Positions 1-64,000 of a DNA stretch of 64,000 nt are shown here, in pieces (positions within the stretch are counted from its first letter, which is position 1; the number at the start of each line of letters is the position of its first letter). The position numbers were made by a program, and so were the translations under genes. The notes beneath the pieces were generated by a model. That model had not been told where the DNA came from and ran no database searches. It saw only the letters and a program-made list of their open reading frames with translations. Source of the stretch: Shigella phage Sf25; the sequence record MF327009; one strand, written 5' to 3'.

Positions 1-270
1 CAGTATCTAAAATTCGCTGATATAATCTTTGTGTGTCTACGTCAGGCTTAACATGTTTAACTTCTATTTTATTAAACCAAAACTTGCGTGGAGTCTCAAC
101 TAGTCTTGGAATTCCCATACCTAAAGCTAGTTTATATTGGTCTTTGAGAGTAGTAAAAACTCTATCAGCAATCTCTCTTTCAAAAAACACAGCAGGACGA
201 TGTTCATCAAGTGGAACTGGCGCCGTAAATCCGTCTTTGTCTCGGTAAACTATCGCATATACATAAACCA
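1..270 (-). CDS. hypothetical protein, partial (N-terminal ~90 aa; 3' end beyond window start)
   Basis: Open minus-strand frame from ATG at 270 (MVYVYAIVYRDKDG...) running off the window edge. Confidence 0.4.
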
Positions 271-272
271 TA

Positions 273-1019
273 TTATCCTCGGATAAGTTTAAAAATTGAA
301 CAATTTAGCGGGTATCCTCTTTTCAGTTTAAGTTTATCAATAAAAGACAAGTTTTGATACCGCTCTACACCTTGAATAATTTTATCACACATATCATATT
401 GCATTTCTGCTTCTGACAACTTTTTCACAATTTTCCAATCCGAGCCTTTAAGAAGAACGTTCAGTTTAACAACTTCTGCGCCTTCTGCTATGCGAGAACC
501 ATCAATACGAGCTTTAAGTGCTATAATCCTTAGCTTAATGTCAGAGGTCTGTTTTGATTTAGAAAGCTGAGAAATGTGTTCAATTCGATTTTCACGCTTT
601 TTCTGTATAGCTTTAATTTGATTATAAGTCTTTTTGATTTTAGCCCATTTCTTTTCATCTAAATTTAGTTTATGAACTTTTTTCGCAGATGAACGACCAA
701 TTCGCAAAGCAAATAAATCCCGTTTTTCAATCAACTCTTCTAAAGTATAATCAGAACGAAATGTATTATACTTTTTCTTAACAGGGATAACATTTCCTTT
801 AATATATCCAATGTCATTATTAAAACGTTCTAATGATAATTTCTCTCCTTCAATACGATTATCAAAAGGTTCTCCTGAATAGGCACAAACTTTTTGATCT
901 AAAATGTTCTTAATGTAATTGAAGTCTAAGTTAAAATCTTTAGAACGTCTTTTTGCAGATGCCTGAGTGTGCTCTAAACGACGTTTAATTTTACGAATTT
1001 GGTTATTAGACAGTTTCAT
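273..1019 (-). CDS. HNH-family homing-endonuclease-like protein (mob-type)
   Basis: 248 aa; motif CAYSGEPF...SLERFNNDIGYIKGNV resembles the phage HNH endonuclease core; basic C-terminal region. Confidence 0.5.
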   Translation of the reverse strand: MKLSNNQIRKIKRRLEHTQASAKRRSKDFNLDFNYIKNILDQKVCAYSGEPFDNRIEGEKLSLERFNNDIGYIKGNVIPVKKKYNTFRSDYTLEELIEKRDLFALRIGRSSAKKVHKLNLDEKKWAKIKKTYNQIKAIQKKRENRIEHISQLSKSKQTSDIKLRIIALKARIDGSRIAEGAEVVKLNVLLKGSDWKIVKKLSEAEMQYDMCDKIIQGVERYQNLSFIDKLKLKRGYPLNCSIFKLIRG

Positions 1020-1054
1020 ATTTTTCTCACATCTTACGGACGATTTAATACTTT

Positions 1055-1090
1055 ATTACTATAACATTTTTACTTCAGATTGTAAACAAC
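1055..1090 (-). promoter_or_regulatory. T4-type early promoter (GTTTAC -35, A/T-rich -10)
   Basis: gtaaac at 1082-1087 on plus strand, i.e. GTTTAC on minus, with -10-like hexamer 17-18 nt downstream, upstream of the HNH gene. Confidence 0.45.
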
Positions 1091-1143
1091 TTTATGCAAA
1101 ATGCTTTAAAACTTTCATGGTATAATGAATCTAAGTCCTTCCA

Positions 1144-1590
1144 TTATAGATTAAATCCTTCAAAATCAAGAGTATAGATAGTATATGTTGAATACTTTTT
1201 GTACTCATATCTATCTGCAATTCTAAATACACTTCCAGCTGGTATCATTACTTCTTGTTCATCTGAAACTAATTCCATATTACGATAACGATGACTATCC
1301 GGAAACTTAAAGTTTGGATTGTATTCTTTACAGCGTAGAGCTTTTATAGCATACTCCTGGAAATTGAATACCATAGGAGCTTTGAATTCAAAAATAACTT
1401 GTGTGTTATACTCTAAAATTTCATTTAACCAAGTATGGTCATCTGGTTTATTAGTAATACAATGAATTAAAAGTTCAATTTCAGATAAATTAAACCCTTC
1501 AGAAAGTAATTCTTCACGAATAGAAGCACGCACCGATGCATCCATTGATTTTATTTTAAAATCTTTTAGTTGCATTACTGAGTATTTCAT
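1144..1590 (-). CDS. Mod-family ADP-ribosyltransferase-like protein, possibly N-terminally shortened
   Basis: 148 aa; carries E-Q-E-V (ExE) motif matching the EQEW motif of the upstream paralogue but lacks an obvious upstream Arg/STS region; start overlaps upstream stop (ATGA). Confidence 0.4.
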   Translation of the reverse strand: MKYSVMQLKDFKIKSMDASVRASIREELLSEGFNLSEIELLIHCITNKPDDHTWLNEILEYNTQVIFEFKAPMVFNFQEYAIKALRCKEYNPNFKFPDSHRYRNMELVSDEQEVMIPAGSVFRIADRYEYKKYSTYTIYTLDFEGFNL

Positions 1591-2210
1591 TCAACTACCT
1601 CAATATCATAAACTTTAAATGTTCCAAATGAATCGTGTAATTTTTCTTTTGAAATAGAAGTTATTCTATACTTTCCAATTGGAATCATCCATTCTTGTTC
1701 ACGCACAATCATCATTAAGTTATCAGTACGCTCTGAATCTAGCCCATCAGTATCTTCATACGTGTACTTAAACTCAGTATTAGGAGAAGAAAGTATAATA
1801 TCGCTGATATGGTCAGAATAATTAAAAGCTTTATCAGTTTTTAAGCGAAATATTATTTCAGTGAAATACTCAACATAAGAAAAACCACATGCTGTGTGCA
1901 AACTAGTAGTAAATGAATCTACCCTATTCGTTGAAAACACTTCTCCAACTTGTAAATCTTTAATGAGTTCTTTTGTCGATTTTGATATACCACGATATAA
2001 CTGATAAGGTGATTTAGTTAAATGCTTTTTAACGATTTTATTCAACTGCCGATGAAGAGCTTCATTCTTTTTAGCTTCCATACATTGCCAAAGAACAGAC
2101 TGCTCAAAGTCAGTAAATTTTTCACAGACTTTTTTATACATATCATATTGAAAATCGACACTTTCAGCTTTTATAGATAACTGTTCAACATCTGCAAGAT
2201 TAATAATCAT
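1587..2210 (-). CDS. modB: ADP-ribosyltransferase, ModB-like
   Basis: 207 aa; Arg at position 73 (LYRGIS), S-T-N region, ExE (REQEW) - the R/S/ExE triad of T4 Mod/Alt enzymes; length matches T4 ModB. Confidence 0.5.
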   Translation of the reverse strand: MIINLADVEQLSIKAESVDFQYDMYKKVCEKFTDFEQSVLWQCMEAKKNEALHRQLNKIVKKHLTKSPYQLYRGISKSTKELIKDLQVGEVFSTNRVDSFTTSLHTACGFSYVEYFTEIIFRLKTDKAFNYSDHISDIILSSPNTEFKYTYEDTDGLDSERTDNLMMIVREQEWMIPIGKYRITSISKEKLHDSFGTFKVYDIEVVE

Positions 2211-2235
2211 GATAGCCTCCGTATACTTCAGAAGC

Positions 2236-2270
2236 TATCATATCATCGTTAGAAAGGAAAGTAAACAACT
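2236..2270 (-). promoter_or_regulatory. T4-type early promoter
   Basis: GTTTAC (plus gtaaac 2261-2266) plus TATGAT-like -10; a second identical copy lies at 2444-2478 because of the tandem duplication. Confidence 0.45.
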
Positions 2271-2653
2271 TTTTGAATTATTTTGCCCAGGGAGCCCAAG
2301 GCGGAGGGTCAAGATGGTATGAAGCTAGTTCTTCTAGAAGAGCATCTGGGGCTTCAATTCCATAATTCTGTAATACTATACGGTACTCTTTCTTATAATC
2401 ACTAGAATCATTCTGGTTATTCGTAGAATGATTATCTTCTAACATTCATATCATCGTTAGAAAGGAAAGTAAACAACTTTTTGAATTATTTTGCCCAGGG
2501 AGCCCAAGGCGGAGGGTCAAGATGGTATGAAGCTAGTTCTTCTAGAAGAGCATCTGGGGCTTCAATTCCATAATTCTGTAATACTATACGGTACTCTTTC
2601 TTATAATCACTAGAATCATTCTGGTTATTCGTAGAATGATTATCTTCTAACAT
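2238..2653. repeat. perfect tandem duplication, 2 x 208 bp
   Basis: 2238-2445 is identical to 2446-2653; the unit contains a small ORF plus an early promoter. Confidence 0.9.
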
Positions 2654-2668
2654 CTCAAATAAATCCAT
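2486..2668 (-). CDS. hypothetical small acidic protein (60 aa)
   Basis: ORF with ATG at 2668; lies in the upstream copy of the 208-bp duplication; the downstream copy lacks an intact start. Confidence 0.35.
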   Translation of the reverse strand: MDLFEMLEDNHSTNNQNDSSDYKKEYRIVLQNYGIEAPDALLEELASYHLDPPPWAPWAK

Positions 2669-2676
2669 ATTAATTC

Positions 2677-3159
2677 CTAGCGATAAAAACCAAATTGACG
2701 ATTAGCTTCAATAATCTTTCTTTCTTCTTCGGACATTCTCCAGCGTAGTCCAACATCAAAATGAGCCCAGACCATCTTAACAAATGCATTTATATCTTTA
2801 ATATCTTCAATAATGAATGTTTTACTTTTAGAAGGTTGACCTGCTAAATTAAGTGCTAATTTAACTTTATCGTCTTCAAACAGGGCAAAAAGACCATATT
2901 CATGAGCTCTTTTATAGCCTTTAATAGTTAAAGCTTCAGAAGAAGAAAACGGTGAATCAGTATTCTGTAAAATATCTTCAGTATGCTTTATAATTAGAAT
3001 AACATTTTCTGGATATTTTCTTTCTTTTATATCTTTAATTAAAATATCCGGATTTTCTGCTAAAGGAATAATTAATGAGCACTTTTTATCAAGTGTATTT
3101 ACCGATTTACCTTCTTTAGACATAAATTCTATTGAATAATGTTTTGCTACTTCAATCAT
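2677..3159 (-). CDS. hypothetical protein (160 aa)
   Basis: Minus-strand ORF tightly packed with neighbours. Confidence 0.45.
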
Positions 3160-3312
3160 GTGATTTCCTCTTGCCTACTAATGGGCCGTCAGGAATTTTG
3201 TTTTCCTGGATATATTTCTCATTTTCTTCCATCATTTTACTGCCAATTTTAAGAAGCAAATCCAATGCTTCATTTGCTTTAGCCTTGGCCTCTTCTAGCG
3301 TCATATCTCTGT

Positions 3313-3516
3313 TCACGATTTATCCCCATAGATGTCTCTCATCAATTTAAGCGCTGAGCGTTCTAATTTCTTTTCTTTCTCAACGCTAATCATTGATTTC
3401 ATCCATTCTTCTGATTCGTTCTGCATTTCTTTATTTGCTTGTTCAACCCAACCATCATCAATGTACATTGAGTTTGGTCTATTGAACCATTCAAACATTT
3501 TCTTCAGAACTTTCAT
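3313..3516 (-). CDS. hypothetical protein (67 aa)
   Basis: Minus-strand ORF, charged and helical-looking. Confidence 0.35.
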
Positions 3517-4009
3517 TTGTTTTACCTAAAACAACAGTAGGAGCATCATCAAATTCATGAATTTTTAGCAAATTTGGATGTAAACTATTCCATACAGAAG
3601 AAATAAAGTATGATAAAGCATCTTCACTCACAATTATAAATTTATTTCCTTTATCTATTTTCCAACTATATACTGAATCATACGAATAGAAAGATAAAGG
3701 TTTATCATTATAATGTTCTGTGCTAACATTAATGTATTCAGATTTAGTAAATGCTTCAATTGCTCTAAACGGAATATTTGGTACAGTTTCAATAATACCA
3801 ATCTTTTTAAGTTTTATTTCAGCATCTTCTGGAACTGGCATTGAAACAAAATTTTCTACGAGATACATTGGGTCACAATAACCCTTATCAATCATTACTG
3901 CTACGGTAATTGGAACGTCTTTAGCAAACGACATGCTATTACTGCTAATATACATTTCAAACAAAATCGCTTCCATATTTTTCCTCAATCGCAAGATGTA
4001 GATGAACAA
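3491..4009 (-). CDS. hypothetical protein (172 aa)
   Basis: Minus-strand ORF. Confidence 0.45.
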
Positions 4010-4326
4010 CTAGAATCGCAAGAACTTCCACACGAATCGCCCGTCCATACATGAACAGGAACATTAGTGTCATATGAATCAGAACTAGACTGTGTATTCT
4101 GCGTATTAGATGATGTAGTAGGTGTTGACCAGCGCCAAGGATTTTTATAATATTCTTGGGCTTCTTCATAAGTCATAGTAACTGCTTCTACTGTTCCATC
4201 TCCCATATAAACATATTCAACTACAGTTAAAGGAAGGTAGTCATTTGAAATAGGAACTACACCTTCCCCAGGAGTCGTAGAGAAAAAATCCGTAAAGAAA
4301 CTTTTAAACCAATTAAAGATAAACAT
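3985..4326 (-). CDS. hypothetical protein with Cys/Ser-rich C-terminus (113 aa)
   Basis: C-terminal [16 protein letters not shown] tail; start overlaps stop of upstream ORF. Confidence 0.4.
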
Positions 4327-4532
4327 TACAAAAAGCCTCTTTTGAATTCAACTTGTTTATCGCCATAATCATATCGAATCTCTGCATTAAATTCAACAGA
4401 ACCATCTGCGTACATCATAAATGAATGCACAACAACTTCTGTGGACCATGGCTGTAGTTCATATTTCTTCATTACATGTCGTGAAATGATAATATCTAAA
4501 TCTTCATTTGGTTTAATCCAGCGATTTAACAT
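4326..4532 (-). CDS. hypothetical protein (68 aa)
   Basis: Minus-strand ORF preceded by a strong early promoter. Confidence 0.4.
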   Translation of the reverse strand: MLNRWIKPNEDLDIIISRHVMKKYELQPWSTEVVVHSFMMYADGSVEFNAEIRYDYGDKQVEFKRGFL

Positions 4533-4554
4533 AGTGCTCTCCTCTATAAGATAA

Positions 4555-4590
4555 TTCTATTATACCATACTCATTTTGGAAAGTAAACCA
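4555..4590 (-). promoter_or_regulatory. T4-type early promoter (GTTTAC N18 TATAAT)
   Basis: Minus strand reads GTTTACtttccaaaatgagtatggTATAAT upstream of the 4326-4532 ORF. Confidence 0.55.
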
Positions 4591-4597
4591 TTTAAAT

Positions 4598-4622
4598 GAA
4601 AAAAGGACTCCCGAAGGAGTCC
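4598..4622 (-). terminator. rho-independent terminator downstream of soc
   Basis: Hairpin ggactcc-cgaa-ggagtcc followed on the minus strand by a run of U. Confidence 0.6.
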
Positions 4623-4628
4623 TTGAAT

Positions 4629-4874
4629 TTATTCACCAGTTACTTTCCACAAATCTTCATTTGCAGCAATCCATTCAGTACGTTGATTTTCTTCATATAC
4701 TGTAGAATATGCTGCTTTTTCTGAAGGGAATATCTGGTAATGAGCGCCAGAAATTTTATGAACGTCAGAATAAAGAGGGAAAGCTACAGAAATTTCCTTT
4801 CCTTCAATTTTCTTATTTCCATCTAATTTTTGCTCAAATGTTTTAATATTAACATAACCGCGAGTACTAGCCAT
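4629..4874 (-). CDS. soc: small outer capsid protein Soc
   Basis: 81 aa, MASTRGYVNIKTFEQKLDGNKK... near-identical to T4 Soc as recalled; late promoter upstream. Confidence 0.85.
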   Translation of the reverse strand: MASTRGYVNIKTFEQKLDGNKKIEGKEISVAFPLYSDVHKISGAHYQIFPSEKAAYSTVYEENQRTEWIAANEDLWKVTGE

Positions 4875-4904
4875 GTAATTCTCCTTTTATTTAAATTACA
4901 TGAT

Positions 4905-4912
4905 TATTTATA
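4905..4912 (-). promoter_or_regulatory. T4 late promoter TATAAATA for soc
   Basis: plus-strand tatttata, i.e. TATAAATA on minus, about 30 nt upstream of the soc ATG with an AGGAG RBS between. Confidence 0.55.
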
Positions 4913-4957
4913 ATAAATTCTCGCGGCTTTTAAGTCGTCGTTTATTTAAATGAGCTA

Positions 4958-5720
4958 TTAATAGCCTCGATCTTGACGAGCGAAGTTTTCAGCATTTTTC
5001 AGATAATAAAGTTTAAAGATTTCCTCAGCTGACATTCCAAGAGCAATGAATTTATTCATGAAAAAGTGAAATTGGTCAATCAGTTCAAATTTAATTTCAA
5101 GCTGATCTTCAGGAGATAAGTCTTGAATTTTCTTGGATTGCATTTCAGAATAACGTTTCTTCCAAGGTTTCCATACAGCAGAAGCTTCTTTTTCACCATT
5201 ACTCATACCACCAAGAGAAGTATATAGCTCGCGAGTTTCATCTGCGATATAATCGTCTTGGTTTCGCAACCAAGCAAGAACTTCTCCTGCAGTTTCAAGT
5301 GAATCAGGATGACGATTTGTTTCTGGTTTATCATTAGCCAAACGAATCTGTAAATGCCGCTGCATGTCAAATTTTCTTGGATTGCATTTCAGAATAACGT
5401 TTCTTCCAAGGTTTCCATACAGCAGAAGCTTCTTTTTCACCATTACTCATACCACCAAGAGAAGTATATAGCTCGCGAGTTTCATCTGCGATATAATCGT
5501 CTTGGTTTCGCAACCAAGCAAGAACTTCTCCTGCAGTTTCAAGTGAATCAGGATGACGATTTGTTTCTGGTTTATCATTAGCCAAACGAATCTGTAAATG
5601 CCGCTGCATGTCAAGCATAACCTGCAATGGGTCAATACTGTGCATAATATACTCAGCATATGCACGATTTGCTTTATCAACACCTTCGATCAAATGAGCA
5701 CATTCATTAAAGTGAGCCAT
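4958..5720 (-). pseudogene. 56: gene 56 dCTPase/dUTPase, frameshifted by an internal 244-bp tandem duplication
   Basis: Both ORF pieces (5367-5735 and 4958-5443) carry the same segment; N-terminus MAHFNECAHLIEGVDKANRAY and C-terminus ...KNAENFARQDRGY match T4 gp56; 244 is not a multiple of 3. Confidence 0.7.
5126..5613. repeat. perfect tandem duplication, 2 x 244 bp, inside gene 56
   Basis: 5126-5369 is identical to 5370-5613. Confidence 0.9.
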
Positions 5721-5780
5721 TATTTTTCCTTTCAATTCATTAATAAGTTAAATAATTATATCATTTGAGTATGTAAGCAA

Positions 5781-7120
<1,340 letters not shown>

Positions 7121-7139
7121 TATATCATCCTCAGCAATT

Positions 7140-7176
7140 TGTTTTATAATACCATAACAAGCTGAGAAAGTAAACA
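7140..7176 (-). promoter_or_regulatory. T4-type early promoter (GTTTAC N18 TATTAT)
   Basis: gtaaac at 7170-7175 on plus strand; -10 TATTAT; followed by GAGGATGA RBS and the ATG at 7120. Confidence 0.5.
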
Positions 7177-7213
7177 AATTTATGATAAATATTAATTTAA
7201 AGGAGGACGACGC

Positions 7214-7414
7214 ATGGTACAAAAATTAATGGCACTTGTTAATGCCATCAAAGGTAATAAAAAACGTATAGCTTTTACTATTTCTGCTATGGTAGGAATT
7301 TTACTCTGGAACTTTATTTTATCACCTGTTGCAATTGCACATGGTATTAATATTCCAGTAGTTACTCTTGATACATTCGTAGATTTAGCATTTGCTTTAG
7401 TTGGGTTAATTTAA
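7214..7414 (+). CDS. small hydrophobic protein (66 aa), plus strand
   Basis: AAGGAGGA Shine-Dalgarno 6-8 nt before the ATG at 7214; two hydrophobic segments; fills the gap between gene 61 stop and the next minus gene. Confidence 0.4.
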   Translation: MVQKLMALVNAIKGNKKRIAFTISAMVGILLWNFILSPVAIAHGINIPVVTLDTFVDLAFALVGLI

Positions 7415-8439
7415 ATCTTAGCATATTTAGATAACCTCATTTTAGCCATCAACCCCTGGGCAATATTATTTTTCATATATTCCATAATTTGTTCAGGGGT
7501 TGCACCTTCCTTTCTAATCATATCATTAACATCTTTTGATTTCCAGGGAGATTTATCCCAAAACATAACTCTTTCTCCTGCATCAACTAATTTAGTCATT
7601 CGTTTGATAGTGTCAGGGTGACGAGGTTCATTATCTAAAACCCACACTCGTCTATCTTTAAATGGAACAACTTCTAGGTCTAATTGACCACCCGTAATAG
7701 CTATACCATTTTCAATAAAAAGTGAATCTATAGGTCCTTCTAGAACATATACATCACCATCTTTAACTCGTTCAACACCGTAAATTTTTGTTGCCTCAGG
7801 ATAAGCTTTGATGGTGATATACTTTTGTGGAGCATCTTTCTTTAATGCACGACCTTGAAAAGACTCAGCTTTTCCGTTAGCATTATAAATTGGAATAACA
7901 AGACGAGGCTCAGAAATTTCCTTTTTGTATGTTCCCGGTGCTATGCTATTAACTAATTTAGGCCATTCGGTTGTAAACCAAAGATATTTCCATTTATCCT
8001 TTGGAATACAACGAGCTTTTACATATTTTATAATTGGATGGTCTTCCGCCAGTTTATCTAATCTAACGCATGACGGAAGAGATTTAATTATTTTCTTCTC
8101 AGGCTGTTTAGGAAGTTCTTTAGGTTTTTCTACTGGACGACTTTTACCTTTTTCTTTTCTTATTTCAAAGATATACTCACGATATAAATCAGGTTCAAAC
8201 TCCTTTAAATATATTCCGATTGGTGCATGATAGTTACAGTTATAACAATGAATATTTCCTTCATTATTATCACCATAATACCATCCACGGGCTTTATTTT
8301 GGTCGGTTTTTGAATCTCCACAAACAGGGCATCTAAACCGCAACTTAAAGGTTGAACTATTATTTACTTGTGTAAATTTAGGTAAATGAGCTAATGCACG
8401 GTATGCAAACTCATTATCAATCCAAGGTATTGATGACAT
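7411..8439 (-). CDS. 61: DNA primase gp61
   Basis: 342 aa; zinc ribbon CPVCGDSK...CYNC; length and position match T4 gp61. Confidence 0.85.
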   Translation of the reverse strand: MSSIPWIDNEFAYRALAHLPKFTQVNNSSTFKLRFRCPVCGDSKTDQNKARGWYYGDNNEGNIHCYNCNYHAPIGIYLKEFEPDLYREYIFEIRKEKGKSRPVEKPKELPKQPEKKIIKSLPSCVRLDKLAEDHPIIKYVKARCIPKDKWKYLWFTTEWPKLVNSIAPGTYKKEISEPRLVIPIYNANGKAESFQGRALKKDAPQKYITIKAYPEATKIYGVERVKDGDVYVLEGPIDSLFIENGIAITGGQLDLEVVPFKDRRVWVLDNEPRHPDTIKRMTKLVDAGERVMFWDKSPWKSKDVNDMIRKEGATPEQIMEYMKNNIAQGLMAKMRLSKYAKI

Positions 8440-8441
8440 TT

Positions 8442-8607
8442 TTACTCTTCTTTTTCTTTAGATTCCTCTTTCTTCTTTTTAGGAATCTGTTCAGGACCTT
8501 TATTTACTACAGCACCTGACGTTGTTCCAGTAGAGATATTTTCAGGATTACCACCTGAATCTCCAGCGACCATATCTTCTTTAATAAATTCTTTATATGT
8601 TTTCATA
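8442..8607 (-). CDS. small protein with internal-protein-like N-terminal leader (about 55 aa)
   Basis: Below the ORF-track cutoff; begins MKTYKEFIKE, like the capsid-targeting leader of T4 internal proteins; Lys/Glu-rich tail. Confidence 0.35.
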
Positions 8608-9234
8608 TTAACCTCTATTCATAAAAGCATTAAAAATTTGGTCATCAATAGAAACATTTACTTTAGACTGTTTTTCTGATGGTAATTCATATCCACATAT
8701 CACAATTTTATGATCAATATCAAAATACACAGAAGCAATATGATTAATGATATTTTCAGTGAAGTCTAAATCGACATCAATATCTTTTTGACCAAAGCCC
8801 AAAGGATAAATAATGCGAGTAATTCGATTATCTTTAACAAAGATTCCACCGACATACTCTGTACTGCGTTTAAAGTCTACACGCCGACGAAATGAAAAAT
8901 ATTCAGGCTCTTTATGAGCTCGGCTCATAGGACACAACGAATAACTAGAATAAGAGATGTCAAATCCTACGCCTTCAATATGAGCCAAAGTGTCATGATT
9001 AAACCAATTATAATCGTACGCCAAATCCATTAGATTATAATATGTAAAAGGCACCGGATTAACATCATTAGTCACAAGCATGTAATTAGCAACTGCTATA
9101 ATTTCATTGTTTTTAACGAATACAAACCGTGATTGATGCGAATGACCTGGACCCGCGTTTTCACGATTAATGATATAACACTGGGCACCTTTATATTTGT
9201 ATGTATCTTTGCACTTGTGCATTTGATAGAGCAT
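8608..9234 (-). CDS. hypothetical protein (208 aa)
   Basis: Minus-strand ORF between sp and gene 61. Confidence 0.45.
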   Translation of the reverse strand: MLYQMHKCKDTYKYKGAQCYIINRENAGPGHSHQSRFVFVKNNEIIAVANYMLVTNDVNPVPFTYYNLMDLAYDYNWFNHDTLAHIEGVGFDISYSSYSLCPMSRAHKEPEYFSFRRRVDFKRSTEYVGGIFVKDNRITRIIYPLGFGQKDIDVDLDFTENIINHIASVYFDIDHKIVICGYELPSEKQSKVNVSIDDQIFNAFMNRG

Positions 9235-9527
9235 TATTCACCTACCACTTCAGCGATGATATTTTTGTTATTAAAGTTTTTATCGCAATACAGAACATAA
9301 TTATACTGCATTACACCACCAGACTTAAGCTGTTTTTGCACTTCAGCTTTCATTTCAGGACGATCGCGCTCAACAATATTCATAATATCCGCTTCAATTT
9401 GAGTTTCAACCTCAGTCTGATCAGCAGTCATAGACCATTCGCACAAATCTTTATCATAACCTGCCATAGCAGGCTGAGCAGCACAAGAAGCTAAAGCAAA
9501 AATTGTAGCAAAGATAAATTTTTTCAT
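9234..9527 (-). CDS. sp: periplasmic superinfection-exclusion protein Sp (spackle)-like
   Basis: 97 aa with signal peptide MKKFIFATIFALASCAAQPAMA; size and position between 61 and 41 as in T4. Confidence 0.55.
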   Translation of the reverse strand: MKKFIFATIFALASCAAQPAMAGYDKDLCEWSMTADQTEVETQIEADIMNIVERDRPEMKAEVQKQLKSGGVMQYNYVLYCDKNFNNKNIIAEVVGE

Positions 9528-9554
9528 GATAATCTCCTCAGTAGTTTATGTTTA

Positions 9555-9588
9555 TATAGTATCTCAATTTCCAACAAAAGTAAACAGT
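9555..9588 (-). promoter_or_regulatory. T4-type early promoter
   Basis: gtaaac at 9580-9585 on plus strand with A/T-rich -10 downstream on minus. Confidence 0.45.
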
Positions 9589-9887
9589 TATTTTAAAACT
9601 TCTGTGTAATCACATGTTACAAACTGTTTCTCTAGCTTGACGATTTTACGAAAGTATCTTTTACATTGACGAATCTGTCGCTTAGTAGGGCGCACAGCAA
9701 ACTTAATAAATTCCACTCGACCAAATGGAGGGCTTTCTTCTGATGGAATATCTAACACCAATTCCCATGTATCTGCAATAAGTGCTTTGAATTGAGTATT
9801 TTTCCTAACGTTATACGGAGTAGGTTTAAATAAAACAATATGCATATTATCCTCGGCAATCCACTTCACATACTTTCTTGTCATCAA
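9588..9887 (-). CDS. hypothetical protein (up to 99 aa; true start probably internal)
   Basis: Longest ORF overlaps dmd by about 40 nt. Confidence 0.4.
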   Translation of the reverse strand: MMTRKYVKWIAEDNMHIVLFKPTPYNVRKNTQFKALIADTWELVLDIPSEESPPFGRVEFIKFAVRPTKRQIRQCKRYFRKIVKLEKQFVTCDYTEVLK

Positions 9888-10029
9888 TGAAAGCTTTAAC
9901 TAATGCTTTATTAACTTCAGCATACTGAGTAGTAGCCCATTGAACGTCATCTTTCATCATTGTGGTTTCTTTAGTAAACATGCTTTCATTCTTAAACCAC
10001 CCCATAAAAACTACCTTTACCAATTCCAT
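9847..10029 (-). CDS. dmd: Dmd antitoxin (inhibitor of host RnlA/LsoA toxins)
   Basis: 60 aa MELVKVVFMGWFKNESMFTKE...; size and position immediately downstream of gene 41 as in T4. Confidence 0.7.
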   Translation of the reverse strand: MELVKVVFMGWFKNESMFTKETTMMKDDVQWATTQYAEVNKALVKAFIDDKKVCEVDCRG

Positions 10030-10044
10030 AACAATCTCCTCATT

Positions 10045-10088
10045 TAACCAACAAGATTACTATACCATAGTCTTGTCAGCTTGTAAAC
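10045..10088 (-). promoter_or_regulatory. T4-type early promoter upstream of dmd
   Basis: gtaaac at 10083-10088 on plus strand with the ...gattactataccat... -10 block also seen at 46025-46045. Confidence 0.45.
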
Positions 10089-11515
10089 TAAAATTTTAAT
10101 TCATTTGCCAAAGCATCTAACTGAGCTCGAGTAGATTCATTTCTTTGATAGCGATTCTGCTCAGCCTGAATCTGTTGTGAACCTGCTACTTCGTTCACTT
10201 CAGTTGGAGTAGAATCTTGTTCAATTTCTACCCATTTCTGATTTCCTTTTTGAACACCCATCAAAAACTTATTCCATTTATTCTTATCGCCATATCGTGA
10301 TTTGATTTGCTTAATGAGTTGTTGTTCAGCAGCTGCTAGCTCCTCGGTTTCAATGACCGCAAGCATAAAATCAGCTGTTGCTGGAAGACCAGCAGATTCT
10401 GCAATATCGCTCATGTTAACATCGGAAGAGTCCCAAGCTTGTTTACCAACCTGCGCTGCGGTCCAAAGAACAGTTTCGGTTTCAACAGCAAGAGCACGCA
10501 ATTCCTCTGCAATAGCTTTAACAGTTGTGTAACTATTTTCTGAATAAACTCTAATGCGGCAAGATTTACAAATACCTAGATAGTCGACAATAATGATTGT
10601 TGGAACAAAATTCTTCTTGAGCTTCAATTCATTCAAGAGAGACCTGAATGTATTAGCGTCTGCTCCACCAGTAGGATATTGCTTAACGATTAAACGACCG
10701 AGAGTAGATTTCTCACGCCATTTTTCCATTTTTCCTTTATATTCGGCGTAAGAAATATGTCCATCATCAATATCGTCAAGAGAAACATCGAGCATGTTAG
10801 CATCAATACGTTTAGCACAGACTTCTTCTGCCATTTCCATGGAGATATAAAGAACGTTATGACCAAGCTGCAAATAATCTGCTGCTAATGAGCAAAGTCC
10901 TAATGATTTACCAACGTTAACGCCAGCCATTAAAACGTTCAGTGTTCCTGTTTCAGCTCCGCCTTTTGTAATTTTATTCAAAATACGAAGTTTAAATGGA
11001 ACCTTACGAGCTTTATTCATATAAGATAGCCAGCGTGCTTCGTAGTCATCCATCCAATCATGACCAACGTAGCTATCAAATGAAATTGATAATGCTTGGC
11101 GCATGATGTCAGGAATAGCACCTACATCTGGCATTTTCTTATTTCGTTTTTCCGGAGGAAGCTCAGCATTAGTTTGAATTTCGATTATTTTAGACGTAGC
11201 ATTAAACATCGCCCTTTGCTGAACATATTTTTCTGTTTCTTTTACTAACCAACTATGGTCTTCCGGAGAATCAGCTAGTTTTGAAATAAGTGTTTTTACA
11301 CCAGAATATTCTGTTTCAGTAAATGAACTATTTTCTAATGCAACATTTAACGCATTAATAGATGGAACGCTATGATACTCATTAACATGAGATTTAATTA
11401 ATTTGAATGTATTTTTAGCTGGACCACTTTCAAAATATTCTGAATCCATATATGGCCAAACTTTTGAAAAATAAGCTTGATCAAATATGAGATGAGAAAG
11501 AATAATTTCTACCAC
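10088..11515 (-). CDS. 41: replicative DNA helicase gp41 (DnaB-like)
   Basis: 475 aa; Walker A GVNVGKS; length matches T4 gp41. Confidence 0.9.
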   Translation of the reverse strand: MVEIILSHLIFDQAYFSKVWPYMDSEYFESGPAKNTFKLIKSHVNEYHSVPSINALNVALENSSFTETEYSGVKTLISKLADSPEDHSWLVKETEKYVQQRAMFNATSKIIEIQTNAELPPEKRNKKMPDVGAIPDIMRQALSISFDSYVGHDWMDDYEARWLSYMNKARKVPFKLRILNKITKGGAETGTLNVLMAGVNVGKSLGLCSLAADYLQLGHNVLYISMEMAEEVCAKRIDANMLDVSLDDIDDGHISYAEYKGKMEKWREKSTLGRLIVKQYPTGGADANTFRSLLNELKLKKNFVPTIIIVDYLGICKSCRIRVYSENSYTTVKAIAEELRALAVETETVLWTAAQVGKQAWDSSDVNMSDIAESAGLPATADFMLAVIETEELAAAEQQLIKQIKSRYGDKNKWNKFLMGVQKGNQKWVEIEQDSTPTEVNEVAGSQQIQAEQNRYQRNESTRAQLDALANELKF

Positions 11516-11524
11516 ACTTACTCC

Positions 11525-11881
11525 TTAAAAGAATTTAAATTTTTTCTTTGACCTTTTATTAAATGCATCTTGCAGTTGCATTGTAATACATTTTTCTACA
11601 TGAGGAGCTAACTCAGCTTTTCTTTCTTGGTCAAGAACAGCAAAGTCCATTACAACCTTTCCATCAACCCAATCCAGTTTAGTTACATACACTATATGTG
11701 TAGAACCATCTTCTAGTTTAATGACAATCTCCTGGATAACATTTTCCATAGCGGATTTAATTATCTTAAGAGACTCATTAAAAAGACGTTCTTTTCTTTC
11801 TTTTTCCCCCTCCGAAGAGGGGGATTCATCGATAATTTCTAAATCTAAATCATCTTTACTCATTAAATTCTTCCATATCAC
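11525..11881 (-). CDS. 40: gp40-like protein
   Basis: 118 aa between uvsX and 41, the syntenic position of T4 gene 40. Confidence 0.5.
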   Translation of the reverse strand: MIWKNLMSKDDLDLEIIDESPSSEGEKERKERLFNESLKIIKSAMENVIQEIVIKLEDGSTHIVYVTKLDWVDGKVVMDFAVLDQERKAELAPHVEKCITMQLQDAFNKRSKKKFKFF

Positions 11882-13037
11882 TTAACTGCTCGAGGTCAGT
11901 TTCTAAATCAGCTGCTGATTTACTTTTACTTTCTGGAGATTTAAATTTTTCAACCTTTGAGTTAATCAATTCATCAACTTCAGCTTCAACAATTTCATTA
12001 CTATCAATAGCACCTAACTGATAAGCACGTTTAATAGCATCTCGGAATGGCTGATGCTTAAATAAAGGACCCCAGAATGTAGTGCAGTTGGTATCTTTTG
12101 CACGCCAAGATTTTTCTTCGCGAATCATCTCACCGGTTTCTTCGTCAAGAAATTCACGAGCATACCAGCCATTTTTAGGTTTTACCACAAATCCTAATTC
12201 AAGAGCCATATCTAACAATCCAGAATAAGGATCGATGCCACCGTCAAATTTAACATCAATAAAGAATTTACTTTTTTCTTTAACGGTACGAGATTTTTCT
12301 ACATTTAGAACAAATTGATACCCCTGAAGATCAGAACCATCTTTAATCTGGCGCTTACCGATAATGAATACAGTATCAGCCGAATACATTACGCCTGTAC
12401 CACCTGTCATCACGGTTTTACTAAACATTTCAATTGTTTCAATTGTATGGTTAACCGCAACACATGGAATATTTTTAATGCTAAAGTAAGGAGTAACAAT
12501 ACGGAATAATGACTTCAGTGATTTAGCACGAGTCATATCTGCCACAGATTTTTCATTCAAGGCATCTTCAGTTTCTTTCTTAGAAGCCATATTACCGATT
12601 GAGTCGATGAATACAATAACTTTTTCACCGCGCTCAATAGCTTCAAGCTGATTCACCATATCAATTTTTAGCTGTTCAACTGACTGAATCGGCGTATGAA
12701 TTACTCGTTCTGGGTCAACCCCCATGGATCGCAAATAAGCTGGAGTAATACCAAATTCGCTATCATAGAATAGACAAACCGCGTCAGGATATTTGTTCAA
12801 ATATGCCGCAACCATAGTCAAAGACATATTTGATTTAAAGTGTTTAGAAGGCCCTGCGAAAATAGTTAAACCAGACTGCATACCGCCATCAATCGCACCA
12901 GAAATAGCAATATTAAGCATTGGAATTTTTGTACGAATTACATCCTTTTCATTAAAGAATTTAGATGTAGTCAGTTCAGCAGTCATTTTAGAAGTGGAAG
13001 CTTTAATCAAACGGGATTTTAAATCTGCAATAGACAT
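11856..13037 (-). CDS. uvsX: RecA-like recombinase UvsX
   Basis: 393 aa; N-terminus MSIADLKSRLIKASTSK...; Walker A GPSKHFKS; acidic C-terminal tail. Confidence 0.9.
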   Translation of the reverse strand: MSIADLKSRLIKASTSKMTAELTTSKFFNEKDVIRTKIPMLNIAISGAIDGGMQSGLTIFAGPSKHFKSNMSLTMVAAYLNKYPDAVCLFYDSEFGITPAYLRSMGVDPERVIHTPIQSVEQLKIDMVNQLEAIERGEKVIVFIDSIGNMASKKETEDALNEKSVADMTRAKSLKSLFRIVTPYFSIKNIPCVAVNHTIETIEMFSKTVMTGGTGVMYSADTVFIIGKRQIKDGSDLQGYQFVLNVEKSRTVKEKSKFFIDVKFDGGIDPYSGLLDMALELGFVVKPKNGWYAREFLDEETGEMIREEKSWRAKDTNCTTFWGPLFKHQPFRDAIKRAYQLGAIDSNEIVEAEVDELINSKVEKFKSPESKSKSAADLETDLEQLSDMEEFNE

Positions 13038-13114
13038 TCATTTTTTCCATAGGCATCATTATATTTTCCTCACTGGTTAAAGATAGAGTAATTATAACAC
13101 AATAAATTTAGGCA

Positions 13115-13963
13115 TTAATCAACTGCTATTGGATGAATAGCATTAAACTTATGAAATGCTTCTGATTTTTCTTTACGTGAAACGCACATGCGAAGAACCT
13201 TTAATGGTTCGTCTTCTTCACCCAACGATTTTCGTTTTTCAATATTAGAAGTTTTCCAACGAGCTTGCTCTGGAAACTCTCTATTGATTTGCTCAAGCGC
13301 TCTATTATGTTTAGAATTACTACGAATTGAACTGCACCCGCCAGGAGCTTGTGCTTTTCCAGATACAACCAGATATTTGAACAAGGCCAAATGCGGATAA
13401 CCTTGATTAATTAAATTGAGAAATGCATACATATCTTCGCACAAATCAATTTTTCCATACCCAATTTGTTCTGTCGTAAGTTTTCCAAGGTCATACCATG
13501 TATTCGTGAATCCATATGAATTTTCACGATAATTACCCCAAGATGAAGTAATTTTAAAAATTGGTAGGCGAGCATGACCATGATAATACCCGCAATCCAT
13601 GGCATCCTCAACGTATTGAATCAATTCATAGAACTGTTCACGGGTTAATTGATTGACTTTATCTACACAACGACGGTCATCTCTTTTTCGCATTGAACTC
13701 ATACGAATAGTAGTATCATCGTCAATCATCCAGATTCGTTGACCTGCATACATATCAGTAATTGCTTTACGAGTACCGGCAATTCCGTTTACATCATCAG
13801 GAATAGTTATAATTTTAGCTCTAGACCCATAAGCGTCATAATAAGCTTTTTCTTCATGTTCACGCACTACAATATGGGGTTCATAATCAGTCGGAAACAT
13901 ATCAAGGGCAGAAACTGCCCCGACACGCTGATAACTTGGAATTACGAATTGAATCATTTCCAC
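13115..13963 (-). CDS. putative DNA glycosyltransferase (GT-A-like) at the beta-gt locus
   Basis: 282 aa with IWMIDDDTTI (DxD-type motif); occupies the position of T4 beta-gt but does not resemble it as recalled. Confidence 0.45.
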   Translation of the reverse strand: MEMIQFVIPSYQRVGAVSALDMFPTDYEPHIVVREHEEKAYYDAYGSRAKIITIPDDVNGIAGTRKAITDMYAGQRIWMIDDDTTIRMSSMRKRDDRRCVDKVNQLTREQFYELIQYVEDAMDCGYYHGHARLPIFKITSSWGNYRENSYGFTNTWYDLGKLTTEQIGYGKIDLCEDMYAFLNLINQGYPHLALFKYLVVSGKAQAPGGCSSIRSNSKHNRALEQINREFPEQARWKTSNIEKRKSLGEEDEPLKVLRMCVSRKEKSEAFHKFNAIHPIAVD

Positions 13964-14808
13964 TCACCGTTATAATCTTTTTTCACAATATGAGTTTCGC
14001 CAGTATTCCACCAATGATCAACCAAGTAAAAATGACGAGAATATACATGAAGACTTCCAACATTCCATATAATAGAACCTGCTTTATACTGACGAGTTGA
14101 ATCGCCGGCATTCAAATCAGATACTAATTTATCTAATACGTATTTTTGCCATGCATAATCATTACGGAATCCGAAGACCACGTCATTTGAGCGCATGCTT
14201 ACTACTGCATTGACTTTCTTATCACGAATCAGGTACTGTACTGTATTAGTACACATGAAATCTGACATACCATCTTTATTGTAGTCAAATTGCATGGATG
14301 GACGAGTCATGCTTACTACTGCATTGACTTTCTTATCACGAATCAGGTACTGTACTGTATTAGTACACATGAAATCTGACATACCATCTTTATTGTAGTC
14401 AAATTGCATGGATGGACGAGTATAAATCATGATACCACGTCGAGAATCAGGATTTTGACCAAGTTCAGCTAAACACATATCATACTGGGCATAGTTATCT
14501 TCTGACCAAATAGCCCAACCATAATTCGAGTTAATTTCGCCTTTAGAAGATGCTACCTGCTGCCAAATCTTTGGTGTTTCGCCTGGAATATCTTTGACAA
14601 ACAGACTTTGAGACTTGTACCATTCAAGTTCACGCTGAATGTATTCATCATTAAGAGCGCCAAAAATAAAGGGTTCATCTGCTACAAATGATGCGCCAAT
14701 AATTTCAATAGTTTTAACACCGGTTTTATCAACTACGAAATCTTTTTCTTTTAATGCAAGCCCCAAATGAAGACGGATTTCTTCAACTGTCATAAAGTCA
14801 CTAATCAT
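13954..14808 (-). CDS. 42: dCMP hydroxymethylase gp42, with in-frame 38-aa internal duplication
   Basis: 284 aa, 38 more than T4 gp42 (246), exactly the duplicated block SMTRPSMQFDYNKDGMSDFMCTNTVQYLIRDKKVNAVV. Confidence 0.85.
   Translation of the reverse strand: MISDFMTVEEIRLHLGLALKEKDFVVDKTGVKTIEIIGASFVADEPFIFGALNDEYIQRELEWYKSQSLFVKDIPGETPKIWQQVASSKGEINSNYGWAIWSEDNYAQYDMCLAELGQNPDSRRGIMIYTRPSMQFDYNKDGMSDFMCTNTVQYLIRDKKVNAVVSMTRPSMQFDYNKDGMSDFMCTNTVQYLIRDKKVNAVVSMRSNDVVFGFRNDYAWQKYVLDKLVSDLNAGDSTRQYKAGSIIWNVGSLHVYSRHFYLVDHWWNTGETHIVKKDYNGEWK
14194..14421. repeat. perfect tandem duplication, 2 x 114 bp, inside gene 42
   Basis: 14194-14307 is identical to 14308-14421; in-frame. Confidence 0.9.
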
Positions 14809-14961
14809 TTAAACCTCAATTGATACATTCATATTTAACTTGTAACAGTAATAAGCTCCAACCTAAAATAATAGTCGGAATCATAAGAGGAACCGTTACA
14901 CTATAGTATATACTTATTATAATCATCAAGATTAAAAGCAACACTGTTATAATTTTGCTTT

Positions 14962-15213
14962 TCATTCTTTCTCTCTGATGATAATTACCTGATTTGGCTG
15001 TGCAGACTTTTTAGTTTCACCAGCAATTGACCAAATAAATGTAATAAACCAACCAATAATTGACCAGTTAAACAGTAAAGATGTGAAAAAGATTCCTACT
15101 GTCGATTTTGACCCACGCATCAAGGCGATAAACCATGGAAGCATGTATATAATAATAGCCAACACACCTGAAACTAAAACCATAAAAATTGAACCTGCTA
15201 CTAAAGTTTCCAT
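14962..15213 (-). CDS. imm: immunity protein Imm (superinfection exclusion, membrane)
   Basis: 83 aa, two hydrophobic segments, between 42 and 43 as in T4. Confidence 0.75.
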   Translation of the reverse strand: METLVAGSIFMVLVSGVLAIIIYMLPWFIALMRGSKSTVGIFFTSLLFNWSIIGWFITFIWSIAGETKKSAQPNQVIIIREKE

Positions 15214-15220
15214 GTTTTCC

Positions 15221-15601
15221 TCACTTAGTCAAATTTTTTACGCATGAATTATAAGAATTCACTACATACTCCATCGGAGCATTTTTACCAGTACGCCATT
15301 GGTAATTATTAGCCCAATTAGCCCAAAGCTCGGCGCAGTAGTTTTCAATTTTTTCTTCGCGTGTAATTACATCAGAATTACGATATGCTTGAGCAGATTC
15401 ATTTGGACGAATAGCTTCGTCAAAATTCGCCTGCATTTGTTCTACTGTTTGCTTTGGAGCTTCTTTATAACACTTGACATTAGGATTATAAAATTTGCTT
15501 GAACAGTTTACAATTTTTCCTACATCAGACTGATTTATTACCGGTCCTTGAGCTACACAACCAGTAAGACCTAATGCAATAACCAAAATAGCGATTTTCA
15601 T
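15221..15601 (-). CDS. putative lipoprotein (126 aa)
   Basis: Signal peptide with lipobox LTGC. Confidence 0.45.
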   Translation of the reverse strand: MKIAILVIALGLTGCVAQGPVINQSDVGKIVNCSSKFYNPNVKCYKEAPKQTVEQMQANFDEAIRPNESAQAYRNSDVITREEKIENYCAELWANWANNYQWRTGKNAPMEYVVNSYNSCVKNLTK

Positions 15602-15611
15602 AATAATTTCC

Positions 15612-15860
15612 TCAAATGCAAGTAGTAATTACTCCAGTAGTGCTTATGCAGGTATTACCCATTTGCACACCTAAAGATCCATTTGTATTCACATGAAGAT
15701 TATCATCAATTTTAACTGATATTTTACCATTAGTGTGAATAACGGTGCTAGATTCAATCACAGGTTGAGTATCATTTTCAACACTAACAAATGGAACTGC
15801 TGCTAATGCAACTAAACAAACTGCTAAGCATCCCATAACAATTTTCATTTTATTCTCCAA
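15612..15860 (-). CDS. secreted or membrane small protein (82 aa)
   Basis: N-terminal hydrophobic signal-like segment. Confidence 0.4.
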   Translation of the reverse strand: MENKMKIVMGCLAVCLVALAAVPFVSVENDTQPVIESSTVIHTNGKISVKIDDNLHVNTNGSLGVQMGNTCISTTGVITTCI

Positions 15861-15879
15861 ATCCGTATTAGTTGATAGT

Positions 15880-15913
15880 TGTATAGTACCATGGAAGAAC
15901 AGTCTTGTAAACA
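15880..15913 (-). promoter_or_regulatory. T4-type early promoter
   Basis: gtaaac at 15906-15911 on plus strand plus the conserved ...ggtactatacaactatcaacta -10 block shared with 41812, 43250 and 57937. Confidence 0.5.
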
Positions 15914-15993
15914 GTTTTGTGAAAATTTTTTAGGGAATTCTAAAGGTCCAGAATCATCTGTTTTTCATAAGTATAGATTTATATTACTTGTAT

Positions 15994-16016
15994 GAAAAAG
16001 GGACCCGGAGGTCCCT
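15994..16016 (-). terminator. rho-independent terminator downstream of gene 43
   Basis: Hairpin gggacc-cgga-ggtccc followed by a U-run on minus. Confidence 0.6.
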
Positions 16017-16028
16017 AGATTTATTCTA

Positions 16029-18872
16029 TCAGCCAAACAGGAAGTCTAACGAAGCTTTTTCTTCATAGTCCATACCAGCCGATTCACACATGCCTGCAAG
16101 CGGTTTAACAAACGATTTTTGGAACAAAGTTGAGTAGTCAATCCAAGACAGTACGTCAGAACGAATTTCTTTTGGAAGTTCTGTACCCGACGGCCAAGCA
16201 ATGCATTTGTCACCAAATGGATTTCCTTCACGCAATGGAAGAACCATTACTTTATTTCCATCCAAAATTGGAGCTACACCTAAACCGCTAACAGCTCGAC
16301 GATAAGTTAGCACACCACGAATATGGAACGGACATTTAAATCCTGGCCAACCTTTATCATCATATTTCGCTATATCGTTCGCAGTTTTTACTTCAGCAAT
16401 AACTTTATAGTCAAGTTGACGATATTCTTTCTCGAAGTTCTTGTAATATTCTTGGACAGACTCTTCACCTTCCTGAAGAATACGACGAATACTTTCTTCG
16501 AGAGCTTCTTGGACCGCTTTAGGCGTTGAACTCTGCTGAGTTTCCATACCCATGATTTTTAGATGCGGTTCAGCAAATCGCTTATCTTCCATATCATATA
16601 CGTTCAGAGCATAACGCTTTTTCGCTTTCCAAAATCCGCCAACGCCCTTTGAACCAAGTGGAGGGCAAGAAATAGCTTCACGGTCCATATGCATCAGATG
16701 CTCGCGGTTATTCATATAATCACATAACTCACGATATGCAACATCAATCATAGGTTCCATCTTTTTCTTACCGAACTGATTCATGAATTCAACTAAATCG
16801 TTCTGCTCTTTGAATCGGTCAAGACCAACTTTTTCAATAACTTTATCTACACAAACATATACCGAATCAGTATCACCTGCTGCAATGAAATCTTCGCCAT
16901 TAGTTCCGCATACTTTATTCAGATATTCATTAATTTTACGAGCAATCCACTGAATACCAACTTGGCCGAAAATTGTGATAGCAGTAGCATTTCGCAAATC
17001 ATAGTAACGGAAATGAATATTACCAAGAGCACCATAAAGACTGTTAATAAGAATTTTACGGTTCAGCTGATTTGTGTTAGCAAGTGTAGCTGCTTTTTCA
17101 CACTCTTCGATCAAACTATTAAGAACAGATTCGGTGTAATTCGATAGTTCATTTAAGAAATCATCACTGAACTTAACATATCGTTCAACTTCTGGTTTAG
17201 TTGAGCAAGACCCTGCGCCTTTCATAATAATCTTTTTAATAGCTTCGGCATTCATTTCTTCAGCGAACATTTTCTTTTTCCAATCTTTACGCTGGAAAAA
17301 TACTTTAGCGATTTCCTTTGGAATGATACCTTCTTGATGCTTATCATACATCCATCCATTCGGAGAACAAGAATATTCATCACTCGGTTTAGGAGCTGTT
17401 CCTGCGATATATTCATGAATTGGATGAACTTTAAACTGACCACGAATAGTCTCAGGACTAATGTTAACCTGACGAATAATGCTCGGATACAGAGACGTCA
17501 AGTCAAAACTCATAATATATCGACGAGCAATTGGTTTAGGTTCAAACACAAATGCACCCGGAAAACTCTGTTTAACGTGCGAACCTTGTTGAGGAATAAC
17601 CTTATGTTCACCTTTCAATGAGTTAAAAATAATAGCATCCCAAGTTTTAATAGGACTCATTACACCGGAAAAAGGCATTTTAGCGTAATAAGACATACTT
17701 AAAACTAGATCGATAAACCCGCGAATTTTATCAATTGCTTGAACTGATTCTACGTCAATGATGTTATAACTAATGTATCGTTGATGATTAGTCTCACGAA
17801 GTTTATTAATAGGACCGTCGTATGGTAATTTACCTTTTTTGGTTTCATGTTGAGCAACTGATTCCAAAGAGAATGACGGCAAATTAGTAAAAGCGAATTT
17901 CTTGTACAAATCTAAATAATCAAGAATAGATACGCCATCAATAGAATAAATTTCTTTGCTGCCGTACATATTTTGAATTAGTTTGGATTTTACCCGACCG
18001 ATTGGAGAGAAACGTTTCATACTGCGTTCGCCTAGAATCATTTTAACACGATTCATGATATATGGAACGTCAAACCCCTCAATATTCCAACCGGTAAAAA
18101 TAGCAGGTCGTTTCTGTTCCCAGAGATTGATATATTCCATGAGCATATCACGCTCATTATCGAATGGCATATAAATTACTCGGTCAAGAATTTCTTGAGG
18201 AACTTCATCACCACCTTCACAGTCAAGCTTAGCAGCTAACTTTGCATCCCATTTTGATACTGAACCGTACATTGAATTCAAAAGGTCGAAAACATAAAAA
18301 CGATCGTCAATTGAATCGTAATGAGTGATAGCATCAATTTCATATTCAGCTTTCATTGGGTCAGGAAATTTATCACCAGTAACCTCAATGTCACAGTTAG
18401 CTACACGAACACCGTACATTGAATTCAAAAGGTCGAAAACATAAAAACGATCGTCAATTGAATCGTAATGAGTGATAGCATCAATTTCATATTCAGCTTT
18501 CATTGGGTCAGGAAATTTATCACCAGTAACCTCAATGTCACAGTTAGCTACACGAACAAATTTTCGGTCATAAACAATTTCTGAACCATATGTATCACTG
18601 ATATAAGCGAGTTTAAAATCGTTCATACCGAGAGCTTCGAGACCGATGTCTTCCATTCGCTTCATCCAATCTCGAGCATCTTTCATTGATGGAAATTTTT
18701 GAGGAGCGCAGTTTTTACCATAGATGTCTTTGTACTTTGACTCTTCCTTACAATGCCTAAACATAGTTGGAAGATATTCTACTTCACGAGTACGTTCCTT
18801 TCCATTTTCATCAATATAACGTTCAACAATATTATTTCCGACTGTTTCAATAGAGATATAAAATTCTTTCAT
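16029..18872 (-). CDS. 43: DNA polymerase gp43 (family B), with in-frame 49-aa internal duplication
   Basis: 947 aa, 49 more than T4 gp43 (898), exactly the duplicated block VRVANCDIEVTGDKFPDPMKAEYEIDAITHYDSIDDRFYVFDLLNSMYG; exonuclease and polymerase motifs present. Confidence 0.9.
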   Translation of the reverse strand: MKEFYISIETVGNNIVERYIDENGKERTREVEYLPTMFRHCKEESKYKDIYGKNCAPQKFPSMKDARDWMKRMEDIGLEALGMNDFKLAYISDTYGSEIVYDRKFVRVANCDIEVTGDKFPDPMKAEYEIDAITHYDSIDDRFYVFDLLNSMYGVRVANCDIEVTGDKFPDPMKAEYEIDAITHYDSIDDRFYVFDLLNSMYGSVSKWDAKLAAKLDCEGGDEVPQEILDRVIYMPFDNERDMLMEYINLWEQKRPAIFTGWNIEGFDVPYIMNRVKMILGERSMKRFSPIGRVKSKLIQNMYGSKEIYSIDGVSILDYLDLYKKFAFTNLPSFSLESVAQHETKKGKLPYDGPINKLRETNHQRYISYNIIDVESVQAIDKIRGFIDLVLSMSYYAKMPFSGVMSPIKTWDAIIFNSLKGEHKVIPQQGSHVKQSFPGAFVFEPKPIARRYIMSFDLTSLYPSIIRQVNISPETIRGQFKVHPIHEYIAGTAPKPSDEYSCSPNGWMYDKHQEGIIPKEIAKVFFQRKDWKKKMFAEEMNAEAIKKIIMKGAGSCSTKPEVERYVKFSDDFLNELSNYTESVLNSLIEECEKAATLANTNQLNRKILINSLYGALGNIHFRYYDLRNATAITIFGQVGIQWIARKINEYLNKVCGTNGEDFIAAGDTDSVYVCVDKVIEKVGLDRFKEQNDLVEFMNQFGKKKMEPMIDVAYRELCDYMNNREHLMHMDREAISCPPLGSKGVGGFWKAKKRYALNVYDMEDKRFAEPHLKIMGMETQQSSTPKAVQEALEESIRRILQEGEESVQEYYKNFEKEYRQLDYKVIAEVKTANDIAKYDDKGWPGFKCPFHIRGVLTYRRAVSGLGVAPILDGNKVMVLPLREGNPFGDKCIAWPSGTELPKEIRSDVLSWIDYSTLFQKSFVKPLAGMCESAGMDYEEKASLDFLFG
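18264..18557. repeat. perfect tandem duplication, 2 x 147 bp, inside gene 43
   Basis: 18264-18410 is identical to 18411-18557; in-frame. Confidence 0.9.
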
Positions 18873-18874
18873 AG

Positions 18875-18910
18875 ATATTCCTTAGTTTATAGCCCGAGTT
18901 ATTAGGCTCT
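18875..18910 (-). promoter_or_regulatory. putative gene 43 translational operator (hairpin adjacent to RBS)
   Basis: Minus-strand RNA gAGCCuaauaacucGGGCUauaaacuAAGGAAuaucuAUG: short hairpin just 5' of the SD, as described for gp43 autoregulation. Confidence 0.4.
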
Positions 18911-18931
18911 TGATATATTATACTCCAAATA

Positions 18932-18947
18932 AGGGGCCGAAGCCCCT
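18932..18947 (-). other. RNA stem-loop with UUCG tetraloop
   Basis: aggggc-cgaa-gcccct on plus strand; no clear U-run. Confidence 0.4.
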
Positions 18948-18950
18948 TGC

Positions 18951-19214
18951 TTAAATTAGTACTATTTGTCGGTGAAAAATTGTCATTCCATCTGCATTAA
19001 TTGACTTAACGACTGCAGTAAAGTGTTTTTGTTCTGGATGAATTAATTTTTGAAATTCTACCTGAAATTTTAGTTGAAGGTTTTCTGGTAAATCAAAAAG
19101 TGTTTCTGTTGCAGAAAGATTATATTTTTCTTTAAGAGACGTCATGTATTCTTGTGGAGTTATAGCAGTCATATTAATTACCAATCGTATATTTAGGAAC
19201 GAGTTTCCATTCAT
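18951..19214 (-). CDS. hypothetical protein (87 aa)
   Basis: ORF overlapping the regA 3' end. Confidence 0.3.
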   Translation of the reverse strand: MNGNSFLNIRLVINMTAITPQEYMTSLKEKYNLSATETLFDLPENLQLKFQVEFQKLIHPEQKHFTAVVKSINADGMTIFHRQIVLI

Positions 19215-19542
19215 GTTTTTGTTTAAAAGAAATAACTCGGAAGTTATTAGTTAAATCTTTCATAAAAGTTCTTTGACCAGGAACGATTTCAATCAATCCC
19301 CAATCTTCTAACAACCATGCAATCGAATCACGACGAACTTCATCTTCTTCTGCCATTTCAACTTGACGACCATCCATACGAAGCATTTCTTTAAAATGAA
19401 CGATATAGTATAGTCCTTTTTTCTGAAGAATATGACAGGACTGATACAGAACTTTATCTTTATTATTAGCAATTCCCATACGAGTCAAAGTTTCTTTTAC
19501 TTTCAGAAAATCTTCAGGTTTTTTAAGAGTAATTTCAATCAT
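19174..19542 (-). CDS. regA: translational repressor RegA
   Basis: 122 aa, equal to T4 RegA; position between 62 and 43. Confidence 0.8.
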   Translation of the reverse strand: MIEITLKKPEDFLKVKETLTRMGIANNKDKVLYQSCHILQKKGLYYIVHFKEMLRMDGRQVEMAEEDEVRRDSIAWLLEDWGLIEIVPGQRTFMKDLTNNFRVISFKQKHEWKLVPKYTIGN

Positions 19543-19605
19543 TTTACCATTCCAATGCTAGTTTTTTGAGTTGTTTCTGTTCTTTTACGTTCTTAGTCAC
19601 TTCTT

Positions 19606-19989
19606 TCAAAAAATCATATCTTCGACCAGTTTTGCCCATTTACCATATCTTTTACCACGAGGAACTGCAGCCATCAGATAATTAAAATGAGCTTCATCAC
19701 TTAAGCCTGATCCAATTAAATTCATAGCATATACAGCTGGCATGCACTCTGGAAATTGTGATAATGCATTTTCAACCATGAATTTTGAATAATCTTTTTG
19801 AGCAATAGAGCATTTAGTTTTATTATTAATAGCTCCAATTATTTCAAAAAATTCATTTTCAGCTTTTTCTTTAAAAGAATCAGCAGCAGATTGGACAGCT
19901 GTCCAATCTTTTGAATACCAAGCAACTTGATGCTCGTTTAATTGAATATCATCTTCAAATAAGCTCATATCACTTCCACTGCATTTCAC
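19606..19989 (-). pseudogene. 62: clamp-loader subunit gp62, truncated (apparent internal out-of-frame deletion)
   Basis: 127 aa versus 187 in T4; ends ...[11 protein letters not shown]; the short stretch before regA encodes, out of frame, KEVTKNVKEQKQLKKLALEW* which resembles the T4 gp62 C-terminus as recalled. Confidence 0.55.
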
Positions 19990-20929
19990 ATGCTAATTGA
20001 ATGAAAAGATAAGCTAAATGTAATTCAGTGTTAGCTGCAATACCATGATACTGATTATTTTCACCAACAATTTCGTACATACGAATAATACTTTGCGGAG
20101 TTACACGTGAATAGATTTCTTCGGCAAGTTTACCCACGAACCACGAATAATCAGCTGCATATTTTGGTGCTAAAGCTCTGAGTTGTTTAACATCTTTATT
20201 TTTGAGAGACTCAAGAACATCATCAATAGCACCACGATCGTTAGTAACCAGTGATAAAATACCAGCATCCAAAACACCTTTAGATGAATAACTATCGAGC
20301 TCACCAATAGTTTTACGAAAATCAGGAAAATTCTTTTTAACCAAAGCTGCTACAACTTTCATATCAGCTATAGCAATTCCTTCATGCTTGCAGATTTCAG
20401 TCAATCGACGAATCATCTGCTTCATCATTTCAATTTTATCTTCATCGGTCGGTTGACCGAATGTAATAACTCGGCAGCGTGACTGGAGAGGTTTAATAAT
20501 ACCATCAATATTGTTAGCAGTAATAATAATACTACAGTTTGAACTATAAGCTTCCATAAAGGAACGAAGATGTCGCTGAGACTCTGCTAACCCTGAGCGG
20601 TCAAATTCATCAATAACGATTACTTTTTGACGACCATCAAATGAAGCGGCGCTGGCAAAATTAGTCAAAGGACCACGAACGAAATCAATTTTACAATCTG
20701 ACCCATTCACAAACATCATATCAGCATTTACATCATGACACAATGCTTTCGCTACAGTTGTTTTACCTGTTCCTGGAGAAGGAGAATGAAGAATAATATG
20801 TGGAATTTTACCTTTACTTGTAATAGATTTAAAGGTTTCTTTATCAAAGGCGGGAAGAATACATTCATCGATAGTAGATGGACGATATTTCTGTTCAAGA
20901 ATGTGTTCTTTTTCATTTACGGTAATCAT
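19970..20929 (-). CDS. 44: clamp-loader ATPase gp44
   Basis: Walker A GTGKTT, SRC motif; start taken at MITVNEKEH (319 aa as in T4). Confidence 0.9.
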
Positions 20930-20963
20930 AATTTCCTCATACAAGTTTTAGTGTAAATTATAA

Positions 20964-20977
20964 AGGGCCGAAGCCCT
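20964..20977 (-). other. intercistronic RNA stem-loop (UUCG tetraloop) between 45 and 44
   Basis: agggc-cgaa-gccct on plus strand. Confidence 0.4.
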
Positions 20978-20980
20978 CTA

Positions 20981-21667
20981 TTAAAAATCGTGGGTAGAAT
21001 CAGCTTCAAGAGCTACTACATAATTCGCATGTTCACCTTCAAATTTAGCAGCGCCTTGTTTACCTTTTGCCCAAAGCAGAAGTTTATAATTTCCTGGTTG
21101 CATTTTCATATTTGCCATATTGATAATGAAATTAAATGTATTTTCACCATCATAATCACCAAGAGTCAAAGAATATTTAACACGGGTAAGAGCAGAATCT
21201 TCTACTTTATTAAAACCGTTAATTACGATTTTACCTTCTTTTACCGTGATAGCAATTGTATCAATTTGCAGACCACGAGATACACGCAACAGCTGTTGAA
21301 GGTCTTCAGCTTTAATTTCAGTAACAACAGATGCTACCGGGAATGGAATTGGTTTATTAGGAGCAACTACTGTACTCGGATCGGCTGCTGGCCAAAAAAT
21401 TGTTGAACGAGCATCAGCAATTTTAATATTTCCATCTTCTGACTGGGAAATTTCTGCATCATCATTAACTAGAGACAGAATACCGAGAAAACCGTTCAAA
21501 TCGTAAATTGCTACATCAAAATCAATAACGTCAGAAATATTTGCTTCCGCATAAGTTGTACCATTAACTGCGCGAGTCATAATAAATTGACCGGATTTAA
21601 GCATAATACCGGAGTTAATAGTAGCGAAATTTTTAAGCAGAGCAGTAGTATCTTTAGACAGTTTCAT
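20981..21667 (-). CDS. 45: sliding clamp gp45
   Basis: 228 aa, same length as T4 gp45; position. Confidence 0.9.
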   Translation of the reverse strand: MKLSKDTTALLKNFATINSGIMLKSGQFIMTRAVNGTTYAEANISDVIDFDVAIYDLNGFLGILSLVNDDAEISQSEDGNIKIADARSTIFWPAADPSTVVAPNKPIPFPVASVVTEIKAEDLQQLLRVSRGLQIDTIAITVKEGKIVINGFNKVEDSALTRVKYSLTLGDYDGENTFNFIINMANMKMQPGNYKLLLWAKGKQGAAKFEGEHANYVVALEADSTHDF

Positions 21668-21722
21668 GTAATTTCCTTCAATTCAAATGAGATTTAATTT
21701 TATAACTAATTTAATAAAGCAA

Positions 21723-22112
21723 TTAACGATTAAAATCAGCCGCAATTGTTTCAGCAACAATTTGAGCAGCAACAATTAGGCGTTCATCTGCATTACCGCA
21801 ATATTCATCTTCTAAACGTTCACCGCATGAAGTCATAATAAATTTAGCACCGGCGTTTAGGGATTCTGCAGTATGTTTGCGCATTAGTTCAATCCATTTA
21901 TTACTTACTTCACGATCGATAGCTTCATAATACGCATGACGAGCAGGTGCAGATTTAATTTTGTTCTGAATAACTTCCATTGCGTTATCAGAAAGAGACA
22001 AAACCCATGCGCGACGAATTTTATTTTGGTTTTGCGGATTTGAGTCAGAACGCACGTGTTTTGGCTGAATATCTTTTACATCAACAGTATAATTCACAGT
22101 AATTTTAGTCAT
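21723..22112 (-). CDS. rpbA: RNA-polymerase-binding protein RpbA
   Basis: 129 aa, same length as T4 RpbA, between 46 and 45. Confidence 0.6.
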
Positions 22113-22121
22113 AATACACCT

Positions 22122-22310
22122 TTAGTCATAATAATCAGTAACAGTCCAAGCTTCATTTCTATTGGACATTATTTTTGTATATTCTGCTTTAAATGCATTC
22201 CTAAGCATAGATTCAGTAACTATATGCTCTTCATTAGAAAAATTATTTCTCAGAATATATCGTTTTATTTCAGGAAAAGTTAATAGATGCTGTCCAGTTG
22301 AATATTCCAT
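22122..22310 (-). CDS. hypothetical protein (62 aa)
   Basis: Minus-strand ORF; a 10-bp inverted repeat lies upstream at 22321-22365. Confidence 0.4.
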   Translation of the reverse strand: MEYSTGQHLLTFPEIKRYILRNNFSNEEHIVTESMLRNAFKAEYTKIMSNRNEAWTVTDYYD

Positions 22311-22365
22311 GTTTTTCCTCCATAGAGATTATACTCTAATAAATTAAAGCATAATCTCTTATAAA

Positions 22366-24048
22366 TTAAACCATTACAGTAAATCGACCAACTTTCTTCA
22401 TTTGAAGATGCTGACCATATTCTTGCGGGTCATGGTCTTTATGCGAAATTATAAAAACATTAGTGTTTTTCATTGAATTTATAATATTAGCTACACCTTT
22501 AATACCTTCGGCATCAAATGACCCATCAAACACTTCATCGAGTATTAACGTACTAATACTAACACCAGATACAATAGAAGCAATATCACGCCAAGTAAAT
22601 AAAAGAGCAATATCAATTCGTGCTTTTTCACCTTCACTAAATGAAGCATAACTAAAATCTTCACGACCACGGGATTTAATTGTCTCATTAAATTCTTCAT
22701 CTAATGTAAACACATAATCCGCTTCCATTATTTTAAGATAATGGTTAATCTGCTTATTAAATAATGGAACGTACTTTTTAATAATAGCACCTTTAATACC
22801 AGAATCTTTGAGCATATCAGTCAAAATTCCTCGGTGGTATTTTTCCATTACTAAATTAGTTTTTGTCTTAACAATTTTATCAAGTTCTTCTTGAAGCAGT
22901 GCTATTTCATCAGCATGGTCAATAAACTCAGAAGATGCTTTTTCTATAGCTGCTTTAACTTTTTTAGCTTTATCTACCGTCGTGATTAGAGATTGCTTTT
23001 TATTGCGAATATCATTTGCCAACGACTGCTGAGTTTTAATATTATCTCGGTATTCATCAACAAGAACTTTTAAATTATCACGGTGTGTTGAAAGCTGTTC
23101 AAACGAATGCGTACATTCAGAAACTTTATCTTTAATTTTAGAAACAACTTTATCACCGGAACTTAATTGTGACAAACAGGTTGGACATAATCCACCTTCG
23201 TGATACATATTAATGACTTTATTATACGAGTCAATTTTTGATTTAATTAAAACTGCTTCTTGACCGATTTTATTAAATGCATCAGTCGGGTCTTCATCCA
23301 AAACAATATTAACTAATCTTTCGTTAGCTTCTTCTATTTCCGATTTTAGCGTTCTAGCTTCTTTTGCCAAATCATCATACATATTTTGTAGACGTGTAAG
23401 GTTGTCACCCGTTAATTTTTTCTGGCGTTCAACGTTATCATTATATATTTTAATTTGTTGGATAATACTATCTTTTTTAACATCAAGCACTTGGTTCTGC
23501 GAATTTAATTCACGTATTAGTGCTTTATTAAGCTTATCCATTTCAGCTAATGTTCCTACCTCAAGCAGGTCTTCCACAAGCTTTCTTCGCGCAGGGGTCG
23601 ACAAACCCATGAAAGGGGTATACCCTGCTGTACCAAGGACAACAATCTGCTTGAAACTGGCATATGACATTCCGATAAGCTGTTCAAATTCTGCTTGGAA
23701 ATCTTTACTGCTGGCAGATTCATTAAGACGTGTACCGTTAACGGTGATTTCGAAAACGTTTGGTTTTTGTCCTCTTTTGATATAGTACTTTTTCTCATCA
23801 TATTCCATCCACAGTTCAACTAAAAGTTCTTTCTTATTTGTGCTGTTTATTAATTGACCTTTCTTTACATCACGAAATGGCTTGCCAAAAAGCCCAAATG
23901 TGATGGCTTCTAACATAGTAGACTTACCACCGCCATTTCGGCCAGTAATAAGAGTTTTTTGAACCTTATCTAATTGAATGTCAATAGGATTTCCACCTAC
24001 TGACATTATATTTTGATACCTAACTCGGTTTAGTTTAAAATTCTTCAC
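22366..24048 (-). CDS. 46: recombination nuclease subunit gp46 (Rad50/SbcC-like ATPase)
   Basis: 560 aa; Walker A GRNGGGKST, central coiled coil with CPTC hook, signature and Walker B LILDEVFDG. Confidence 0.9.
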   Translation of the reverse strand: MKNFKLNRVRYQNIMSVGGNPIDIQLDKVQKTLITGRNGGGKSTMLEAITFGLFGKPFRDVKKGQLINSTNKKELLVELWMEYDEKKYYIKRGQKPNVFEITVNGTRLNESASSKDFQAEFEQLIGMSYASFKQIVVLGTAGYTPFMGLSTPARRKLVEDLLEVGTLAEMDKLNKALIRELNSQNQVLDVKKDSIIQQIKIYNDNVERQKKLTGDNLTRLQNMYDDLAKEARTLKSEIEEANERLVNIVLDEDPTDAFNKIGQEAVLIKSKIDSYNKVINMYHEGGLCPTCLSQLSSGDKVVSKIKDKVSECTHSFEQLSTHRDNLKVLVDEYRDNIKTQQSLANDIRNKKQSLITTVDKAKKVKAAIEKASSEFIDHADEIALLQEELDKIVKTKTNLVMEKYHRGILTDMLKDSGIKGAIIKKYVPLFNKQINHYLKIMEADYVFTLDEEFNETIKSRGREDFSYASFSEGEKARIDIALLFTWRDIASIVSGVSISTLILDEVFDGSFDAEGIKGVANIINSMKNTNVFIISHKDHDPQEYGQHLQMKKVGRFTVMV

Positions 24049-24308
24049 AAAAGATTCCTTTTAATGTATCTTTTAGACCATTCTATCATATCATCATAAT
24101 CTAAAAAGTATTCATCAAATTCAGCCATGCAAACAACACCTTGTACTGTTTTTGATGTAATATAAATTATTCCAACATATCTGGAATCTTCTTCGGTGTA
24201 ATCAATATTTGCTACGAATTCATCGTTAATGTCAAATGTCGAAAACTTCACAGTATGCATCCTTAATACAAGATACAGCCATATCTCGTAATGATTTAGG
24301 TGTGTCAT
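24045..24308 (-). CDS. hypothetical protein (87 aa)
   Basis: Minus-strand ORF between 47 and 46. Confidence 0.4.
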   Translation of the reverse strand: MTHLNHYEIWLYLVLRMHTVKFSTFDINDEFVANIDYTEEDSRYVGIIYITSKTVQGVVCMAEFDEYFLDYDDMIEWSKRYIKRNLL

Positions 24309-24495
24309 TATCTAAAATGTTGAAGTTAAAAGATACAGCCCAGTCAGTGCAGACCGTAACCTTTTTAATACAATCATCTTCAACCTCTAGCGGTTCAAAC
24401 CAATATTCAATAATTTCTTTATTCCCAATATCATCTTTTACTTCGCATTCAAAATGCTGACTCATCATAACATTTTTAAATTCATCAAAAGTCAT
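24232..24495 (-). CDS. hypothetical protein (87 aa)
   Basis: Minus-strand ORF between 47 and 46. Confidence 0.4.
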   Translation of the reverse strand: MTFDEFKNVMMSQHFECEVKDDIGNKEIIEYWFEPLEVEDDCIKKVTVCTDWAVSFNFNILDNDTPKSLRDMAVSCIKDAYCEVFDI

Positions 24496-25511
24496 TGTGT
24501 TGCCTCTACATATAACTGATTTGCATATTGAATAAGTGCTTCGCGATCAGAATCAGTGATGTCTGGAATTGCATTAATGTATTCTTCCATCAACGTCTGA
24601 AGAGATTGAACTTCCACTTCTTCGCTATCATCTGACTCAACAGAGTTATCAATCTTTGACACAACTCGTAATGAATGCACAACTTTTTCTAGTTCAGATT
24701 CGAACTTCGTTAAATTTTTGTCTACTTCAGTTACTATAACACGCACTGATAGATTTGTAAAATCTTTATAGTCAATTTTTCCCTTAAATGGATATTGAAT
24801 TCGACGATGCCAGGTAGTGTTGTTTGGAATAAATTCCATTCGTTCTGTTTCTGTATCAAACATCCAGAACCCGCGAGGGTCATTCTCGTCACCTGCAGTT
24901 AGTGTCCATGGTGTCCCAATATATCTGACGTTAGCAGCCTCAGAGATAGTATGGAAGTGACCAGACCACACTTCTTTATAAGTCTTAAGGAAATCAGGTT
25001 CAAGACCATGAGATTTCATTCCTTTATAAAAATAAAATCCGTTCAGTTCCCAGTGACCAACGCAAAAAGAAGCAAATGAAGTTTTGATGTGTTCAAGAAT
25101 TTCACCAGTATTTTCTTCGCACATCCAAGGAATTAAATCAATCAAACATCCGTCAAAATCTACTGTAGTAGGCTTATCATATACTTTAACATTAGAATAT
25201 TTAGCCAAAAGCTCAGTAGAAGCATTTGGAGTTAAAGTATTTTTAAAGTGCATATCATGGTTTCCTACAACAGTATGTAGGGTAATACCAGCATCATCAA
25301 GCATTTGAACTATTTCACGGGCGAACTCCATAGTTTTATGTGTGATTGCTTTTCGCACATCAAAAATATCGCCGTATTGAATCCATGTAGTAATTCCATT
25401 TTTCTTAGAATATTCTATTGCTTGTTTAATTCCATCCAACTGAATGGATTGAACCCACTCATCATCGGCTTTAACACCTAAATGCCAATCACCTAAATTT
25501 AAAATTTTCAT
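24492..25511 (-). CDS. 47: recombination nuclease subunit gp47 (Mre11/SbcD-like)
   Basis: 339 aa; phosphoesterase motifs GDWHLG, GDIFD, GNHD. Confidence 0.9.
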   Translation of the reverse strand: MKILNLGDWHLGVKADDEWVQSIQLDGIKQAIEYSKKNGITTWIQYGDIFDVRKAITHKTMEFAREIVQMLDDAGITLHTVVGNHDMHFKNTLTPNASTELLAKYSNVKVYDKPTTVDFDGCLIDLIPWMCEENTGEILEHIKTSFASFCVGHWELNGFYFYKGMKSHGLEPDFLKTYKEVWSGHFHTISEAANVRYIGTPWTLTAGDENDPRGFWMFDTETERMEFIPNNTTWHRRIQYPFKGKIDYKDFTNLSVRVIVTEVDKNLTKFESELEKVVHSLRVVSKIDNSVESDDSEEVEVQSLQTLMEEYINAIPDITDSDREALIQYANQLYVEATQ

Positions 25512-25670
25512 ATATCAAGAACCGTCATTGAAATGCAAAATAAAATTATTGAAATAAATCCATCTGGAGTGCTAAAGAACCCAATCCAACATGCTCTAGT
25601 GAATAGATAAAATGCGAGAAAAAGTATCACATATCCAAGAAATATCATTATATCAAACTCCGTATAAAGC

Positions 25671-25688
25671 TAAAGGGCCGAAGCCCTT
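25671..25688 (-). other. RNA stem-loop (UUCG tetraloop) at the 3' end of alpha-gt
   Basis: aaagggc-cgaa-gcccttt on plus strand. Confidence 0.4.
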
Positions 25689-26890
25689 TATTTTGTAATA
25701 ATGTCAAACTGTTCTTTAAAGCAGAAGCTTGAATCTTGATGCTGATACAAAAATTCATAAGCTTTTTCGCGTTCACGGTCATAAAGAGTTCGGTCAGATG
25801 ACAGTTCTTTAATACGCTCAAATGTTGATTCCATGTCATTTTCATCAAACCAAACGATACCGCTATCATGAGAAATTAACGGAGTATTATCAACACGGAA
25901 TTTTAAATTTTCGCCAGTAGATTTCCAAAATACCGGAATTGTTCCACATGCACCAAGCTCGAGATGAGTATATTCTAAAGAACGTTGTAGATATTTTTTG
26001 TCCAACTTACTCAGCTGATAACCAAATCCGGATTTACTCATGCGTTCAAGCATTTCGCTATTTACATAACGGTCAAGAATTTGCGTTGGCAAATTAGGAG
26101 CAATTTTAATTTGGTCTACTTGATGAAGACGATAATACTCGTATGGAATTCCTTTTTCTTTAATAGGAATGAACGCTGGAGAACGTTCCAGACCTTCCAT
26201 AATAGTACTTAGTCCTGCAGGTTTAAGATGTTTTTCATGAAAATCAAACATCTGATAAAAACCTTTCCATGTAGTCGTACGACCAATCCAACGGTTGATA
26301 TTCATGTTAATTTCAGAAACATCTTTCCAGTAGGTTGACCGAACCTTCGCAATATCCATAGGAGGCTGAAAGTTATATACTGTCGGTGCTTCTTCAATAT
26401 CATCAAACAGAGAAACTGTTTCAGGATACCATTCTTTCATCAGAACTTTATTAAAATCACCATTATCAGAATGGCTAAAAATAACATCAGCTCGACGAAC
26501 AGTTTCTTCTAATCCCAAATTTCGGCGCAAAGAAAGAGAAGAATGGTCATGTTGATAAACTACAACACGAACAGAAGGTTTAATGTTATCAATAATTTTT
26601 TTATAGTTATTAATAGTGTCTTCTTCAACCGAAGTAGCAGGAACTGAATTGATAATTAGAATATCACAATCATTTACCAGCTTAAGTGTTTTATCATATT
26701 CTTTTGCCAATAAAACCGGAATTGAAAATGATTTATAATCATGCGCGCAATTACGAGTAAATGATTTATCTTTAGCATAAACCAAAGTTACTTCATGACC
26801 ATTCTTAATAAACCAATCACGTTGCTCAAGAGAAAATTTAGTTACACCACAACCTTCAAGACCTCGAGCCATAAAAATACATACTTTCAT
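25688..26890 (-). CDS. agt: DNA alpha-glucosyltransferase
   Basis: 400 aa; N-terminus M-x-CIFMARGLEGCGVTKFSLEQRDWFIKNGHEVTLVYAKDKSF matches T4 alpha-gt as recalled. Confidence 0.8.
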   Translation of the reverse strand: MKVCIFMARGLEGCGVTKFSLEQRDWFIKNGHEVTLVYAKDKSFTRNCAHDYKSFSIPVLLAKEYDKTLKLVNDCDILIINSVPATSVEEDTINNYKKIIDNIKPSVRVVVYQHDHSSLSLRRNLGLEETVRRADVIFSHSDNGDFNKVLMKEWYPETVSLFDDIEEAPTVYNFQPPMDIAKVRSTYWKDVSEINMNINRWIGRTTTWKGFYQMFDFHEKHLKPAGLSTIMEGLERSPAFIPIKEKGIPYEYYRLHQVDQIKIAPNLPTQILDRYVNSEMLERMSKSGFGYQLSKLDKKYLQRSLEYTHLELGACGTIPVFWKSTGENLKFRVDNTPLISHDSGIVWFDENDMESTFERIKELSSDRTLYDREREKAYEFLYQHQDSSFCFKEQFDIITK

Positions 26891-27133
26891 TTAATATCCT
26901 CTTTGTTTTGGTTTATTTTACCAAAAATTTATAAAGCAATATAGGAGCCGAAGCTCCTATCCACATAATACGCCATACAGAGGCTCATTAGAACTTTTAA
27001 ATTTTATGCGCTTATATTTTATAGTTCCTTCTGCTTTAGCTTTATCATGAGACGCTTTAAAGAGTCTCATCATTTCCTCTTTAGAGGAACGAATTTTATT
27101 ATAATCTATTTCAGAAGTCTGGGTGTTCATCTT

Positions 27134-27340
27134 TCATAACTGCCACCATTTTTTGACTTGATAAGAATCAACCCACACTTTCATATTAGGGTCTGCTCTT
27201 ACAATAGGAGGATTAACTTCTTTAATTGAACTATCATGGTATTCTTTTTCAGAAATTTTCACACAAAGATGACCATTCAAAGATTCAGTAAATCCTGCAT
27301 TAATTTTAAGACGCTTGAATTTTACGTGTGTAAGCATCAA
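27134..27340 (-). CDS. hypothetical protein (68 aa)
   Basis: Minus-strand ORF. Confidence 0.35.
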   Translation of the reverse strand: MMLTHVKFKRLKINAGFTESLNGHLCVKISEKEYHDSSIKEVNPPIVRADPNMKVWVDSYQVKKWWQL

Positions 27341-27623
27341 TCATATCCTCAATTTGCGATCTAGTAGTCTTCCAAAGAATACTGATGAGTTCATCGTTAT
27401 ATGGCTGTTTTAGAATATCCCGACTTTTCTTGATAGCATATTCGTATTGAGCAAAATTATTATTTTCAGCTGCGATCTGAGCGTGCTTATAAAGACGATT
27501 CAGTTCGCGTTTGTTTTTAGACAATAACTTATTTGCTTTTCTTTCTGCTTCAAGACGGTTCTTTTCTTCAATAGAAGAAATAAGCTTTTCCACTTCATCA
27601 TTAATTTCGGGTTTATCAGTCAT
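27306..27623 (-). CDS. hypothetical protein (105 aa)
   Basis: Minus-strand ORF. Confidence 0.4.
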   Translation of the reverse strand: MTDKPEINDEVEKLISSIEEKNRLEAERKANKLLSKNKRELNRLYKHAQIAAENNNFAQYEYAIKKSRDILKQPYNDELISILWKTTRSQIEDMIDAYTRKIQAS

Positions 27624-27624
27624 A

Positions 27625-27843
27625 TTATTTCTCTAATATAAAATAAAAATCATCATCTGTTAAATGATACCGATAGTTTAATTCTACACCATTAGATTTA
27701 AAAGCGGTATCATACGGATTTTCTGGATCAATATCAATGTCAAGAGCTAAAACTTCCCTGAGATACATTTTAAGTAAATAGGGAATAGCTTCAACTTCAG
27801 GTATTTCTTCCAAGAATCCGGAGAGGTTAATCGTTAGCCTCAT
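27625..27843 (-). CDS. hypothetical protein (72 aa)
   Basis: Minus-strand ORF immediately downstream of gene 55. Confidence 0.4.
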
Positions 27844-28384
27844 ATAAAAAATCCAAACTAGGAGAATCGTCTACAACACTTTTCTTTTCAGCCCCCGGTG
27901 TTCTATAGGTTGATTCTTCGTAATGCGTCATTTTATCATAGATGTCTTGAATAAAAGTTTCATCTACTAACGCAACCATATCGTCGTCACGACTGTCATA
28001 GACATTGTGAACGAAGTAACTATATTTCTTTGCAACTTCCTTACGTTCTTTTTTAATACGCTGGACGAATGCATTAAAACAAGCTTGAGTTATATACGCA
28101 TGTGGGTTTTTATATTTCGTTTCATCAAAATTATGAAGCCCCTTAATAGAAGCTTCTATACCATCTGCAATCATTTCTTGTTTCCAAGACTGGGTGTATC
28201 CTGAAAAGTTGAAACGTTTAGATAAGCCTTCTGCAATAAGCATAATGGCTAATCCAATAGTATCATTTTGACGAACTACTTTATTTGGGTCTTTATTATT
28301 TGCTAATTCTGTTTTCCAATCAATAATAGCTTGTAAAAGCTCTTTATTGTTTACGTAATTATATTTAGGCTTAGTTTCTGACAT
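27827..28384 (-). CDS. 55: late-transcription sigma factor gp55
   Basis: [25 protein letters not shown]-terminus and 185 aa length as T4 gp55. Confidence 0.8.
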
Positions 28385-28462
28385 TTTCACCTCTTAGCTC
28401 AATTCATAGATCTATTATATCATAATATTTGAAGATCTATCTTAAAGCATAGAGGATATCAG

Positions 28463-28732
28463 TTATCTAAGTAAACAGTATGCTTGGAATACTTTTTCCA
28501 TCATCTTTTTAAATTCATGAATATCTATATAATGACTAGTTAAATCAGCATGATATAAAAAGTCTAAAAACTTTTCATGTGTACTAACATATTCGCTTTC
28601 ATTTAATTCAGAAACATGGCTTTCCCAATATCCAACACCAGTCTTATTTGGGAAAAATGAAATTTTCATGTATTGGTCAACATAGAAAATGCCATAATTT
28701 TCAATAGTAATAGAAATATTAATAAATTTCAT
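28463..28732 (-). CDS. hypothetical protein (89 aa)
   Basis: Minus-strand ORF. Confidence 0.4.
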   Translation of the reverse strand: MKFINISITIENYGIFYVDQYMKISFFPNKTGVGYWESHVSELNESEYVSTHEKFLDFLYHADLTSHYIDIHEFKKMMEKVFQAYCLLR

Positions 28733-28944
28733 ACATTCATCAACTTAGCCGCTTCAAGAGCTGCATCTAGTGAATCAAATTGGTCAACATATTCAATCAA
28801 TTCGCCATAATTGGCATATAACCACCATTGGCTAAATTCATACTCAAGGATGAATCCATTTCCTTCAATTTGAGTTAAACCATTGCCGTTTGTATTTACT
28901 TCATATCCGGCAAGACGCAAATCGTTAATAAGAGCTTCGTTCAT
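28729..28944 (-). CDS. hypothetical protein (71 aa)
   Basis: Minus-strand ORF; start overlaps upstream stop. Confidence 0.4.
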   Translation of the reverse strand: MNEALINDLRLAGYEVNTNGNGLTQIEGNGFILEYEFSQWWLYANYGELIEYVDQFDSLDAALEAAKLMNV

Positions 28945-28946
28945 AA

Positions 28947-29273
28947 TTATACCTTAGTAATTTTCAGGTCTGCAAATTTTTTCTTGCGTTGATTTTTCAT
29001 ACGACGAATAGTTTTATCGGAAATTTCATGTTTTTGATAAGCTTTAGATTCTACACCAAAAGCTTTAACATCAAATTCTGACAAGATATATTGAACCAAC
29101 AATTCACGGACAGTATTTCGTCCAATCTTCTGATCATTCTGTTTCATCGTCTGATGAAGCTCTTTTTCCCATTTATCCAAAATTTGAGGAGTTACAATAT
29201 CGCCTTTTTCTAGCAAAGAAACTACTTTATCATATGCGTAAGAATTGATGGCGTTTTTAATTTGAATAGTCAT
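28947..29273 (-). CDS. hypothetical protein (108 aa)
   Basis: Minus-strand ORF, basic C-terminus. Confidence 0.4.
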   Translation of the reverse strand: MTIQIKNAINSYAYDKVVSLLEKGDIVTPQILDKWEKELHQTMKQNDQKIGRNTVRELLVQYILSEFDVKAFGVESKAYQKHEISDKTIRRMKNQRKKKFADLKITKV

Positions 29274-29300
29274 ACATTATCCTCAATTGCGTTAAAATTT

Positions 29301-29328
29301 TATTATCCAAAAAGGGCCGAAGCCCTTA
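29301..29328 (-). terminator. rho-independent terminator
   Basis: agggc-cgaa-gccct hairpin followed by UUUUUGG on minus. Confidence 0.5.
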
Positions 29329-29526
29329 GCTAAACTTTTTGGCACCCTTCCAGCCTTCATACATCATTGCGGCTGATATTAATATTGCTCCTGAGCATTT
29401 TGAATATTTGGTATTCCAAAACCAGTTTAGAAAAACTTCGTCATCAATACCTTGGGCTATCATGTTTTCAAAGAACTGACGACGAGCTTCAGCAATTCGT
29501 TGTGATAATTTAGATTCAGGATTCAT
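29326..29526 (-). CDS. hypothetical protein (66 aa)
   Basis: Minus-strand ORF. Confidence 0.35.
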   Translation of the reverse strand: MNPESKLSQRIAEARRQFFENMIAQGIDDEVFLNWFWNTKYSKCSGAILISAAMMYEGWKGAKKFS

Positions 29527-29664
29527 TTAAATTTTCCAGTTACCGTTTTCATCAATAAATTCAATCCAGTCATTTACTGACCACTTAGTTGTATCGCCTT
29601 TGGGGCAGAATTTAAAGTGTATAACCCCTGCTTAAAAAGCATTCGTTTGATATTCATATTTTCC

Positions 29665-29997
29665 TCAACTGTAACGATAACATTTGTTTGATTTACGTTT
29701 TGCAACACGATGAGAAGTATTGTAATCCAAATCATCCTCAACGTATACATCTTTTTTCAACTGACGAACTTCTTTACGCAGTTGACGATTCATCTCATTC
29801 TTGACTTCTGAATCAACGCCATAAAAACGTTTCCATTTGTCCGAACGGAAGATATTTTTATTCAAAGTTTCTTCTGATACACCGTCAGGTGCTTTACGTC
29901 TAGCCATGCAATTAAAATCTTTAGAAGACAATTCTTTACGACGATACGTTTTACCCATGGAGTTTAATTTCCTTAGCAACTGAACTAAATGCAGCAC
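29665..29997 (-). CDS. hypothetical basic protein (110 aa)
   Basis: Minus-strand ORF, Lys/Arg-rich. Confidence 0.4.
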   Translation of the reverse strand: MLHLVQLLRKLNSMGKTYRRKELSSKDFNCMARRKAPDGVSEETLNKNIFRSDKWKRFYGVDSEVKNEMNRQLRKEVRQLKKDVYVEDDLDYNTSHRVAKRKSNKCYRYS

Positions 29998-30133
29998 GAT
30001 CGCAAATCATGCGTTTATGTAACTTGAGTATAATATAGCAAACTTCAAAACTATTTACATGAGTAACACGAACAGCATTACCATTAATGAGATAATACTG
30101 TCCCTTTTTAATTTCTTTATCAACCACAACCAT
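29951..30133 (-). CDS. hypothetical protein (60 aa)
   Basis: Minus-strand ORF preceded by an early promoter. Confidence 0.35.
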   Translation of the reverse strand: MVVVDKEIKKGQYYLINGNAVRVTHVNSFEVCYIILKLHKRMICDRAAFSSVAKEIKLHG

Positions 30134-30159
30134 ATCAATTCCTCAAAGGTAATTCATAT

Positions 30160-30195
30160 GTTAATAATACCACGGTTTGAACTTGTTGTAAACAA
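30160..30195 (-). promoter_or_regulatory. T4-type early promoter
   Basis: gtaaac at 30188-30193 on plus strand with an upstream A/T-rich tract on minus. Confidence 0.45.
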
Positions 30196-30261
30196 CTTTG
30201 TGAAAAATATTTTAGGGAATGATAAGAAAGGAACGATAGCTTAGAATGGTAATATACAGAA

Positions 30262-30290
30262 TGCGAGAAAGAAAGGCCCAGAGGGCCCGT
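30262..30290 (-). terminator. rho-independent terminator downstream of nrdH
   Basis: ggccc-aga-gggcc hairpin followed by a U-rich run on minus. Confidence 0.5.
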
Positions 30291-30291
30291 C

Positions 30292-30600
30292 TTAATCTTC
30301 TATGATATCTCTATCATATCCAAGTGAAATGAGAGTTTCTTTGAAGTGTTTAATGTTCTTTTGTCTAGAATCATTAATGAAAATGACTGGATAACGAATG
30401 TTAAGAGATGTGAATCCAGCGCGTTTAGCAAGAGATACAATCAGTGGACGATCATACTCAATCTTACCGTTATTTGTAAGAACTTTATAGAAAGTAAAAG
30501 GAGCATTGAGCTCCTTTAGAAGTTTTGTAACTGATTGACATCCAGGACAACGACCTACTTCATCTGGAATTCCATAGACTTCAATCTTATTTTGTTTCAC
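30292..30600 (-). CDS. nrdH: glutaredoxin-like protein NrdH
   Basis: 102 aa with CPGC redox motif, adjacent to nrdG and nrdD. Confidence 0.65.
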   Translation of the reverse strand: MKQNKIEVYGIPDEVGRCPGCQSVTKLLKELNAPFTFYKVLTNNGKIEYDRPLIVSLAKRAGFTSLNIRYPVIFINDSRQKNIKHFKETLISLGYDRDIIED

Positions 30601-30602
30601 AA

Positions 30603-30839
30603 CTATTCCTTACTAAGAGCAGCATTCAGCTTGTTAGTAATTTTATCCAGACGCTCATTGAACTCACTAGAAGATAGTCCTTTTTCTGGAGAAATCAAAC
30701 TAATCACGAAAAATATAGCAATAAAAGGAATAAGGAAAATAGCTCCAACTGCCATAAACAAAAAGAATGTTACAGTTGTAAGAAAATCAGCTAAACCTTT
30801 ACGAAATTTATACATATTTACCCTTAATTGATTAACCAA
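30603..30839 (-). CDS. small membrane protein (78 aa)
   Basis: Long central hydrophobic segment. Confidence 0.4.
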   Translation of the reverse strand: MVNQLRVNMYKFRKGLADFLTTVTFFLFMAVGAIFLIPFIAIFFVISLISPEKGLSSSEFNERLDKITNKLNAALSKE

Positions 30840-30929
30840 GCATTGATAAGCACTAAACTATATTGCGAATAAAATTCTGGACCAAAATGAAAAATCATAT
30901 CATTTATAGTGTCCATAATATAATTCAAT

Positions 30930-31400
30930 TTAATCATGTTTCCACACCCCATCGGTATTTGACCAAAGTCGCTGATTATCTGATCCTCGCCACAGCTTTT
31001 TGGTCGGAAGATTTTTCTCATACTTCCCATCAATAATAACATCAACATATTTAAGCATTTCTAGTTGTTTAATATCTTCAAATTTATATCCTGTCCACAA
31101 CCAAATGCTTTTATTGGGATAAAGATTTTTTACTGTTTGAACAATGCAATGAACAACATCTCGGTTATCAGGATAGAGAGGGTCTCCTCCAGTTATAGTT
31201 AATCCTTCTATATAATCATTATTCAAACATTCAATTAATTGTTCTAGTGTTTCACCAGTGAATGGAACACCGTTTCTAGCGTTCCATGTTGATTTATTAT
31301 AACACCCTTCGCATTTATGCAAACAACCTGTAACGAAAAGAACGACCCTGCAACCAGGGCCATTCACAAAATCACAAGGATAAAATCTATCATAATTCAT
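30930..31400 (-). CDS. nrdG: anaerobic ribonucleotide reductase activase NrdG (radical SAM)
   Basis: 156 aa; cysteine cluster CLHKCEGC. Confidence 0.85.
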   Translation of the reverse strand: MNYDRFYPCDFVNGPGCRVVLFVTGCLHKCEGCYNKSTWNARNGVPFTGETLEQLIECLNNDYIEGLTITGGDPLYPDNRDVVHCIVQTVKNLYPNKSIWLWTGYKFEDIKQLEMLKYVDVIIDGKYEKNLPTKKLWRGSDNQRLWSNTDGVWKHD

Positions 31401-31654
31401 TGATGCTTAACCCTATGCATGATTTCTTTATTTTTACCGAGATTAAATCCGCGCTCGTTAGGATTTCCCAAATAACCAACACCCTTCGCATTTATGCAAA
31501 CAACCTGTAACGAAAAGAACGACCCTGCAACCAGGGCCATTCACAAAATCACAAGGATAAAATCTATCATAATTCATTGATGCTTAACCCTATGCATGAT
31601 TTCTTTATTTTTACCGAGATTAAATCCGCGCTCGTTAGGATTTCCCAAATAACC
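31301..31654. repeat. perfect tandem duplication, 2 x 177 bp, spanning the nrdD 3' end, intergenic region and nrdG 5' end
   Basis: 31301-31477 is identical to 31478-31654; leaves a nrdG 5' fragment (ATG at 31577) between intact nrdD and intact nrdG. Confidence 0.9.
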
Positions 31655-33391
31655 GCATGTTCTTCTTATAGTATTCATCTTTTTGGGATCAGTTTCTCCA
31701 CAAATAGAACAAACAAATCCGTTTTCAGTAGGAGTCATTTCATGGGTGCTTCCGCATGTAAAACATTTATCTACTGGCATATTAACACCAAAATAATCTA
31801 AATGTTGTGCAGCATAATCCCATACGGCCTCAAGACCTTTTAAGTTATTTTTCATATCAGGAAGTTCAACATAAGAAATGTGACCGCCTGTCGCAATGAA
31901 ATGATATGGGGCTTCGCGAGAAATCTTTTCAAACGGAGTAATATTTTCTTCTACTGAAACATGGAAACTGTTAGTGTACCAACCTTTATCGGTAACATCT
32001 TTTACGCTTCCATATTTTTCTGTATCGAGTTTACAGAAGCGATAGCACAGGTTTTCAGCGGGAGTAGAATACAAGCTAAAAGCAAATCCAGTTCTTTCAG
32101 TCCACTGTTTAAGATGAGCATTCATTTTAGTTAAAATTTCTCGTCCAATATCACGACCGACAAGAATATTCAATTCGTGAATACCAATGTATCCTAAAGA
32201 CACTGAACTTCTACCGTTTTTAAATAACTCAATTATGTCGTCATCAGGTTTAAGACGAACCCCGAATGCACCTTCTTGGTAAAGAATAGGAGCAACAGTA
32301 GCTTTAACTCCTTTTAAGGAACTAATTCTACACATCAAAGCTTCAAAACATAAATCCATTCGTTCATTGAATAATTCAGCAAATTTCTGTTCATTGAACT
32401 GTGTTCCAATATAAGAATCTAACGCGATGCGAGGAAGATTCAGTGTTACAACACCAAGATTATTACGTCCATCAAGAATTTCATTACCAGTCGAATCTTT
32501 CCATACGCTCAAGAAACTACGGCAACCCATTGGAGAAACAGGAACAGATGAACCAGTGATAGCTTTATTGTTCTTAGCTGAAATAATATCAGGATACATC
32601 CTTTTGCTTGCACACTCTAGAGCAAGCTGCTTAATATCATAGTTCGGATCGTCTTTGTAAAGATTAACGCCTTCTTCGACGAACATAACAAGCTTAGGAA
32701 AAATAGGAGTTATCCCATCACGACCGAGACCTTTAATACGATTTTTCAGAATTGCTTTCTGAATCATTCGTTCAGTCCAGTCAGTTCCCGTACCAAATGT
32801 AATTGTTACAAAAGGCGTTTGCCCGTTTGAACTAAAGAGAGTATTTACTTCATATTCATAAGCTTGAAATGCATCGTATACGTCTTTTTCTGTTTTAGAT
32901 TGAGCATAATTCAACGCATCAGCGATTTGCCATTTTTCTGCATCCTCAATATGTTTTGCATAGGTGCGTTTAACATAAGGAGAAAGTACTTTATCTACAT
33001 TCGCAAAAGTCGTTCCGCCGTATTGGTGAGAAGCAACCTGTGCAGTAATTTGTGCCATAATTGCAGTAGCAACGCCAATTGATTTAGGAGTTTCAATCTG
33101 TGCATTACCAAGCTTAAATCCGTTCTCAAGCATTCCTTTTAAATCTACTAAACAGCAATTAGTAAATGGAAGAGCAGGGGAATAATCAATATCGTGGAAA
33201 TGGATAATTCCGCTTTCATGTGCTTTCATAATAAAAGACGGGACCATATTTTTGGCAATGTGTTTAGACACAATACCAGCCATAAGGTCCCGTTGAGTTG
33301 GAAAAACACGAGAATCTTTATTAGCATTCTCGTTTAAAAGGTCTTTATTAGTTTTATGAATCAATCCTTCAATTTCTTTTTCAATTGTCAT
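31574..33391 (-). CDS. nrdD: anaerobic ribonucleoside-triphosphate reductase NrdD (intronless)
   Basis: 605 aa; glycyl-radical motif RRTCGYLG near the C-terminus; no intron interrupts the frame. Confidence 0.9.
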   Translation of the reverse strand: MTIEKEIEGLIHKTNKDLLNENANKDSRVFPTQRDLMAGIVSKHIAKNMVPSFIMKAHESGIIHFHDIDYSPALPFTNCCLVDLKGMLENGFKLGNAQIETPKSIGVATAIMAQITAQVASHQYGGTTFANVDKVLSPYVKRTYAKHIEDAEKWQIADALNYAQSKTEKDVYDAFQAYEYEVNTLFSSNGQTPFVTITFGTGTDWTERMIQKAILKNRIKGLGRDGITPIFPKLVMFVEEGVNLYKDDPNYDIKQLALECASKRMYPDIISAKNNKAITGSSVPVSPMGCRSFLSVWKDSTGNEILDGRNNLGVVTLNLPRIALDSYIGTQFNEQKFAELFNERMDLCFEALMCRISSLKGVKATVAPILYQEGAFGVRLKPDDDIIELFKNGRSSVSLGYIGIHELNILVGRDIGREILTKMNAHLKQWTERTGFAFSLYSTPAENLCYRFCKLDTEKYGSVKDVTDKGWYTNSFHVSVEENITPFEKISREAPYHFIATGGHISYVELPDMKNNLKGLEAVWDYAAQHLDYFGVNMPVDKCFTCGSTHEMTPTENGFVCSICGETDPKKMNTIRRTCGYLGNPNERGFNLGKNKEIMHRVKHQ

Positions 33392-33861
33392 TTTAAACTC
33401 TTTCTAAGCTGCTTCTTAAATGAAGCTATTAACTGTGTTTTAGTGTCAGATTCATTATATTCAAATCCTCTTTGAAGCATCTCGGCCATCATTTCCTCTT
33501 TTCCTAAACGAGAAAATTCCTTTGATTTATCTCCAACAAAGTTAGGGTGAATATTATTTTGGGTGTAATCGGATTTTAAATAAGTAAGTAAATTTTCTAA
33601 CCATTCAAGATAATCAACACCTTGTCCCTTTAAGCCAGAACGATTAAATTTGTGCTTCATTTGACCTTCTGTGGCATTGCAGAGATTACAAAGCAATCCA
33701 CGTACTTTTCCTGCTTTTGGTCCATTTAATTCATGGTCATGGTCGAGGTGATTAGCTTGAACGTCAGGATTTAGTTCTCGTTGGCAAATTAAGCATTTAC
33801 CGTTTTGTGCATCATAAAATTTCTGTTTTTCTTCTTTATATAATTTGCCAGTCAATAACAT
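33388..33861 (-). CDS. 49: endonuclease VII (gp49), Holliday-junction resolvase
   Basis: 157 aa with zinc-binding Cys pairs and His-rich HNH-like core (NHLDHDHELNG). Confidence 0.8.
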   Translation of the reverse strand: MLLTGKLYKEEKQKFYDAQNGKCLICQRELNPDVQANHLDHDHELNGPKAGKVRGLLCNLCNATEGQMKHKFNRSGLKGQGVDYLEWLENLLTYLKSDYTQNNIHPNFVGDKSKEFSRLGKEEMMAEMLQRGFEYNESDTKTQLIASFKKQLRKSLK

Positions 33862-33903
33862 AATAAAACCCTTACCTTAAATAGATAAGGGTATTTATTA
33901 TTT

Positions 33904-34407
33904 TCAAGTATTGTAAAACATTTGATTCAATCGCTTATATTGCCGAATCTTTTGGTCAGAAAAAGAAATTTGAGTTTCAAGCCATTCAATATATTCTGCC
34001 GCAGCTTGCATCAAATTTCCTTCATAGCCATCGTTATTTTCTTGTGCAGCTAATTTAGCTAATGCATATGAAATACGTTCACCTTGAAAATCGGCTTTAG
34101 GCTTCTGAACAACTTGATTAGTTCGCTCTACAACTTCTTCAATTTCGCCATTTTCGACTGATTCAGTATTCCACAAGCACCAATACGTAATTGGCTTATC
34201 GTAGATGTTAATAATCTTTCCATCAGAAAGTTCAATTTCAATAATTCCAGTGTCAGGCTCTATATCATCTTCACATTCTTTTGCAAGTTCACGAACTTTA
34301 AAGACAGTACCTGCACTAAGTTCCGGCCAGTAATTACACAGCCCTTTATCAGCACGATTAATTCTAAACCACTTATTTACTGCAATCATGTCCCATCTCC
34401 ATATCAA
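33904..34407 (-). CDS. hypothetical protein (167 aa); possible Pin-like by position
   Basis: Sits where T4 has pin, but the sequence is not recognised with certainty. Confidence 0.35.
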   Translation of the reverse strand: MIWRWDMIAVNKWFRINRADKGLCNYWPELSAGTVFKVRELAKECEDDIEPDTGIIEIELSDGKIINIYDKPITYWCLWNTESVENGEIEEVVERTNQVVQKPKADFQGERISYALAKLAAQENNDGYEGNLMQAAAEYIEWLETQISFSDQKIRQYKRLNQMFYNT

Positions 34408-34512
34408 TTAAGTCATTTATTGTTGGTTCATTATATACTGTTTCTTCATCAGTGTAAACCGGTTCTTCCGGCTCTGGCTCTACAGTTTCCCATCTAGCCG
34501 CCCACCAAGGTT

Positions 34513-34833
34513 TTATAGCGTAATCCATTCTCGTACTGTCTGAGTTACTACACGTTCACGGGGCTCGACTAGTTCAACAGTCGGAACTGCATAATACCAG
34601 TCAGAATGATAAGAACCTGAGCGAGTTTCATTTACGGAAACATGTACATTGTGTTTTGGACTAAAATAAACACACTGACGATATTGGCATTTACCATCTT
34701 GCACCCAGTCTTCTATTTCGATAGGTTTAAGATAATCCGAAAAATCGAAATCATAATTTTCTGAAAATGCATCATGGTCTTCGATGATTTCACTCAGAAC
34801 TGCATCAACATCTAATTTATTTTCAATATTCAT
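34513..34833 (-). CDS. hypothetical acidic protein (106 aa)
   Basis: Minus-strand ORF. Confidence 0.4.
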   Translation of the reverse strand: MNIENKLDVDAVLSEIIEDHDAFSENYDFDFSDYLKPIEIEDWVQDGKCQYRQCVYFSPKHNVHVSVNETRSGSYHSDWYYAVPTVELVEPRERVVTQTVREWITL

Positions 34834-34843
34834 TTTTCACCAA

Positions 34844-35053
34844 TTAATTTCGCAATTTATTAAGTTCTTCATAATCAATCCATGATTCTAGTCCTGATGG
34901 CAAATCAGATTCAATTTCCCAAAGAAGTTCTTCAATTTTCTGAAGACGATCTAGTTCTTCAGCAGGAATAGTAACCATTGACGGAGTTCTTGATACGCTA
35001 ATATCGTAAATCATATTTACCCCAGTTTGACCATACAATCGCCGTATTTCCAT
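34844..35053 (-). CDS. hypothetical protein (69 aa)
   Basis: Minus-strand ORF. Confidence 0.35.
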   Translation of the reverse strand: MEIRRLYGQTGVNMIYDISVSRTPSMVTIPAEELDRLQKIEELLWEIESDLPSGLESWIDYEELNKLRN

Positions 35054-35232
35054 TTAGAAATAGACTTTTCACCATTAGAATAATAAACTTCGAGTTTAGC
35101 ACGGTTATTTTTAATTTGAATAACTTTGGCTGTCATCAAAGTTCCATAACCATAGTAAACTGCGACTTCATCACCTACATATACCGCGCTTCCGCGGTAG
35201 TCATGGATATAATCAGTTCCTTCGAGCATCAT
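35017..35232 (-). CDS. hypothetical protein (71 aa)
   Basis: Minus-strand ORF. Confidence 0.35.
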   Translation of the reverse strand: MMLEGTDYIHDYRGSAVYVGDEVAVYYGYGTLMTAKVIQIKNNRAKLEVYYSNGEKSISKWKYGDCMVKLG

Positions 35233-35492
35233 TTAAAGTATTCCCGCAATTGGTCAAATCCACCAATATGACTTCCATCAGGAGCAAATACTTGTGGCAT
35301 CGTCAAACCAATTTGAGTATCACGACCTAGTTTCGTCAGAAGCTCAGCAATTTTCTCATCATCAAAAACACCTTTTTCCGGCATAATGTTGATAAATTCA
35401 AACGGCTGTTTCTTTACAGTCAAAAGACGTTTTGCATTATCGCAATACACACATTTATGGATGTTGCTATTATAACCATATACTTTAAACAT
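35229..35492 (-). CDS. nrdC: thioredoxin/glutaredoxin NrdC
   Basis: 87 aa, CVYC active site; matches T4 NrdC as recalled. Confidence 0.8.
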   Translation of the reverse strand: MFKVYGYNSNIHKCVYCDNAKRLLTVKKQPFEFINIMPEKGVFDDEKIAELLTKLGRDTQIGLTMPQVFAPDGSHIGGFDQLREYFK

Positions 35493-35493
35493 A

Positions 35494-35736
35494 TTATTCC
35501 TTAATTCCTAGTACTTGTTTAAAAGTCTCGTCGTAATCAAGACTTTGACCCGTTTGTTCTTTATGTTTGTATATAATATCACTTACTTCTGATAGCATAT
35601 TTTTATATGAACGAGTTAAAGCAGATTTAAGCACGCTGTATCTATCAGGAAATTTACCATGTTCATTATAATAAGCTATTGCTAATTCACGGACTGCCTT
35701 TTCAGCAGCCTCCATATATTCTTTACGCTTGGTCAT
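35494..35736 (-). CDS. hypothetical protein (80 aa)
   Basis: Minus-strand ORF. Confidence 0.4.
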
Positions 35737-35738
35737 TT

Positions 35739-36128
35739 TTAATCCAAAATATTATTAGGCATTGGTTGAACACTCACAAGTTCTTTAAAGAACTCAGTAG
35801 AGTCAGGCAATTTAACCATTTCCGGAGCATGCTTACTGAATTTATGTTTACATTGACGGCATTTATATTCAAGCTCTGGTTTACGCCAGTTAATCAATTG
35901 AACTTGTTCAGTACCGCATTCAGGGCAATTAGGAACGTTTTTAGAAGCCCTTTCACGACGTTCAACCATAACCATAATAGCATCCCATGCTGGAGGTTTA
36001 AAATCTAAATCGTCGCAGCCGTGAATCTTTCCACGCATTTCCATATCATCTTCCTCACCAGCCATAATAATTTTAATTAAACTGGAATTACTTGAAGCTG
36101 CAATGTCTTCTAATAAACGCTTTTTCAT
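35739..36128 (-). CDS. zinc-ribbon protein (129 aa)
   Basis: CPEC...CRQC four-Cys zinc-ribbon motif. Confidence 0.45.
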
Positions 36129-36874
36129 TTCAATACCTCAATAGCATTACGTAAACCATTTGCTTTTGCATTAAGAGCTTTTAACAATTTGGTGTGTTCT
36201 GCAATTTGGGCTTCAACTTCAATCAAACGGGCATTGAGATATTCACGTTCTTCACTCAGATTATCAACCTTTTCTACTTTAGGCTCTTTTACAACTGTCT
36301 TATATGTATTAGGGTTCTTCAGTTTAATTAGAATGCGTGAACTGTATAACATTGAACCATTATCTTCGGTTTCGTCATACATTTCCACTACGTCCATAAT
36401 TTTTAACATCATGCGGAGTTTATAAGACAACGAACGAATAGTTTTGTTGTGCTTATTAATTTCTTTAGCTGTCATGGTGCCAAGATTACGTGAGTAATAA
36501 TAAGGAACCTGGATATTAATTAATACTGATGAACCACCTGGCTTGTGTGTTACTTCATCAGCAATAACCCAGTCCTTAACATGAACTGTATTTGTACGGT
36601 CATCGCCCGCGGTAAATAGTTTGCGAGCATGCTTAAAAAGCATATTCACTTGGTCATTGAATTGACAAGCAAATTTATCAGCAAATTTAGTTTCAGGAAT
36701 GGTAGAAAACCAATCAGCCAAATGAGTCTTTTTAACATCATTAACAATAGTAAATTCAACCAAATCGGTTATAGATGTCTCAGATTTAATGAAGCTCGGC
36801 TTCATAAAGTTTTTAATGTTCTCATGAGCTACAGTAGAAGATAACATACGAGAACGTTTAAACCATTCAAGCAA
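36125..36874 (-). CDS. hypothetical protein with C-terminal coiled coil (249 aa)
   Basis: C-terminal 45 aa heptad-like ([42 protein letters not shown]). Confidence 0.45.
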   Translation of the reverse strand: MLEWFKRSRMLSSTVAHENIKNFMKPSFIKSETSITDLVEFTIVNDVKKTHLADWFSTIPETKFADKFACQFNDQVNMLFKHARKLFTAGDDRTNTVHVKDWVIADEVTHKPGGSSVLINIQVPYYYSRNLGTMTAKEINKHNKTIRSLSYKLRMMLKIMDVVEMYDETEDNGSMLYSSRILIKLKNPNTYKTVVKEPKVEKVDNLSEEREYLNARLIEVEAQIAEHTKLLKALNAKANGLRNAIEVLK

Positions 36875-37059
36875 ATTGCCTAACGAATGAGAATAAGCGT
36901 TTTGAGTATCTTTACAGATATGATTTTCCTGACCAACATATTGAAGGAAATCACGAAGAATATTATTGATTACTGCTCTGTGTCCTATCTGATAATTACG
37001 ATGTTTAGTAATAAGACTGTGGTTAATGGTTTATACTCCGAGCCATACTTGGCTTTAAA

Positions 37060-38361
37060 TTACTTAATTAACTGTAAAGCTTGTTCAAGACGATCAAGAC
37101 GATTAACGGATTCTTCCCAAATCTTTTTAGCACTTTCATATTCTTTTTCTGCTTTATTTTTAATTTCTAAAGCTTCTTTATAAGCTTTTTCTAGTGCAAT
37201 AACTTCTGGACGAATTTCTATTGGCTCAGGAGAATCATCGAGCCAATCCATCAATTCTTCAAGTGTGGTTTCTTCTTTAGGAGCATTCACAATTTCTTCA
37301 CATTTCTTCTGATGAATTTCTTTATCTGTTAGTGAATAAGCACATTTCACTTCACGAAGACTAATTACAATTTTATATCCTTCCCATCCGCATATATTCT
37401 TAAAAGGATATGTATGAATATTTTCTACTGTTTCCATACAAAGTAATGCAGTCTCTAACTGACGAGTTATAGTGCTAGCAATTGAGAAAAATTTATTAAT
37501 ATTCTTTTGGTTAGCGTTTGGTGTAAAAAATCCATAATTCACAAAAATAGCTACTTTATTTTCATCAAGCTCATATTCTAGTGAATAAGCACATTTCACT
37601 TCACGAAGACTAATTACAATTTTATATCCTTCCCATCCGCATATATTCTTAAAAGGATATGTATGAATATTTTCTACTGTTTCCATACAAAGTAATGCAG
37701 TCTCTAACTGACGAGTTATAGTGCTAGCAATTGAGAAAAATTTATTAATATTCTTTTGGTTAGCGTTTGGTGTAAAAAATCCATAATTCACAAAAATAGC
37801 TACTTTATTTTCATCAAGCTCATATTCTTTTACGATAATCATATCAGAAGCCAAAGGATGAATTTGACGATAATCGCCATAACATAATTTAGAAGCTGAT
37901 TTTAGAATTTGTCCTTTGAAAAGTCTGAAATTACTAATCCAACGACGAGTAAAAATATTCTCAGGGTCTTCTTTATTATTAAGATGATAAGAATTAACAT
38001 CACCGAACCAATTATATCCTACTACATCTTTGGTTCGTTTAATTTCTTTCCCAAAATTACCAAGAATATCCCGATTAACCAAATATGAAAGAAGACGAGA
38101 CTCTTTAAAGGTTTTCTTGATATTATCTTTATCTACACGGCTAGAAATTTTACGAATTTCATGAATAAATTTAGTAGAAGAAACAATACTTGCATCAACA
38201 CTATTGAGCCATTGATTGATAATGGAAAGAACGATATTTTGACCAAACATCGGTATAGCTTTATCATCAATAACGCTATTGAATGATTTGATATATTCGT
38301 TACGAGTCATATTAATCTCCTCAGTAGAAAGTAAGAACATTATACCACATCCTTGTGGCAA
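37060..38361 (-). CDS. hypothetical protein with C-terminal coiled coil and in-frame 83-aa internal duplication
   Basis: 433 aa as given; block YELDENKVAIFVNYGFF...REVKCAYSL occurs twice; likely real start MTRNEYIKSF. Confidence 0.45.
   Translation of the reverse strand: MPQGCGIMFLLSTEEINMTRNEYIKSFNSVIDDKAIPMFGQNIVLSIINQWLNSVDASIVSSTKFIHEIRKISSRVDKDNIKKTFKESRLLSYLVNRDILGNFGKEIKRTKDVVGYNWFGDVNSYHLNNKEDPENIFTRRWISNFRLFKGQILKSASKLCYGDYRQIHPLASDMIIVKEYELDENKVAIFVNYGFFTPNANQKNINKFFSIASTITRQLETALLCMETVENIHTYPFKNICGWEGYKIVISLREVKCAYSLEYELDENKVAIFVNYGFFTPNANQKNINKFFSIASTITRQLETALLCMETVENIHTYPFKNICGWEGYKIVISLREVKCAYSLTDKEIHQKKCEEIVNAPKEETTLEELMDWLDDSPEPIEIRPEVIALEKAYKEALEIKNKAEKEYESAKKIWEESVNRLDRLEQALQLIK
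37331..37828. repeat. perfect tandem duplication, 2 x 249 bp
   Basis: 37331-37579 is identical to 37580-37828; in-frame. Confidence 0.9.
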
Positions 38362-38367
38362 AGTAAA

Positions 38368-39642
38368 CTAGTTCAGTGCATTTAGTGCATTGTTCAGTTT
38401 AGAACGTTGCTTCGTGAGATTTTTGACTTTTTCTTGTGCTTTTTCTAGCATCTTTTCAGCTTCTAACACTTCATTGGTCGCTTTAACGAGTTCATCATCT
38501 ACTGCCTTAAGGGACTTCTCAATCGCATCCGCGTGCCATTTTTCAACAGGTTTAAGACTCGGATTTTCAATAGGAAGAAAATTCACTTTATTGAATTTCC
38601 ATGCATCTTTATTACCTGAACTATACATCCAAAATTTAGGATCGTTTGATGAGTAATTGGATAAATTTAAATTTAAGTTATCTTGCACTTCTTGCTTTTT
38701 CTCTTGCGTGACTTCGTCCTTTCTCAAAAAATCGTATTTAAATGAAACGATCATATCAAGTTCATATGTTGTTGTGTCTAATTTAAATCGTTCGAAATGC
38801 TGTGAAATCTTAGACTGAATAGGAAGAAAATTCACTTTATTGAATTTCCATGCATCTTTATTACCTGAACTATACATCCAAAATTTAGGATCGTTTGATG
38901 AGTAATTGGATAAATTTAAATTTAAGTTATCTTGCACTTCTTGCTTTTTCTCTTGCGTGACTTCGTCCTTTCTCAAAAAATCGTATTTAAATGAAACGAT
39001 CATATCAAGTTCATATGTTGTTGTGTCTAATTTAAATCGTTCGAAATGCTGTGAAATCTTAGACTGAACAGCAGCAACAACATCCATATACTTAAATGCT
39101 TCTGTCAACTGTGATTTAAGACATTCGCAAATTGAAAGAGAATTTTTTGTATTAGGTTTAAAGCTAATTCGTGCAGTTCTATTATTTTCTTTTAATGGTC
39201 TTACTTCCATCTGAAGAGTATAACCATCAAATTTCAGGTTCTTTAAGTTAATATCAGAACCTTTTAATCGACTCGCAGTTGATAAAATTTGCTTTAATTG
39301 TCTACGGAATAGAGCAATAAATCTCCATTCAATACGATAATGATTTGGATTGAAAAATCCAGATGATAAATCGACCTTACTTTGACCAACGCCTTGAACA
39401 AATAGAGGATTTTTATAATCAATAGTTTTACAGAAATCGGTTAGCTGCTCACGAGCAGTCATTTGTGTAATATACCCCGCTTTACTAAAATGACGTAACC
39501 ATTCACTGCTATTCATATATTTAAAGTGAATATCACGATTAACTTTATCAGGGTCTAAATTATTTTGGCACAAAAATGTCATAACATCACGAGTATAGCT
39601 GGCATTACGAATCATATCTTCAATTTGAGAACGAGTTTTCAT
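38368..39642 (-). CDS. hypothetical protein with C-terminal coiled coil and in-frame 83-aa internal duplication
   Basis: 424 aa as given; block ...SKISQHFERFKLDTTTYELDMIVSFKYDF...KVNFLP occurs twice. Confidence 0.45.
   Translation of the reverse strand: MKTRSQIEDMIRNASYTRDVMTFLCQNNLDPDKVNRDIHFKYMNSSEWLRHFSKAGYITQMTAREQLTDFCKTIDYKNPLFVQGVGQSKVDLSSGFFNPNHYRIEWRFIALFRRQLKQILSTASRLKGSDINLKNLKFDGYTLQMEVRPLKENNRTARISFKPNTKNSLSICECLKSQLTEAFKYMDVVAAVQSKISQHFERFKLDTTTYELDMIVSFKYDFLRKDEVTQEKKQEVQDNLNLNLSNYSSNDPKFWMYSSGNKDAWKFNKVNFLPIQSKISQHFERFKLDTTTYELDMIVSFKYDFLRKDEVTQEKKQEVQDNLNLNLSNYSSNDPKFWMYSSGNKDAWKFNKVNFLPIENPSLKPVEKWHADAIEKSLKAVDDELVKATNEVLEAEKMLEKAQEKVKNLTKQRSKLNNALNALN
38569..39066. repeat. 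perfect tandem duplication, 2 x 249 bp
   Basis: 38569-38817 is identical to 38818-39066; in-frame. Confidence 0.9.
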
Positions 39643-39650
39643 GGTGTTCC

Positions 39651-40808
39651 TTAAGATTTAAGTAAATCAACAATTTTAATTAACTTTTCACGCTCGGATT
39701 TAGCTTTACTACTCAGTCCAGATAGTCTGAAAATTTCATCATCATATTGTTGAATAGAAATATTCAGCTCTTCAATCTGTTTATTAAAATAATCAATTTG
39801 TTCAGAATGTTTTTCGTTACTACGAACTGGTACAGGTTTTGTAGGCAATTTAGTTGAACTGGATTCATCCGGGCGATAAATTAAAATACAACTTGAACCA
39901 ATAGGGCATTTTGCACCAGATGAATATTCTAATGTTCCAGCTTCTTTTAAAACTTCAAAAGCTAAACAGAGATGATGCCCCATATTAACATAATCTGTAG
40001 AGTGAGCTCTGATCAGCTCTTCAATCTGTTTATTAAAATAATCAATTTGTTCAGAATGTTTTTCGTTACTACGAACTGGTACAGGTTTTGTAGGCAATTT
40101 AGTTGAACTGGATTCATCCGGGCGATAAATTAAAATACAACTTGAACCAATAGGGCATTTTGCACCAGATGAATATTCTAATGTTCCAGCTTCTTTTAAA
40201 ACTTCAAAAGCTAAACAGAGATGATGCCCCATATTAACATAATCTGTAGAGTGAGCTCTGATGTAATAATCATCTCCACGAATACTAAATTTAAAGCATT
40301 TAAGGTCTTCTGTATTATTGGTCTTAAAAATCATTTGTTTATCTAGACCTTTAGCTAATCGAGCGCCTAATGCTAATAATCGTCGTTGATTTTCCCACAA
40401 ATCCGCAATCATTTGATCGAATGATAATTTCGGCATTAGTCGACCATAAAGGTCATATCCTTTATTATAATTGCGAAGGATTTCACTCGCATTAATACGA
40501 GACAACGCTCCAATTTTATTAAGGGCTTTCATGATGCGATTAGATAAACCCATTCCAGACCCGTTTGTTCGTTGTAAATGTTTATCTAATCCAAACCCAA
40601 TATCAACTTTAAATTTATCTAAAATTTCAGCATGAACATCTCTGTCAATAACATTCAAATCCAAAGTTTGGTTAAATCTATGAAAAAATTTATCTGGCTC
40701 TCCACGACGAAGTACAGTCCATTCATTCAATTTTTTATTAACTAAAGATTTAATTACTGCATTGACATTATTAATTACTACTGACATATTTTCCTCACTC
40801 AATTTCAA
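39651..40808 (-). CDS. hypothetical protein with C-terminal coiled coil and in-frame 83-aa internal duplication
   Basis: 385 aa as given; block RAHSTDYVNMGHHLCLAFEVLKEAGT...NKQIEEL occurs twice. Confidence 0.45.
   Translation of the reverse strand: MKLSEENMSVVINNVNAVIKSLVNKKLNEWTVLRRGEPDKFFHRFNQTLDLNVIDRDVHAEILDKFKVDIGFGLDKHLQRTNGSGMGLSNRIMKALNKIGALSRINASEILRNYNKGYDLYGRLMPKLSFDQMIADLWENQRRLLALGARLAKGLDKQMIFKTNNTEDLKCFKFSIRGDDYYIRAHSTDYVNMGHHLCLAFEVLKEAGTLEYSSGAKCPIGSSCILIYRPDESSSTKLPTKPVPVRSNEKHSEQIDYFNKQIEELIRAHSTDYVNMGHHLCLAFEVLKEAGTLEYSSGAKCPIGSSCILIYRPDESSSTKLPTKPVPVRSNEKHSEQIDYFNKQIEELNISIQQYDDEIFRLSGLSSKAKSEREKLIKIVDLLKS
39765..40262. repeat. perfect tandem duplication, 2 x 249 bp
   Basis: 39765-40013 is identical to 40014-40262; in-frame. 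Confidence 0.9.
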
Positions 40809-41202
40809 TTTTACTAAATATACAGAATAAGATGGAACAGACTATATAAGCACCACACACAGATTGAACTAATACCATTCCAAAGAACCAAACAATATTA
40901 TCAAACAATGTCTGTTTTACGTCGAAAGGACGTAAACTTACAGTAATATTATCGCCTTTTTCTATTGATGAATACATCTCTGGTGAAATATATTCGCTAA
41001 ATCTATAACCGTCTTTGAGTTCATATACGGCAATAAACGATAAACTAGACCCCTTTACTTGAGTTCCTGTAAGGGTATTAACTACAGTAACATCATAATC
41101 TTTATAATGCATATAATCATTAATTGCGTAATAACCATATGCAACTACTACACATAAACAACATATCAATAAATTCAATCTTTTAATTATCAACTGTTTC
41201 AT
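40795..41202 (-). CDS. membrane protein (135 aa)
   Basis: N- and C-terminal hydrophobic segments. Confidence 0.45.
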   Translation of the reverse strand: MKQLIIKRLNLLICCLCVVVAYGYYAINDYMHYKDYDVTVVNTLTGTQVKGSSLSFIAVYELKDGYRFSEYISPEMYSSIEKGDNITVSLRPFDVKQTLFDNIVWFFGMVLVQSVCGAYIVCSILFCIFSKIEIE

Positions 41203-41257
41203 AATAATCTCAGTTAAAAGGGCTTAGAACCATTATACCATCCTTGGTATAAAGCTG

Positions 41258-41785
41258 TTATGCGAGTACCGTCTTTAACCGTTCTTCAAACTTCCGAAGA
41301 GTATTCTGGCGTTCAGCTCTTTGCTTTTTATAAGTTTCAATACGCTCTGAAATGAGAGTGTATCGTTCATTTACTGATTCTTTCATAAAATCAGGAATTT
41401 CACGAGAAGCTTTAATCTCGTCAAATTTATCAATAACAGCTTGCTCTTCAGCAATTAAGTTATCATACATCAAAATATCTTTCTTGATGAACTCAATATC
41501 TTCTTGAGTTACACGAGATAATTTAGATGCTTTATCCTTTTTGTACTGTTCGTTAGTATCACGAGACCAGTGTAATGTACGATTTTTATTCGTATTCTTG
41601 TAAATTTCTACAATACCAATCTCATCAATAATAACGATCCAATTCCAACGTGATTTGTAAATTTGTCCTCCATCAACAGTGATTTCACCTCCGATTGAGA
41701 TGTCGTTAAAGAACTTGCTTTGTGCTTCAGATTTAAATTTACCATCGTTGTAATTTACCAAGTTGAAAATATCTTTAGCGTTCAT
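41258..41785 (-). CDS. hypothetical protein (175 aa)
   Basis: Minus-strand ORF preceded by an early promoter. Confidence 0.45.
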   Translation of the reverse strand: MNAKDIFNLVNYNDGKFKSEAQSKFFNDISIGGEITVDGGQIYKSRWNWIVIIDEIGIVEIYKNTNKNRTLHWSRDTNEQYKKDKASKLSRVTQEDIEFIKKDILMYDNLIAEEQAVIDKFDEIKASREIPDFMKESVNERYTLISERIETYKKQRAERQNTLRKFEERLKTVLA

Positions 41786-41811
41786 TTTCTGTTCCTCCGT
41801 AGTTGATAGTT

Positions 41812-41845
41812 GTATAGTACCACAGAGGAACAGTCTTGTAAACCA
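41812..41845 (-). promoter_or_regulatory. T4-type early promoter
   Basis: gtaaac at 41838-41843 on plus strand plus the conserved -10 block. Confidence 0.5.
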
Positions 41846-42160
41846 CTAAAAGAAACTTCTTTCACAATTTTTTCCACTGAACCATGCACTTACCGCTTTC
41901 TTAGTCTCAGGAGCAGTGTTATCCATAAACCATTCAAAGGCAGCCTTTTTATGATTCTGGAGGGCTTCTCGGGCTTTAATCTGCTCACGGTCTATTAACA
42001 CTAACATATGAGCCTTTCTTGTCACCATGGGCTTCTTATGATTTTTTGAATACTCCCAGTCATTTGTCCATCGCATTGTCGTTGCGAACTGAAATACTGC
42101 TTCTTTAATTTTAGTTTCGTAAATTTCACGAGCCTTTGAGTATAACATCATTACCTCCAT
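41846..42160 (-). CDS. hypothetical protein (104 aa)
   Basis: Minus-strand ORF. Confidence 0.4.
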   Translation of the reverse strand: MEVMMLYSKAREIYETKIKEAVFQFATTMRWTNDWEYSKNHKKPMVTRKAHMLVLIDREQIKAREALQNHKKAAFEWFMDNTAPETKKAVSAWFSGKNCERSFF

Positions 42161-42249
42161 TCACCGGTTTAATTCTAGTCATCTTTTTAATGGCAGTCCA
42201 TATAATCTATTTCTGAACTGCCTTTTTGTCATAGAAGTCCTCTTATGAA

Positions 42250-43284
42250 TTATTTCAGAAGAGTAACCTCAGCAATTTCTTCCCAACCGTTTTTGTCGGT
42301 CATAATAAAGTCAGCAAGATAAAGAGCAGTACGCAGTGAAACATTGCGTAAACGATTAACATTAACTTTCATCCATGATAATGCTTTATAAGTTTCTTCA
42401 TCAGAAAGACCGCGCTTTTGCATCATGTCAGTTGAAAGAATAACATCTTCAACCCTGACCATAATTTCTTCATTAGTGTGAACACCCAAATCTAAATAAA
42501 CCGAGCGGGACACTAATGCTTGTAAATGTGGAGCAAGTTTAGTACCACGGTCTAATTCGCGGTCAATGTCAACGTTTGTGATAAAAACAATCGTTCCTTT
42601 AAATTCAAACTCACGCTCAATGCCTTTTTCTTCTAAGTAAGAAGACGCAGTGCTCCAGCAGACTTTACGGGTCTCTCCAGTGTCCAGAGCGGCTTTTAGA
42701 AGATTAAGAATGTCCATATCAGAGAAAACATCCACATCATCAATCAAAAGGACAGAATTCTCTTCACGATTATTCCAAAGCTGTTCATAAAGACCGATAC
42801 CAGAGATTTTACCATTAATGCTTTTATATTCAATGTATCCAATATCATTTGCTTTATTTAAAGCTTTATCTAAAGAATACGTTTTACCAATACCTGCTGC
42901 ACCAGAGATAATTAATGAACGAATGTTTCCGTTAATAATACCATTCGTCATCATTCCCATAACATTAAATCTTTTATTAATGCGGGTTTTCATATCTTCA
43001 TACGATTCTTTAACTTCTTCAACTTTTACACCATCATATGAAATGTCTGATTTGTAAACCCAAACACCGCGACGCTTACCGTCAATTTCAACAAAAACTT
43101 TACCATCTCCTTGCGCATCTACTGGAGCATTATCAGGGAACCACTCACCTAAGAGTTCAAAAGTTCCAGAGATTTCTTTGCCAAAGTAGATACCCTTATT
43201 GATAGTTACAGTTTTCATTTTATTCTCCAAATCCGCATCAGTTGATAGTTGTATAGTACCATAAAGCTTTATGCTTGTAAACAA
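42250..43284 (-). CDS. P-loop NTPase (344 aa)
   Basis: Walker A GAAGIGKTYS and Walker B-like VLLIDDVD; about 110-aa N-terminal extension of unknown fold. Confidence 0.5.
   Translation of the reverse strand: MFTSIKLYGTIQLSTDADLENKMKTVTINKGIYFGKEISGTFELLGEWFPDNAPVDAQGDGKVFVEIDGKRRGVWVYKSDISYDGVKVEEVKESYEDMKTRINKRFNVMGMMTNGIINGNIRSLIISGAAGIGKTYSLDKALNKANDIGYIEYKSINGKISGIGLYEQLWNNREENSVLLIDDVDVFSDMDILNLLKAALDTGETRKVCWSTASSYLEEKGIEREFEFKGTIVFITNVDIDRELDRGTKLAPHLQALVSRSVYLDLGVHTNEEIMVRVEDVILSTDMMQKRGLSDEETYKALSWMKVNVNRLRNVSLRTALYLADFIMTDKNGWEEIAEVTLLK
43250..43284 (-). promoter_or_regulatory. T4-type early promoter
   Basis: gtaaac at 43277-43282 on plus strand plus the conserved -10 block; just upstream of the ATPase ATG. 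Confidence 0.5.
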
Positions 43285-43304
43285 CTTTGTGAAAAAATTT
43301 TGAA

Positions 43305-43331
43305 ATAAAAAAGGGAGCCCGAAGGCTCCCT
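43305..43331 (-). terminator. rho-independent terminator
   Basis: gggagcc-cgaa-ggctccc hairpin followed by UUUUUUU on minus, downstream of the 43333-44346 gene. Confidence 0.6.
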
Positions 43332-43332
43332 A

Positions 43333-44346
43333 TCATTTATAATAACTTCGGTGGTTTTCAAGATAAACCCTCTCAAGGAAGTCATCCCAAAAACTCATGT
43401 CTACTTTTTGCTGCATACCGTTCTTAGAAGCTTCAGTAGATGCTGCTTCTACTTGATCGACCACATCTTCCAAAAACTCTTGAACTGTTTTAAATGGATG
43501 TTTACCCAACTTCACGTCGAGAATAAATGGAGCATCTTGGAGTGGATAGACTAAGTCACCAGTTTTGTAAATTTCCAATAGTTGAAGTCCACCACGACAG
43601 GCATGGCTCAGAGCTTTCCAGTCAATGCCCTCATTCGCTTCAGCCTTACGAGCACGTTCGCCGTATTCAGCATCAAGTTTATTCAAAGACTGCTTAAGCT
43701 CAATAAGAGAAAGTGTTGTCTGATATTTACGACCCAACACAGTATAGAACGTTTGCGGCCCTGTTTTCTCATGATTATGGAATACCCATTCGCAGAATTC
43801 GTTTTCTGGAAGACGATGCTTAATATCTTCAACTTTAGTACGACGCTGCTTAATAGAACCATCTTCTTGGTAATCAATCCACTGCTCAGGAATTTGATTA
43901 ACTACTTTCAATACATCACGTAATGCAGCCAAACGAGAACCCTTGACACCGTATTTAGAAGCTTGCTTGCGAACATATCCTAAATAGGATTTCATGTTAG
44001 TCGTATAAAAACGAGAACGGTTGTCTTGAATAAACTTCCACACATCAGGCAAATCAGATTTAACCACTAGTTCAGGTGGAGTGTGAAGCATATCCAACGC
44101 TACAGTTTCACCATCTGCTGCTAATTTAAAGAAATATTTAAGACTGTATAGTTCATGGTCAATATCATCTTTAGTGTTTTTAGATGATGTATTGTTGGTA
44201 TTTTTACTCATATGCTCTTTAACATTTCCGATAAGAATATCACGAGCAGGAGGAACAAAGATTTCTTTAAAATCTACATCAGATTCTGGGGTAGAAGTTC
44301 CATAAAGATGACTACCAAAATAGCTTTTCATTACTGTTTTCATCAT
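43333..44346 (-). CDS. putative nucleotidyltransferase-fold protein (337 aa)
   Basis: N-terminal GSHLYGTSTPESDVDF fits the Pol-beta superfamily G-S-x(9-13)-D-x-D signature. Confidence 0.4.
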   Translation of the reverse strand: MMKTVMKSYFGSHLYGTSTPESDVDFKEIFVPPARDILIGNVKEHMSKNTNNTSSKNTKDDIDHELYSLKYFFKLAADGETVALDMLHTPPELVVKSDLPDVWKFIQDNRSRFYTTNMKSYLGYVRKQASKYGVKGSRLAALRDVLKVVNQIPEQWIDYQEDGSIKQRRTKVEDIKHRLPENEFCEWVFHNHEKTGPQTFYTVLGRKYQTTLSLIELKQSLNKLDAEYGERARKAEANEGIDWKALSHACRGGLQLLEIYKTGDLVYPLQDAPFILDVKLGKHPFKTVQEFLEDVVDQVEAASTEASKNGMQQKVDMSFWDDFLERVYLENHRSYYK

Positions 44347-44804
44347 TCAGCCTTATATTCAATAACAGGACATACTTTAGCTTTACGCGCTTTTAAAAAT
44401 TCGACGATAATAGATTTCTTGGGTTGAATAGGAGGTAAACCTTTATACGCTCTATCAATATTTTCTACATGTAAAGCATAATCCTTTTTCCATTTATAAT
44501 CTTTATATTTTTCATGCAGTTGTGCAGGAATAACAAATGAACCAATAATAAGTAAAACAAGCAAAATGGCAAGTATAAATGCTGATGGAATAAGAGTCCA
44601 TAAACTACCAAAAATAAGCCATTTCTGTATGATTTCTGCACAGATAATAGTTAGACCTGTGAGTATAGTACATCCGAAAAAAGAAACGAAAAATGTAGGG
44701 ATAACAATAGACCAAAAGTATGCACACAGTGTCTTAGGTCGTTTCCATTCATCATTAAACAGTTTGAATAATTTATAGTGCCAAGAGTTTTCATTAATAA
44801 TCAT
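44343..44804 (-). CDS. polytopic membrane protein (153 aa)
   Basis: Three to four hydrophobic segments. Confidence 0.45.
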   Translation of the reverse strand: MIINENSWHYKLFKLFNDEWKRPKTLCAYFWSIVIPTFFVSFFGCTILTGLTIICAEIIQKWLIFGSLWTLIPSAFILAILLVLLIIGSFVIPAQLHEKYKDYKWKKDYALHVENIDRAYKGLPPIQPKKSIIVEFLKARKAKVCPVIEYKAE

Positions 44805-44806
44805 AA

Positions 44807-45328
44807 TTATCCTTTCATTGAAGGTGTAACAGTTGTTAAATACTTAATCATAGCTTCAGCTTCTGATTTTGATAATGAAATTTCTCCATTGTTTTGACGA
44901 ATAGAAATAAAATCCGGATGACGGTCACCACCAGCTTTTAAAACACACATATAAGTATCAGTTTCATCTTCAATATCTGAAATGATTGAAGCAGTTCCAC
45001 ATGAATGTGGTTTTTGATAAATCAATGCAGCTTTTCTTCCACCGTTTGACTGTTCATAAACTTTTAACACATCAAACAAATCGCTTCTTTTATCAATAGC
45101 TAAGATGTTGTTTTCATCTTCAATGTTAAATCCTTCGGATACTTCATAAAGTGTCACCCATAAATCACCTATATCGATAGTAGCATTTCCTTTTCCACGA
45201 CTTTCAAGAATATGACAAATTTTCTTGATTTCGTCATAACTCATTTTAATAATATCATCTCCTTGAATAAGGAAGATGTCATTTTTAAATTCAACACGAA
45301 TTAAACCACTTCCACTTGAAATAAACAT
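44807..45328 (-). CDS. hypothetical protein, paralogue of the 45335-45892 gene
   Basis: Shared C-terminal motif (K-S/D-EA-x-A-x-x-YL-x-x-V-x-P-x-M). Confidence 0.45.
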   Translation of the reverse strand: MFISSGSGLIRVEFKNDIFLIQGDDIIKMSYDEIKKICHILESRGKGNATIDIGDLWVTLYEVSEGFNIEDENNILAIDKRSDLFDVLKVYEQSNGGRKAALIYQKPHSCGTASIISDIEDETDTYMCVLKAGGDRHPDFISIRQNNGEISLSKSEAEAMIKYLTTVTPSMKG

Positions 45329-45334
45329 ATTTCC

Positions 45335-45892
45335 TCACTTTGAAATCATAGTTGGAATGACAGAATCAAGATAAGTCTTTAGCGCAATAGCTTCGTCTTT
45401 GGTAAATGTGACAATATGCGATCGAAAATCATCAATTTGACGAATAGTTAAGACATCACCATCTTCATAGCATTTTGATACGTTTAAAACAGTTTCATCA
45501 TTCTGATTGCAAGCGTTAGTAATAATAGCATTGCAATTTTTGAGCCATTTTAAACTATGTTTTCTTTCATTAGAATAATAAAAATATTTAATCTTATCTA
45601 TAAAACTATCCCAATGGATAACTGATAAACACATTGACTCACTTTTAATATTAAATCCTGGGCATGAAGAATAAAAATGAATTTTGTGCTCATCATTGAT
45701 GCTTACTATTTTATCAGTATAAGGATATTCAATTTGGGTTAAATGAATGATTTCGCTAGGAGTAAAATATAGCATATCATCTTCTTGCGTCAAACGATAC
45801 ATATTATTTACTTTTTCTATAGCCAATTCGCCAAAAAGCGGACTAACTTCTAATACTAATCGTTTCATATTGATTCTCTTCGACTCACTCAC
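45335..45892 (-). CDS. hypothetical protein, paralogue of the 44807-45328 gene
   Basis: Shared C-terminal motif with neighbour. Confidence 0.45.
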   Translation of the reverse strand: MSESKRINMKRLVLEVSPLFGELAIEKVNNMYRLTQEDDMLYFTPSEIIHLTQIEYPYTDKIVSINDEHKIHFYSSCPGFNIKSESMCLSVIHWDSFIDKIKYFYYSNERKHSLKWLKNCNAIITNACNQNDETVLNVSKCYEDGDVLTIRQIDDFRSHIVTFTKDEAIALKTYLDSVIPTMISK

Positions 45893-46024
45893 AATTACAT
45901 ACTCCTTTGAATAATATCAATAATGTTGTTCACCAAATTATACGTAAACATTGGGTAATTATATTGAATCATCACATACACAACAAACAAAACTTTCATT
46001 CTCTTCTCCTTAGCAGTTGACAAG

Positions 46025-46060
46025 ATTACTATACCATAACCTTGCCAACTTGTAAACCAT
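46025..46060 (-). promoter_or_regulatory. T4-type early promoter (GTTTAC N18 TATAGT)
   Basis: gtaaac at 46052-46057 on plus strand; AAGGAG RBS and small ORF downstream on minus. Confidence 0.45.
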
Positions 46061-46222
46061 TAAATGACGTTTTCAATAAAATTCTGAAGCTTTGTGTGAG
46101 CATCAACCATGATTTTCATTTCTTCCTTTGCGAAAGCTGTACCTCTTTCCCTAGCAGAATACTCATAATCAGAAACTGCATTAGCATATTCTTCAATTAG
46201 CTTCATTAAAAACATCTGCTTT

Positions 46223-46417
46223 TCAGTTTTCATTATTCCACCTAATCATTTCAAGATATTGAACTAACTTAGCTTTGGATTTATCCAAATCTCTTTTAGC
46301 TGCTTCTATACCATCGTATGAGTATCCTTCACAATGCTCAACTGCCAATTGGTATGAATCTATTTCAATATCACGTGCTAATTTAATGATTTTTTCAAAC
46401 TGTTCGCGTGTTAACAT
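46223..46417 (-). CDS. hypothetical protein (64 aa)
   Basis: Minus-strand ORF. Confidence 0.35.
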   Translation of the reverse strand: MLTREQFEKIIKLARDIEIDSYQLAVEHCEGYSYDGIEAAKRDLDKSKAKLVQYLEMIRWNNEN

Positions 46418-46419
46418 AC

Positions 46420-46638
46420 TTAAACTCTCGTATTATGATCGATAATTTCATCAAGAAACATATCTAAAGCTTCTAAAGCATTATCAACTTTAGCTTCAAA
46501 TTCTTCAATACCTGATAAGGCAAAGTTAACGCGTTCCTCATCTGCTTTGCGAATTAAAGCTACCAATTCTTTAATTTTATCTGCTTGTTCGATACTAATC
46601 ATTATTCCACCACATATGAAAGAGAGAATATTGCACAC
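46420..46638 (-). CDS. hypothetical protein (72 aa)
   Basis: Minus-strand ORF. Confidence 0.35.
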
Positions 46639-46790
46639 GCCATGTGAGTTGCAACTTCATCACACATATTATAACGTTTCTTAAGAAATTCTACAAGTTC
46701 TTCACTAGTAACTTCATCCATGTCGACGAAAAAATCACCATTAATGATGACGTAGATATTTCCTTCTTGATTGAGTGCTTCAATTTTCAT
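46602..46790 (-). CDS. hypothetical protein (62 aa)
   Basis: Minus-strand ORF. Confidence 0.35.
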
Positions 46791-46803
46791 GATGTTCTCC
46801 TCT

Positions 46804-47127
46804 TTATCCGATAGTTGTATAGTACCACAGAATGCTGTTAGATTGGTCTAGTATGTGATCAATCATTTTAATTGTGTCGGTAGGAAGTTTACTGGCATCT
46901 GGAATTGAAGGCGTGTATTTTCTACCAGAATACCCCAAATATTGCTCACCAAATTTATCAATCAAATCTGGCAACTCGGAGAAAATAAAATCGTATGCTT
47001 TGTGTCTAGCATAACTTTTAGTTTCAAAATGCGCAGAATGAAAATAAGCTTGTGCAGCCATTAATAAACCTAAGTATTCATCTGCCTTTGAAGGTTTTCC
47101 ACTTTGTGAAAAGTCGCTGAATTTCAT
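46804..47127 (-). CDS. hypothetical protein (107 aa)
   Basis: Minus-strand ORF downstream of rI; stop-start overlap. Confidence 0.4.
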
Positions 47128-47417
47128 TCAGTCTCCAATTTAATGTTCATAATTCTAGCGTATGATTGTGCCATCTCCGCGCCTCGCTCTATACATTCAA
47201 AATCGGAAGAGCACGGGTCATTTTTATAAGTCGTTCGCATAAAACTATAGAACTGTTCAGATGATTCTACGCTTTTATTTTCAAAAAGCATATAAACGTG
47301 TCTAATACCAGATTCCATAAATTTATCAAAATGAGGATCGACATTCGCTTCAATCGGTGGAGATAAAGCAAACGCTAATCCTAGCATGGCAAATAGTGCC
47401 GTTGCTTTTAAGGCCAT
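47124..47417 (-). CDS. rI: lysis-inhibition regulator RI (periplasmic antiholin)
   Basis: 97 aa, signal-anchor N-terminus MALKATALFAMLGLAFALSPPIEA; matches T4 RI as recalled. Confidence 0.75.
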   Translation of the reverse strand: MALKATALFAMLGLAFALSPPIEANVDPHFDKFMESGIRHVYMLFENKSVESSEQFYSFMRTTYKNDPCSSDFECIERGAEMAQSYARIMNIKLETE

Positions 47418-47429
47418 AAAGGCCTCCTA

Positions 47430-47642
47430 TCATTTTTGTCCTGTATTTACTTTATGCCGATGCACGGCCTTAACTTTATCAAGGTATTTTTCAAAATTTC
47501 GCAATCTAGTATAGTCTGCCGGAGATTGGTTGAGTGATACTTCTCGACGCAAAGCTGAAATGATATTTCCAACTTCCCTACGAATTTCATCTAATTGAAG
47601 AACAGTAAGATTGCGAAGTTGCTTTTCAGTTAATTGTAGCAT
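47430..47642 (-). CDS. hypothetical protein (70 aa)
   Basis: Minus-strand ORF between tk and rI. Confidence 0.4.
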
Positions 47643-47684
47643 ATATACCCCTTTAGTTAGATAAACCTATTTATAACTTTTGCA

Positions 47685-48266
47685 CTAACCGAGCTTTTTA
47701 GTTAATTCATTCCAATGTTTTCTGCACAAAGAAACATAAATTTCATCACCAATACAGATTTGATTACCTTCTTTAACTGGTGTTCCATCTTCCATTAATC
47801 GAGCTGTCATAATAGCTTTTTTACCACAATGACAAACTGCTTTTAGTTCAATAAGTTTATCTGCAATCGCCAAAAGTTCTTTAGAACCTTCAAATAATTT
47901 TCCAGCGAAATCAGTCCTTAGTCCATAAGCCATAACAGGAACATTATATGTATCAACAATTCGGCTTAATTGATGCACCTGTTCAGTTTTTAAAAACTGA
48001 GCTTCATCTACAAATACACAATGAATATCTTTTTGTGCTTCAGCCCATTTATAGAACTCAAAAATATCCATATCATCCGTAATAATATTCGCTTCCTGCT
48101 TAATTCCAATGCGAGAAACGACTTCACAGACAGAATCGCGAGTATCAATAGCAGGTTTAAGAACTAATACACCCATTCCGCGTTCTTTATAATTATGCGC
48201 AGCAGTCAAAAGAGAAGCAGATTTTCCAGCATTCATTGCTGCATAAGTAAAAATTAAACTCGCCAT
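47685..48266 (-). CDS. tk: thymidine kinase
   Basis: 193 aa; P-loop AMNAGKS and C-terminal zinc-binding Cys pairs. Confidence 0.85.
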   Translation of the reverse strand: MASLIFTYAAMNAGKSASLLTAAHNYKERGMGVLVLKPAIDTRDSVCEVVSRIGIKQEANIITDDMDIFEFYKWAEAQKDIHCVFVDEAQFLKTEQVHQLSRIVDTYNVPVMAYGLRTDFAGKLFEGSKELLAIADKLIELKAVCHCGKKAIMTARLMEDGTPVKEGNQICIGDEIYVSLCRKHWNELTKKLG

Positions 48267-48275
48267 ATCACCTTC

Positions 48276-48461
48276 TTAAAGCGTATTCACATAAGCTATT
48301 AATTCGTTTTCTTTCTTATCAAACCGGTCAGCAAATTCTTCTTGCTGTTCGGGAGATAGCGGGCCGTATTCATCATAAAAGGTGTTTGCTTCTGTATGCT
48401 CATCTAGAAGTTCATGGATAAGCTCAAACAATTTATCTTTTTGTTCTTTGCTTAGGCTCAC
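48276..48461 (-). CDS. hypothetical acidic protein (61 aa)
   Basis: Minus-strand ORF. Confidence 0.35.
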   Translation of the reverse strand: MSLSKEQKDKLFELIHELLDEHTEANTFYDEYGPLSPEQQEEFADRFDKKENELIAYVNTL

Positions 48462-48630
48462 AGTATGTCAATCCCCAAAAGTTTTAAAATGACTCGTTTC
48501 TGATTCATAACCGCTACGATTGAATGACCGTTGGGGTCTTTTTGACCTGATCCAATTATAAATCCTTTTTGCGCAGAAAGTTTAATCAAAACATCAAGTT
48601 CACGTAATAATTGATATTTTAAATCATCAT

Positions 48631-48858
48631 TCATTTTGGTTTACCTTCTTTAACGAAATCAGGATAAGGATAAAATCCTGAATAAAATCCTTCACCTTTA
48701 TGATTGATGCATCCTTTATTAGAACAATAGCACCAATAATCGAAATCACAAGCCATTTCATCGTTGCATAAAGCAAAAACAACCGGCCACTTACACTTTT
48801 CACAGTGGGCATTTTTAAGAATACTAGTTTGGCTCATAACCATGTAACCTTTAAGCAA
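48631..48858 (-). CDS. Cys-rich small protein (75 aa)
   Basis: Nine or more Cys residues (CEKC...CNDEMACDFDYWCYCSNKGC). Confidence 0.4.
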   Translation of the reverse strand: MLKGYMVMSQTSILKNAHCEKCKWPVVFALCNDEMACDFDYWCYCSNKGCINHKGEGFYSGFYPYPDFVKEGKPK

Positions 48859-49046
48859 TATTCTTCTACATGTTGTTTACGACCTTTCTTATCAATAAAG
48901 GTATATTCAACGAATGTTCCAATGTAGTCTTTATCTACATCATGTGGACTATTAATTGGACATTTAGTACGGCAAATGCGTTCCCATTGACGAATAATTA
49001 CTGCTTTGTTTTTAGGATCAAACGGATGTGGGTAATGCACTTTCAT
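48834..49046 (-). CDS. hypothetical protein (70 aa)
   Basis: Minus-strand ORF. Confidence 0.35.
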   Translation of the reverse strand: MKVHYPHPFDPKNKAVIIRQWERICRTKCPINSPHDVDKDYIGTFVEYTFIDKKGRKQHVEEYCLKVTWL

Positions 49047-49497
49047 AATCCACCGCTATTAAATCAATATCAGGAGTAAACATGTCGATTAATTTAGAAA
49101 CCTTATCCCAATCGCCGCCAGCAATACCACAACCTATGCGTGGAATGTAAATTACCGGTTTAAACAAAAGGGTTTCTGCCTGTAGATTTAATTCTATCAT
49201 GCAGTTTACTAAAGCACCATAATCAAGATTAGGACCTGGTTCGTATTGCGTATACAGGTTATAGCATATACCAAATCCCGTAGGACTATGTTTAAAAACA
49301 ATAGACATATCGCCTAATTTATCGCGAGAACCGTACTCAGTAGTGGTTTTATCTATTTCTAAAATTTTGGGATAGGCTCTGGCTAATTGACCCGCTACAC
49401 CTGAACCCATAGTATGAAAACAATTGCACCCGTGCGCAATAATATTACCTTGAAGAAATAGGGCGACAATATCGCCCTTGATATATTTTACAATCAT
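49018..49497 (-). CDS. macro-domain-like protein (putative ADP-ribose binding or hydrolase)
   Basis: GDIVALFLQGNIIAHGCNCFHTMGSGVAGQL and IPRIGCGIAGG resemble the macro-domain GDI...GGGV and P-x-I-S-T-G-I-Y-G motifs. Confidence 0.45.
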   Translation of the reverse strand: MIVKYIKGDIVALFLQGNIIAHGCNCFHTMGSGVAGQLARAYPKILEIDKTTTEYGSRDKLGDMSIVFKHSPTGFGICYNLYTQYEPGPNLDYGALVNCMIELNLQAETLLFKPVIYIPRIGCGIAGGDWDKVSKLIDMFTPDIDLIAVDYESALPTSV

Positions 49498-49835
49498 CTA
49501 GTACTCAATCCTCGATTATAAGAATCTACCAAACGGTCAACCATTGAATGACAAGCGGCTTTATCTTTTTCCTCCGCAACTGAACATTCTAAGGTATTCC
49601 ACTTTTTAGCATATCGTTTTAACAATGTATCATTTTTGTATCTGCTTGATTTATCTCTTTCTCCGTCTTTATATGCATATATTAATTTCTGTGCAAATTC
49701 AGCTTGGCATGCTTTATTTTTCCCGCAATAATCCGCTGCAGTACGGTTTACATACTCTCTAATTTCAGTATATGATGTATCTGCTAACGCAGAAAATGAA
49801 ATTAATCCTATACATAAAACCAAAATTTTAGTCAT
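49494..49835 (-). CDS. secreted protein (113 aa)
   Basis: Signal peptide MTKILVLCIGLISFSALADT; four Cys. Confidence 0.45.
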   Translation of the reverse strand: MTKILVLCIGLISFSALADTSYTEIREYVNRTAADYCGKNKACQAEFAQKLIYAYKDGERDKSSRYKNDTLLKRYAKKWNTLECSVAEEKDKAACHSMVDRLVDSYNRGLSTR

Positions 49836-50373
49836 TTACTATTTCCAAAAGTTTATTATTTTTAAGGTAATTAGCCTTTTCTAGGACTTCAGAAGCATAT
49901 TTAGAACCAGCTTTAACATTCCATCCCGAATTATAAGAGGATATTGCTTTTCTTATATCGCCCTTATGTATATTTAACCAATAAGAAAGTTCAATGTACG
50001 CCCAGGAAGCTGAATTGGACCGTTTATTCAACATTCTTTTTATTTCAGCATCGGTCATATTATAACCAAGTTCCTTAACTCTTGCTCGCATAGTAGGCAA
50101 ATAATTTTGGAACATTCCATAAGCGTGATGCTTTGGTTTAGATTTTAAATTAACTCCGCCAGAGCTTTCTTGCCATAAAATAGCAGCCATTATATGACCT
50201 AATCCGCTCTTGTGGATATTTTTGTGTGTTTTATATTTTCCATCCTTAGAAAATTGTTCCCCGAATTGATACGCGTAACGCATGTTATCGAGTTGGACAT
50301 TACTGAAAGTATGCTCGGAGCTATGTGCCATCATTGAAATGGCCAATAGACCAGCGAGTAGTGCTTTTCTCAT
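49828..50373 (-). CDS. secreted lytic-transglycosylase-like (SLT-domain) protein
   Basis: Signal peptide; WQESSGG (Glu-Ser catalytic motif), GMFQ and SYNSGW resemble SLT motifs. Confidence 0.45.
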   Translation of the reverse strand: MRKALLAGLLAISMMAHSSEHTFSNVQLDNMRYAYQFGEQFSKDGKYKTHKNIHKSGLGHIMAAILWQESSGGVNLKSKPKHHAYGMFQNYLPTMRARVKELGYNMTDAEIKRMLNKRSNSASWAYIELSYWLNIHKGDIRKAISSYNSGWNVKAGSKYASEVLEKANYLKNNKLLEIVND

Positions 50374-50380
50374 GCTTACC

Positions 50381-50842
50381 TCATTGAGTTTTAATTACTG
50401 CTTTAGAAGCCTTTCCTGGTAAACGACGACTGTTGATAATTGCCATCCTGCATTGAAGTGACGGGTTTTTAAACTTCTCATTAGGCTTACAAACTGTAAA
50501 TCCAAGCCAAAGATTTCCATCTGTGATTTCTAAACGTCCAGGACGATATTCAACCCCATCAATAAAATCCTCGTCAATGTCAGGACGCGGAGGCATACTC
50601 AGGAATTCATTAACTTCTAAAACATGGTCTTTTATTTTATGGAATAATTCAAAAACATATGTCTCATCAATCTCCCGTTGAATTGCACGATCAAGAAGAT
50701 GCTGAGAATATTTTAGATGAAACGATGAGACCCCTGCTGCTTTTGATGCCTCACGAATCTCATTGTTAATTTGACGAAACTCCGACTCAAAATGACGACG
50801 AAGCTTATTTCGACGGATAAAAACTTCTGTATTGATAGTCAT
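50381..50842 (-). CDS. regB: site-specific endoribonuclease RegB
   Basis: 153 aa, same length as T4 RegB, own early promoter upstream, position between tk and e. Confidence 0.65.
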   Translation of the reverse strand: MTINTEVFIRRNKLRRHFESEFRQINNEIREASKAAGVSSFHLKYSQHLLDRAIQREIDETYVFELFHKIKDHVLEVNEFLSMPPRPDIDEDFIDGVEYRPGRLEITDGNLWLGFTVCKPNEKFKNPSLQCRMAIINSRRLPGKASKAVIKTQ

Positions 50843-50867
50843 GTTATTCTCCTCTTAACTGATAGAA

Positions 50868-50900
50868 AAATTATACCACAGTCAAGAGGAAAAGTAAACA
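50868..50900 (-). promoter_or_regulatory. T4-type early promoter upstream of regB
   Basis: gtaaac at 50894-50899 on plus strand. Confidence 0.45.
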
Positions 50901-50901
50901 G

Positions 50902-51222
50902 TTATTCTTTAAATCTAATCAATTTATTCATAGACTTTGAAACTTCTGCACGAACCTCATGCAAGTTTTTAAGCTGTTCAAGACGCTGTTCATAGTAAGC
51001 AATTTCATCTTCTTCGAGACAGTCCTGTGAATCTTCTTTAAGATAATGTGCATAGTCCTGAAAAGCTTTACGGACTACTTCCTGGAAGTCATCAAGACTT
51101 TGAATTTTCTTAGGAGCGGCAGATACACGACGAGGTGCAGTATAATACTCATAACCAAACCCTGCACTTAATTGAGCCATTAGTATTTTTCCTCTGGTTG
51201 GAACACTGCACGACAAGCCCAC
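50902..51222 (-). CDS. hypothetical protein (106 aa)
   Basis: Minus-strand ORF. Confidence 0.4.
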
Positions 51223-51482
51223 ATACTGGCTTCTTTGAGTTTCGTTTTAGCAATAGTTAACTGATCGAGGCTTTCAGCATAATTCTTCGCGAGTTCATCG
51301 TCTTCACAGCTATCAAATGCTTCCCAAAATTCATCGTATAAAGCATCAAAGATAAGTCCTAAACGAACTTCAGCGTCTTTAATAGCATTTACTTTACCGA
51401 TTTTTTCGTCGGTATGTGGCTTATAACCTTTAATATCTTCAATCATATTTGACTTCCTCGCCAGTACATAAATCGTATTCAA
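51180..51482 (-). CDS. hypothetical protein (100 aa)
   Basis: Minus-strand ORF. Confidence 0.4.
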
Positions 51483-51660
51483 CTAAACGAATAGGTTCAT
51501 GAATGCCATATCCTTGAACAGAAATTTCTGTCGTAGGATAAATTCCATCAATATCACCCATATTCCAGGCTTCATTAAATTGCTGTTCGCCTGAATTACT
51601 AAACCACTCGGCGAAAGCATTTAGCACATCTTTAGAACCTTCAATAATTATCTTTGCCAT
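51439..51660 (-). CDS. hypothetical protein (73 aa)
   Basis: Minus-strand ORF. Confidence 0.35.
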   Translation of the reverse strand: MAKIIIEGSKDVLNAFAEWFSNSGEQQFNEAWNMGDIDGIYPTTEISVQGYGIHEPIRLVEYDLCTGEEVKYD

Positions 51661-52022
51661 TACAAACTCTCAGTAAAGGTACGAGCGATAACGTCGCGCT
51701 GCTGTTCCGGAGTCAGAGAGTTAAAGCGAACTGCATAACCAGATACACGGATGGTCAGCTGCGGATATTTTTCCGGATGCTTAACTGCATCTTCCAGAGT
51801 TTCACGACGCAGAACGTTAACGTTCAGGTGTTGACCACCTTCAATTTTAACTGTAGGTTGTGTTTCAATTTCAATTTCACGGGCATGCAAACCATAGAAA
51901 ATTTCTGGGTCTACAAAGGAGTCTTCTTTAAAAGTTTTAGAGACAATAATTCGTGCTTGAATACCATCTTCAAAATAAATAGTACCTTTGTGTGTGCCTT
52001 CAAGAATTTGATATGCTTTCAT
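51660..52022 (-). CDS. autonomous glycyl-radical cofactor (GrcA/YfiD-like)
   Basis: 120 aa; C-terminal half [56 protein letters not shown] carries the RVSGY glycyl-radical motif and closely resembles E. coli GrcA. Confidence 0.8.
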
Positions 52023-52029
52023 ATAAACC

Positions 52030-52410
52030 TCAATTAGAAAATAAATTTATCCAAGATTGTTCTTTAATTAAAAACGGCTCAGAATCATATGCCATTAAAC
52101 TCTGTGTGATTAGTCCTTTAAAAGGCCCATCAATAAATTCCATGGTAAAATATGGAATTTTATTCATTAATCTTGCATTAGGAGCAGTGCACAAAACTCT
52201 GCATCCTTCGAATACGCCTTTTTGTAATTTGTATTGCTTAGGATAAAATTCGCTCAAGACGTTGTTATTTGCCAAAATTTCAAAATGATTCACCAATTTA
52301 TTTTTAATAGTTTTTGGCGAAAAATAAAGATATTCGAAAAGTTGCGTGTCTGTCATCATTGCATTCCGATTATGAAAAACTGTGGACGAGTAATACCACC
52401 AATGCAACAT
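52030..52410 (-). CDS. hypothetical protein (126 aa)
   Basis: Minus-strand ORF. Confidence 0.4.
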
Positions 52411-52895
52411 TTACTATTGCAGCAGTGTTGCACAGTTTCAATATGAATATCGTAAATTTTATCCATATCAGGAGATTTAACAGGCTCATCGATTATATAC
52501 AAAATCCGTGAAAGCGATAAACCTCTGAACTTGCTTCCTTTATTACCGATAAAACTACGGACAGAATCGGTAAATAAACGGAATCGAATATCATCGCTAG
52601 AATAACGAGAAAATTCTTTTTTAATGTGGCCTGCAGAAATTTTAGCGTAAGCTGAAGTATTAGAAAGAACAATAACTGTTCCACCATCATACAGCCAATT
52701 AGCAGCAAAGTTAGTCACAGCAGTTGATTTACCGGATTGTCTGCCACCATCTAATCGAAGTGTGCAATACTGCTTGAGTAAGTCTTCAAATGGTGGGATA
52801 TAATCGTTTTTACAAATTTCTTCTACTCTAGCATCAGAATGGTGTGTAAAAGCATTCATCAGGGATAGATAAGGACCAGTTAAAAATGTTCTCAT
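52356..52895 (-). CDS. P-loop-containing protein (179 aa)
   Basis: Walker-A-like GGRQSGKST. Confidence 0.4.
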   Translation of the reverse strand: MRTFLTGPYLSLMNAFTHHSDARVEEICKNDYIPPFEDLLKQYCTLRLDGGRQSGKSTAVTNFAANWLYDGGTVIVLSNTSAYAKISAGHIKKEFSRYSSDDIRFRLFTDSVRSFIGNKGSKFRGLSLSRILYIIDEPVKSPDMDKIYDIHIETVQHCCNSKCCIGGITRPQFFIIGMQ

Positions 52896-53035
52896 TTCTT
52901 CTCTCTAAGTTTGGGCCATTCCATGGCGCATGAATTGTCCATTTCTGTATTTACCCATTACCGCACTTGGGCTCGACCTTATTACAGGTTGGCGGGAATC
53001 CCTCATAGAATCATGAGGTCCAGTTTGTTCCCATA

Positions 53036-53509
53036 TTATTTGAACGATTTAACGTACTGAATAGAACCTTTACTATTTACAAAGGCAATTTTACCATTTT
53101 TATTATACATTGTAGCAGTACGTTGATAGCCATAAGTTTGTTTACCAGATTGATAACCAACTAATGCAAAATTATCTTCACCCATTTTATTCTGTTTAGC
53201 GCGAATGCGTTCATGACCATGTGCCATAAGAACCTTAGCATCACCAGTTGCAATGGATCGACGAGTTTTTTCATCTTCAACTGTATTAACAAAGTCGTCA
53301 AATGAATCAAATTTAGCATGAGATTTATTATACAATTTTCCATCTACTGCATAATTATATCCCTGTACATCCATCTCAACTTCTGTACCATCATCCAATA
53401 CAGCAGTAATTTTCTGTCCTTTTTTAAATTTCAAAAGATCAGTAAAAGATTCAGCAATAATTTGAGAATTAATAGCTGCTTCAGTGATAAATTCTTGATA
53501 TGTTTTCAT
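53036..53509 (-). CDS. internal protein (IPII/IPIII family) with capsid-targeting leader
   Basis: N-terminus MKTYQEFITEAA (leader cleaved by the prohead protease in T4 IPs); position next to e. Confidence 0.6.
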   Translation of the reverse strand: MKTYQEFITEAAINSQIIAESFTDLLKFKKGQKITAVLDDGTEVEMDVQGYNYAVDGKLYNKSHAKFDSFDDFVNTVEDEKTRRSIATGDAKVLMAHGHERIRAKQNKMGEDNFALVGYQSGKQTYGYQRTATMYNKNGKIAFVNSKGSIQYVKSFK

Positions 53510-53525
53510 GTGTATCCTTTAATTT

Positions 53526-53843
53526 TTATTCTTTAGGGAAGTTTTTAGAATATGCATCATAAAGCTTATTTCCAATACGGCGGAAAACTCTAGCCGCAAA
53601 ACGATTTTCTGGGTTTTTAATCATGATTTGCATCATATAAGTACCCGCGTCAGAAAGAGCTTCTTCATAGTACCCGTTAATTTCTTTAAGAGTCCTACGT
53701 TTACCGCCAGGACCATCAACAGTGATTTTCCATTTACCTGTAGAAGTGCGACTTGGCGGCTCAACTTGTTCAATCCAGATATAACCGCCTTCTACACGTT
53801 GTCCTGCAGCAGATTCTGCAATAAATTCTTGATAGGTTTTCAT
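53526..53843 (-). CDS. internal protein (IPII/IPIII family) with capsid-targeting leader
   Basis: N-terminus MKTYQEFIAESAA; basic. Confidence 0.6.
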   Translation of the reverse strand: MKTYQEFIAESAAGQRVEGGYIWIEQVEPPSRTSTGKWKITVDGPGGKRRTLKEINGYYEEALSDAGTYMMQIMIKNPENRFAARVFRRIGNKLYDAYSKNFPKE

Positions 53844-53895
53844 GTGTTTCCTTTAAATATTTTAATTAGTAATTTGTCTCTTCAAGCAACTGTGA

Positions 53896-53928
53896 ATATA
53901 CTATCACAATTCTAGGAGAAAGTAAACA
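53896..53928 (-). promoter_or_regulatory. T4-type early promoter
   Basis: gtaaac at 53922-53927 on plus strand. Confidence 0.4.
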
Positions 53929-53931
53929 ACT

Positions 53932-54462
<531 letters not shown>

Positions 54463-54918
54463 TTAAAAGAGGCTGTTCATTATTCGGTAAAGTGAAGGAC
54501 CCATCACATATTGCCACTGAGTACGAGGAATAAGAGCAAAAGCATCCATCTCTGGAATCATAACGCCATCTTTATTTTCAAAATAAGACTCACAACGGCA
54601 ATTTCTGAACATCTCATGCTCTACTGGAATCGTATAATAAAATAACTGTAAGTCTTTATTACTAGAATATTTAAATACACCTAGGTCTTCTAGAAGGTCT
54701 GGATTATAATTGTTAAAACCAGTCTCTTCTGAGCATTCTCTTCGTGCTGCATCTAATGCGCTTAAATCAGAATTTTCTACACGCCCCTTTGGAATATCCC
54801 AGCGATGTGCCATCATTCCAGGCTTACGAGAACCAGTAACTCGTCCCATAAATAAATCTTTATCTTCTGTCATAAAGATAATACCAGCTGATAATGTTTT
54901 CATTTTAATTTCCTGCAT
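54463..54918 (-). CDS. nudE: Nudix hydrolase NudE
   Basis: 151 aa; Nudix box GRVENSDLSALDAARRECSEETG. Confidence 0.8.
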   Translation of the reverse strand: MQEIKMKTLSAGIIFMTEDKDLFMGRVTGSRKPGMMAHRWDIPKGRVENSDLSALDAARRECSEETGFNNYNPDLLEDLGVFKYSSNKDLQLFYYTIPVEHEMFRNCRCESYFENKDGVMIPEMDAFALIPRTQWQYVMGPSLYRIMNSLF

Positions 54919-55388
54919 TCAGTGATAAAATTATTTAAATTTTGAGTATATTTCTTTTCATCAAAAATCTTTTGCTGCCTACGTAACCGCCATGGCATTT
55001 CAATGAACACGCACCATATTCCTGATAGTACTGCTGCTGTAAAAATATTAACAAGTATAATTAAAAGAATCCAATCTTCCGTTCTGCCTACTGGACTTTC
55101 TCCAAAGAAGCAAAATACAAATGATGTCACAGGAAAACTAATAATATACCACAGAATAACCTTCTTATCTGTGAACCAATCAGCGTTCGTTAACTTAGCA
55201 CGACCATTTTGAATACACACGAATTTATCATCTGTTACAGTAGATGGCTTAACTGCTTGATATCCCATTCTAAACTCCCTAATTAATCGTTTCTTTGTAT
55301 CTTCAGAACAGCCGCTCCAGTCAACTCTATCGACTGAAATGCCATCGTCCCCATCATCTAAATCATACCAGCGAGTTTTTAAAATCAT
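54900..55388 (-). CDS. membrane protein, member of a three-gene paralogous set
   Basis: Hydrophobic core plus conserved Cys-containing basic C-terminal tail (..ECRKLK). Confidence 0.45.
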   Translation of the reverse strand: MILKTRWYDLDDGDDGISVDRVDWSGCSEDTKKRLIREFRMGYQAVKPSTVTDDKFVCIQNGRAKLTNADWFTDKKVILWYIISFPVTSFVFCFFGESPVGRTEDWILLIILVNIFTAAVLSGIWCVFIEMPWRLRRQQKIFDEKKYTQNLNNFITECRKLK

Positions 55389-55759
55389 TTGATTTTCCTA
55401 CAATCATTCACGAATTCTTTCATTGATTCATTTTCAATATAAGACATGTAGTTATTATATTCTTTTAATTGTATTTTGTAATCCTTTTTTCTTTGCCAAT
55501 TTATTTTAAAATTATCATAATGAAAATATAAAATGATACTAAAGAATGAAAATAATGAAATTGCTATAGTATAATGAAGTTCACTCCAAACTTCTATTAT
55601 ATCTACTATACCGCTGACGTTACTGCGGATGTTTAAAATAATACAGTCAATCATTAATCCAATAAGACTACCAGCAAGAGCTGCAGCCAACGCCACAGCA
55701 AAAATTAAAAATGACTCAGAAAAAGAATATTTGACTTTATTTAGTTTTGGCTTTTGCAT
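55385..55759 (-). CDS. membrane protein, member of a three-gene paralogous set
   Basis: Tail ..DCRKIK similar to neighbours. Confidence 0.45.
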   Translation of the reverse strand: MQKPKLNKVKYSFSESFLIFAVALAAALAGSLIGLMIDCIILNIRSNVSGIVDIIEVWSELHYTIAISLFSFFSIILYFHYDNFKINWQRKKDYKIQLKEYNNYMSYIENESMKEFVNDCRKIK

Positions 55760-56154
55760 CGTGATTCCTTAACAAATTTCATAATTTCATTAAATTCATA
55801 CATATTTAGTTTAAGCTGGTGTTCCTTTTTAATCTTTTTACACTGAGCTTTCCATTCACGTACACGTTTACGATAATGCCTTCCTTGATACCAATATCCT
55901 ACCCAATTTACAGGTACCAATAAAAATGGAACTACTAATGGAAGAATTAATACTAACAAAAATATTACGCCAGATTCAATATCAGTCATAAAGTCTATAA
56001 CCATTCCAACAATCAATAGAATTACAAATGATATAGCTGTCACAGGACCTATTAATACATCAGTAGGAATTAGCTGACGCTTTAGTTCATACTTCACAGG
56101 TTCACTTGGAAGGTATAGTGATGGCTTTGACATATTCTCTACATTCCTTAACAA
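55741..56154 (-). CDS. membrane protein, member of a three-gene paralogous set
   Basis: Tail ..ESRCKSQN; hydrophobic core. Confidence 0.45.
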   Translation of the reverse strand: MLRNVENMSKPSLYLPSEPVKYELKRQLIPTDVLIGPVTAISFVILLIVGMVIDFMTDIESGVIFLLVLILPLVVPFLLVPVNWVGYWYQGRHYRKRVREWKAQCKKIKKEHQLKLNMYEFNEIMKFVKESRCKSQN

Positions 56155-56707
56155 ATTTTTCTAATAATAAATCGCTTTCAAAATTAGGATTTTCTACGAA
56201 TTTATCAAAAAGATCATCAACAATAGTTAAGATATTCTTTTTACTAAGAATACGTTTATTTTCATGCTTTGTTTCAGAATCAACTATAAGAGTAAAGAAA
56301 TATTTCTTTCCCTGAAATTTTACCGTAGTATCAATATAAAATAAATTTGACTTTTGTAAATTACGTTTAAACCATGCGTCGCTTAAACTATAAACGCCAA
56401 GATAATCATAATCGTCGTTTAAATAACAAACCGTCCATTCAGGAGAAATGAAATCAGTAAATTCAACATCAAAATCACATGTCAATGAATGAATTGATTC
56501 AATACTTTTAATGAGTATTCCAGGACGTATTAAAGACTTTTTACCTTTATAAAATCCAGAAAGACTTTCATCAGTTTCATATGAAGACCCCCAATAGTAA
56601 TTACGTCCTTCTGCCATACGTTTAAGAGCATTTAGTAATTGATCTGGAACATCAACCTGTCTTTGGAACTCTTCAAACATTGAATTGAAATCACTTTGCA
56701 TTTTCAT
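56102..56707 (-). CDS. hypothetical protein (201 aa)
   Basis: Minus-strand ORF. Confidence 0.45.
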   Translation of the reverse strand: MKMQSDFNSMFEEFQRQVDVPDQLLNALKRMAEGRNYYWGSSYETDESLSGFYKGKKSLIRPGILIKSIESIHSLTCDFDVEFTDFISPEWTVCYLNDDYDYLGVYSLSDAWFKRNLQKSNLFYIDTTVKFQGKKYFFTLIVDSETKHENKRILSKKNILTIVDDLFDKFVENPNFESDLLLEKFVKECREYVKAITIPSK

Positions 56708-56727
56708 TCCTATTTACTCCAAGTAAT

Positions 56728-56743
56728 AGGGGCCGAAGCCCCT
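56728..56743 (-). other. RNA stem-loop (UUCG tetraloop)
   Basis: aggggc-cgaa-gcccct on plus strand, between two genes. Confidence 0.4.
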
Positions 56744-56748
56744 TATCA

Positions 56749-57342
56749 TTATTTCAGAGAATTAATGTATTCCTGAACATCGGCAGAGGTAGTTTCAACC
56801 CCAGAAATATTGCCATTAAAGGTTTCAACTCGAGCAAGGGTATCTTCAATATCAACCTTAGTCAGTGCTGCAATTTCAACTACATCATCGGCAGTACTAA
56901 TTCCAAGGGCATTTGCCGCACGAGTTTCACGGATATATTCCAATTTAACTGCAAGTTCTTGGCGAGCATCATCTAACTCAACTACTTTCTTGGCAATTTC
57001 AATTCGCATTTCAGCATAACCATCAGCTTTAGTAGTCAACTGCTCAGCTGTTCGACGATATAGTAAACCGAGTTTAGCATGCATTGTTACATCTTGACCT
57101 TCAGAAAGAAGCTTGCGAATTTCACGCTCTTTTGATTCGGCCTGTCGATTCTTTTCGACAATAAGTTCACGAATACGTTTTTCTTCATTAATAGATTTAA
57201 CAGAAGCAGTTTTTAGATCTTTAATCTTATCAAGTAGTTTTGCTGCCGCAGCAGTATACTGTTCTTCAACAGATAGATTTTTAGCCATAGCAGAACCAAG
57301 TTTAGTGCGAATAAACTCAACAATTTTCTTCAGTGTGTTCAT
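56749..57342 (-). CDS. coiled-coil protein, PspA/IM30-like (tentative)
   Basis: 197 aa, predominantly helical heptad-like sequence rich in charged residues. Confidence 0.35.
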
Positions 57343-57376
57343 AGTATTTCCTTAGGTTAATTAAGATTTAAAATCC

Positions 57377-57409
57377 ACGAGAGTATTATACTCCGGATAG
57401 TTTGTAAAC
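57377..57409 (-). promoter_or_regulatory. T4-type early promoter
   Basis: gtaaac at 57403-57408 on plus strand. Confidence 0.4.
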
Positions 57410-57631
57410 TATTTCAACATCGCCTTTTGCTGCTTTATAACCTTCAGCCCAAGATACAACCGAGTTTTTATCTGAAGATTCAAATTCTGGCATTGGGCTT
57501 TCGCCAATGTTCACGCAGTATGTTTCTTCATTTTCGTCAAACCAAATAATTAAAGTAGTCATTTATTTCTCCGTTTTCTGTATTTGTTTTGATAAGTCTA
57601 TAATAACACCGTCCTTGGTGTTTGTATACAA

Positions 57632-57958
57632 TTATTTCATATTATTGAAATATTCTTCTGCGATTTCGTCGTTATCATGGTAAACTTTAGAAGACAGTTT
57701 AACATAACCTTCTGCCGTGAACATATTAATCACAACCTTTACAGTATACCACTGACCATCTTCATTACCCATTACTGCGTAAGTTTCAAACATCGGATGA
57801 TCAGGACCGATAACTTTAATATCATTCACTGTACGACCAAAATCTTCTGAAACACATTTCATAAAGAAGTTGAACAGTTCGCCGTAATTATCCATTTCAT
57901 TCTCCAAGTTGTTTTCTGTATCAGTAGTTGATAGTTGTATAGTACCATGGAAGGACAA
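57632..57958 (-). CDS. hypothetical acidic protein (108 aa)
   Basis: Minus-strand ORF with early promoter upstream. Confidence 0.4.
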   Translation of the reverse strand: MSFHGTIQLSTTDTENNLENEMDNYGELFNFFMKCVSEDFGRTVNDIKVIGPDHPMFETYAVMGNEDGQWYTVKVVINMFTAEGYVKLSSKVYHDNDEIAEEYFNNMK

Positions 57959-57969
57959 GGATGTAAACC
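57937..57969 (-). promoter_or_regulatory. T4-type early promoter
   Basis: gtaaac at 57963-57968 on plus strand plus the conserved -10 block. Confidence 0.5.
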
Positions 57970-58099
57970 GTTTTGTGAAAAAATTTTTTAAAAAGTTTTA
58001 GGGAATTCTAGGGCAGGGAGGGGCAATTAAAAGATAGGATAATATATTATAAAGGGTATAAACTAAATGATGCCTAGAGAGGCCCGGAAAGGCCTAGAT

Positions 58100-58131
58100 A
58101 CCAAAAAGCCCCAACCTTTCGGCTGGGGCTA
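58100..58131 (-). terminator. rho-independent terminator
   Basis: agcccca-N-tggggct hairpin followed by a U-run on minus; near-identical copy at 58660-58691. Confidence 0.55.
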
Positions 58132-58137
58132 AGAATG

Positions 58138-58611
58138 TTATTTGATTTGTTTAGCAGACCAAATGCGGTCTTTAATAATTTTTTGGATGTCTTCAACATA
58201 TTCAAGAGAGTGAACATGTGGGTTATCTTTGAAACTATAAGCACGAGCTAGCTTTTGGCCTTCAGTTTTGATTACTAAAAGCTCTTTAAGGATAGCTTCA
58301 TATTTGGAGATAATTCCTTTAACGATATTTTTCTCTTGTGTGACTTTAGGATCTGCTTTAGGAGCAGGTTTATCTGAAGCCTTTGCAAAAGCAGCTCCAG
58401 TAGCAACTAAACTTTTCCAAGCCATACTAACTGCATTCCCTGTAAATCCTTCGGCTTTCATATCACGAGCAAATTGGAATCGTGATTCATCGGAAGCATC
58501 TTTATAGGAATATTTACCCGCGGCAATGGCTGCTTTTGCGACAGCTTGAATTTCGGTGCTAGATGCTTCATTTAGCACCGCTTCATTTAAAAATTGAGCA
58601 TATGATTTCAT
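58138..58611 (-). CDS. internal-protein-like capsid-packaged protein with CTS leader
   Basis: N-terminus MKSYAQFLNEAVLNE (CTS-like); preceded by late promoter TATAAATA and RBS; Ala/Lys-rich. Confidence 0.5.
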   Translation of the reverse strand: MKSYAQFLNEAVLNEASSTEIQAVAKAAIAAGKYSYKDASDESRFQFARDMKAEGFTGNAVSMAWKSLVATGAAFAKASDKPAPKADPKVTQEKNIVKGIISKYEAILKELLVIKTEGQKLARAYSFKDNPHVHSLEYVEDIQKIIKDRIWSAKQIK

Positions 58612-58651
58612 CTTATTTCCTGTTTTAATTCGTGGTTTTAATATACTACTA

Positions 58652-58659
58652 TATTTATA
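58652..58659 (-). promoter_or_regulatory. T4 late promoter TATAAATA
   Basis: plus-strand tatttata immediately after the terminator on minus, about 40 nt upstream of the ATG at 58611. Confidence 0.5.
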
Positions 58660-58691
58660 CCAAAAAGCCCCAACCTTTCGGTCGGGGCTAA
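58660..58691 (-). terminator. rho-independent terminator closing the tRNA/stable-RNA transcription unit
   Basis: agcccca-N-cggggct hairpin plus U-run on minus. Confidence 0.55.
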
Positions 58692-58694
58692 GCC

Positions 58695-58916
58695 TTGCGG
58701 CAACCTTGTCGGGGTTCCACCTGCTAAGGCAAGTGTTTGTACGAAACGCCGGGATTCGAACCCGGTTATCAAGCAGTTGACGCTACTCAATATTTTTAAA
58801 AGGCCATATCTCGACCATATCCGAACGTTCCGTCAAAAACGCTACTCGGCTTACGGCAAAGATATTTCCTCGAATCGATAATTCGGTGCGCCGTTTCTGC
58901 TGTGCGACCCGGTTTC
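58695..58916 (-). ncRNA. possible small stable RNA with tRNA-like T-arm (cf. T4 species 1/2 RNAs)
   Basis: Non-coding stretch distal to the tRNA cluster containing GGTTCGAATCC (T-loop-like) with flanking stem, but no full cloverleaf. Confidence 0.3.
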
Positions 58917-59267
58917 TTAATATTCTTTTAAAGCATCAATTTGTTCACGGCGTTTACGCCATAAATCAATTGCTTCATAAGCAGATTCAGCATTTCGAAT
59001 TAGCCGACATTTATGTAAAGACTTATGATTTTGATATTGTGTAGATAACGGAATTTTATCTAAAAGGTCTTTACGTTCAAAATATTCGTAACCATCTAAA
59101 CCAAATGAACGATTTTTGAGAAATTGCCAATGACCAAATTCGTTTTCGACATAAACATAATCTGCATGCTGATAAAGCAAATTAATTACACGTTCAGAAA
59201 TAACAGTATCATTATGATTAAAATAGAATGTTAAATCATGAACTACTAAGTAAACATTGCCTTTCAT
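58917..59267 (-). CDS. hypothetical protein (about 117 aa)
   Basis: Start taken at MKGNVYLVV (GAGGAAAAT RBS) because the longer ORF would overlap tRNA-Arg. Confidence 0.4.
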   Translation of the reverse strand: MKGNVYLVVHDLTFYFNHNDTVISERVINLLYQHADYVYVENEFGHWQFLKNRSFGLDGYEYFERKDLLDKIPLSTQYQNHKSLHKCRLIRNAESAYEAIDLWRKRREQIDALKEY

Positions 59268-59285
59268 ATTTTCCTCACTTATAAT

Positions 59286-59362
<77 letters not shown>

Positions 59363-59366
59363 TATT

Positions 59367-59441
59367 TGGCGGACATGCATGGATTCGAACCATGGACCAA
59401 TTGATTAACAGTCAACTGCTCTACCACTGAGCTACACATCC
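59367..59441 (-). tRNA. tRNA-Asn (anticodon GUU)
   Basis: Anticodon loop CUGUUAA (same as E. coli tRNA-Asn), T-arm GGTTCGAATCC, encoded CCA. Confidence 0.65.
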
Positions 59442-59445
59442 AAAT

Positions 59446-59532
59446 TGGTGGGGAGTGATGGAGTCGAACCACCCGAGTCGCAATGACAATGAATTTACAG
59501 TCCACACCGCTACCTCTACGGGATAACTCCCC
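59446..59532 (-). tRNA. tRNA-Tyr (anticodon GUA), class II with long variable arm
   Basis: Anticodon loop CUGUAAA and 13-nt variable arm, overall close to the E. coli tRNA-Tyr layout; encoded CCA. Confidence 0.6.
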
Positions 59533-59544
59533 TAATTCATAATT

Positions 59545-59619
59545 TGGTGGCCCTGGGTGGAATTGAACCACCATCTGGCGATTATGAGTCGCTTGCTTGA
59601 ACCTTCCAGCTACAGGGCC
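59545..59619 (-). tRNA. tRNA with CAU anticodon (Ile-lysidine type as in T4, or Met)
   Basis: Anticodon loop CUCAUAA; acceptor GGCCCTG/CAGGGCC; encoded CCA. Confidence 0.6.
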
Positions 59620-59620
59620 T

Positions 59621-59696
59621 TGGTGCTGATTGACGGAATCGAACCGCCGACCTTCTCATTACAAGTGAGTTGCTCTACCTACTGAGCTAAATCAGC
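59621..59696 (-). tRNA. tRNA-Thr (anticodon UGU)
   Basis: Anticodon loop CUUGUAA; T-arm GGTTCGATTCC; encoded CCA. Confidence 0.7.
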
Positions 59697-59701
59697 AAAA
59701 C

Positions 59702-59791
59702 TGGCGGAGGCGATAGGATTTGAACCTATGAGTCGCCGGAGCGACTGCCGGTTTTCAAGACCGGTGCATTAAACCACTCTGCCACGCCTCC
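59702..59791 (-). tRNA. tRNA-Ser (anticodon UGA), class II
   Basis: Anticodon loop CUUGAAA, long variable arm, encoded CCA. Confidence 0.7.
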
Positions 59792-59793
59792 AG

Positions 59794-59867
59794 TCTCCAT
59801 ACAAGGATTTGAACCTTGGACCTCCTGATCCCAAATCAGGCGCTCTACCAAACTGAGCTACACGGAG
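59794..59867 (-). tRNA. tRNA-Pro (anticodon UGG), CCA not encoded
   Basis: Anticodon loop UUUGGGA; abuts tRNA-Ser with a 2-nt spacer (dimeric precursor arrangement known in T4). Confidence 0.65.
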
Positions 59868-59877
59868 TAAATTAAAT

Positions 59878-59951
<74 letters not shown>

Positions 59952-59956
59952 AAATT

Positions 59957-60042
59957 TGGTGCGAGAAGTGGGACTCGAACCCACAAGGAAATCATTCCGC
60001 AGCATTTTAAGTGCTGTGCCAACTTGGCTAATTCCCAATTAT
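59957..60042 (-). pseudogene. chimeric tRNA remnant: 3' two-thirds of tRNA-Leu(UAA) fused to a 5' segment that looks like the start of tRNA-Gln
   Basis: Intact Leu anticodon arm (CUUAAAA), long variable arm, T-arm and acceptor 3' strand TTCTCGC-A-CCA, but the 5' side reads TTGGGAATTAGCCAAGTTGGCA, which cannot pair with the acceptor 3' strand and resembles a tRNA-Gln 5' end. Confidence 0.5.
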
Positions 60043-60123
60043 TAACAAAGGCTCTCAAGCAAGAACCCTTGATGATAGAGGGTATTAATCAGTGCGGTAT
60101 GAGTTAATAATAACAAATAATTC

Positions 60124-60648
60124 TTAAAGCAAATTAAACATTTTAACGGTCGGCAAAACAATTTCTTCTTCTATATAAGAGTATTTAACACTCTCAACTA
60201 CACGCAAGAAATCATAGTCATAATATTCAGAAGCATGACCAAGAATATCAATAAGGCCTTCAAATATCTTATTACCATTCACAAAGAATAAGTCAAATAC
60301 ACGTTCTTCATCTTCTTCGGATTTATTACCAAGGTCAACTTCTATATCAAAGACCTTTTTAATGAATTCTGGATAAAGTTGTTCTGAGAACAGTCCTTCA
60401 ACCAAGTATTCATAAATAAAAAGCGATTGCTCGCTGAACAAGCCATTACCACAATAACGTTCAGCTTTAGTACTAGAATGTCTGCTTTTAAACTTCTTTA
60501 AAAGATATTGGAACTGTAAGATTTCATGCTCTTCTACGCCAAACAGTGTTTTAGTTTTATAGTTGTCACCATCATTTTCCCAGGTAGTGACATCAATTAC
60601 GTAACCCTGCGGAATTGTAGTACCTAAACAAATATTCATTTTCACCAC
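60124..60648 (-). CDS. hypothetical protein (174 aa)
   Basis: Minus-strand ORF upstream of the tRNA cluster. Confidence 0.45.
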   Translation of the reverse strand: MVKMNICLGTTIPQGYVIDVTTWENDGDNYKTKTLFGVEEHEILQFQYLLKKFKSRHSSTKAERYCGNGLFSEQSLFIYEYLVEGLFSEQLYPEFIKKVFDIEVDLGNKSEEDEERVFDLFFVNGNKIFEGLIDILGHASEYYDYDFLRVVESVKYSYIEEEIVLPTVKMFNLL

Positions 60649-60932
60649 GCTGCATTAATATAAGTATATTTAATACATTCAAGACTTAAAGGATTCTTGA
60701 AAATATCATATTCAAGAGGACCTTTTTCTGTTTCAATAAAGAAATCAAAATTTACTGTATTAAATTTACGGTCTTCCTTCACTAATTTAACCTGAGAAGA
60801 TGAACGGTCAATGTAAACCTTTTCAACTTCAAAACATGTTAAAATGCCATAATCATCAATCAAGGCTTTAGCTGCTTCTTGATCATATTTATATCCATTT
60901 TCAATGGACGATACTTTAGCATAAAGAATCAT
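60642..60932 (-). CDS. hypothetical protein (96 aa)
   Basis: Minus-strand ORF. Confidence 0.4.
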   Translation of the reverse strand: MILYAKVSSIENGYKYDQEAAKALIDDYGILTCFEVEKVYIDRSSSQVKLVKEDRKFNTVNFDFFIETEKGPLEYDIFKNPLSLECIKYTYINAAW

Positions 60933-60934
60933 TA

Positions 60935-61354
60935 TTACCCTTCATCAACAATAGTATGAGTGTGGGCATTTACAATTTGCCACCAATCAAAGCGATTAGA
61001 ACCATACATCGGTTTGTTTTCATTTTCTTTGATAATATCACGAAGTTCATCTTCGGTAGCGGCTTTCGCGATTAAATCAGCATATCCACCGCGAGGATAA
61101 TAATTATCACCTGCAAAAAGTAAAAAGTTCGGTTTAATGTTATTGAACTCTTCAAGAGTAATAACCTTTCCTGACGGTTGAACAATCTCTACATATTTAT
61201 ATCCCAATTTTTGAGCAGCATCTACTGCTTCAAGCAAAGTATCATGAGCCCATCCAATTTGACAACCTGGCTTTTCAGATGGATTAGCCTGATAATCCGC
61301 ATACACTTTGTACATTCTATTCACCTTTAGAAATTTTATCCATAACGATAGCAA
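60935..61354 (-). CDS. hypothetical protein (139 aa)
   Basis: Minus-strand ORF. Confidence 0.45.
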   Translation of the reverse strand: MLSLWIKFLKVNRMYKVYADYQANPSEKPGCQIGWAHDTLLEAVDAAQKLGYKYVEIVQPSGKVITLEEFNNIKPNFLLFAGDNYYPRGGYADLIAKAATEDELRDIIKENENKPMYGSNRFDWWQIVNAHTHTIVDEG

Positions 61355-61562
61355 TTAAACCAATTAAAAATGCTACTACAAGTGAAAATACATTTTCTGC
61401 TGTAGTTAATAATCCGCATATAAATCCAACAAACATTGAAAAACTAAAAGCGGAAGCAGAAATTGCAATAGCAACATTTCGAATTAATTCACAACGTTTC
61501 ATTTTATTCTCCTCAGTAGTTGATAGGGTAATAGTATCACTACTAAAACCCCGTGTAAACAA
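61317..61562 (-). CDS. small membrane protein (81 aa)
   Basis: Hydrophobic C-terminal half. Confidence 0.4.
   Translation of the reverse strand: MFTRGFSSDTITLSTTEENKMKRCELIRNVAIAISASAFSFSMFVGFICGLLTTAENVFSLVVAFLIGLIAIVMDKISKGE
61528..61562 (-). promoter_or_regulatory. T4-type early promoter
   Basis: gtaaac at 61556-61561 on plus strand; near-duplicate of the promoter at 61860-61892. Confidence 0.45.
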
Positions 61563-61572
61563 CTTTGTGAAA

Positions 61573-61830
61573 TTATTTTAAATCTTCTAATCGTTTCTTC
61601 ATCTTAGAACCATTTTTAGCGATTTCTCCTGCGTCAGAGCATAATGCTAAAAGTGCTTTAACTTTAGTTTGGTCTCCTTTAAAAGACGAAGGATCGACTG
61701 CAGCAGCAAGTTCTTTAATACGAGAGAAAAGACGCTCAGCTTCGGCTAAAGCCATTCCAAGCTTTACTTCCATACCATGAGAAGATTCAGTGATAATAGT
61801 TTCTGTAGCAAACTCTTTATAAGTTTTCAT
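61573..61830 (-). CDS. internal-protein-like protein with CTS leader (ipI-locus position)
   Basis: N-terminus MKTYKEFATETIITES; located just upstream of 57B where T4 has ipI. Confidence 0.5.
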   Translation of the reverse strand: MKTYKEFATETIITESSHGMEVKLGMALAEAERLFSRIKELAAAVDPSSFKGDQTKVKALLALCSDAGEIAKNGSKMKKRLEDLK

Positions 61831-61859
61831 TTTATTTTTCCTAATTAATTTTGATGAGG

Positions 61860-61892
61860 TAATAGTATCACTACCTCATCAGTGTGTAAACA
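61860..61892 (-). promoter_or_regulatory. T4-type early promoter
   Basis: gtaaac at 61886-61891 on plus strand. Confidence 0.45.
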
Positions 61893-61903
61893 ACTTTGTG
61901 AAA

Positions 61904-62600
<697 letters not shown>

Positions 62601-62601
<1 letters not shown>

Positions 62602-63314
62602 TATAGTACCTTTAGTGTATTTTTAATTTTAGAAAAAAGTTCTTCAAGAGAACCATCGTTTGTAATTACTAAATCGCCATCACGAATTGGCAATCCAGCT
62701 TCTGTAATATGTGTATCATTGGATTTTTGACCAGGACGAACTACATGAATTACTGTAGCACCCATCGCCCTAGCCGCATCCATTTCATGATCTTGACGAG
62801 TATCAGGAACGATATAATAATCATAACCTGAGTTAAATTTATCAAGATAATCTAAAGCAAATAATTTTACCCAGTACATGCGGTCGAAGTTATTAACAAT
62901 CAAATCCGTACCTAGGGCTTGCATCAGACGACGGACTGACCATTGATCTTCAATATTATTTATAACGTCAGCAATCTTGTTAAATGCTACGAAATTAACT
63001 GCGTCATCAAAAACAAACACACCTTTAATTGGGCTTTTACTATTAAGATAGCAAAATGCTTGTTCCATAATCGTAATTACTTCTAATTTAGTCAGATTTA
63101 AATTAGTTTCACGATCATAGTCAATTCCTTCAAACTCTTTACGAGTTAAACAAGGATAGTCAGTGTTTGCTGCAAATACACCCCATGCATAAGCCAATGC
63201 ATCCTTAATAGGACCAGCAAGTTGATATTTAACTGCAGAATAATTATTCATAATAAAATCTGCAGTAGTATCTTTTCCACTACGCTTTACACCACTTAAA
63301 AAGATTAGTTTCAT
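62601..63314 (-). CDS. 1: deoxynucleoside monophosphate kinase gp1
   Basis: 237 aa; P-loop GVKRSGKDT; N-terminus MKLIFLSGVKRSGKDTTADFIM as T4 gp1. Confidence 0.85.
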
Positions 63315-63363
63315 ATGTTTCTCCTCAAATTTAGTTAAGATTATAACACATGAAACTGAAGCA

Positions 63364-63894
63364 TTAAACTTCTGCTATAATTTTTCCATCTTTTTCTACT
63401 TGAAAATACGTATAAGGAATCGTTGCTGTGCATACTAAGGCTGGGTCTGAATCTTCTGTGTAGCTAAATTCTACTTCAGACAGGTCAGAAACCCAAGGCT
63501 TATAAAAATTTATTGACATCACGATTTCAGTTTTACTATTATCTAAAATGTAAAGCGTAATGTATTCAGGACCTGTTTTTTGGGCAGTATTTTCGCCTGT
63601 AAGATAGTTACTAGTTCCTAGCATCCATTCATACATTCCTATCCATGACTTAAGCTCTTCATCAACTATAAATCTCACGATGAGTGGGTCGTACTCAAAT
63701 GTAACACCTGGACGTTGTGCTCGGCCTAGTCCAAACGGCCCAGTCACGGTATCAGTAACAGGTATCCTAATTCCCGGAATAGGAACTGACTGAGCATTTA
63801 AAGTAAAAGCAGATGTAGTATTACTATGCGGTATTGATACTACAAAGTTAGTTGTATTTGCTTGGTTAAAAATTTGTTGTAGTGCTTGCGACAT
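63364..63894 (-). CDS. 3: tail completion/sheath stabiliser gp3
   Basis: Start taken at MSQALQQIF (176 aa as T4 gp3); the longer ORF to 63975 probably over-extends. Confidence 0.6.
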   Translation of the reverse strand: MSQALQQIFNQANTTNFVVSIPHSNTTSAFTLNAQSVPIPGIRIPVTDTVTGPFGLGRAQRPGVTFEYDPLIVRFIVDEELKSWIGMYEWMLGTSNYLTGENTAQKTGPEYITLYILDNSKTEIVMSINFYKPWVSDLSEVEFSYTEDSDPALVCTATIPYTYFQVEKDGKIIAEV

Positions 63895-64000
63895 ATATTC
63901 CTCATAATGCTTCATAAATGTTGGTGGTATAATGGGTCTAAGTCCCTTCCATTCAATTCCAATTAGAACAAACAATAGAAAAGAATGGAAGATAATAGAA

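Follow-up and report, generated by a model that had tools for sequence, protein, structure and literature searches.

Gene 56 of bacteriophage T4 encodes gp56, a dCTPase/dUTPase that belongs to the all-α NTP pyrophosphohydrolases. The only setting in which a T-even phage is known to do without this enzyme is that of the laboratory phage T4dC, which has mutations in genes 42, 56, denB, and alc; in T4, loss of gp56 is tolerated only together with loss of denB and alc (PMC1635256). The locus described here lies in a 64-kb window (the whole stretch of DNA that was analyzed, 64,000 nucleotides in length) from a T4-like phage (Tequatrovirus). When a 244-nt tandem duplication in this locus is collapsed to one copy, the resulting open reading frame (ORF) is like T4 gene 56 both in sequence and in its position between soc and dam; as written, it differs from T4 gene 56 in being interrupted, with residues 1–117 followed by a stop codon and residues 36–172 encoded in another frame. 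Genes 42 and 56, which in T4dC carry the mutations amC87 and amE51, respectively, are likewise both altered in the window; however, the lesions in the window are perfect duplications and not point mutations, and the damage extends to genes 43 and 62.

A second point of comparison is provided by the genuine tandem duplications of T4 and the gene "accordions" of large DNA viruses, which, like the repeats in the window, are head-to-tail direct repeats. Real tandem duplications and accordions are usually kilobases in length, arise at short homologies, and are selected for the benefit that they bring; unlike the repeats described below, they are not known to occur eight at once inside essential genes.

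Genome context and interruption of gene 56

The closest relative of the window is Shigella phage Sf24 (MF327008.1), with 98.6% identity over the first 25 kb; no record reached 99% or more. Stretches at 5300–13500, 19300–30200, 33600–35900, and 58600–64000 are 99.7–100% identical to Sf24 and alternate with stretches of 95–97% identity, a mosaic of the kind that recombination between T4-like phages typically produces; the boundaries between the stretches do not consistently match the junctions of the duplications and deletions described below. The exact 337-aa NrdC.11-like protein of the window led to a single contig, that of phage AR1 (AP011113.1), which is ~96% identical. The window also contains a dispersed family of 45–70 nt repeats (plus strand, ...GATAGTTGTATAGTACCA...TGTAAACAACTTTGTGAAAA) at 15869–15931, 30150–30212, 41800–41862, 43239–43301, 57925–57987, and 61517–61579, together with related families. 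On the minus strand these repeats resemble the early promoters of T4 (−35 element, GTTTAC; −10 element, TATAAT-like), and they lie upstream of minus-strand genes, as is expected in a T-even phage.

Removal of one copy of the 244-nt repeat yields a 172-aa protein that is identical at 172/172 residues to gp157 of Sf24, annotated as "dCTP pyrophosphatase, similar to T4 gp56" and encoded between soc and dam; the collapsed protein differs at two residues (170/172 identical) from its counterpart in phage G9062 (MK373779.1). It matches PHROG 173 (nucleoside triphosphate pyrophosphohydrolase; E = 2.7e-44) and scores 21.6 bits against the Pfam family dUTPase_2, for which the cutoff is 22.9; a sequence search found no solved structure for it. 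In the window, as in relatives, the gene is flanked by soc and dam, all three being on one strand. A 1.3-kb segment centered on the locus matches 508 phage records, in which the annotations are dCTP pyrophosphatase, Dam methyltransferase, and Soc, and an intact gene 56 of 171–172 aa is found directly downstream of dam at all ten loci (10/10) that encode the identical Dam protein. The interrupted gene is thereby confirmed as gene 56, a predicted dCTPase gene; the preliminary description of this DNA had made the same assignment, which is borne out by the match to Sf24 gp157 and by PHROG 173. Between soc and gene 56 (4926–4939), Sf24 and G9062 have ~335 nt, with two small ORFs, that are missing from the window. 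The same short arrangement occurs at four of the loci compared (L002, L003, L008, and L011), and this absence is therefore natural variation and not an artefact.

Positions 5126–5369 and 5370–5613 are one and the same 244-nt sequence arranged head to tail, with 100% identity. This identity, claimed in the preliminary description, proved exact by repeat search, by Tandem Repeats Finder (period 244, 2.0 copies, 100% matches, 0 indels, score 978), and by a script comparing the two strings. A perfect repeat of 244 nt cannot arise by chance. Beyond the unit, the match continues for a single base to the right (5614) and for none to the left, as determined by script. The first copy (5126–5369) encodes residues ~36–117 of gp56 on the minus strand, and the second (5370–5613) is surplus sequence in comparison with all relatives: the BLAST segments aligned with Sf24, with G9062, and with the loci that align across that part of gene 56 break at 5370, where the subject jumps back by 244 nt. 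A 38-mer across the junction gave 0 matches in viral, metagenome, and genome contig collections, and a 40-mer centered on it gave 0 matches in 50,697 phage records.

Because 244 leaves a remainder of 1 when divided by 3, the duplication shifts the reading frame. From the native ATG at 5720, frame 0 encodes gp56 residues 1–117 with 100% identity (tblastn match at 5720–5370), reads through copy 2 (residues 36–117), and stops at a TGA that is created by the junction (5367–5369, minus strand; ...AAA ATT TGA CAT GCA...), so that the product ends in ...SKKI. This N-terminal fragment of 117 aa (5367–5720, minus strand) lies within a 122-aa ORF (5367–5735, minus strand) that is counted from a mechanical upstream TTG start. 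The C-terminal fragment belongs to a 161-aa ORF (4958–5443, minus strand) that starts at an ATG at 5443, in the wrong frame within copy 2, and consists of 25 out-of-frame residues followed by gp56 residues 36–172 (tblastn match at 5371–4961). The two ORFs overlap by 77 nt and each holds the 244-nt block, in agreement with the preliminary description, in which the duplication was said to shift the frame and to produce two overlapping ORFs that both contain it. As written, gene 56 has no uninterrupted ORF of 171–172 codons, and its fragments lie in different frames. A compensating frameshift elsewhere, which had been entertained as a means of restoring the gene, is excluded: no downstream shift can restore the frame because the stop codon stands exactly at the junction.

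Duplications and deletions across the window

A scan of the whole window revealed eight perfect tandem duplications of exactly 2.0 copies, that in gene 56 included, all of them confined to the first 40 kb of the 64 kb. The duplicated units measure 208, 244, 114, 147, 177, 249, 249, and 249 nt; in all eight, the copies match at 100% of positions with 0 indels (Tandem Repeats Finder and script), and only 0–2 matching bases extend beyond the unit at any of the junctions (script). The effects on genes other than gene 56 were read by tblastn of Sf24 proteins against the window. The 208-nt duplication (2238–2653) takes in modA.2, a small gene, together with the DNA upstream of it, and modA.2 is consequently present twice. 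The 114-nt duplication (14194–14421) lies inside gene 42, the gene for dCMP hydroxymethylase, and lengthens its product by 38 aa (284 vs. 246 aa); the 147-nt duplication (18264–18557) lies inside gene 43, the DNA polymerase gene, and lengthens its product by 49 aa (947 vs. 898 aa). The 177-nt duplication (31301–31654) spans the boundary between nrdD and nrdG, and the three 249-nt duplications fall in nrdC.4 (37330–37827), nrdC.5 (38569–39066), and nrdC.6 (39764–40261), adding 83 aa to each product.

All eight blocks are present in single copy in Sf24 and G9062, and the alignments with these genomes break exactly at each junction, where the subject jumps back by the length of the unit. For the first three duplications the comparison extended to the ten loci with the identical Dam protein, some of which are too divergent to align across the gene 56 block; wherever these loci align, the block is again single copy; the three 249-nt blocks are single copy in phage AR1, and the block at 37330 is spanned in single copy in the best 8 of 506 matching phage records. 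A distinctive 46-mer adjoining the duplication at 37330 had no match among viral contigs, and look-ups for exact proteins left the 117-aa N-terminal fragment of gp56, the 161-aa ORF, the 284-aa gp42, and the 947-aa gp43 all unmatched.

Blunt deletions, at least three in number (156, 139, and 145 nt), are also present in the window. Each shows up in comparison with at least two relatives and is without microhomology. The 156-nt deletion (1417/1418) lies in modA, is in frame (52 codons lost), and is seen against 12/12 relatives compared. The 139-nt deletion (19617/19618) lies inside gene 62, which encodes a clamp loader subunit; the missing sequence is present in Sf24 and G9062, and gp62 keeps residues 1–117, loses residues 118–164, and has its last 23 residues in another frame (tblastn). 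The 145-nt deletion (46830/46831), seen against Sf24, G9062, and AR1, removes the 3′ end of mobD.6 and the adjoining intergenic region, and MobD.6 loses its last 29 aa (tblastn). The duplications and deletions affect essential and non-essential genes and intergenic DNA alike.

Two further differences, which may be either natural or of the same artificial origin as that inferred below for the other events, are not counted as definite artefacts. An 84-nt intergenic difference at 58903/58904 is seen against Sf24 only. A difference of ~80 nt near 60015 (about 60010–60021) has 11 nt of microhomology and fuses tRNA-Leu with tRNA-Gln; ARAGORN predicts 9 tRNAs in the window, with an 82-nt tRNA-Leu and no tRNA-Gln, and 10 tRNAs in Sf24.

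Compatibility with phage growth

Essential replication genes are hit independently by these events: gene 56 is split, genes 42 and 43 carry insertions of 38 and 49 aa, respectively, and gene 62 lacks 139 nt and is frameshifted, a combination that is not compatible with phage growth. T4 cannot replicate its DNA without genes 43 and 62, whatever the base in the DNA, and their damage argues against any reading in which the duplication in gene 56 belongs to a viable phage, whether one with cytosine DNA like that of T4dC or one in which the fragments comprising residues 1–117 and 36–172 complement each other. Such a reading is highly improbable on other grounds as well. It is not credible that eight duplications, free of divergence between copies and of microhomology, were fixed as mutations at the same time; the genes for α- and β-glucosyltransferase are present and stand in the same order as in aligned relatives; the collapsed gp56 is 100% conserved, with no sign of relaxed selection; and the junction occurs in no relative. 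In its favor are the alteration of gene 42 as well as gene 56, an in-frame gp56 ATG (5364–5362) located 1 nt after the stop codon (junction AAA ATT TGA C ATG), and the viability of 42−/56− phages in which denB and alc have been lost (PMC1635256). The description of gene 56 as essential accordingly holds under a condition, since T4 mutants in genes 56 and 42 form plaques if denB and alc are also mutated (PMC1635256). The simultaneous alteration of genes 42 and 56 in the window is a curious coincidence with respect to T4dC. On the T4 map, denB and alc lie outside the 64-kb window.

A real split dCTPase, with fragments that would be active together through reinitiation at UGACAUG or through a +1 shift, or with gp56 made dispensable by cytosine DNA as in T4dC, is exceedingly improbable. 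The junction (5362–5372, minus strand) includes the sequence AUU UGA C, which resembles CUU UGA C, the +1 frameshift site of prfB, and lacks an upstream Shine-Dalgarno-like element. Given twelve other anomalies of the same style, the UGACAUG and the prfB-like features at the junction are probably coincidental. The conclusion of the preliminary description that a phage with the sequence as written should not grow is judged correct.

Real events could also have come from defective genomes, either in a heavily passaged or mutagenized stock or in a phage with a replication or recombination defect, and have been captured in the consensus. The occurrence of many small duplications and deletions together is in keeping with such an origin, and illegitimate recombination in T4 is known to yield both tandem duplications and deletions. 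However, it typically uses short homologies, whereas the eight events here have 0–2 matching bases at their end points, and that in gene 56 has 1. Variants of this kind would moreover make up only a minority of the molecules and would not all appear in the consensus, and a ceiling of 249 nt has no biological rationale; we therefore regard defective genomes as a very unlikely source.

Origin of the repeats and implications for phage genomes

We infer that the 244-nt duplication is, very probably, a sequence-joining error and not a product of biology, because there are eight duplications with zero divergence, because their junctions are blunt, because they are absent from relatives, and because several essential genes are damaged; the ceiling of 249 nt, reached three times, and the perfect conservation of the underlying gp56 protein lead to the same judgment. 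The preliminary description had recognized a repeat that is indeed present in the sequence and had named an assembly artefact as one explanation of it, but had taken the duplication in isolation, whereas it is one of eight, accompanied by at least three blunt deletions; it is the seven sister duplications and the deletions that decide the matter for an artefact.

An error of this kind would arise if pieces of a T4-like genome, be they contigs or consensus segments, were ordered and then concatenated. Where neighboring segments overlapped, their shared end would be written twice, producing a perfect two-copy tandem repeat; where neighbors did not meet, the missing bases would be dropped, producing a blunt deletion. 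The join at 5369/5370 would have fallen by chance inside gene 56, and the true gene would be an intact dCTPase gene of 172 codons whose protein is identical to that of Sf24. Between events, base-level quality is high, with, for example, 99.78% identity and 0 gaps over 8,938 nt compared with Sf24, and the errors are therefore structural joins and not the result of noisy reads. Whether the error occurred in the assembler, in scaffolding, or in later file handling cannot be told from the sequence.

The lengths of the repeats bear on the kind of joining that would be involved. The 249-nt ceiling, reached three times, suggests reads of 250 nt. The duplicated lengths do not correspond to one constant overlap equal to the k-mer of an assembler, as they range from 114 to 249 nt and only 249 recurs; this variation rules out simple concatenation with a fixed k, not variable overlaps limited by read length, and because of it no specific assembler can be named. 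Of the eight lengths, six can be divided evenly by 3 (P ~0.02 if the events are independent, ~0.10 if the three 249-nt events share one cause), which is not expected of an artefact and is regarded as chance combined with the 249-nt ceiling. A break of the assembly graph caused by mixed strains was also considered as the source of the joins. The mismatch tracks were suggestive, but a permutation test relating the joins to changes in similarity was weak (P = 0.03–0.15 with Sf24 and 0.75–0.89 with G9062), and this reading is not claimed.

A deposited genome offers a related case. Escherichia phage BYEP02 (OR757454.1; 154,724 bp, "complete genome") contains three two-copy tandem repeats of 77 nt within 7.5 kb (locus L012, positions 1297–1448, 4164–4318, and 6871–7024), two of them 100% identical and one 96%, which look like untrimmed contig overlaps with k = 77. 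BYEP02 was examined as a second carrier of the gene 56 duplication and rejected, as its gene 56 is intact at 172 codons and the additional 77 nt are located in the interval from gene 56 to dam. Like the window, BYEP02 has scattered two-copy repeats that are absent from relatives, are blind to gene boundaries, and number several per record; it differs in that its repeats all measure 77 nt, as is typical where a k-mer sets the overlap, in contrast to the 114–249 nt repeats and blunt deletions of the window. A literature search for a directly citable description of terminal k-mer repeat artefacts found none.

That errors of this class are found in a genome that was really deposited also counts against a different non-biological explanation, in which the changes were added to a correct genome after assembly, by editing, simulation, or file handling. 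This explanation would account for blunt junctions that lack microhomology and have no clear relation to sequence features or to divergence boundaries, for the narrow size ranges (114–249 nt duplicated, 139–156 nt deleted), and for the failure of the altered sequence to match the public records, contigs, and called proteins searched. It is nevertheless unlikely: the unaltered parent genome was not found either, the best match being 98.6%, and three events of exactly 249 nt point to a technical ceiling, perhaps the read length minus one, and not to lengths that were freely drawn.

Were the gene 56 duplication real, the current understanding of how hydroxymethylcytosine DNA is made would be called into question by a T-even phage that lives with no intact dCTPase, and, by way of the two fragments, such a phage would provide a natural split nucleotide-sanitizing enzyme in a T-even phage. 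On the preferred reading, that of a joining error, the window holds at least 11 structural errors in 64 kb, and gene calls made across them (split gp56, lengthened gp42, gp43, and NrdC.4–6, truncated gp62, and possibly the fused tRNA) are unfit for annotation, for the building of protein families, and for evolutionary inference as long as the joins have not been compared with reads. Scanning of whole records for perfect two-copy tandem repeats is a cheap check on the quality of phage genomes, one that at least one deposited T4-like genome, that of BYEP02, fails.

What the first reader, a model, noticed from the sequence alone, without database searches (positions are those of the whole stretch)
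7214..7414. Plus-strand small hydrophobic ORF with a near-consensus Shine-Dalgarno in an otherwise minus-strand region
AAGGAGGA lies 6-8 nt before the ATG, and the 66-aa product has two hydrophobic segments. It sits in the gap between the gene 61 stop and the next minus-strand gene, convergent with 61. Such ORFs can be small membrane toxins or holin-like or exclusion peptides; alternatively it may mark a locally inverted segment.
Basis: seen in the sequence. Interest (0 to 1): 0.5.

Follow-up and report, generated by a model that had tools for sequence, protein, structure and literature searches.

The report
Conserved late-expressed small membrane protein gene
This is a real, strongly conserved 66-codon gene of T4-type phages. 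It encodes a tiny inner-membrane protein that is probably switched on late in infection. Most relatives already list it as a hypothetical protein, the T4 reference record omits it, and its function is still unknown.

Summary
The window is a T-even phage (99.9% identical to Shigella phage Sf24 here). A 66-codon ORF lies at 7214-7414 (+), 6 nt after AAGGAGGA, and its stop overlaps the stop of primase gene 61 in TTAA.

It is a genuine gene, not a chance ORF or a local inversion. Intact copies occur in about 700 phage records and in seven Tevenvirinae genera, always convergent on gene 61 while the other neighbour varies. Substitutions fit purifying selection in this frame only (pooled pN/pS 0.25, no stops). 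Every ortholog has NATAAATA, the core of the T4 late promoter, 12-22 nt upstream of its start, followed by GGAGG.

The product belongs to phrog_2024 (function unknown). It is most likely a single-pass, N-in/C-out inner-membrane protein with invariant W32, N33, P38 and A40; G44 and P48 are nearly invariant. The second hydrophobic segment is not a transmembrane segment family-wide.

Distant members in non-T4 phages sit in late blocks with endonuclease VII, a spanin-like protein and an endolysin. That hints at a lysis-related role but does not show one.

The gene is already annotated as hypothetical in most relatives but is missing from T4 NC_000866. It is ordinary as a kind of gene and modestly interesting as an overlooked one.

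The parts
7184..7191 (+). GATAAATA, a variant T4 late-promoter -10 element (consensus TATAAATA at -13 to -6). The predicted late transcription start is near 7197, giving a 17-nt leader.
   Evidence: An ATAAATA core lies 12-22 nt upstream of the start codon in orthologs of five genera, and ATTAAATA (a TA->AT variant) in two more. Position -13 is known to be poorly conserved (PMC1524935, PMC2988020). The Lutter GenBank record annotates the same 8 bp as a + strand promoter. No transcript data are available.
7200..7207 (+). Shine-Dalgarno sequence AAGGAGGA, 6 nt before the ATG.
   Evidence: AAGGAGG occurs only once in the 64-kb window. GGAGG is conserved upstream of every ortholog.
7214..7414 (+). 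66-codon gene (stop included) for a small inner-membrane protein of family phrog_2024. It is the ortholog of Sf24 gp160, RB32ORF030w and RB69ORF029w.
   Evidence: phrog_2024 E 1.4e-31. 696 phage records hold it by tblastn. pN/pS is 0.25 with no stops in this frame only. Invariant W32, N33, P38 and A40; G44, P48 and G64 at 90% or more. AF2 gives helices 2-11, 15-42 and 52-63.
7216..7251 (-). Intrinsic-terminator-like hairpin (7251-7226) plus U-run (7225-7216) on the - strand. It is the likely 3' end of gene 61 transcripts and is embedded in codons 5-13 of the + strand ORF.
   Evidence: The - strand RNA folds at -16.1 kcal/mol (z -3.5). The + strand RNA folds weakly (z +0.3). The same site is annotated as a terminator in Yersinia phage fPS-90. 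It is not conserved in all genera.
7411..8439 (-). Gene 61 (DNA primase), the convergent neighbour. Its stop overlaps the ORF stop by 4 nt (TTAA).
7146..7174 (-). Sigma-70-like or middle-type promoter-like site for the downstream 186-aa ORF and dam. It lies back-to-back with the + strand late promoter in the 93-nt intergenic region.
   Evidence: Consensus scan: TTTACT-17-TATTAT with TG. A - strand promoter is annotated at the equivalent place in the Lutter and fPS-90 records. This is context only.

Best explanation
The ORF is a genuine protein-coding gene of the Tevenvirinae and belongs to family phrog_2024.

Shown here:
- It is under purifying selection in this frame.
- It is retained intact in essentially all Tequatrovirus genomes and in six other genera.
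- It is always convergent on the 3' end of primase gene 61.

Inferred, probability about 0.8: late in infection, gp55-containing RNA polymerase starts at the variant late promoter GATAAATA (7184-7191). It makes a short-leader mRNA from about 7197, and the very strong AAGGAGGA site drives efficient translation.

Inferred, probability about 0.75: the 66-aa product inserts into the inner membrane as a single-pass protein.
- A basic N-terminus (K13, K16-R18) faces the cytoplasm.
- One transmembrane helix spans about residues 19-42.
- A conserved W-N-x4-P-x-A-x3-G-x3-P-x4-[D/E] interface, loop and short amphipathic helix face the periplasm.

Inferred, weak, probability about 0.3: it acts at the envelope late in infection, most likely as an accessory or modulating part of the lysis machinery. 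It would be holin-like or holin-associated rather than an autonomous holin in T4-type phages.

Side effect: with no + strand terminator, late transcription runs antisense into gene 61. The whole ORF is complementary to the 3' UTR of the gene 61 mRNA.
For: Coding:
- phrog_2024 E 1.4e-31.
- 696 phage records have it, 686 at 80% coverage or more.
- Orthologs at 25-55% identity occur in Mosig-, Gapriver-, Kanagawa-, Jiaoda-, Gelderland- and Moonvirus, always beside the primase.
- Over 8 pairs pooled, pN/pS is 0.25 with 0 stop codons in this frame. The other five frames give 0.38-3.0 with 10-73 stops, and differences concentrate at third codon positions.

Late expression:
- An NATAAATA or ATTAAATA element plus GGAGG lies upstream of every ortholog, although the sequence further upstream is unrelated.
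- The late-promoter definition and the variability at -13 come from PMC1524935 and PMC2988020.
- The same composite signal occurs only at lysozyme gene e elsewhere in the window.
- The + strand shows only one weak sigma-70-like match, at the level expected by chance.

Membrane and topology:
- GRAVY is 1.25.
- The AF2 model has a 28-residue helix and a 12-residue C-terminal helix.
- Mean net charge is +3.4 at the N-terminus and -1.9 at the C-terminus, with N above C in 43 of 44 family members.

Lysis hint:
- Distant members lie in one operon with a T4-type lysozyme (L025, L026).
- Others lie in a block of spanin-like protein, endonuclease VII, member, a ~180-aa protein, a ~100-aa protein and endolysin (E. 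coli phage DCP80).
- Others lie within 1.5-3.5 kb of a lysozyme gene.
Against: - There is no transcript, ribosome or peptide evidence. No paper on this ORF was found.
- The promoter has G at -13, a single deviation from consensus, and its strength is unknown.
- For the lysis role, no holin, antiholin or spanin family matches, and the C-terminus is hydrophobic rather than charged.
- In T4-type phages the gene lies far from e and t.
- From established T4 genetics (recalled, not tested here), t-null phage do not lyse, so this protein cannot be an autonomous holin there.
- In the distant phages two soluble proteins separate it from the endolysin.
- Its most constant neighbour there is endonuclease VII, not the lysozyme.
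- The AF2 model has only moderate confidence (pLDDT 75).
Confidence: 0.55

Rival explanations
1. It is a superinfection-exclusion or envelope-protection protein. In this reading a small inner-membrane protein blocks DNA entry or another envelope insult, as T4 Imm does or as moron-type proteins near tail genes do in temperate phages.
For: - It is a small single-pass inner-membrane protein.
- In non-T4 relatives the gene sits just after tail-tip and tail genes.
- In one case it is the last phage gene before bacterial genes, a typical moron position (L028).
- One of the contigs that carry it encodes a serine recombinase, so that phage is probably temperate (L024).
Against: - The + strand of T4-type phages has no convincing early or middle promoter, only the late-type element and weak sigma-70-like matches at chance level. 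Exclusion in T4 is an early function (Imm, Sp; established knowledge).
- There is no similarity to Imm or to any PADLOC or Pfam family.
Confidence: 0.17
2. It is a membrane anchor or assembly factor tied to late DNA processing or virion assembly, and is not involved in lysis or exclusion.
For: - Its most constant neighbour outside T4-type phages is endonuclease VII, often with overlapping stop and start.
- It also sits next to tail genes there.
- In T4-type phages it is fixed next to the primase gene.
Against: - Gene adjacency in phages often reflects shared timing rather than physical partnership.
- The primase neighbour is convergent and belongs to a different temporal class.
- No domain or structural match was found.
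Confidence: 0.13
3. It is a type-I-toxin-like small membrane toxin, and its mRNA is controlled by the overlapping antisense 3' UTR of the gene 61 transcript.
For: - It is a small hydrophobic ORF.
- The whole ORF is complementary to the gene 61 3' UTR, which ends at a - strand terminator inside codons 5-13.
Against: - The - strand terminator and UTR overlap are not conserved across genera, whereas the protein is.
- In Jiaodavirus a bidirectional hairpin, and in one phage an extra gene, separates it from the primase gene.
- A lytic phage has no obvious use for an addiction module.
- No dedicated antisense small-RNA gene is present, and Rfam gives no hit.
Confidence: 0.05
4. It is not a gene. In this reading the interval is only the gene 61 3' UTR and terminator, perhaps also a late antisense RNA, and the ORF is open by chance. 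Alternatively, it marks a recently inverted segment.
For: - ORFs of this length arise by chance about 22 times per shuffled window.
- T4 NC_000866 leaves the interval unannotated.
- A - strand terminator lies inside it.
Against: - The frame stays open in seven genera at 25-55% protein identity, with invariant W, N, P and A.
- pN/pS is 0.25 in this frame only.
- The Shine-Dalgarno and late-promoter core are conserved.
- The orientation is identical everywhere and there are no flanking inverted repeats.
- The terminator is absent in several genera that keep the ORF.
Confidence: 0.03

Closest known systems
phrog_2024: hypothetical proteins RB32ORF030w, RB69ORF029w, VR7ORF033w and Sf24 gp160 ('predicted membrane protein')
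   Same: It is the same family (E 1.4e-31), with the same length, the same position convergent on primase gene 61, and the same promoter and Shine-Dalgarno architecture. The window's exact protein sequence is deposited under many NCBI accessions and was seen on 259 contigs.
   Different: Nothing differs structurally. The family has no assigned function, and the T4 reference record NC_000866 does not annotate its copy at 17738-17938.
Phage holins: small class II/III-type holins and the T4 holin T (recalled from general knowledge, not from a family match)
   Same: It is a small late-expressed phage protein with an N-in transmembrane helix. Some distant family members are co-operonic with, or close to, a T4-type endolysin and a spanin-like protein. 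One UniProt entry for a homolog carries an automatic 'Holin' label.
   Different: No holin family matches in Pfam, PHROGs or NCBIfam. It has no charged hydrophilic C-terminal tail. In T4-type phages it is not near e or t, and T is already the essential holin there.
T4 Imm (immunity to superinfection) and similar small inner-membrane exclusion proteins
   Same: It is a small hydrophobic inner-membrane protein encoded by a T-even phage.
   Different: Imm is an early gene with two transmembrane segments (established knowledge). This gene has only a late-type promoter, probably one transmembrane segment, and no sequence similarity to Imm.
T4 RI antiholin: an N-terminal signal-anchor domain followed by a periplasmic domain
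   Same: Both have an N-terminal membrane segment rich in small residues (Ala, Gly, Ser, Thr) followed by a periplasmic C-terminal part, and both are expressed late.
   Different: The periplasmic part here is only about 24 residues. No homology to RI was detected, and whether the helix can leave the membrane was not tested.
T4 late genes embedded in early regions, such as lysozyme gene e and soc
   Same: The regulatory layout is the same: an ATAAATA core, a short spacer, GGAGG, then ATG. Gene e at 53932-54426 is the only other place in the window with this composite signal.
   Different: Gene e lies on the - strand with two exact TATAAATA copies. This gene lies on the + strand and has G at -13.

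Membership tests
phrog_2024 (T-even small hypothetical membrane protein) | Significant match to the family HMM over its full length | tested here: met
   E 1.4e-31, residues 2-66 against profile positions 1-65 of 65.
phrog_2024 (T-even small hypothetical membrane protein) | Signature residues W-N-x4-P-x-A-x3-G-x3-P and a length of about 60-70 aa | tested here: met
   W32, N33, P38 and A40 are invariant in 36 sequences, and G44, P48 and G64 are at 90% or more.
phrog_2024 (T-even small hypothetical membrane protein) | Synteny: + strand, convergent on the 3' end of primase gene 61 | tested here: met
   Seen in the window and in seven genera.
T4 late gene (gp55-dependent) | TATAAATA-type element at -13 to -6, upstream of the coding sequence | tested here: met
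   GATAAATA at 7184-7191 matches 7 of 8 positions, with the deviation at the poorly conserved -13. The core is conserved in all orthologs. The definition comes from PMC1524935 and PMC2988020.
T4 late gene (gp55-dependent) | A transcript that starts at the promoter late in infection and depends on gp55, gp33 and gp45 | not testable with these tools
   No expression data are available here. The published T4 omics study uses an annotation that lacks this ORF.
Holin | Small protein with at least one transmembrane domain | tested here: met
   66 aa, with a transmembrane helix at about residues 19-42.
Holin | Hydrophilic, highly charged C-terminal domain | tested here: not met
   The C-terminus is ...DLAFALVGLI. 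The C-terminal net charge is about -2 to -3, with no basic or hydrophilic tail.
Holin | Gene adjacent to, or in a cassette with, the endolysin and spanins | tested here: inconclusive
   Not met in the window, where e lies 47 kb away. Partly met in distant members: in the same operon as a lysozyme but two genes apart, or within 1.3-3.5 kb of one.
Holin | Match to a curated holin family | tested here: not met
   No hit in Pfam, NCBIfam or PHROGs lysis families. Foldseek finds only family members.
Holin | Permeabilises the inner membrane and releases endolysin at a set time | not testable with these tools
   This needs a holin-complementation or membrane-depolarisation assay.
Imm-type superinfection exclusion protein | Expressed early from an early or middle promoter | tested here: not met
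   The + strand upstream shows only the late-type element and one weak sigma-70-like match at chance level.
Type I toxin-antitoxin | A dedicated antisense small RNA overlapping the toxin mRNA, conserved together with the toxin | tested here: not met
   The only antisense RNA is the gene 61 3' UTR. Its terminator and overlap are not conserved across genera that keep the protein. Rfam gives no hit.
Intrinsic terminator (the - strand hairpin at 7216-7251) | Stable G+C-containing hairpin followed directly by a U-run | tested here: met
   11-bp stem followed by UUUUUGU; -16.1 kcal/mol, z -3.5 on the - strand RNA only.

The most novel reading that the evidence does not exclude
The protein is a previously overlooked, near-universal component of the T-even late envelope programme. 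It could be a regulator of holin T triggering or of lysis inhibition. In the distantly related phages that lack a recognisable holin next to their endolysin, it could be the founding member of a new holin class. It was missed in sixty years of T4 genetics partly because the T4 reference annotation omits it.
Probability: 0.2. Interest if true: 0.6.

Novelty: already known. Interest (0 to 1): 0.35.

Why it matters
- The gene is kept intact in essentially every sequenced T-even phage and in six further genera, so it is doing something selectable.
- It is absent from the T4 reference annotation (NC_000866). T4 transcriptomic, proteomic and gene-by-gene screening studies that rely on that record are therefore blind to it.
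- It is a cheap target. One deletion or amber mutant, plus re-mapping of existing T4 RNA-seq and proteomics data, would show whether T4 has an unrecognised late membrane factor.
- If it affects lysis timing or lysis inhibition, it would add a component to one of the best-studied lysis systems.
- If it has no phenotype, it remains an ordinary conserved hypothetical gene.

Tried and rejected
- **Known protein families.** Pfam, NCBIfam, PADLOC and PDB sequence profiles gave nothing for the 66-aa protein. Only phrog_2024 matched, and its function is unknown.
- **Structure search.** Foldseek of the AF2 model against BFVD found only family members. Against PDB it found nothing. The afdb50 library was unavailable.
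- **Non-coding RNA.** Rfam gave no meaningful hit.
- **Inverted segment.** No flanking inverted repeats were found, and the orientation is conserved in all genera.
- **Conservation explained by the gene 61 terminator.** The - strand hairpin is real in Tequatrovirus. It is absent in Mosig-, Gapriver- and Kanagawavirus, which keep the ORF.
- **Plus-strand terminator.** None was found within 3 kb downstream.
- **Literature.** Eight full-text searches found no paper that mentions this ORF. They covered ORF names, T4 small ORFs, Ribo-seq, TSS mapping and omics. The Miller 2003 T4 genome review was not held.
- **Distant members in cultured phages.** tblastn with P0129 and P0132 against cultured phages found nothing. 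Their contexts came from metagenome contigs instead.
- **IMG/VR locus scan.** Only 8 loci were returned, so the pN/pS test rests on 21 distinct sequences rather than hundreds.

Full report
**What the window is**

The region 6400-7700 is 99.9% identical to Shigella phage Sf24 and about 98% identical to phage T2, both Tequatrovirus. The local gene order, all on the - strand, is:
- gene 56;
- dam (5781-6560);
- a 186-aa ORF (6560-7120);
- then, after the finding, gene 61 primase (7411-8439), 61.1, 61.2, sp, 61.4, dmd and 41.

**Check of the observation**

- The ORF runs from ATG 7214 to TAA 7412-7414 on the + strand and encodes 66 residues.
- AAGGAGGA lies at 7200-7207, 6 nt before the ATG.
- The ORF stop and the gene 61 stop overlap in TTAA (7411-7414).
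- The protein is very hydrophobic (GRAVY 1.25). It has a basic cluster at K13 and K16-R18 and two hydrophobic stretches, 19-42 and 47-66. The second stretch contains D53 and D57.
- Length alone is not significant: dinucleotide shuffles of the window give about 22 ATG ORFs of at least 66 codons. Only 0.1 of these per shuffle has a strong Shine-Dalgarno.
- AAGGAGG occurs once in the entire 64 kb.

**Is it a gene?**

*Distribution*
- tblastn finds the protein in 696 phage records, 686 of them at 80% coverage or more.
- About 502 records are at 90% identity or more. That matches the 503 records that share this DNA region at all, so essentially every Tequatrovirus keeps it intact.
- More distant copies (25-55% identity) occur in Mosigvirus, Gaprivervirus, Kanagawavirus, Jiaodavirus, Gelderlandvirus and Moonvirus.
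- All copies are on the + strand and converge on the 3' end of the primase gene.
- The neighbour on the other side varies. It can be dam, the 186-aa ORF, a seg-type homing endonuclease, gene 56 or other small ORFs.

*Sequence conservation*
- The family alignment shows invariant W32, N33, P38 and A40, with G44, P48 and G64 nearly invariant.

*Codon-level test on eight informative pairs*
- Pooled pN/pS is 0.25 with no stop codons in the annotated frame.
- The other five frames give 0.38-3.0 with 10-73 stops.
- Differences concentrate at third codon positions. For example, the pair L009/L020 has 2, 4 and 22 differences at positions 1, 2 and 3, with Sd 21 against Nd 7.

*Alternatives excluded*
- Rfam finds no RNA family.
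- The 'conserved non-coding interval' and 'local inversion' readings are therefore rejected. There are no flanking inverted repeats.

**Expression signals**

- Upstream of every ortholog, in otherwise unrelated sequence, there is an 8-mer with the core ATAAATA, followed 12-22 nt later by the start codon, with GGAGG in between. The 8-mers are:
  - GATAAATA in the window (7184-7191), T4, T2 and Lutter;
  - AATAAATA in F2, phiC120 and fPS-90;
  - TATAAATA in Q7622 and CIP9;
  - CATAAATA in VR7 and pKp20;
  - ATTAAATA in Gelderland- and Moonvirus.
- The T4 late promoter is TATAAATA at -13 to -6.
  - Position -13 is poorly conserved across T4-like phages (PMC1524935).
  - 9 of 50 T4 sites have A at -13, other single deviations occur, and a TA->AT variant is listed (PMC2988020).
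- The Lutter GenBank record annotates the same 8 bp as a + strand promoter.
- In the window, the composite ATAAATA-N8-24-GGAGG-N3-9-ATG occurs twice against 0.06 expected. The hits are this ORF and the lysozyme gene e (53932-54426, - strand), a classical late gene. That serves as an internal positive control.
- The + strand shows only one weak sigma-70-like match, at the level expected by chance.
- I infer gp55-dependent late transcription starting near 7197, with a 17-nt leader. This is inferred from sequence and has not been observed.

**Relation to gene 61**

- On the - strand there is a terminator-like hairpin at 7251-7226 followed by UUUUUGU (7225-7216). It lies inside codons 5-13 of the ORF.
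- It is stable as - strand RNA (-16.1 kcal/mol, z -3.5). It is weak as + strand RNA (z +0.3), because several G-U pairs become A-C mismatches.
- fPS-90 annotates the same terminator.
- The whole ORF is therefore antisense to the 3' UTR of the gene 61 mRNA.
- No + strand terminator follows within 3 kb, so late transcripts should run antisense into gene 61.
- This arrangement is not conserved:
  - Mosig-, Gapriver- and Kanagawavirus lack the hairpin.
  - Gelderland- and Moonvirus have unrelated hairpins.
  - Jiaodavirus has a G+C-rich bidirectional hairpin between the two stops, and in one phage an extra gene.
- The antisense relationship is a local consequence. It is not the reason the ORF is conserved.

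**The protein**

- No Pfam, NCBIfam, PADLOC or PDB sequence family matches. The only hit is phrog_2024, function unknown (E 1.4e-31).
- A profile search of 1.84 billion representatives finds only 20 clusters, all 33-99 aa.
- AlphaFold2 with a 36-sequence alignment gives pLDDT 75. It predicts helix 2-11, a 28-residue helix 15-42, a loop 43-51 and a 12-residue helix 52-63.
- Across 44 family members the region before the transmembrane helix has mean net charge +3.4 and the region after it -1.9. N exceeds C in 43 of 44, which indicates N-in/C-out by the positive-inside rule.
- The second hydrophobic segment is strongly hydrophobic only in the Tequatrovirus and Gaprivervirus-A types. Elsewhere it contains E, H, K or R, for example EHLRTAATLMLGF.
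- The best model is one transmembrane helix with the conserved WN...P.A...G...P....[D/E] motif at the periplasmic interface, followed by a short periplasmic amphipathic helix.
- Foldseek finds only family members in BFVD and nothing in PDB.

**Clues to function from distant relatives**

The weakest profile hits come from non-T4 contigs.
- In L023, L024, L031, L032 and L033 the order is: large tail or tail-tip protein, a 94-98-aa protein with an N-terminal transmembrane helix and a coiled coil, endonuclease VII, then the family member. The member's start often overlaps the endonuclease VII stop. It is sometimes followed by basic soluble proteins of about 180 and about 106 aa.
- In L025 and L026 the member heads a + strand operon: member, 180 aa, 109 aa, T4-type lysozyme. 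This lies beside a 91-aa transmembrane coiled-coil protein and the tail-tip gene.
- In E. coli phage DCP80 the order is: J-like protein, a 153-aa transmembrane coiled-coil protein (weak Rz-like spanin hit, E 1e-3), endonuclease VII, an unannotated 57-aa ORF, 183 aa, 99 aa, and then an endolysin 1.3 kb further on. The 57-aa ORF has WNHIVSP and matches phrog_2024 at E 4e-4; hhalign gives E 3.5e-4.
- In L028 the member is the last phage gene before bacterial genes, with a lysozyme 1.5 kb away.

Outside the T4 group the family therefore lives in late blocks that contain lysis genes. This is a positional hint of a lysis-related role. The most constant neighbour, however, is endonuclease VII, and a moron or exclusion role is equally compatible with the L028 position.

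**Why not simply 'a holin'?**

- The protein lacks the charged C-terminal tail and matches no holin family.
- In T4-type phages it is unlinked to e and t.
- From established T4 genetics (not tested here), t-null phage fail to lyse, so the protein cannot be an autonomous holin there. An accessory or modulating role remains possible.
- One UniProt 'Holin' label on a homolog has no stated basis and looks like an unreviewed electronic annotation.

**Status in databases and literature**

- The window's exact protein sequence is deposited under many NCBI accessions as 'hypothetical protein' and was seen on 259 contigs. Sf24 calls it gp160, 'predicted membrane protein'.
- The T4 variant of the sequence has no NCBI or UniProt accession. 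NC_000866 shows a 309-nt unannotated gap between dam and gene 61, where the ORF lies at 17738-17938.
- No paper mentioning the ORF was found.

**Verdict**

- Real gene: about 0.95.
- Late-expressed: about 0.8.
- Single-pass N-in/C-out inner-membrane protein: about 0.75.
- Lysis-related function: about 0.3. Exclusion: about 0.17. Assembly or DNA-processing anchor: about 0.13.

As a kind of object it is ordinary and already catalogued. It is mildly interesting because it is nearly universal in T-even phages, functionally blank, and missing from the T4 reference annotation.

Noticed in passing
window 5126-5613 (- strand gene 56, dCTPase): There is a perfect 244-nt tandem duplication (5126-5369 and 5370-5613, 100% identical) inside gene 56. 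Because 244 is not a multiple of 3, it splits the gene into a 5' fragment that ends at 5367 and a 3' fragment that restarts at 5443. Sf24 and T2 have an ordinary 519-nt gene. A probe across the junction matched 231 phage records, and in every record inspected it aligned only as two overlapping pieces, so none shows the duplication. It is either a private variant, an assembly artefact or an edit.
   Followed up: partly
window 6560-7120 (- strand), between the finding and dam: This 186-aa ORF (phrog_8706) is present in T2 and Sf24-type phages but absent from T4, and its stop overlaps the dam start. It carries an invariant D72...E85-x-K87 motif. It has weak hits to DpnII, BanI and HSDR_N (Pfam E ~0.01) and to a type II restriction enzyme model (PADLOC E 2.4e-4). 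The AF2 model (pLDDT 79) matches PD-(D/E)XK nucleases: Card1/Can2, McrC, Bax1, and MunI with TM-score 0.60. It is probably a nuclease gene paired with the GATC methylase.
   Followed up: partly
L004 3239-3439 = T4 NC_000866.4 17738-17938 (+): The T4 reference record leaves this conserved ORF unannotated in a 309-nt 'gap' between dam and gene 61. The exact T4 variant of the protein has no NCBI or UniProt accession, and the T4 records in tblastn show 'none' under the match.
   Followed up: yes
L008 1295-1492 and about 1504-1700; L015-L017 about 2495-2901 (Gaprivervirus VR7, VR25/26-like): Gaprivervirus carries two tandem paralogs of the family. Copy A is T4-like. Copy B resembles the single copy of Kanagawavirus Q7622 and of several Klebsiella phages, and it starts at a GGTGG site that overlaps the stop of copy A. 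Copy B is unannotated in VR7. It appears to be decaying in L017, where the ATG is followed directly by TGA.
   Followed up: partly
L035 6786-6959 = E. coli phage DCP80 PQ671644 23411-23584 (+): An unannotated 57-aa ORF overlaps the end of the endonuclease VII gene. It has the WN..V.P motif and its only PHROG hit is phrog_2024 (E 4e-4). The 153-aa ORF upstream (5847-6308), with an N-terminal transmembrane helix and a coiled coil, is also unannotated. The record is filed under Gaprivervirus although it is 141 kb long with a different gene order here.
   Followed up: partly
L023, L024, L031, L032, L033, L035 (non-T4 contigs): Family members are repeatedly linked to endonuclease VII. The member usually starts within the last few codons of the endonuclease VII gene, and a protein of about 95-150 aa with an N-terminal transmembrane helix and a coiled coil comes just before. 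The reason for this linkage is unexplained.
   Followed up: partly
window 7216-7251 (- strand): The gene 61 terminator hairpin is encoded within codons 5-13 of the opposite-strand ORF. It is strand-asymmetric: 11 pairs including G-U on the - strand RNA, but only 6 pairs on the + strand RNA. One stretch therefore serves two strands.
   Followed up: yes
whole window; 53932-54460 (- strand): AAGGAGG occurs only once in 64 kb against 4.3 expected from shuffles. The lysozyme gene e carries two exact TATAAATA copies (54440-54447 and 54453-54460) upstream of GGAGG-ATG.
   Followed up: partly

Follow-up and report, generated by a model that had tools for sequence, protein, structure and literature searches.

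Gene 61.1 and its genomic neighborhood

The window, by which we mean the whole stretch of 64,000 nucleotides from Shigella phage Sf25 (record MF327009) that was analyzed here, carries a small open reading frame (ORF) immediately upstream of the primase gene 61. Its translation is MKTYKEFIKEDMVAGDSGGNPENISTGTTSGAVVNKGPEQIPKKKKEESKEKEE. Over the 2.2 kb tested, the sequence of the window shows 100% identity to that of Shigella phage Sf24, which belongs to the T4-type genus Tequatrovirus and in which this ORF is annotated as "similar to phage T4 gp61.1". The first-pass annotation had placed an ORF at 8442 to 8607, between gene 61 and sp. There is indeed an ATG-initiated ORF at this location with gene 61 on one side, but its end is at 8606, one base earlier than given, and the neighbor on the other side is 61.2 (adfA), with sp located one gene further upstream. 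The features of the locus are as follows.

8442 to 8606, minus strand: coding sequence of gene 61.1, with an ATG start, 54 codons and a TAA stop (from the ORF list)
8577 to 8606, minus strand: codons 1-10 of 61.1, MKTYKEFIKE, a leader resembling a capsid targeting sequence (CTS) and ending in I-K-E, a site of the gp21 type
8493 to 8576, minus strand: codons 11-38 of 61.1, DMVAGDSGGNPENISTGTTSGAVVNKGP, a copy of the N-terminus of gp23* (N-fist, gp23 residues 66-93)
8445 to 8492, minus strand: codons 39-54 of 61.1, EQIPKKKKEESKEKEE, a tail with a polybasic patch that is conserved in the family alignments
8612 to 8615, minus strand: GAGG, the Shine-Dalgarno ribosome-binding site of 61.1, located 5 nt ahead of the ATG, as seen in the sequence itself
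7411 to 8439, minus strand: primase gene 61, the syntenic partner of the family, with its ATG at 8439, 2 nt downstream of the 61.1 stop

The genes are tightly packed. The stop codon of 61.2/adfA at 8608-8610 is one base away from the ATG of 61.1, and the distance between the 61.1 stop codon and the start of gene 61 is 2 nt in both Sf24 and T4. The T4 and Sf24 copies of 61.1 differ at six nucleotides and two residues, one of which is position 4 of the leader (MKTFKEFIKE in T4). On the other side of the primase gene, between dam and gene 61 (6560-7414 in the window), Sf24 contains about 1 kb of extra sequence compared to T4, which holds a 220-aa ORF on the minus strand, for which the record notes CATH 3.40.1350.10, and a 66-aa membrane ORF on the plus strand.

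Gene 61.1 is under strong purifying selection. In a comparison with the orthologs from Dhakavirus and Jiaodavirus, the core of the gene (codons 11-42) had pN values of 0.08-0.12 against saturated pS values of 0.75-0.79, and the leader codons were under weaker constraint than the core. A tblastn search with the protein gave matches in 1485 phage records, and both frame and length were kept in the orthologs examined. PHROG 1823 matches residues 1-54 at an E-value of 7e-34, and PHROG 2086 matches 61.1 through its profile positions 109-154 at an E-value of 2.6e-16. The product is predicted to be a small, intrinsically disordered protein; we found no functional studies of gp61.1 in the literature.

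The leader resembles the capsid targeting sequence of the internal proteins

The first ten residues of 61.1 had been compared in the first-pass annotation with the leaders of four ORFs of the internal protein (IP) type, all of which are present in the window.

53036 to 53509, minus strand: IP-type ORF with the leader MKTYQEFITE, identical to the 61.1 leader at 8 of 10 residues
53526 to 53843, minus strand: IP-type ORF with the leader MKTYQEFIAE, identical at 8 of 10 residues
61573 to 61830, minus strand: IP-type ORF with the leader MKTYKEFATE, identical at 8 of 10 residues
58138 to 58611, minus strand: IP-type ORF with the leader MKSYAQFLNE, identical at 5 of 10 residues

The leader match that had been noted is confirmed, as the similarity extends well past MKTY and includes Tyr4, Phe7, Ile8, and Glu10. 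Mutagenesis of the CTS in IPIII has assigned positions 4 and 7 to targeting and positions 8 and 10 to processing (PMC9026906). Residues 8-10 of 61.1 read I-K-E, which fits the gp21 site (L/I)-x-E at the end of the leader. We searched the 64 kb window in its six reading frames with the CTS consensus pattern MK[TSA]Y.[EQ]F[ILA].E, and exactly five ORFs matched, namely 61.1 and the four IP-type ORFs, while no match was obtained in 200 composition-preserving shuffles. The Escherichia phage WG01 has a much larger complement of ORFs with CTS-type leaders than the four in the window, with at least nine such ORFs across the denV-e and tRNA-57B regions (45-95 kb).

The residues associated with targeting are, however, not conserved among the orthologs of 61.1. 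The leaders drift at positions 4 and 7, from MKTFKEFIKE in T4 to MKSFKEVMNE in Dhakavirus and MKTFKEFVKLNE in Jiaodavirus, and the 61.1 leaders in WG01, JS10, and Klebsiella phage 5N are all of one of the latter two types. By contrast, Tyr4 and Phe7 are both kept in 19 of the 19 IP-type ORFs from Sf24, WG01, JS10, and Klebsiella phage 5N. The P1' residue following the site also differs, since it is Asp or Glu in most members of the 61.1 family but small or neutral in the sampled IP-type ORFs.

We considered whether the leader was imported from an ip gene by recombination, and rejected this. The DNA identity to the ip genes is limited to the 30 coding bases, which is explained by codon usage, and the DNA comparison revealed no similarity to the ip genes upstream of the 61.1 ATG, where the sequences are unrelated. 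In a MAFFT alignment, the leader is instead placed opposite the linker that precedes the conserved module in the closest long members of the family described below (...KEIFKELPLFE/DMVAGD in Mosigvirus, aligned with MKTYKEF--IKE/DMVAGD, where the slash marks the site). This makes a remnant origin likelier than import, and the leader of 61.1 appears, on the basis of the alignment, to be a remnant of the linker of a longer ancestral form.

Homology to the maturation junction and N-fist of gp23

The resemblance of 61.1 to proteins of the phage head goes beyond the leader. [quoted passage not shown] The leader is aligned with gp23 residues 56-65, such that Glu10 of 61.1 is placed on Glu65 of gp23. 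This is the site of maturation, as the prohead protease gp21 cuts the first 65 residues off gp23 (PMC9546572). The N-fist of the mature protein, gp23*, consists of 25 residues (PMC9958956), and residues 11-38 of 61.1 are the counterpart of this N-fist and the start of the N-arm, i.e. of the first 28 residues of gp23*. Residues 66-105 of gp23 are located in the interior of the unexpanded head (PMC9546572). The N-terminal stretch of gp23* is there disordered, faces inward and probably contacts the scaffolding core, and after expansion it is found on the outer surface, where it contacts four neighboring subunits and helps form the Soc site (PMC9546572, PMC9958956).

The homology was recovered by several methods. 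A profile of 18 short-form sequences of the 61.1 family, searched against all PDB sequences, matched only T4 gp23 chains (best E-value 2.3e-5), and a profile of 120 long-form sequences was aligned by hhalign with gp23 residues 55-98 at 94.7% probability. The local alignment score between 61.1 and gp23 was 80, compared to 29 +/- 4.4 for shuffled sequences (n=5000). With gp23 residues 50-100 as the query, 61.1 was the best match among the 944 ORFs of the window, and gp23 has the identical residue at nine of the ten positions that do not vary in the 61.1 family. When the gp23 N-terminus was used in a word-indexed search, no more than 11 fragments were retrieved.

While the propeptide junction and the N-fist sequence of gp23 are present in 61.1, the HK97-fold body, or Gp23 domain, is absent from this protein of 54 residues. 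Accordingly, 61.1 has no match in Pfam even at an E-value of 10, since the Gp23 model (PF07068) covers only gp23 residues 88-517, and there was likewise no match in NCBIfam. The first-pass annotation had connected 61.1 to the capsid through its leader; a link to head maturation is strengthened by the homology of the N-terminal 38 residues to the gp23 junction, which had not been foreseen. Residues 2-38 suggest, short of proving it, that 61.1 encodes a peptide that may be targeted to the head and cut by the protease.

The 61.1 family consists of long and short forms

The short forms of 61.1, with lengths of 51-62 aa, are found in Tequatrovirus, Dhakavirus, and Jiaodavirus. A VR5-type phage, which we take to be a Gaprivervirus, contains a match with 86% identity to 61.1, a comparison made on identity and not on length. 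Elsewhere in the Straboviridae, long forms of 121-166 aa are present, for example in RB16, Aeromonas phage 65, Acinetobacter phage KARL-1, and Vibrio phage VH7D, and the usual length in the family is 150-170 aa. In all Straboviridae records that were examined (the window, Sf24, T4, RB69, RB16, Aeromonas phage 65, KARL-1, VH7D, and Serratia phage WSPA), the family gene directly precedes the primase gene.

All of these proteins, including 61.1, have a conserved C-terminal element in common, which consists of a protease-site motif, [LIVM]-x-E, followed by the module (D/E/A)(M/V)VAGD..G...NIA.G.T.GA..N.GP and a KKKK/KKRK patch. The protease-site motif is kept in long and short forms across the Straboviridae; P3 is L, I, M, or V in 145 of the 155 family members scored, and P1 is Glu in 135 of these 155. 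The 16 residues after the module contain on average 6.4 Lys/Arg (166 family members). In alignments, the T-even 61.1 corresponds to the C-terminal ~50 residues (about 46-53) of the long form, and the Sf24 and T4 proteins thereby lack a helical N-terminal domain (N-domain) of about 100 residues, with the start codon falling in the linker of the long form. Because the module is the conserved core of a longer family, the T-even 61.1 is, judging from the alignments, a truncated derivative that keeps only the junction module. When the N-domain was lost, the T-even phages retained precisely the leader, site, and module.

AlphaFold predicts the N-domain of the long form to be helical (pLDDT 80-88) and the C-terminal module to be disordered. 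The N-domain had no match in the PDB, and its matches in BFVD were unnamed phage proteins. The idea that it might be homologous to the gp23 propeptide was abandoned, as hhalign aligned only the C-terminal module. The ~100-residue domain defines a large, uncharacterized family in phages that comprises 1921 clusters at E<=1e-3, with the long form corresponding to PHROG 2086 and a related N-domain family to PHROG 18642. The C-terminal ends in this wider family vary and consist of either a small beta-rich domain, a motif resembling the arm of the major capsid protein (MCP), or a conserved ...RW.KYLNLED...TTGAL..IRRR domain; the extra C-terminal domain of the distant members has no counterpart in the window. 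The N-domain is common in replication and nucleotide-metabolism neighborhoods, and one distant member is located among RNR, RNase H, and nuclease genes.

In RB69, the family gene is split by a frameshift into "ORF032c" and "61.1" (1199-1665), which overlap by 4 nt and together correspond to one intact long-form gene of 155 aa in phage JM10. The split is either a true frameshift or a sequencing error in the record.

Relationship between the module and the capsid proteins

To relate the tail modules of the family to the N-fists of the MCPs, we compared the proteins from Sf24, RB16, and KVP40/VH7D. Tail modules and MCP N-fists were identical at 14-20 of 29 positions, which may be compared with 19-20 of 29 between MCP N-fists from different genera and 17-20 of 29 between the tails. 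The KVP40-type pair of tail and MCP, at 20 of 29, has AVV.GD and TTGAVTN.GP in common. There was no clear diagonal in the 3x3 identity matrix, i.e. the tails were not systematically closest to the MCP of their own phage within the Straboviridae. Residue-level co-variation between the tail and its own MCP within this family of phages was rejected for this reason, and parallel change was only observed between T4 and a pelagiphage.

This pelagiphage is HTVC008M, a member of the Kyanoviridae that infects the SAR11 bacterium Pelagibacter and in which about 2 kb separate the family gene from the primase gene downstream of it. The family is here split into an N-domain protein (gp141) and a module-bearing protein (gp143). 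The latter starts with MKTFTDFSTDLLRLKTQLEGKQQE/DIANVAGDGAVSMPPTARKVVKKKK, where the slash again marks the site, and in the capsid protein the corresponding region is ...AFLGE/IANVTGSAVANWDPILISLVRR. Compared to their T4 counterparts, the MCP arm and the tail module are each shorter by about 13 residues, and IANV.G..AV occurs in the two of them, although the short alignment between them is by itself of marginal significance. The similarities suggest that the capsid N-terminus and the 61.1 module may have been under a common constraint that has been maintained for a long time.

Beside the N-domain gene in HTVC008M (3194-6038), there are three ORFs with the leaders MKSFKDFQNVNE, MRTYRAFKKD, and MKTFTDFSTD. 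These leaders, in the module-bearing protein and two neighboring ORFs, thus have the form MK(T/S)F.DF or MRTYRAF, and no further leaders similar to those of the T-even phages were found in 110 kb of the HTVC008M genome. Their presence hints that CTS-type leaders may be older than the T-even phages.

Promoters and timing of expression

The ip genes and 61.1 differ in their promoters, as seen from the following matches.

58652 to 58659, minus strand: match to the late promoter TATAAATA, 41 nt upstream of the IP-type ORF starting at 58611
54440 to 54460, minus strand: match to the late promoter TATAAATA, about 0.6 kb upstream of the ORF starting at 53843 and about 0.9 kb upstream of the ORF starting at 53509
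8605 to 8631, minus strand: MotA-box-like match to a middle promoter, AATGCTTTTATGAATAGAGGTTAATAT, a match to the consensus only, with identical sequence in T4

Each IP-type ORF has the late promoter TATAAATA at about 0.04-1.1 kb upstream. For 61.1, the nearest such sequence upstream on the coding strand is 39 kb away, and only variants with one mismatch are present between 8606 and 47668. The -10 element (TAATAT) of the putative middle promoter overlaps the start codon of 61.1, and this promoter would therefore serve gene 61 rather than 61.1. In a time course of T4 infection, the 61.1 RNA was classified as early, the temporal class of the protein was given as "NA", and the proteins of 61.2, sp, 61.4, and dmd were classified as early, while ipI, ipII, and ipIII had early RNA and late protein (PMC9697503 supplement). 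Neither a supply from a late promoter nor a late accumulation of the protein was thus seen for 61.1. The suggestion that 61.1 is an additional protein of the IP type is in agreement with the leader, the I-K-E site, and the gp23-junction homology, but not with the promoter, the temporal class, or the drift at positions 4 and 7. Recent reviews do not list gp61.1 in their inventories of T4 head proteins (PMC9546572, PMC9958956), and we found no published report of gp61.1 in proheads or virions.

Comparison with known systems

The gp61.1 protein has features in common with several groups of T4 proteins. With IPI, IPII, IPIII, and the polymorphic IP-type ORFs, it shares the ten-residue leader MK(T/S/A)Y-x-(E/Q)-F-(I/L/A)-x-E with its gp21-type Glu end, a gene on the minus strand, and a Lys-rich segment in the mature part. 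Unlike the IPs, it is encoded by a single conserved gene in the replication cluster between genes 41 and 61 rather than in the variable IP loci, has no late promoter, and has a leader in which positions 4 and 7 are not kept in other genera. The mature part of gp61.1 would be only 44 residues long, predicted to be disordered, and homologous to gp23. It also derives from a family of 150-170 aa proteins without an N-terminal CTS.

The homology to gp23 covers 37 residues in register with the Glu65/Ala66 cleavage site, and both segments are disordered when unassembled, but gp61.1 contains no HK97-fold body, and a polybasic tail replaces the N-arm and the capsid domains. The long-form family (PHROG 2086, with the N-domain of PHROG 18642) has the same C-terminal module and the same position adjacent to the primase gene. 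Finally, Dmd, TifA (61.4), and AdfA (61.2) are, like gp61.1, small early proteins from the stretch between genes 41 and 61; gp61.1 differs from them in its far wider phylogenetic distribution and in its conserved link to the primase gene.

Possible functions of gp61.1

The explanation that we tentatively prefer, while giving it somewhat less than an even chance, is that gp61.1 is a substrate of gp21 that would be targeted to the head core at low copy number. The protein combines a pre-cleavage decapeptide, a [LIVM]-x-E protease site, an N-fist of about 28 residues, and a polybasic patch. In the prohead, the corresponding stretch of gp23 lies on the inside, probably against the scaffolding core, and is cut there by gp21. 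As gp61.1 copies a stretch that is handled in the prohead, the same partners would be expected to recognize it. It would thus enter the prohead core in a small number of copies, assisted, in the T-even phages, by the coincidence of its leader with the CTS of the internal proteins, and gp21 would cleave it after Glu10 to free a peptide of 44 residues, which might be packaged and later injected. The uncleaved protein would be recognizable by the tryptic peptide EDMVAGDSGGNPENIS(T/I)GTTSGAVVNK, and the protein cut after Glu10 by the semi-tryptic peptide DMVAGD...VVNK.

As judged from these sequence comparisons, a handling of gp61.1 by the head-maturation machinery is favored by three points: its site falls exactly in register with the gp23 cut site, the hydrophobic-x-Glu motif is family-wide, and precisely the leader, site, and N-fist remained once the N-domain had been lost. 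Counting against a role in the head core, the family gene is tied to the primase gene and not to the head genes. The location in the early cluster nevertheless leaves a role in head assembly open, since gene 40, which encodes a head-assembly factor, is part of the same cluster. If gp61.1 does enter the core, it would be a low-copy component and not an abundant internal protein.

A broader version of this idea, which we regard as possible but doubtful, is that T4-like phages infecting hosts from enterobacteria to SAR11 keep a free-standing mimic of the capsid junction and N-fist beside the primase gene, which would act in trans in head maturation. Such a mimic might be a substrate or pseudo-substrate of gp21, a core-bound peptide, or a supplier of N-fists near the gp24 vertices or the portal. 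The CTS of the internal proteins would then be a shortened mimic of the pre-cleavage decapeptide in gp23, with the pattern aromatic-x-x-F-(I/L)-x-E.

Nearly as likely as targeting to the head core, although still improbable taken on its own, is that gp61.1 stays in the cytoplasm as an unpackaged mimic, which is made early and engages a factor that handles the gp23 N-terminus, thereby tuning or timing head assembly. Its partner could be the protease gp21, which gp61.1 would inhibit or occupy as a pseudo-substrate; unassembled gp23, a chaperone, and gp22 of the scaffold are further candidates. The homology to gp23 counts in favor of this reading as it does for the preferred one, and the early transcription without a late promoter, the loose constraint on the leader, and the acidic P1' residue, which is atypical of the sampled cleaved leaders, also fit with such a protein. 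The maintenance of the family in phages of very different hosts also points to a core phage process rather than to host-specific warfare. On the other hand, the candidate partners are late proteins whereas 61.1 is an early gene, and the strict hydrophobic-x-Glu motif in the gp23 register is more simply understood as a site of real cleavage, which happens inside proheads.

The constant association with the primase gene raises the question of whether gp61.1 is a replication accessory protein that cooperates with the gp61/gp41 primosome, for instance by means of its basic tail, with the likeness to gp23 being a functionless leftover. The early transcript, the 2 nt between the stop of 61.1 and the start of gene 61 in Sf24 and T4, the position directly upstream of the primase gene in the Straboviridae records examined and near it in HTVC008M, and the distant member among RNR, RNase H, and nuclease genes are all consistent with such a role. 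Yet the domain that is shared with the relatives in replication modules is the one that the T-even phages dropped, and only the gp23-like module was kept. Moreover, the invariant residues of the family are those that are identical in gp23, and the tail is as near to the MCP N-fists as the MCPs are to each other, neither of which is expected for a functionless relic. We therefore consider this explanation unlikely.

A role in counter-defense, as a member of the anti-toxin island or as an early decoy for a host sensor of the capsid N-terminus, is in our view slightly less likely still. The gene is small, made early and adjoins adfA in the anti-TA island, of which other genes have been called "attractive anti-toxin candidates" (PMC9391042), and mimicry of a capsid segment would fit with a decoy. 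However, both the family and its association with the primase gene reach far beyond the carriers of dmd, tifA, and adfA, to phages of Vibrio, Aeromonas, and Acinetobacter and to the split form in the SAR11 phage, so that 61.1 looks like a core rather than an accessory gene. A decoy for Lit was given less weight, since gp23 residue 93 is the last one that the module covers; the Gol region that is sensed by Lit, described as the most conserved part of gp23, is presumably located just downstream of this residue. Finally, the lack of a temporal class for the protein in the T4 time-course proteome and of functional literature might suggest that 61.1 is not a functional gene or that its leader is similar by coincidence, but this is effectively excluded by the low pN relative to pS in the core, the 1485 matching phage records with conserved frame and length in the orthologs examined, the good ribosome-binding site, and the absence of the CTS pattern from all 200 shuffles.

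Gene 61.1 is one of many uncharacterized ORFs in T4, and it belongs to a family that extends across the Straboviridae and beyond. If the peptide enters proheads and is cut by gp21, it would be a new component of one of the best-studied virus assembly systems, and would imply that genes of the early cluster can feed the head core. It would be of the known type of head protein that has a CTS and is processed by gp21, with the twist that the cargo itself mimics the capsid junction, and would offer a natural minimal substrate (10 + 44 residues) for studies of gp21 specificity and CTS docking. The IP leaders, the pre-junction segment of 61.1, and residues 56-65 of gp23 also resemble one another, and this three-way likeness gives an indication of what the CTS may recognize, which has been a question since the CTS was defined.

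Database names of the 61.1 homologs

Database pipelines have picked up the likeness between 61.1 and gp23 solely in the form of a misnaming of the homologs. The tblastn matches named "major capsid protein" were evaluated as true capsid genes and rejected, as they are 61.1 homologs of 139-162 aa located beside the primase gene. They were consequently given no weight as evidence for the homology to gp23, which consists of the blastp alignment, the PDB profile search, the hhalign comparison, and the shuffle score. Since the homologs do not contain the Gp23 capsid domain, the name is a misannotation, and hundreds of "major capsid protein" entries for these small proteins in the databases are wrong. 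The labels "major capsid protein" and "major capsid domain-containing protein" are attached to 61.1 homologs of 53-166 aa, which are located beside the primase gene where this was checked, and their sole basis is the likeness of 30-40 residues to the gp23 N-terminus. Examples are found in Serratia phage WSPA (334-753), Klebsiella phage VAC13 (244-732), and many UniRef and NCBI names.

Follow-up and report, generated by a model that had tools for sequence, protein, structure and literature searches.

The stretch of DNA analysed here, hereafter the window, comprises 64 kb of the record of Shigella phage Sf25 (MF327009, an accession given in PMC6563131). Its gene 43, encoding the DNA polymerase gp43, harbors a segment of 147 bp that is present in two head-to-tail copies of 100% identity. 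The features of this locus are listed below; only the gene itself is assigned a strand.

16029..18872, minus strand: gene 43 in its deposited form, coding for a family B DNA polymerase of 947 aa according to the open reading frame (ORF) list and its translation, with a very probably artefactual 49-codon repeat inside
18264..18410, unstranded: copy 1 of the 147-bp unit, whose minus-strand coding gives residues 155-203 of the 947-aa ORF, that is, the second copy in the protein (TRF and exact-extent script)
18411..18557, unstranded: copy 2 of the 147-bp unit, which codes for residues 106-154, equal to T4 V106-G154 (TRF, exact-extent script and chain alignment)
18410/18411, unstranded: novel junction of the repeat, reading ...GTTAGCTACACGAAC directly followed by ACCGTACATTGAATT...

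At this position TRF reports a single array (18264-18558; period 147, 2.0 copies, 100% matches, 0 indels), and a base-by-base comparison, in which w[i]=w[i+147] holds for i=18264..18411, resolves it into the units 18264-18410 and 18411-18557. Homology at the junction amounts to 1 nt beyond the two 147-bp units, which is chance level. As such, the perfect in-frame tandem duplication of 147 bp at 18264-18557 that the initial annotation had described in gene 43 is borne out by TRF, direct comparison and the ORF alike. Alignment of the 947-aa protein with solved chains of T4 gp43 (9e5y, 898 aa) places residues 1-154 on 1-154 and residues 156-947 on 107-898, in agreement with the earlier description of 947 versus 898 aa, with 49 residues added in the N-terminal/exonuclease region. 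The same alignment supplies the mapping onto solved T4 gp43 that had been proposed as a check: on the 9e5y chain, the repeated 49-residue peptide corresponds to V106-G154 and includes D112 and E114, which we take to be the catalytic residues of Exo I. Pfam detects DNA_pol_B_exo1 and DNA_pol_B above their cut-offs in the 947-aa ORF, and copy 2 by itself still yields a full match to the exonuclease domain. A weak match of gp43 to Retrotrans_gag (E=2.5e-4) lies below the cut-off and was dismissed as chance.

When TRF was run on the whole window, eight perfect tandem duplications of exactly 2.0 copies were found, including that of gene 43, with periods of 208, 244, 114, 147, 177, 249, 249 and 249 bp. 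The other seven, none of which is assigned a strand, are as follows.

2238..2653: 2 x 208-bp perfect duplication in the modB/modA.2 region (TRF and exact-extent script)
5126..5614: 2 x 244-bp perfect duplication in gene 56 (dCTPase); the length is not a multiple of 3, and two out-of-frame ORFs result
14194..14421: 2 x 114-bp perfect duplication in gene 42 (dCMP hydroxymethylase), adding 38 aa
31301..31654: 2 x 177-bp perfect duplication over the 3' end of nrdD and the 5' end of nrdG
37330..37828: 2 x 249-bp perfect duplication in nrdC.4 (416 aa vs a normal 333)
38569..39068: 2 x 249-bp perfect duplication in nrdC.5 (424 aa vs a normal 341)
39764..40262: 2 x 249-bp perfect duplication in nrdC.6 (378 aa vs a normal 295)

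The duplications thus range from 114 to 249 bp and have six different lengths, three of them being exactly 249 bp and none longer. All 40-mers that are repeated anywhere in the window belong to these eight duplications, which places the gene 43 repeat far beyond chance. Microhomology at the junctions is at chance level throughout (0-2 nt across all eight), and each of the eight duplicated units is single-copy in T4. In gene 56, the 244-bp duplication splits the coding sequence into one piece in frame -3, which covers T4 residues 1-116, and another in frame -1, which covers residues 36-171.

If the repeats had been introduced downstream of the deposited record, for example by corruption of the data or manipulation of the window, they would be missing from GenBank. 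We found no point in support of this explanation, and the annotation of the Sf25 record itself refutes it. The exact 947-aa protein is annotated there as 'DNA polymerase [Shigella phage Sf25]' (AUV63457.1), and so are the duplicated forms of gp42 (AUV63453.1), NrdC.4 (AUV63498.1) and NrdC.6 (AUV63500.1), as well as the two pieces of gp56, which carry separate annotations (AUV63439.1 and AUV63438.1). A downstream origin can therefore be considered practically nil, and the duplications have to be explained as part of the deposited sequence. It should be noted that within the 90% cluster of AUV63457.1, all other full-length members listed are 898 aa in length.

Furthermore, the window has lost sequence. 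Comparing the collapsed window, in which each of the eight repeats had been reduced to a single unit (leaving 62,363 bp), revealed at least five clean losses of 80-156 bp relative to T4 and/or Sf24, a sibling phage from the same submission batch, with flanking sequence that is 98-100% identical. These losses, again without a strand, are listed here.

1417..1418: 156 bp of modA (T4 12182-12337) absent that T4 and Sf24 both have
19617..19618: 139 bp of gene 62 (clamp-loader subunit) absent (T4 30416-30554), leaving gp62 residues 1-117 and 165-187 in different frames
46830..46831: approximately 145 bp absent relative to T4 (58763-58908) and Sf24
58903..58904: 84 bp absent, the surrounding sequence being 100% identical to Sf24
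60018..60019: 80 bp absent, joining tRNA-Leu to tRNA-Gln

The window carries 9 tRNAs, versus 10 in Sf24. Together with the eight duplications, the losses bring the number of join lesions in 64 kb to at least 13. The initial annotation had treated the gene 43 repeat as a single event, a treatment that does not hold, as it is but one of these. PMC2993671 lists genes 43 and 44/62 in its Core Genome table of T4-like viruses. A viable phage carrying all these lesions together is not credible.

Deleting one copy of each repeat restores the genes concerned: after the collapse, all affected genes are colinear with T4. The collapsed gp43 is 898 aa in length and 99.78% identical to T4 gp43 with 0 gaps, and exact-sequence look-up identifies it as a natural allele present on 64 contigs, among them ECML-134. 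For gp56, residues 1-171 come to lie in a single frame, giving exactly the Sf24 protein, which is present on 55 contigs. The collapsed gp42 aligns to T4 with no gaps, and NrdC.4, NrdC.5 and NrdC.6 are restored and likewise colinear. Compared with T4 gp43 (UniProt DPOL_BPT4; 9e5y, 1noy; RB69 homologue 1ih7/1ig9), the collapsed Sf25 protein is alike in length, domains and, as mentioned, sequence, whereas the protein as deposited has a second copy of V106-G154 that no other inspected record shows. Most likely, the actual Sf25 phage encodes an ordinary 898-aa gp43.

Taken together, the recurrence of these repeats, their length ceiling, the sister lesions that break genes, the absence of the repeats elsewhere (see below) and the restoration of genes upon collapse lead us to conclude that the 147-bp duplication in gene 43 is not a real feature, but an artefact of assembly joining in MF327009, namely an overlap between contigs that was left unmerged. 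We place the probability of this at roughly 95%. The initial annotation had left the choice between a very recent event and an artefact; with at least 13 lesions in 64 kb, the artefact is strongly supported, and the recent biological event is not. Under the artefact, separately assembled contigs would have been set in order, probably against a reference, and then joined end to end. Where neighbouring contigs overlapped, the overlap would have been written twice, resulting in a perfect two-copy tandem repeat, and where they failed to meet, the bases between them would have been left out and the ends abutted. The gene 43 repeat would then represent the overlap of a contig ending at 18410 with a contig starting at 18264/18411, copy 1 probably being the end of the one contig and copy 2 the start of the next; the joining may have been performed by a particular piece of software or by hand. 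Three duplications of exactly 249 bp, with none longer, point to a technical limit rather than to independent biological events, and the simplest form that this limit could take is 250-nt reads minus 1. Sf25 shares many characteristics with join artefacts in draft or 'complete' phage records: perfect identity, two copies, no homology at the junctions and many instances, and also a length ceiling, joins of the gap type and broken genes, with neither relatives nor independent data showing the repeats. We see no material difference between the two.

An artefact of a related kind could have arisen from circularisation alone. When contigs are circularised, an overlap between their ends commonly leaves phage assemblies with perfect repeats, terminal or tandem, and if the contig of a circularly permuted genome had ended within gene 43 with an overlap of 147 bp, and had been rotated without trimming, the outcome would look exactly like the gene 43 repeat. 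One contig, however, has only one pair of ends, and this explanation would have to account for eight duplications of six lengths in addition to joins of the gap type. Based on the eight duplications and five gaps, we reject circularisation as the sole cause and consider it highly improbable, noting that it would still be an artefact and leave the practical verdict the same.

What, then, speaks for a repeat that exists in the phage itself? T4-type phages form tandem duplications, and engineered tandem-repeat insertions exist in T4 lysozyme that have the same outward form, being head to tail and in frame. In the living phage, illegitimate recombination or replication slippage could very recently have produced a genuine tandem duplication that keeps the frame. 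The polymerase would then be expected to have residues 106-154, and Exo I with them, twice over; one copy would presumably be looped out, and proofreading would possibly be changed. The ORF indeed stays open and in frame, copy 2 alone gives a full Pfam exonuclease match, and a genuine duplication in a T-even phage would look just so, with a structural segment repeated head to tail and in frame. The microhomology at the gene 43 junction is 1 nt, at chance level; genuine events need not show the microhomology that is typical of slippage or illegitimate recombination. Yet genuine T-even duplications have independent sizes and no read-length cap, and they do not come together with a dozen other perfect joins and losses by which core genes are broken. 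In Sf25, seven further repeats share the style of that in gene 43, under a ceiling of 249 bp, accompanied by at least five clean losses, and some of these lesions damage required genes.

Furthermore, the insert would double a sequence with the catalytic D112/E114 in a protein under extreme constraint. The collapsed 898-aa gp43 is encoded unchanged, at 898/898 residues, by 10 independent genomes, even though these differ from the window at 33-66 nt, all differences being synonymous and without gaps. With ten lineages showing zero amino-acid variation in gp43, an insert of 49 residues repeating the Exo I-containing segment would probably not be tolerated.

Neither do the relatives of Sf25, or independent data, provide a sighting of the repeat. 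TRF gives 0 rows for the syntenic 50 kb of Sf24, and in 68 kb of T4 it detects just two weak arrays of 22-24 bp. When a 901-bp query over the repeat was run against phage records, 556 of which matched, all 40 matches listed aligned over 754 bp in two pieces, as expected for a single copy; a 100-bp query centred on the gene 43 junction likewise aligned as two separate pieces in all 15 phage-record matches listed. Over the searches of phage records (556, 492 and 501 matching), none of the matches listed contained the extra copy or the junction. A 41-mer across the gene 43 junction gave 0 matches in IMG/VR, JGI metagenome contigs and the contigs of GTDB with one genome per species. As such, neither the phage-record matches listed nor these three collections gave an independent sighting of the duplication. 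Exact look-ups found the 947-aa gp43 on one contig alone, which is the Sf25 record of 168,573 bp, and the same record is the sole contig with the duplicated gp42 (284 aa), NrdC.4 (416 aa), NrdC.6 (378 aa) and the gp56 fragments. For gene 42, there is a direct contradiction of the sister repeat by a contig derived from independent reads: SRR28382194_9017 (L005), the sole Logan contig with the collapsed gp42 allele, matches the gene 42 locus in its collapsed form at 991/991 positions and contains the 114-bp unit once. DNA identical to the locus of this sister lesion, at the gene 42 site, therefore occurs in independent data as a single copy. A Tevenvirinae pan-genome study had already left Sf25 out on account of reading-frame shifts in a number of its genes (PMC8056088).

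In view of the above, we consider it very improbable that a genuine duplication arose in a living phage, and equally so that Sf25, or a subpopulation within its lysate, actually carries the 147-bp repeat. The effect on polymerase and proofreading, which the initial annotation had raised as a question, finds no support as a subject, since the repeat is an artefact in all probability and some of its sister lesions would break genes that the phage needs.

We must however take into account several observations that run counter to an artefact. The duplication of gene 43 is in frame and leaves the ORF open, as would have to be so for a real duplication within an essential gene, and as would be the case in about 1 in 3 instances by chance. 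Among the five lengths below the ceiling, three are multiples of 3 (P ~0.21 by chance, according to our own calculation), and 249 is a multiple of 3 as well. These counterpoints, including the one on gene 56 described next, do not outweigh the systematic pattern of lesions. T4 lacking gene 56 needs further mutations, in both denB and alc, to form plaques (PMC1635256). As such, the frameshift in gene 56 would be lethal only in a denB+ alc+ background. Both denB and alc lie outside the 64-kb window.

If the repeat were real after all, Sf25 would be a viable T4-like phage with a 947-aa polymerase carrying tandem copies of the Exo I-containing V106-G154, and would offer a natural test of how plastic the proofreading domain is, possibly with a mutator allele. 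As a join artefact, which is how we read it, the gene 43 repeat would have no biological significance, and its value would lie in quality control of the public record. Stitched-in duplications and missing segments would accordingly be present in MF327009 and in its protein entries in NCBI nr and UniProt, the affected proteins including the 947-aa 'DNA polymerase', a 284-aa dCMP hydroxymethylase, a split dCTPase and elongated versions of NrdC.4-6. Such errors could mislead comparative genomics, core-genome calls, alignments of protein families and the automated search for 'novel' insertions. Screening for them is easy: such a record shows several tandem repeats that are perfect, two-copy and capped at one length, together with clean short losses.

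Finally, the lesions can be set against the similarity between Sf25 and its sibling. Identity to Sf24 changes stepwise between the 13 lesions (96.4%, 99.8%, 97.1%, 90.5%, 99.7%, 97.5% and so on, up to 99.95%), the segments as a whole spanning 90.5%-99.95%. A permutation test on the difference in means did not find a significant association between lesions and identity steps (P=0.13). A Mann-Whitney test did place the lesions preferentially at identity steps, compared with random positions (p=0.010), and with 500-bp flanks, steps of at least 3.4% occur at 8 of the 13 lesions versus 14.8% of random positions (binomial P 1.4e-4), a threshold that was picked post hoc, after the data had been seen. 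The position of lesions at identity steps fits contigs that were assembled separately, and we regard it as supportive only. As a speculation, the assembly graph might have broken at mosaic boundaries, possibly due to a mixed lysate or a chimeric assembly.

Besides the repeat in gene 43, the window carries seven further tandem duplications, all of which are perfect and consist of exactly two copies.

Tandem duplications (window coordinates)
2238-2653: 208-bp duplication, modB/modA.2
5126-5614: 244-bp duplication, gene 56, with a frameshift
14194-14421: 114-bp duplication, gene 42
31301-31654: 177-bp duplication, nrdD/nrdG
37330-37828: 249-bp duplication, nrdC.4
38569-39068: 249-bp duplication, nrdC.5
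39764-40262: 249-bp duplication, nrdC.6

All seven duplicated units are present only once in T4 and in the sibling phage Sf24, and among the duplicated proteins that were looked up, the Sf25 record is the sole source. For gene 42, an independent contig of 1,010 bp (Logan SRR28382194_9017) matches the region with one repeat copy removed (window 13806-14910) at 991/991 positions. This 100% identity implies that the same or a near-identical phage is present in SRA run SRR28382194.

The window also shows five clean losses relative to T4 and/or Sf24, with flanking sequence that is 98-100% identical.

Clean losses (window coordinates)
1417/1418: 156 bp
19617/19618: 139 bp, clamp-loader gene 62 frameshifted
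46830/46831: about 145 bp
58903/58904: 84 bp
about 60018/60019: 80 bp, tRNA-Leu and tRNA-Gln fused

Identity to Sf24 changes in steps along the window, reaching 99.7-100% at 58657-64000, 5126-14307 and 19618-31477, and just 90-97% in the segments adjoining these stretches. The steps tend to fall at the join lesions, that is, at the duplications and losses read as assembly artefacts. A mixed lysate or a chimeric assembly could account for this, as could natural mosaicism at whose boundaries the assembly broke. The stretch of about 520 bp at 58134-58656 has nothing corresponding to it in Sf24, and Sf24 positions 162604-162639 (about 36 bp) match on either side of it. It may have arisen as a natural insertion accompanied by a short direct repeat, or may reflect a further join problem.

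With its repeat collapsed, Sf25 gp43 is identical at 898/898 residues to that of ten independent genomes (gene 43 at 3001-5697 in each). Their genes each differ from the window's gene 43 by 33-66 nucleotides, and every substitution is synonymous, a pattern that points to very strong purifying selection on gp43. In gp43 as encoded at 16029-18872, a weak Pfam Retrotrans_gag match at residues 782-824 has an E-value of 2.5e-4; its 21.6 bits fall short of the 24.1-bit cut-off, and it was regarded as chance.

Several homing-endonuclease and intron loci of T4 are apparently missing, namely segF, mobB, mobC and the nrdD intron with I-TevII, and the segA/beta-gt region also differs from T4. Differences of this kind belong to the content that usually varies between T4-like phages.

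Sites of T4-variable loci
Window: about 4912-4958, about 26900, about 31400-31480 and about 32700
Collapsed sequence: 4704-4750, 26168-26193, 30687 and 31963-31966

Follow-up and report, generated by a model that had tools for sequence, protein, structure and literature searches.

Does the shortened gene 62 of Shigella phage Sf25 reflect a clamp-loader subunit that has really lost part of its sequence, or a fault in the deposited record? In T4, gp62 associates with gp44 in a 4:1 complex that loads gp45. The protein is the "clasp" subunit at position A of the clamp-loader pentamer (PMC8121543), its A' domain follows the collar on the C-terminal side and forms a bridge to the E subunit (PMC3331839, PMC8121543), and one preprint describes the T4 clamp-loader complex as essential for DNA replication (bioRxiv 10.1101/2023.10.18.562948). 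The stretch of DNA analyzed here (64,000 nt, hereafter the window) comes from MF327009, the accession of Sf25 (PMC6563131). Its initial annotation proposed an out-of-frame internal deletion in the essential gene 62, with the C-terminus of the protein left behind in another frame, a description that is borne out below by alignment to a close relative and by tblastn. Its reading as a notable biological truncation finds no support: the evidence points to a sequence artefact, one that belongs to the level of the record and is partly known already.

The window is a Tequatrovirus segment whose minus strand carries genes 45, 44, 62, regA, a 43.1-type ORF and 43, in the order known from T4. Among 50,697 phage records searched, the best match for its first 25 kb is Shigella phage Sf24 (98.6% identity overall, and 99.9% over window positions 19618-25194), while the gene 62 region is matched by about 500 Tequatrovirus records. 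Both neighbors of gene 62 are intact. Gene 44, coding for the clamp-loader ATPase subunit (19973..20929, minus strand), specifies 319 aa with 100% identity to Sf24 and T4; regA (19174..19542, minus strand) specifies a 122-aa protein exactly matching the Sf25 protein AUV63459.1, and its ATG comes after the original gene 62 stop, a T4-like arrangement. Gene 62 of Sf25 thus occupies the place between gene 44 and regA that is expected for a T4 gp62.

Pairwise alignment of window positions 19500-20010 to Sf24 revealed one mismatch and one gap over 511 bases. The gap comprises exactly 139 bp, absent relative to both Sf24 (its positions 20286-20424) and T4, and the comparison with T4 gene 62 breaks at the same point as that with Sf24. 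The junction lies between 19618 and 19617 and reads, on the minus strand, ...GTC GAA GAT, then ATG ATT TTT TGA, where Sf24 has GTC GAA GAT TCC ACC ... GTC ACG GAT GAT TTT TTG; not a single base is common to both sides, so that microhomology is absent. What is missing runs from codon S118 through codon T163 and also takes the first base of D164, a G, i.e., 46 codons and one nucleotide, which makes the initial estimate of about 45 codons close, if not exact. Because the deletion shifts the frame, the 5' part of the gene (19606..19968, minus strand) retains codons 1-117, identical to those of Sf24 gp62, continues with Met-Ile-Phe and ends at a premature TGA (19608-19606). The remainder (19544..19615, minus strand) preserves out of frame the last 23 codons (165-187) together with the original TAA stop (19546-19544), and is 100% identical to Sf24. 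A tblastn search with Sf24 gp62 as the query accordingly returned two segments at 100% identity: residues 1-117 in frame -2 (19968-19618) and residues 165-187 in frame -1 (19615-19547). The T4 length of 187 aa and the T4 C-terminal peptide, both cited in the initial annotation, were correct, and the corresponding codons indeed lie in another frame just before regA. Its ORF of 127 aa exists as a mechanical reading frame whose first codon is a GTG within gene 44. Translation truly starts from the ATG at 19968 (MSLFEDD...), and the real product has 120 aa and matches the Sf25 protein AUV63460.1 exactly.

Relocation of the 139-bp segment within the window was considered as well and rejected, since a search of the window for it returned chance 11-14-mer matches alone. 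A search for a second copy of gene 62 in the window found none.

At the protein level, the 120-aa product still matches PF16790 (Phage_clamp_A) with 148.1 bits against a gathering cutoff of 27, and it keeps Trp17 and Trp111, the gp62 residues found to be most sensitive to mutation (PMC8121543). Of the 144 profile positions it matches 1-88 only, whereas the 187-aa Sf24 protein covers 1-144; with its C-terminal 70 residues missing, it attains neither the full length of about 187 aa nor a complete domain. Apart from ORF length, nothing suggests that this lineage naturally has a short gp62, the circumstance that would have turned the apparent truncation into a normal form, and the comparison with relatives refutes it, leaving it practically no likelihood. 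Sf24, 99.9% identical over 19618-25194, has a gp62 of 187 aa, and so do all 14 other members listed for the 235-member cluster at 90% identity; moreover, the C-terminal codons persist undecayed in another frame, and the window holds neither the missing 139 bp nor another gene 62.

The two-frame layout brings to mind recoding, i.e., a -1 ribosomal slip on AUU UUU UGA, immediately ahead of the new stop, that would carry translation into the native frame of the C-terminus and yield a 141-aa gp62 without residues 118-164. The site itself is permissive: shifted back by one base, the tRNA-Phe paired with UUU meets UUU again, and the codons that follow read LKEVTKNV...LALEW. Programmed -1 shifting is known from the clamp-loader gene dnaX of E. 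coli. The T-run, however, is simply the GAT TTT TTG that all relatives have natively and translate in frame, and the two-frame layout occurs in no other record among the 50,697 phage records. A programmed frameshift would combine a slippery site with a conserved two-frame layout, whereas the relatives have one continuous ORF. Even the slipped product would be short of 46 residues (about 39% of the Pfam domain), and recoding leaves the other 12 events described below unexplained. We therefore regard it as extremely improbable. It is likewise very unlikely, if marginally less so, that the deletion is real and that Sf25 replicates with a gp62 lacking the C-terminal A' region, be it as the 120-aa product or as the 141-aa product of a -1 slip.

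The break is confined to the Sf25 record. A 40-nt probe centered on the gene 62 junction, which seeds megablast only where the junction itself is present, had no match in the 50,697 phage records (a set that does not contain MF327009), while a positive control, a 40-mer placed about 20 bases off the junction, matched 320 of them. Probes of 25-30 nt and 40 nt likewise failed to find the junction in IMG/VR, in GTDB (one genome per species) and in JGI metagenomes, and a 43-mer from the 43.1 region, used to look for an intact twin in IMG/VR, had no match there. In NCBI, both the 120-aa gp62 and a 947-aa DNA polymerase encoded in the window (see below) occur as exact proteins solely under Sf25, each on one contig of 168,573 bp; the anomalies therefore belong to the deposited record MF327009, as evidenced by the exact matches to AUV63460.1 and AUV63457.1. 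These matches also dispose of the idea, prompted by the uniformity of the events described below, that the changes had been planted in the sequence in silico.

Nor is the gene 62 deletion a single notable event, as it had first appeared. Whole-window BLAST comparisons with Sf24 and T4, supplemented by a self-comparison of the window, uncovered a total of 13 such events, all confined to the Sf25 record: eight tandem duplications (114-249 bp) and five clean deletions (80-156 bp), at each of which the window runs on where the Sf24 or T4 coordinates jump forwards or backwards. Neither Sf24 nor T4 has any of the 13, and none exceeds 251 bp. Besides the gene 62 break at 19617, the junctions lie at 1417, 2445, 5370, 14307, 18411, 31477, 37579, 38819, 40013, 46830, 58903 and about 60018. 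Concatenated 40-nt probes for twelve junctions had zero matches in the same 50,697 phage records without MF327009.

Several of the duplications affect genes required by T4. A perfect 244-bp duplication inside gene 56 (dCTPase; 5126..5614, minus strand) causes a frameshift, because 244 bp is not a multiple of three, and leaves gp56 in two pieces, residues 1-117 and residues 36-172, encoded in different frames. A perfect 147-bp duplication inside gene 43 (18264..18558, minus strand) adds 49 aa, giving a DNA polymerase of 947 aa instead of 898 (exactly the Sf25 protein AUV63457.1), in which VRVANCDIEVTGDKF...LLNSMYG occurs twice in the N-terminal exonuclease region. Gene 42 (dCMP hydroxymethylase) gains 38 aa in frame from a perfect 114-bp duplication (14194-14421, minus strand). 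Elsewhere, perfect duplications of 208 bp (2238-2653) and 177 bp (31301-31654) affect, respectively, the modA.2 region, where most of modA.2 is covered, and the end of nrdD with the start of nrdG, both of which read through intact. The neighboring genes of the nrdC.4/nrdC.5/nrdC.6 group carry one duplication of 249-bp period each (37330-37828, 38569-39068 and 39764-40262), every one adding 83 aa in frame; this length, common to three of the eight duplications, hints at a technical origin, with read length as one candidate. The two copies are 100% identical in seven of the eight cases, the eighth (38569) showing no more than a single mismatch, located at the margin of its blastn alignment, and microhomology at the duplication junctions amounts to 0-2 bp only.

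The remaining deletions remove 156 bp from modA (between 1417 and 1418; in frame, -52 aa), 145 bp that take in the final 29 codons of rI.-1 along with the spacer ahead of mobD.5 (between 46830 and 46831), 84 bp of non-coding sequence corresponding to the T4 rnaC/rnaD region (between 58903 and 58904), and 80 bp at about 60018 (within 59957-60038), where tRNA-Leu is fused with tRNA-Gln. Nine tRNAs are consequently counted in the window vs. 10 in Sf24, and the Leu gene is abnormal.

Taken together, these features argue very strongly for an error in the deposited Sf25 sequence MF327009 as the source of the 139-bp gap in gene 62, and the actual phage most likely carries a normal 187-aa gp62. At gene 62 itself, the deletion is exact and blunt, its flanks are essentially those of Sf24, and the C-terminal remnant has not decayed. 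Across the window, the identical copies, the undecayed remnant, the blunt junctions, the upper size of about 250 bp and the repeated period favor an assembly artefact over 13 independent biological rearrangements. Such an error could have arisen during sequence assembly or finishing: pieces joined on a reference with their overlaps left untrimmed would produce tandem duplications, and pieces joined with the gaps between them left unfilled would produce deletions. Reads of 250 nt may have been involved, and would account for the three 249-bp periods as well as for the upper limit of about 251 bp on event size. The deletion, its effect on the frame, its restriction to this record, the twelve further events and the identity of the record are shown directly, whereas both the in silico origin of the events and this particular mechanism are what we infer; the error at gene 62 is deduced from the sequence record rather than seen.

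Viability provides a further argument. Genes 56, 43 and 42 are essential in T4, and the isolation of Sf25 in its source study was reportedly by plaque formation. It is not plausible for a plaque-forming isolate to combine a gp62 defect, a frameshift in gene 56 and inserted sequence in both gene 43 and gene 42. The anomalies thus present themselves as many like events with blunt ends, incompatible with viability and found in one record only, with the relatives intact. One observation runs against the artefact: six of the eight duplication periods are divisible by three, slightly above chance, and selection acting on real events would yield such a pattern. This excess is weakened by the fact that three of the periods share one 249-bp length, and hence are not independent.

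As a rival explanation, the deletion would be real in the sequenced DNA itself, the lysate having contained defective genomes or a mixture of T4-like phages in which genomes without gp62 were complemented by a co-infecting intact phage. T4-type phages recombine and complement readily, and the window is indeed a mosaic with respect to Sf24, in which nearly identical stretches alternate with stretches diverged by about 3%; some of the identity switches lie near the junctions at 5370, 38819 and 40013, which would fit a mixed template. Nevertheless, this explanation needs 13 independent rearrangements, each of at most 251 bp, blunt and with identical copies, all of them fixed in one consensus. The gene 62 junction, in particular, displays no sharp switch in divergence: towards regA the first 115 bp or so are free of mismatches, and on the gene 62 side there is only one, about 40 bp off. 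A mixed sample is, moreover, itself a possible route to misassembly. On balance, a real deletion in a mixed lysate is unlikely, while being the least improbable of the alternatives to an error in the record.

Divergence from Sf24 is as low as 0-2 differences per kb over 5.4-13 kb, 19.6-29 kb and 58.6-64 kb, and elsewhere in the window there are stretches with 20-80 differences per kb. Either a mixed template or natural recombination between phages isolated together may lie behind this pattern. When the density of single-nucleotide differences from Sf24 was used to ask whether the junctions are the ends of contigs from different strains, those at 5370, 38819 and 40013 coincided with switches and that of gene 62 did not do so sharply, which amounts to a hint.

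The main value of attributing the gap to the record lies in a quality flag on the public Sf25 entry and on the proteins derived from it. Two of these, AUV63460.1 (120 aa, "clamp loader, small subunit") and AUV63457.1 (947 aa, "DNA polymerase"), carry errors, and a UniRef grouping of 18 sequences has the entry of the latter, A0A2K9VME2, as its named representative. Errors of this kind in the Sf25 record can mislead core-genome, domain-architecture and pseudogene analyses. Were the deletion true, it would bear on the dispensability of the clasp A' domain, implying that a T4-type clamp loader can do without the domain by which the clasp is closed onto subunit E, a possibility against which the evidence speaks strongly.

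A side-by-side comparison with known systems places these observations in context. The closest one is T4 gp62 (the clamp-loader A "clasp" subunit; PF16790; PDB 3U5Z/3U60/8UH7), from which Sf25 residues 1-117 differ only at position 5 (E5/K5) and whose 45-44-62-regA-43 neighborhood is also present in Sf25; the difference is that T4 gp62 has 187 aa, whereas the product encoded in Sf25 stops at 120 aa. E. coli dnaX (tau/gamma) offers a looser parallel, being likewise a clamp-loader gene where a homopolymer tract beside a stop could give two products, as in Sf25, but in Sf25 gene 62 the two-frame layout is not conserved and no known stimulatory element accompanies it, so that the likeness is one of resemblance only. 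A third comparison is with the frame-shifted genome records (Sf25, SHFML-26, phiAS5, nt-1 and VH7D) set aside in a study of the Tevenvirinae core genome, which excluded Sf25 on the grounds that core components had been lost through shifted reading frames in a number of genes (PMC8056088). The record and the core-gene symptom are the same as here; that study names neither the genes nor the cause, whereas the present analysis maps eight duplications and five deletions with exact coordinates.
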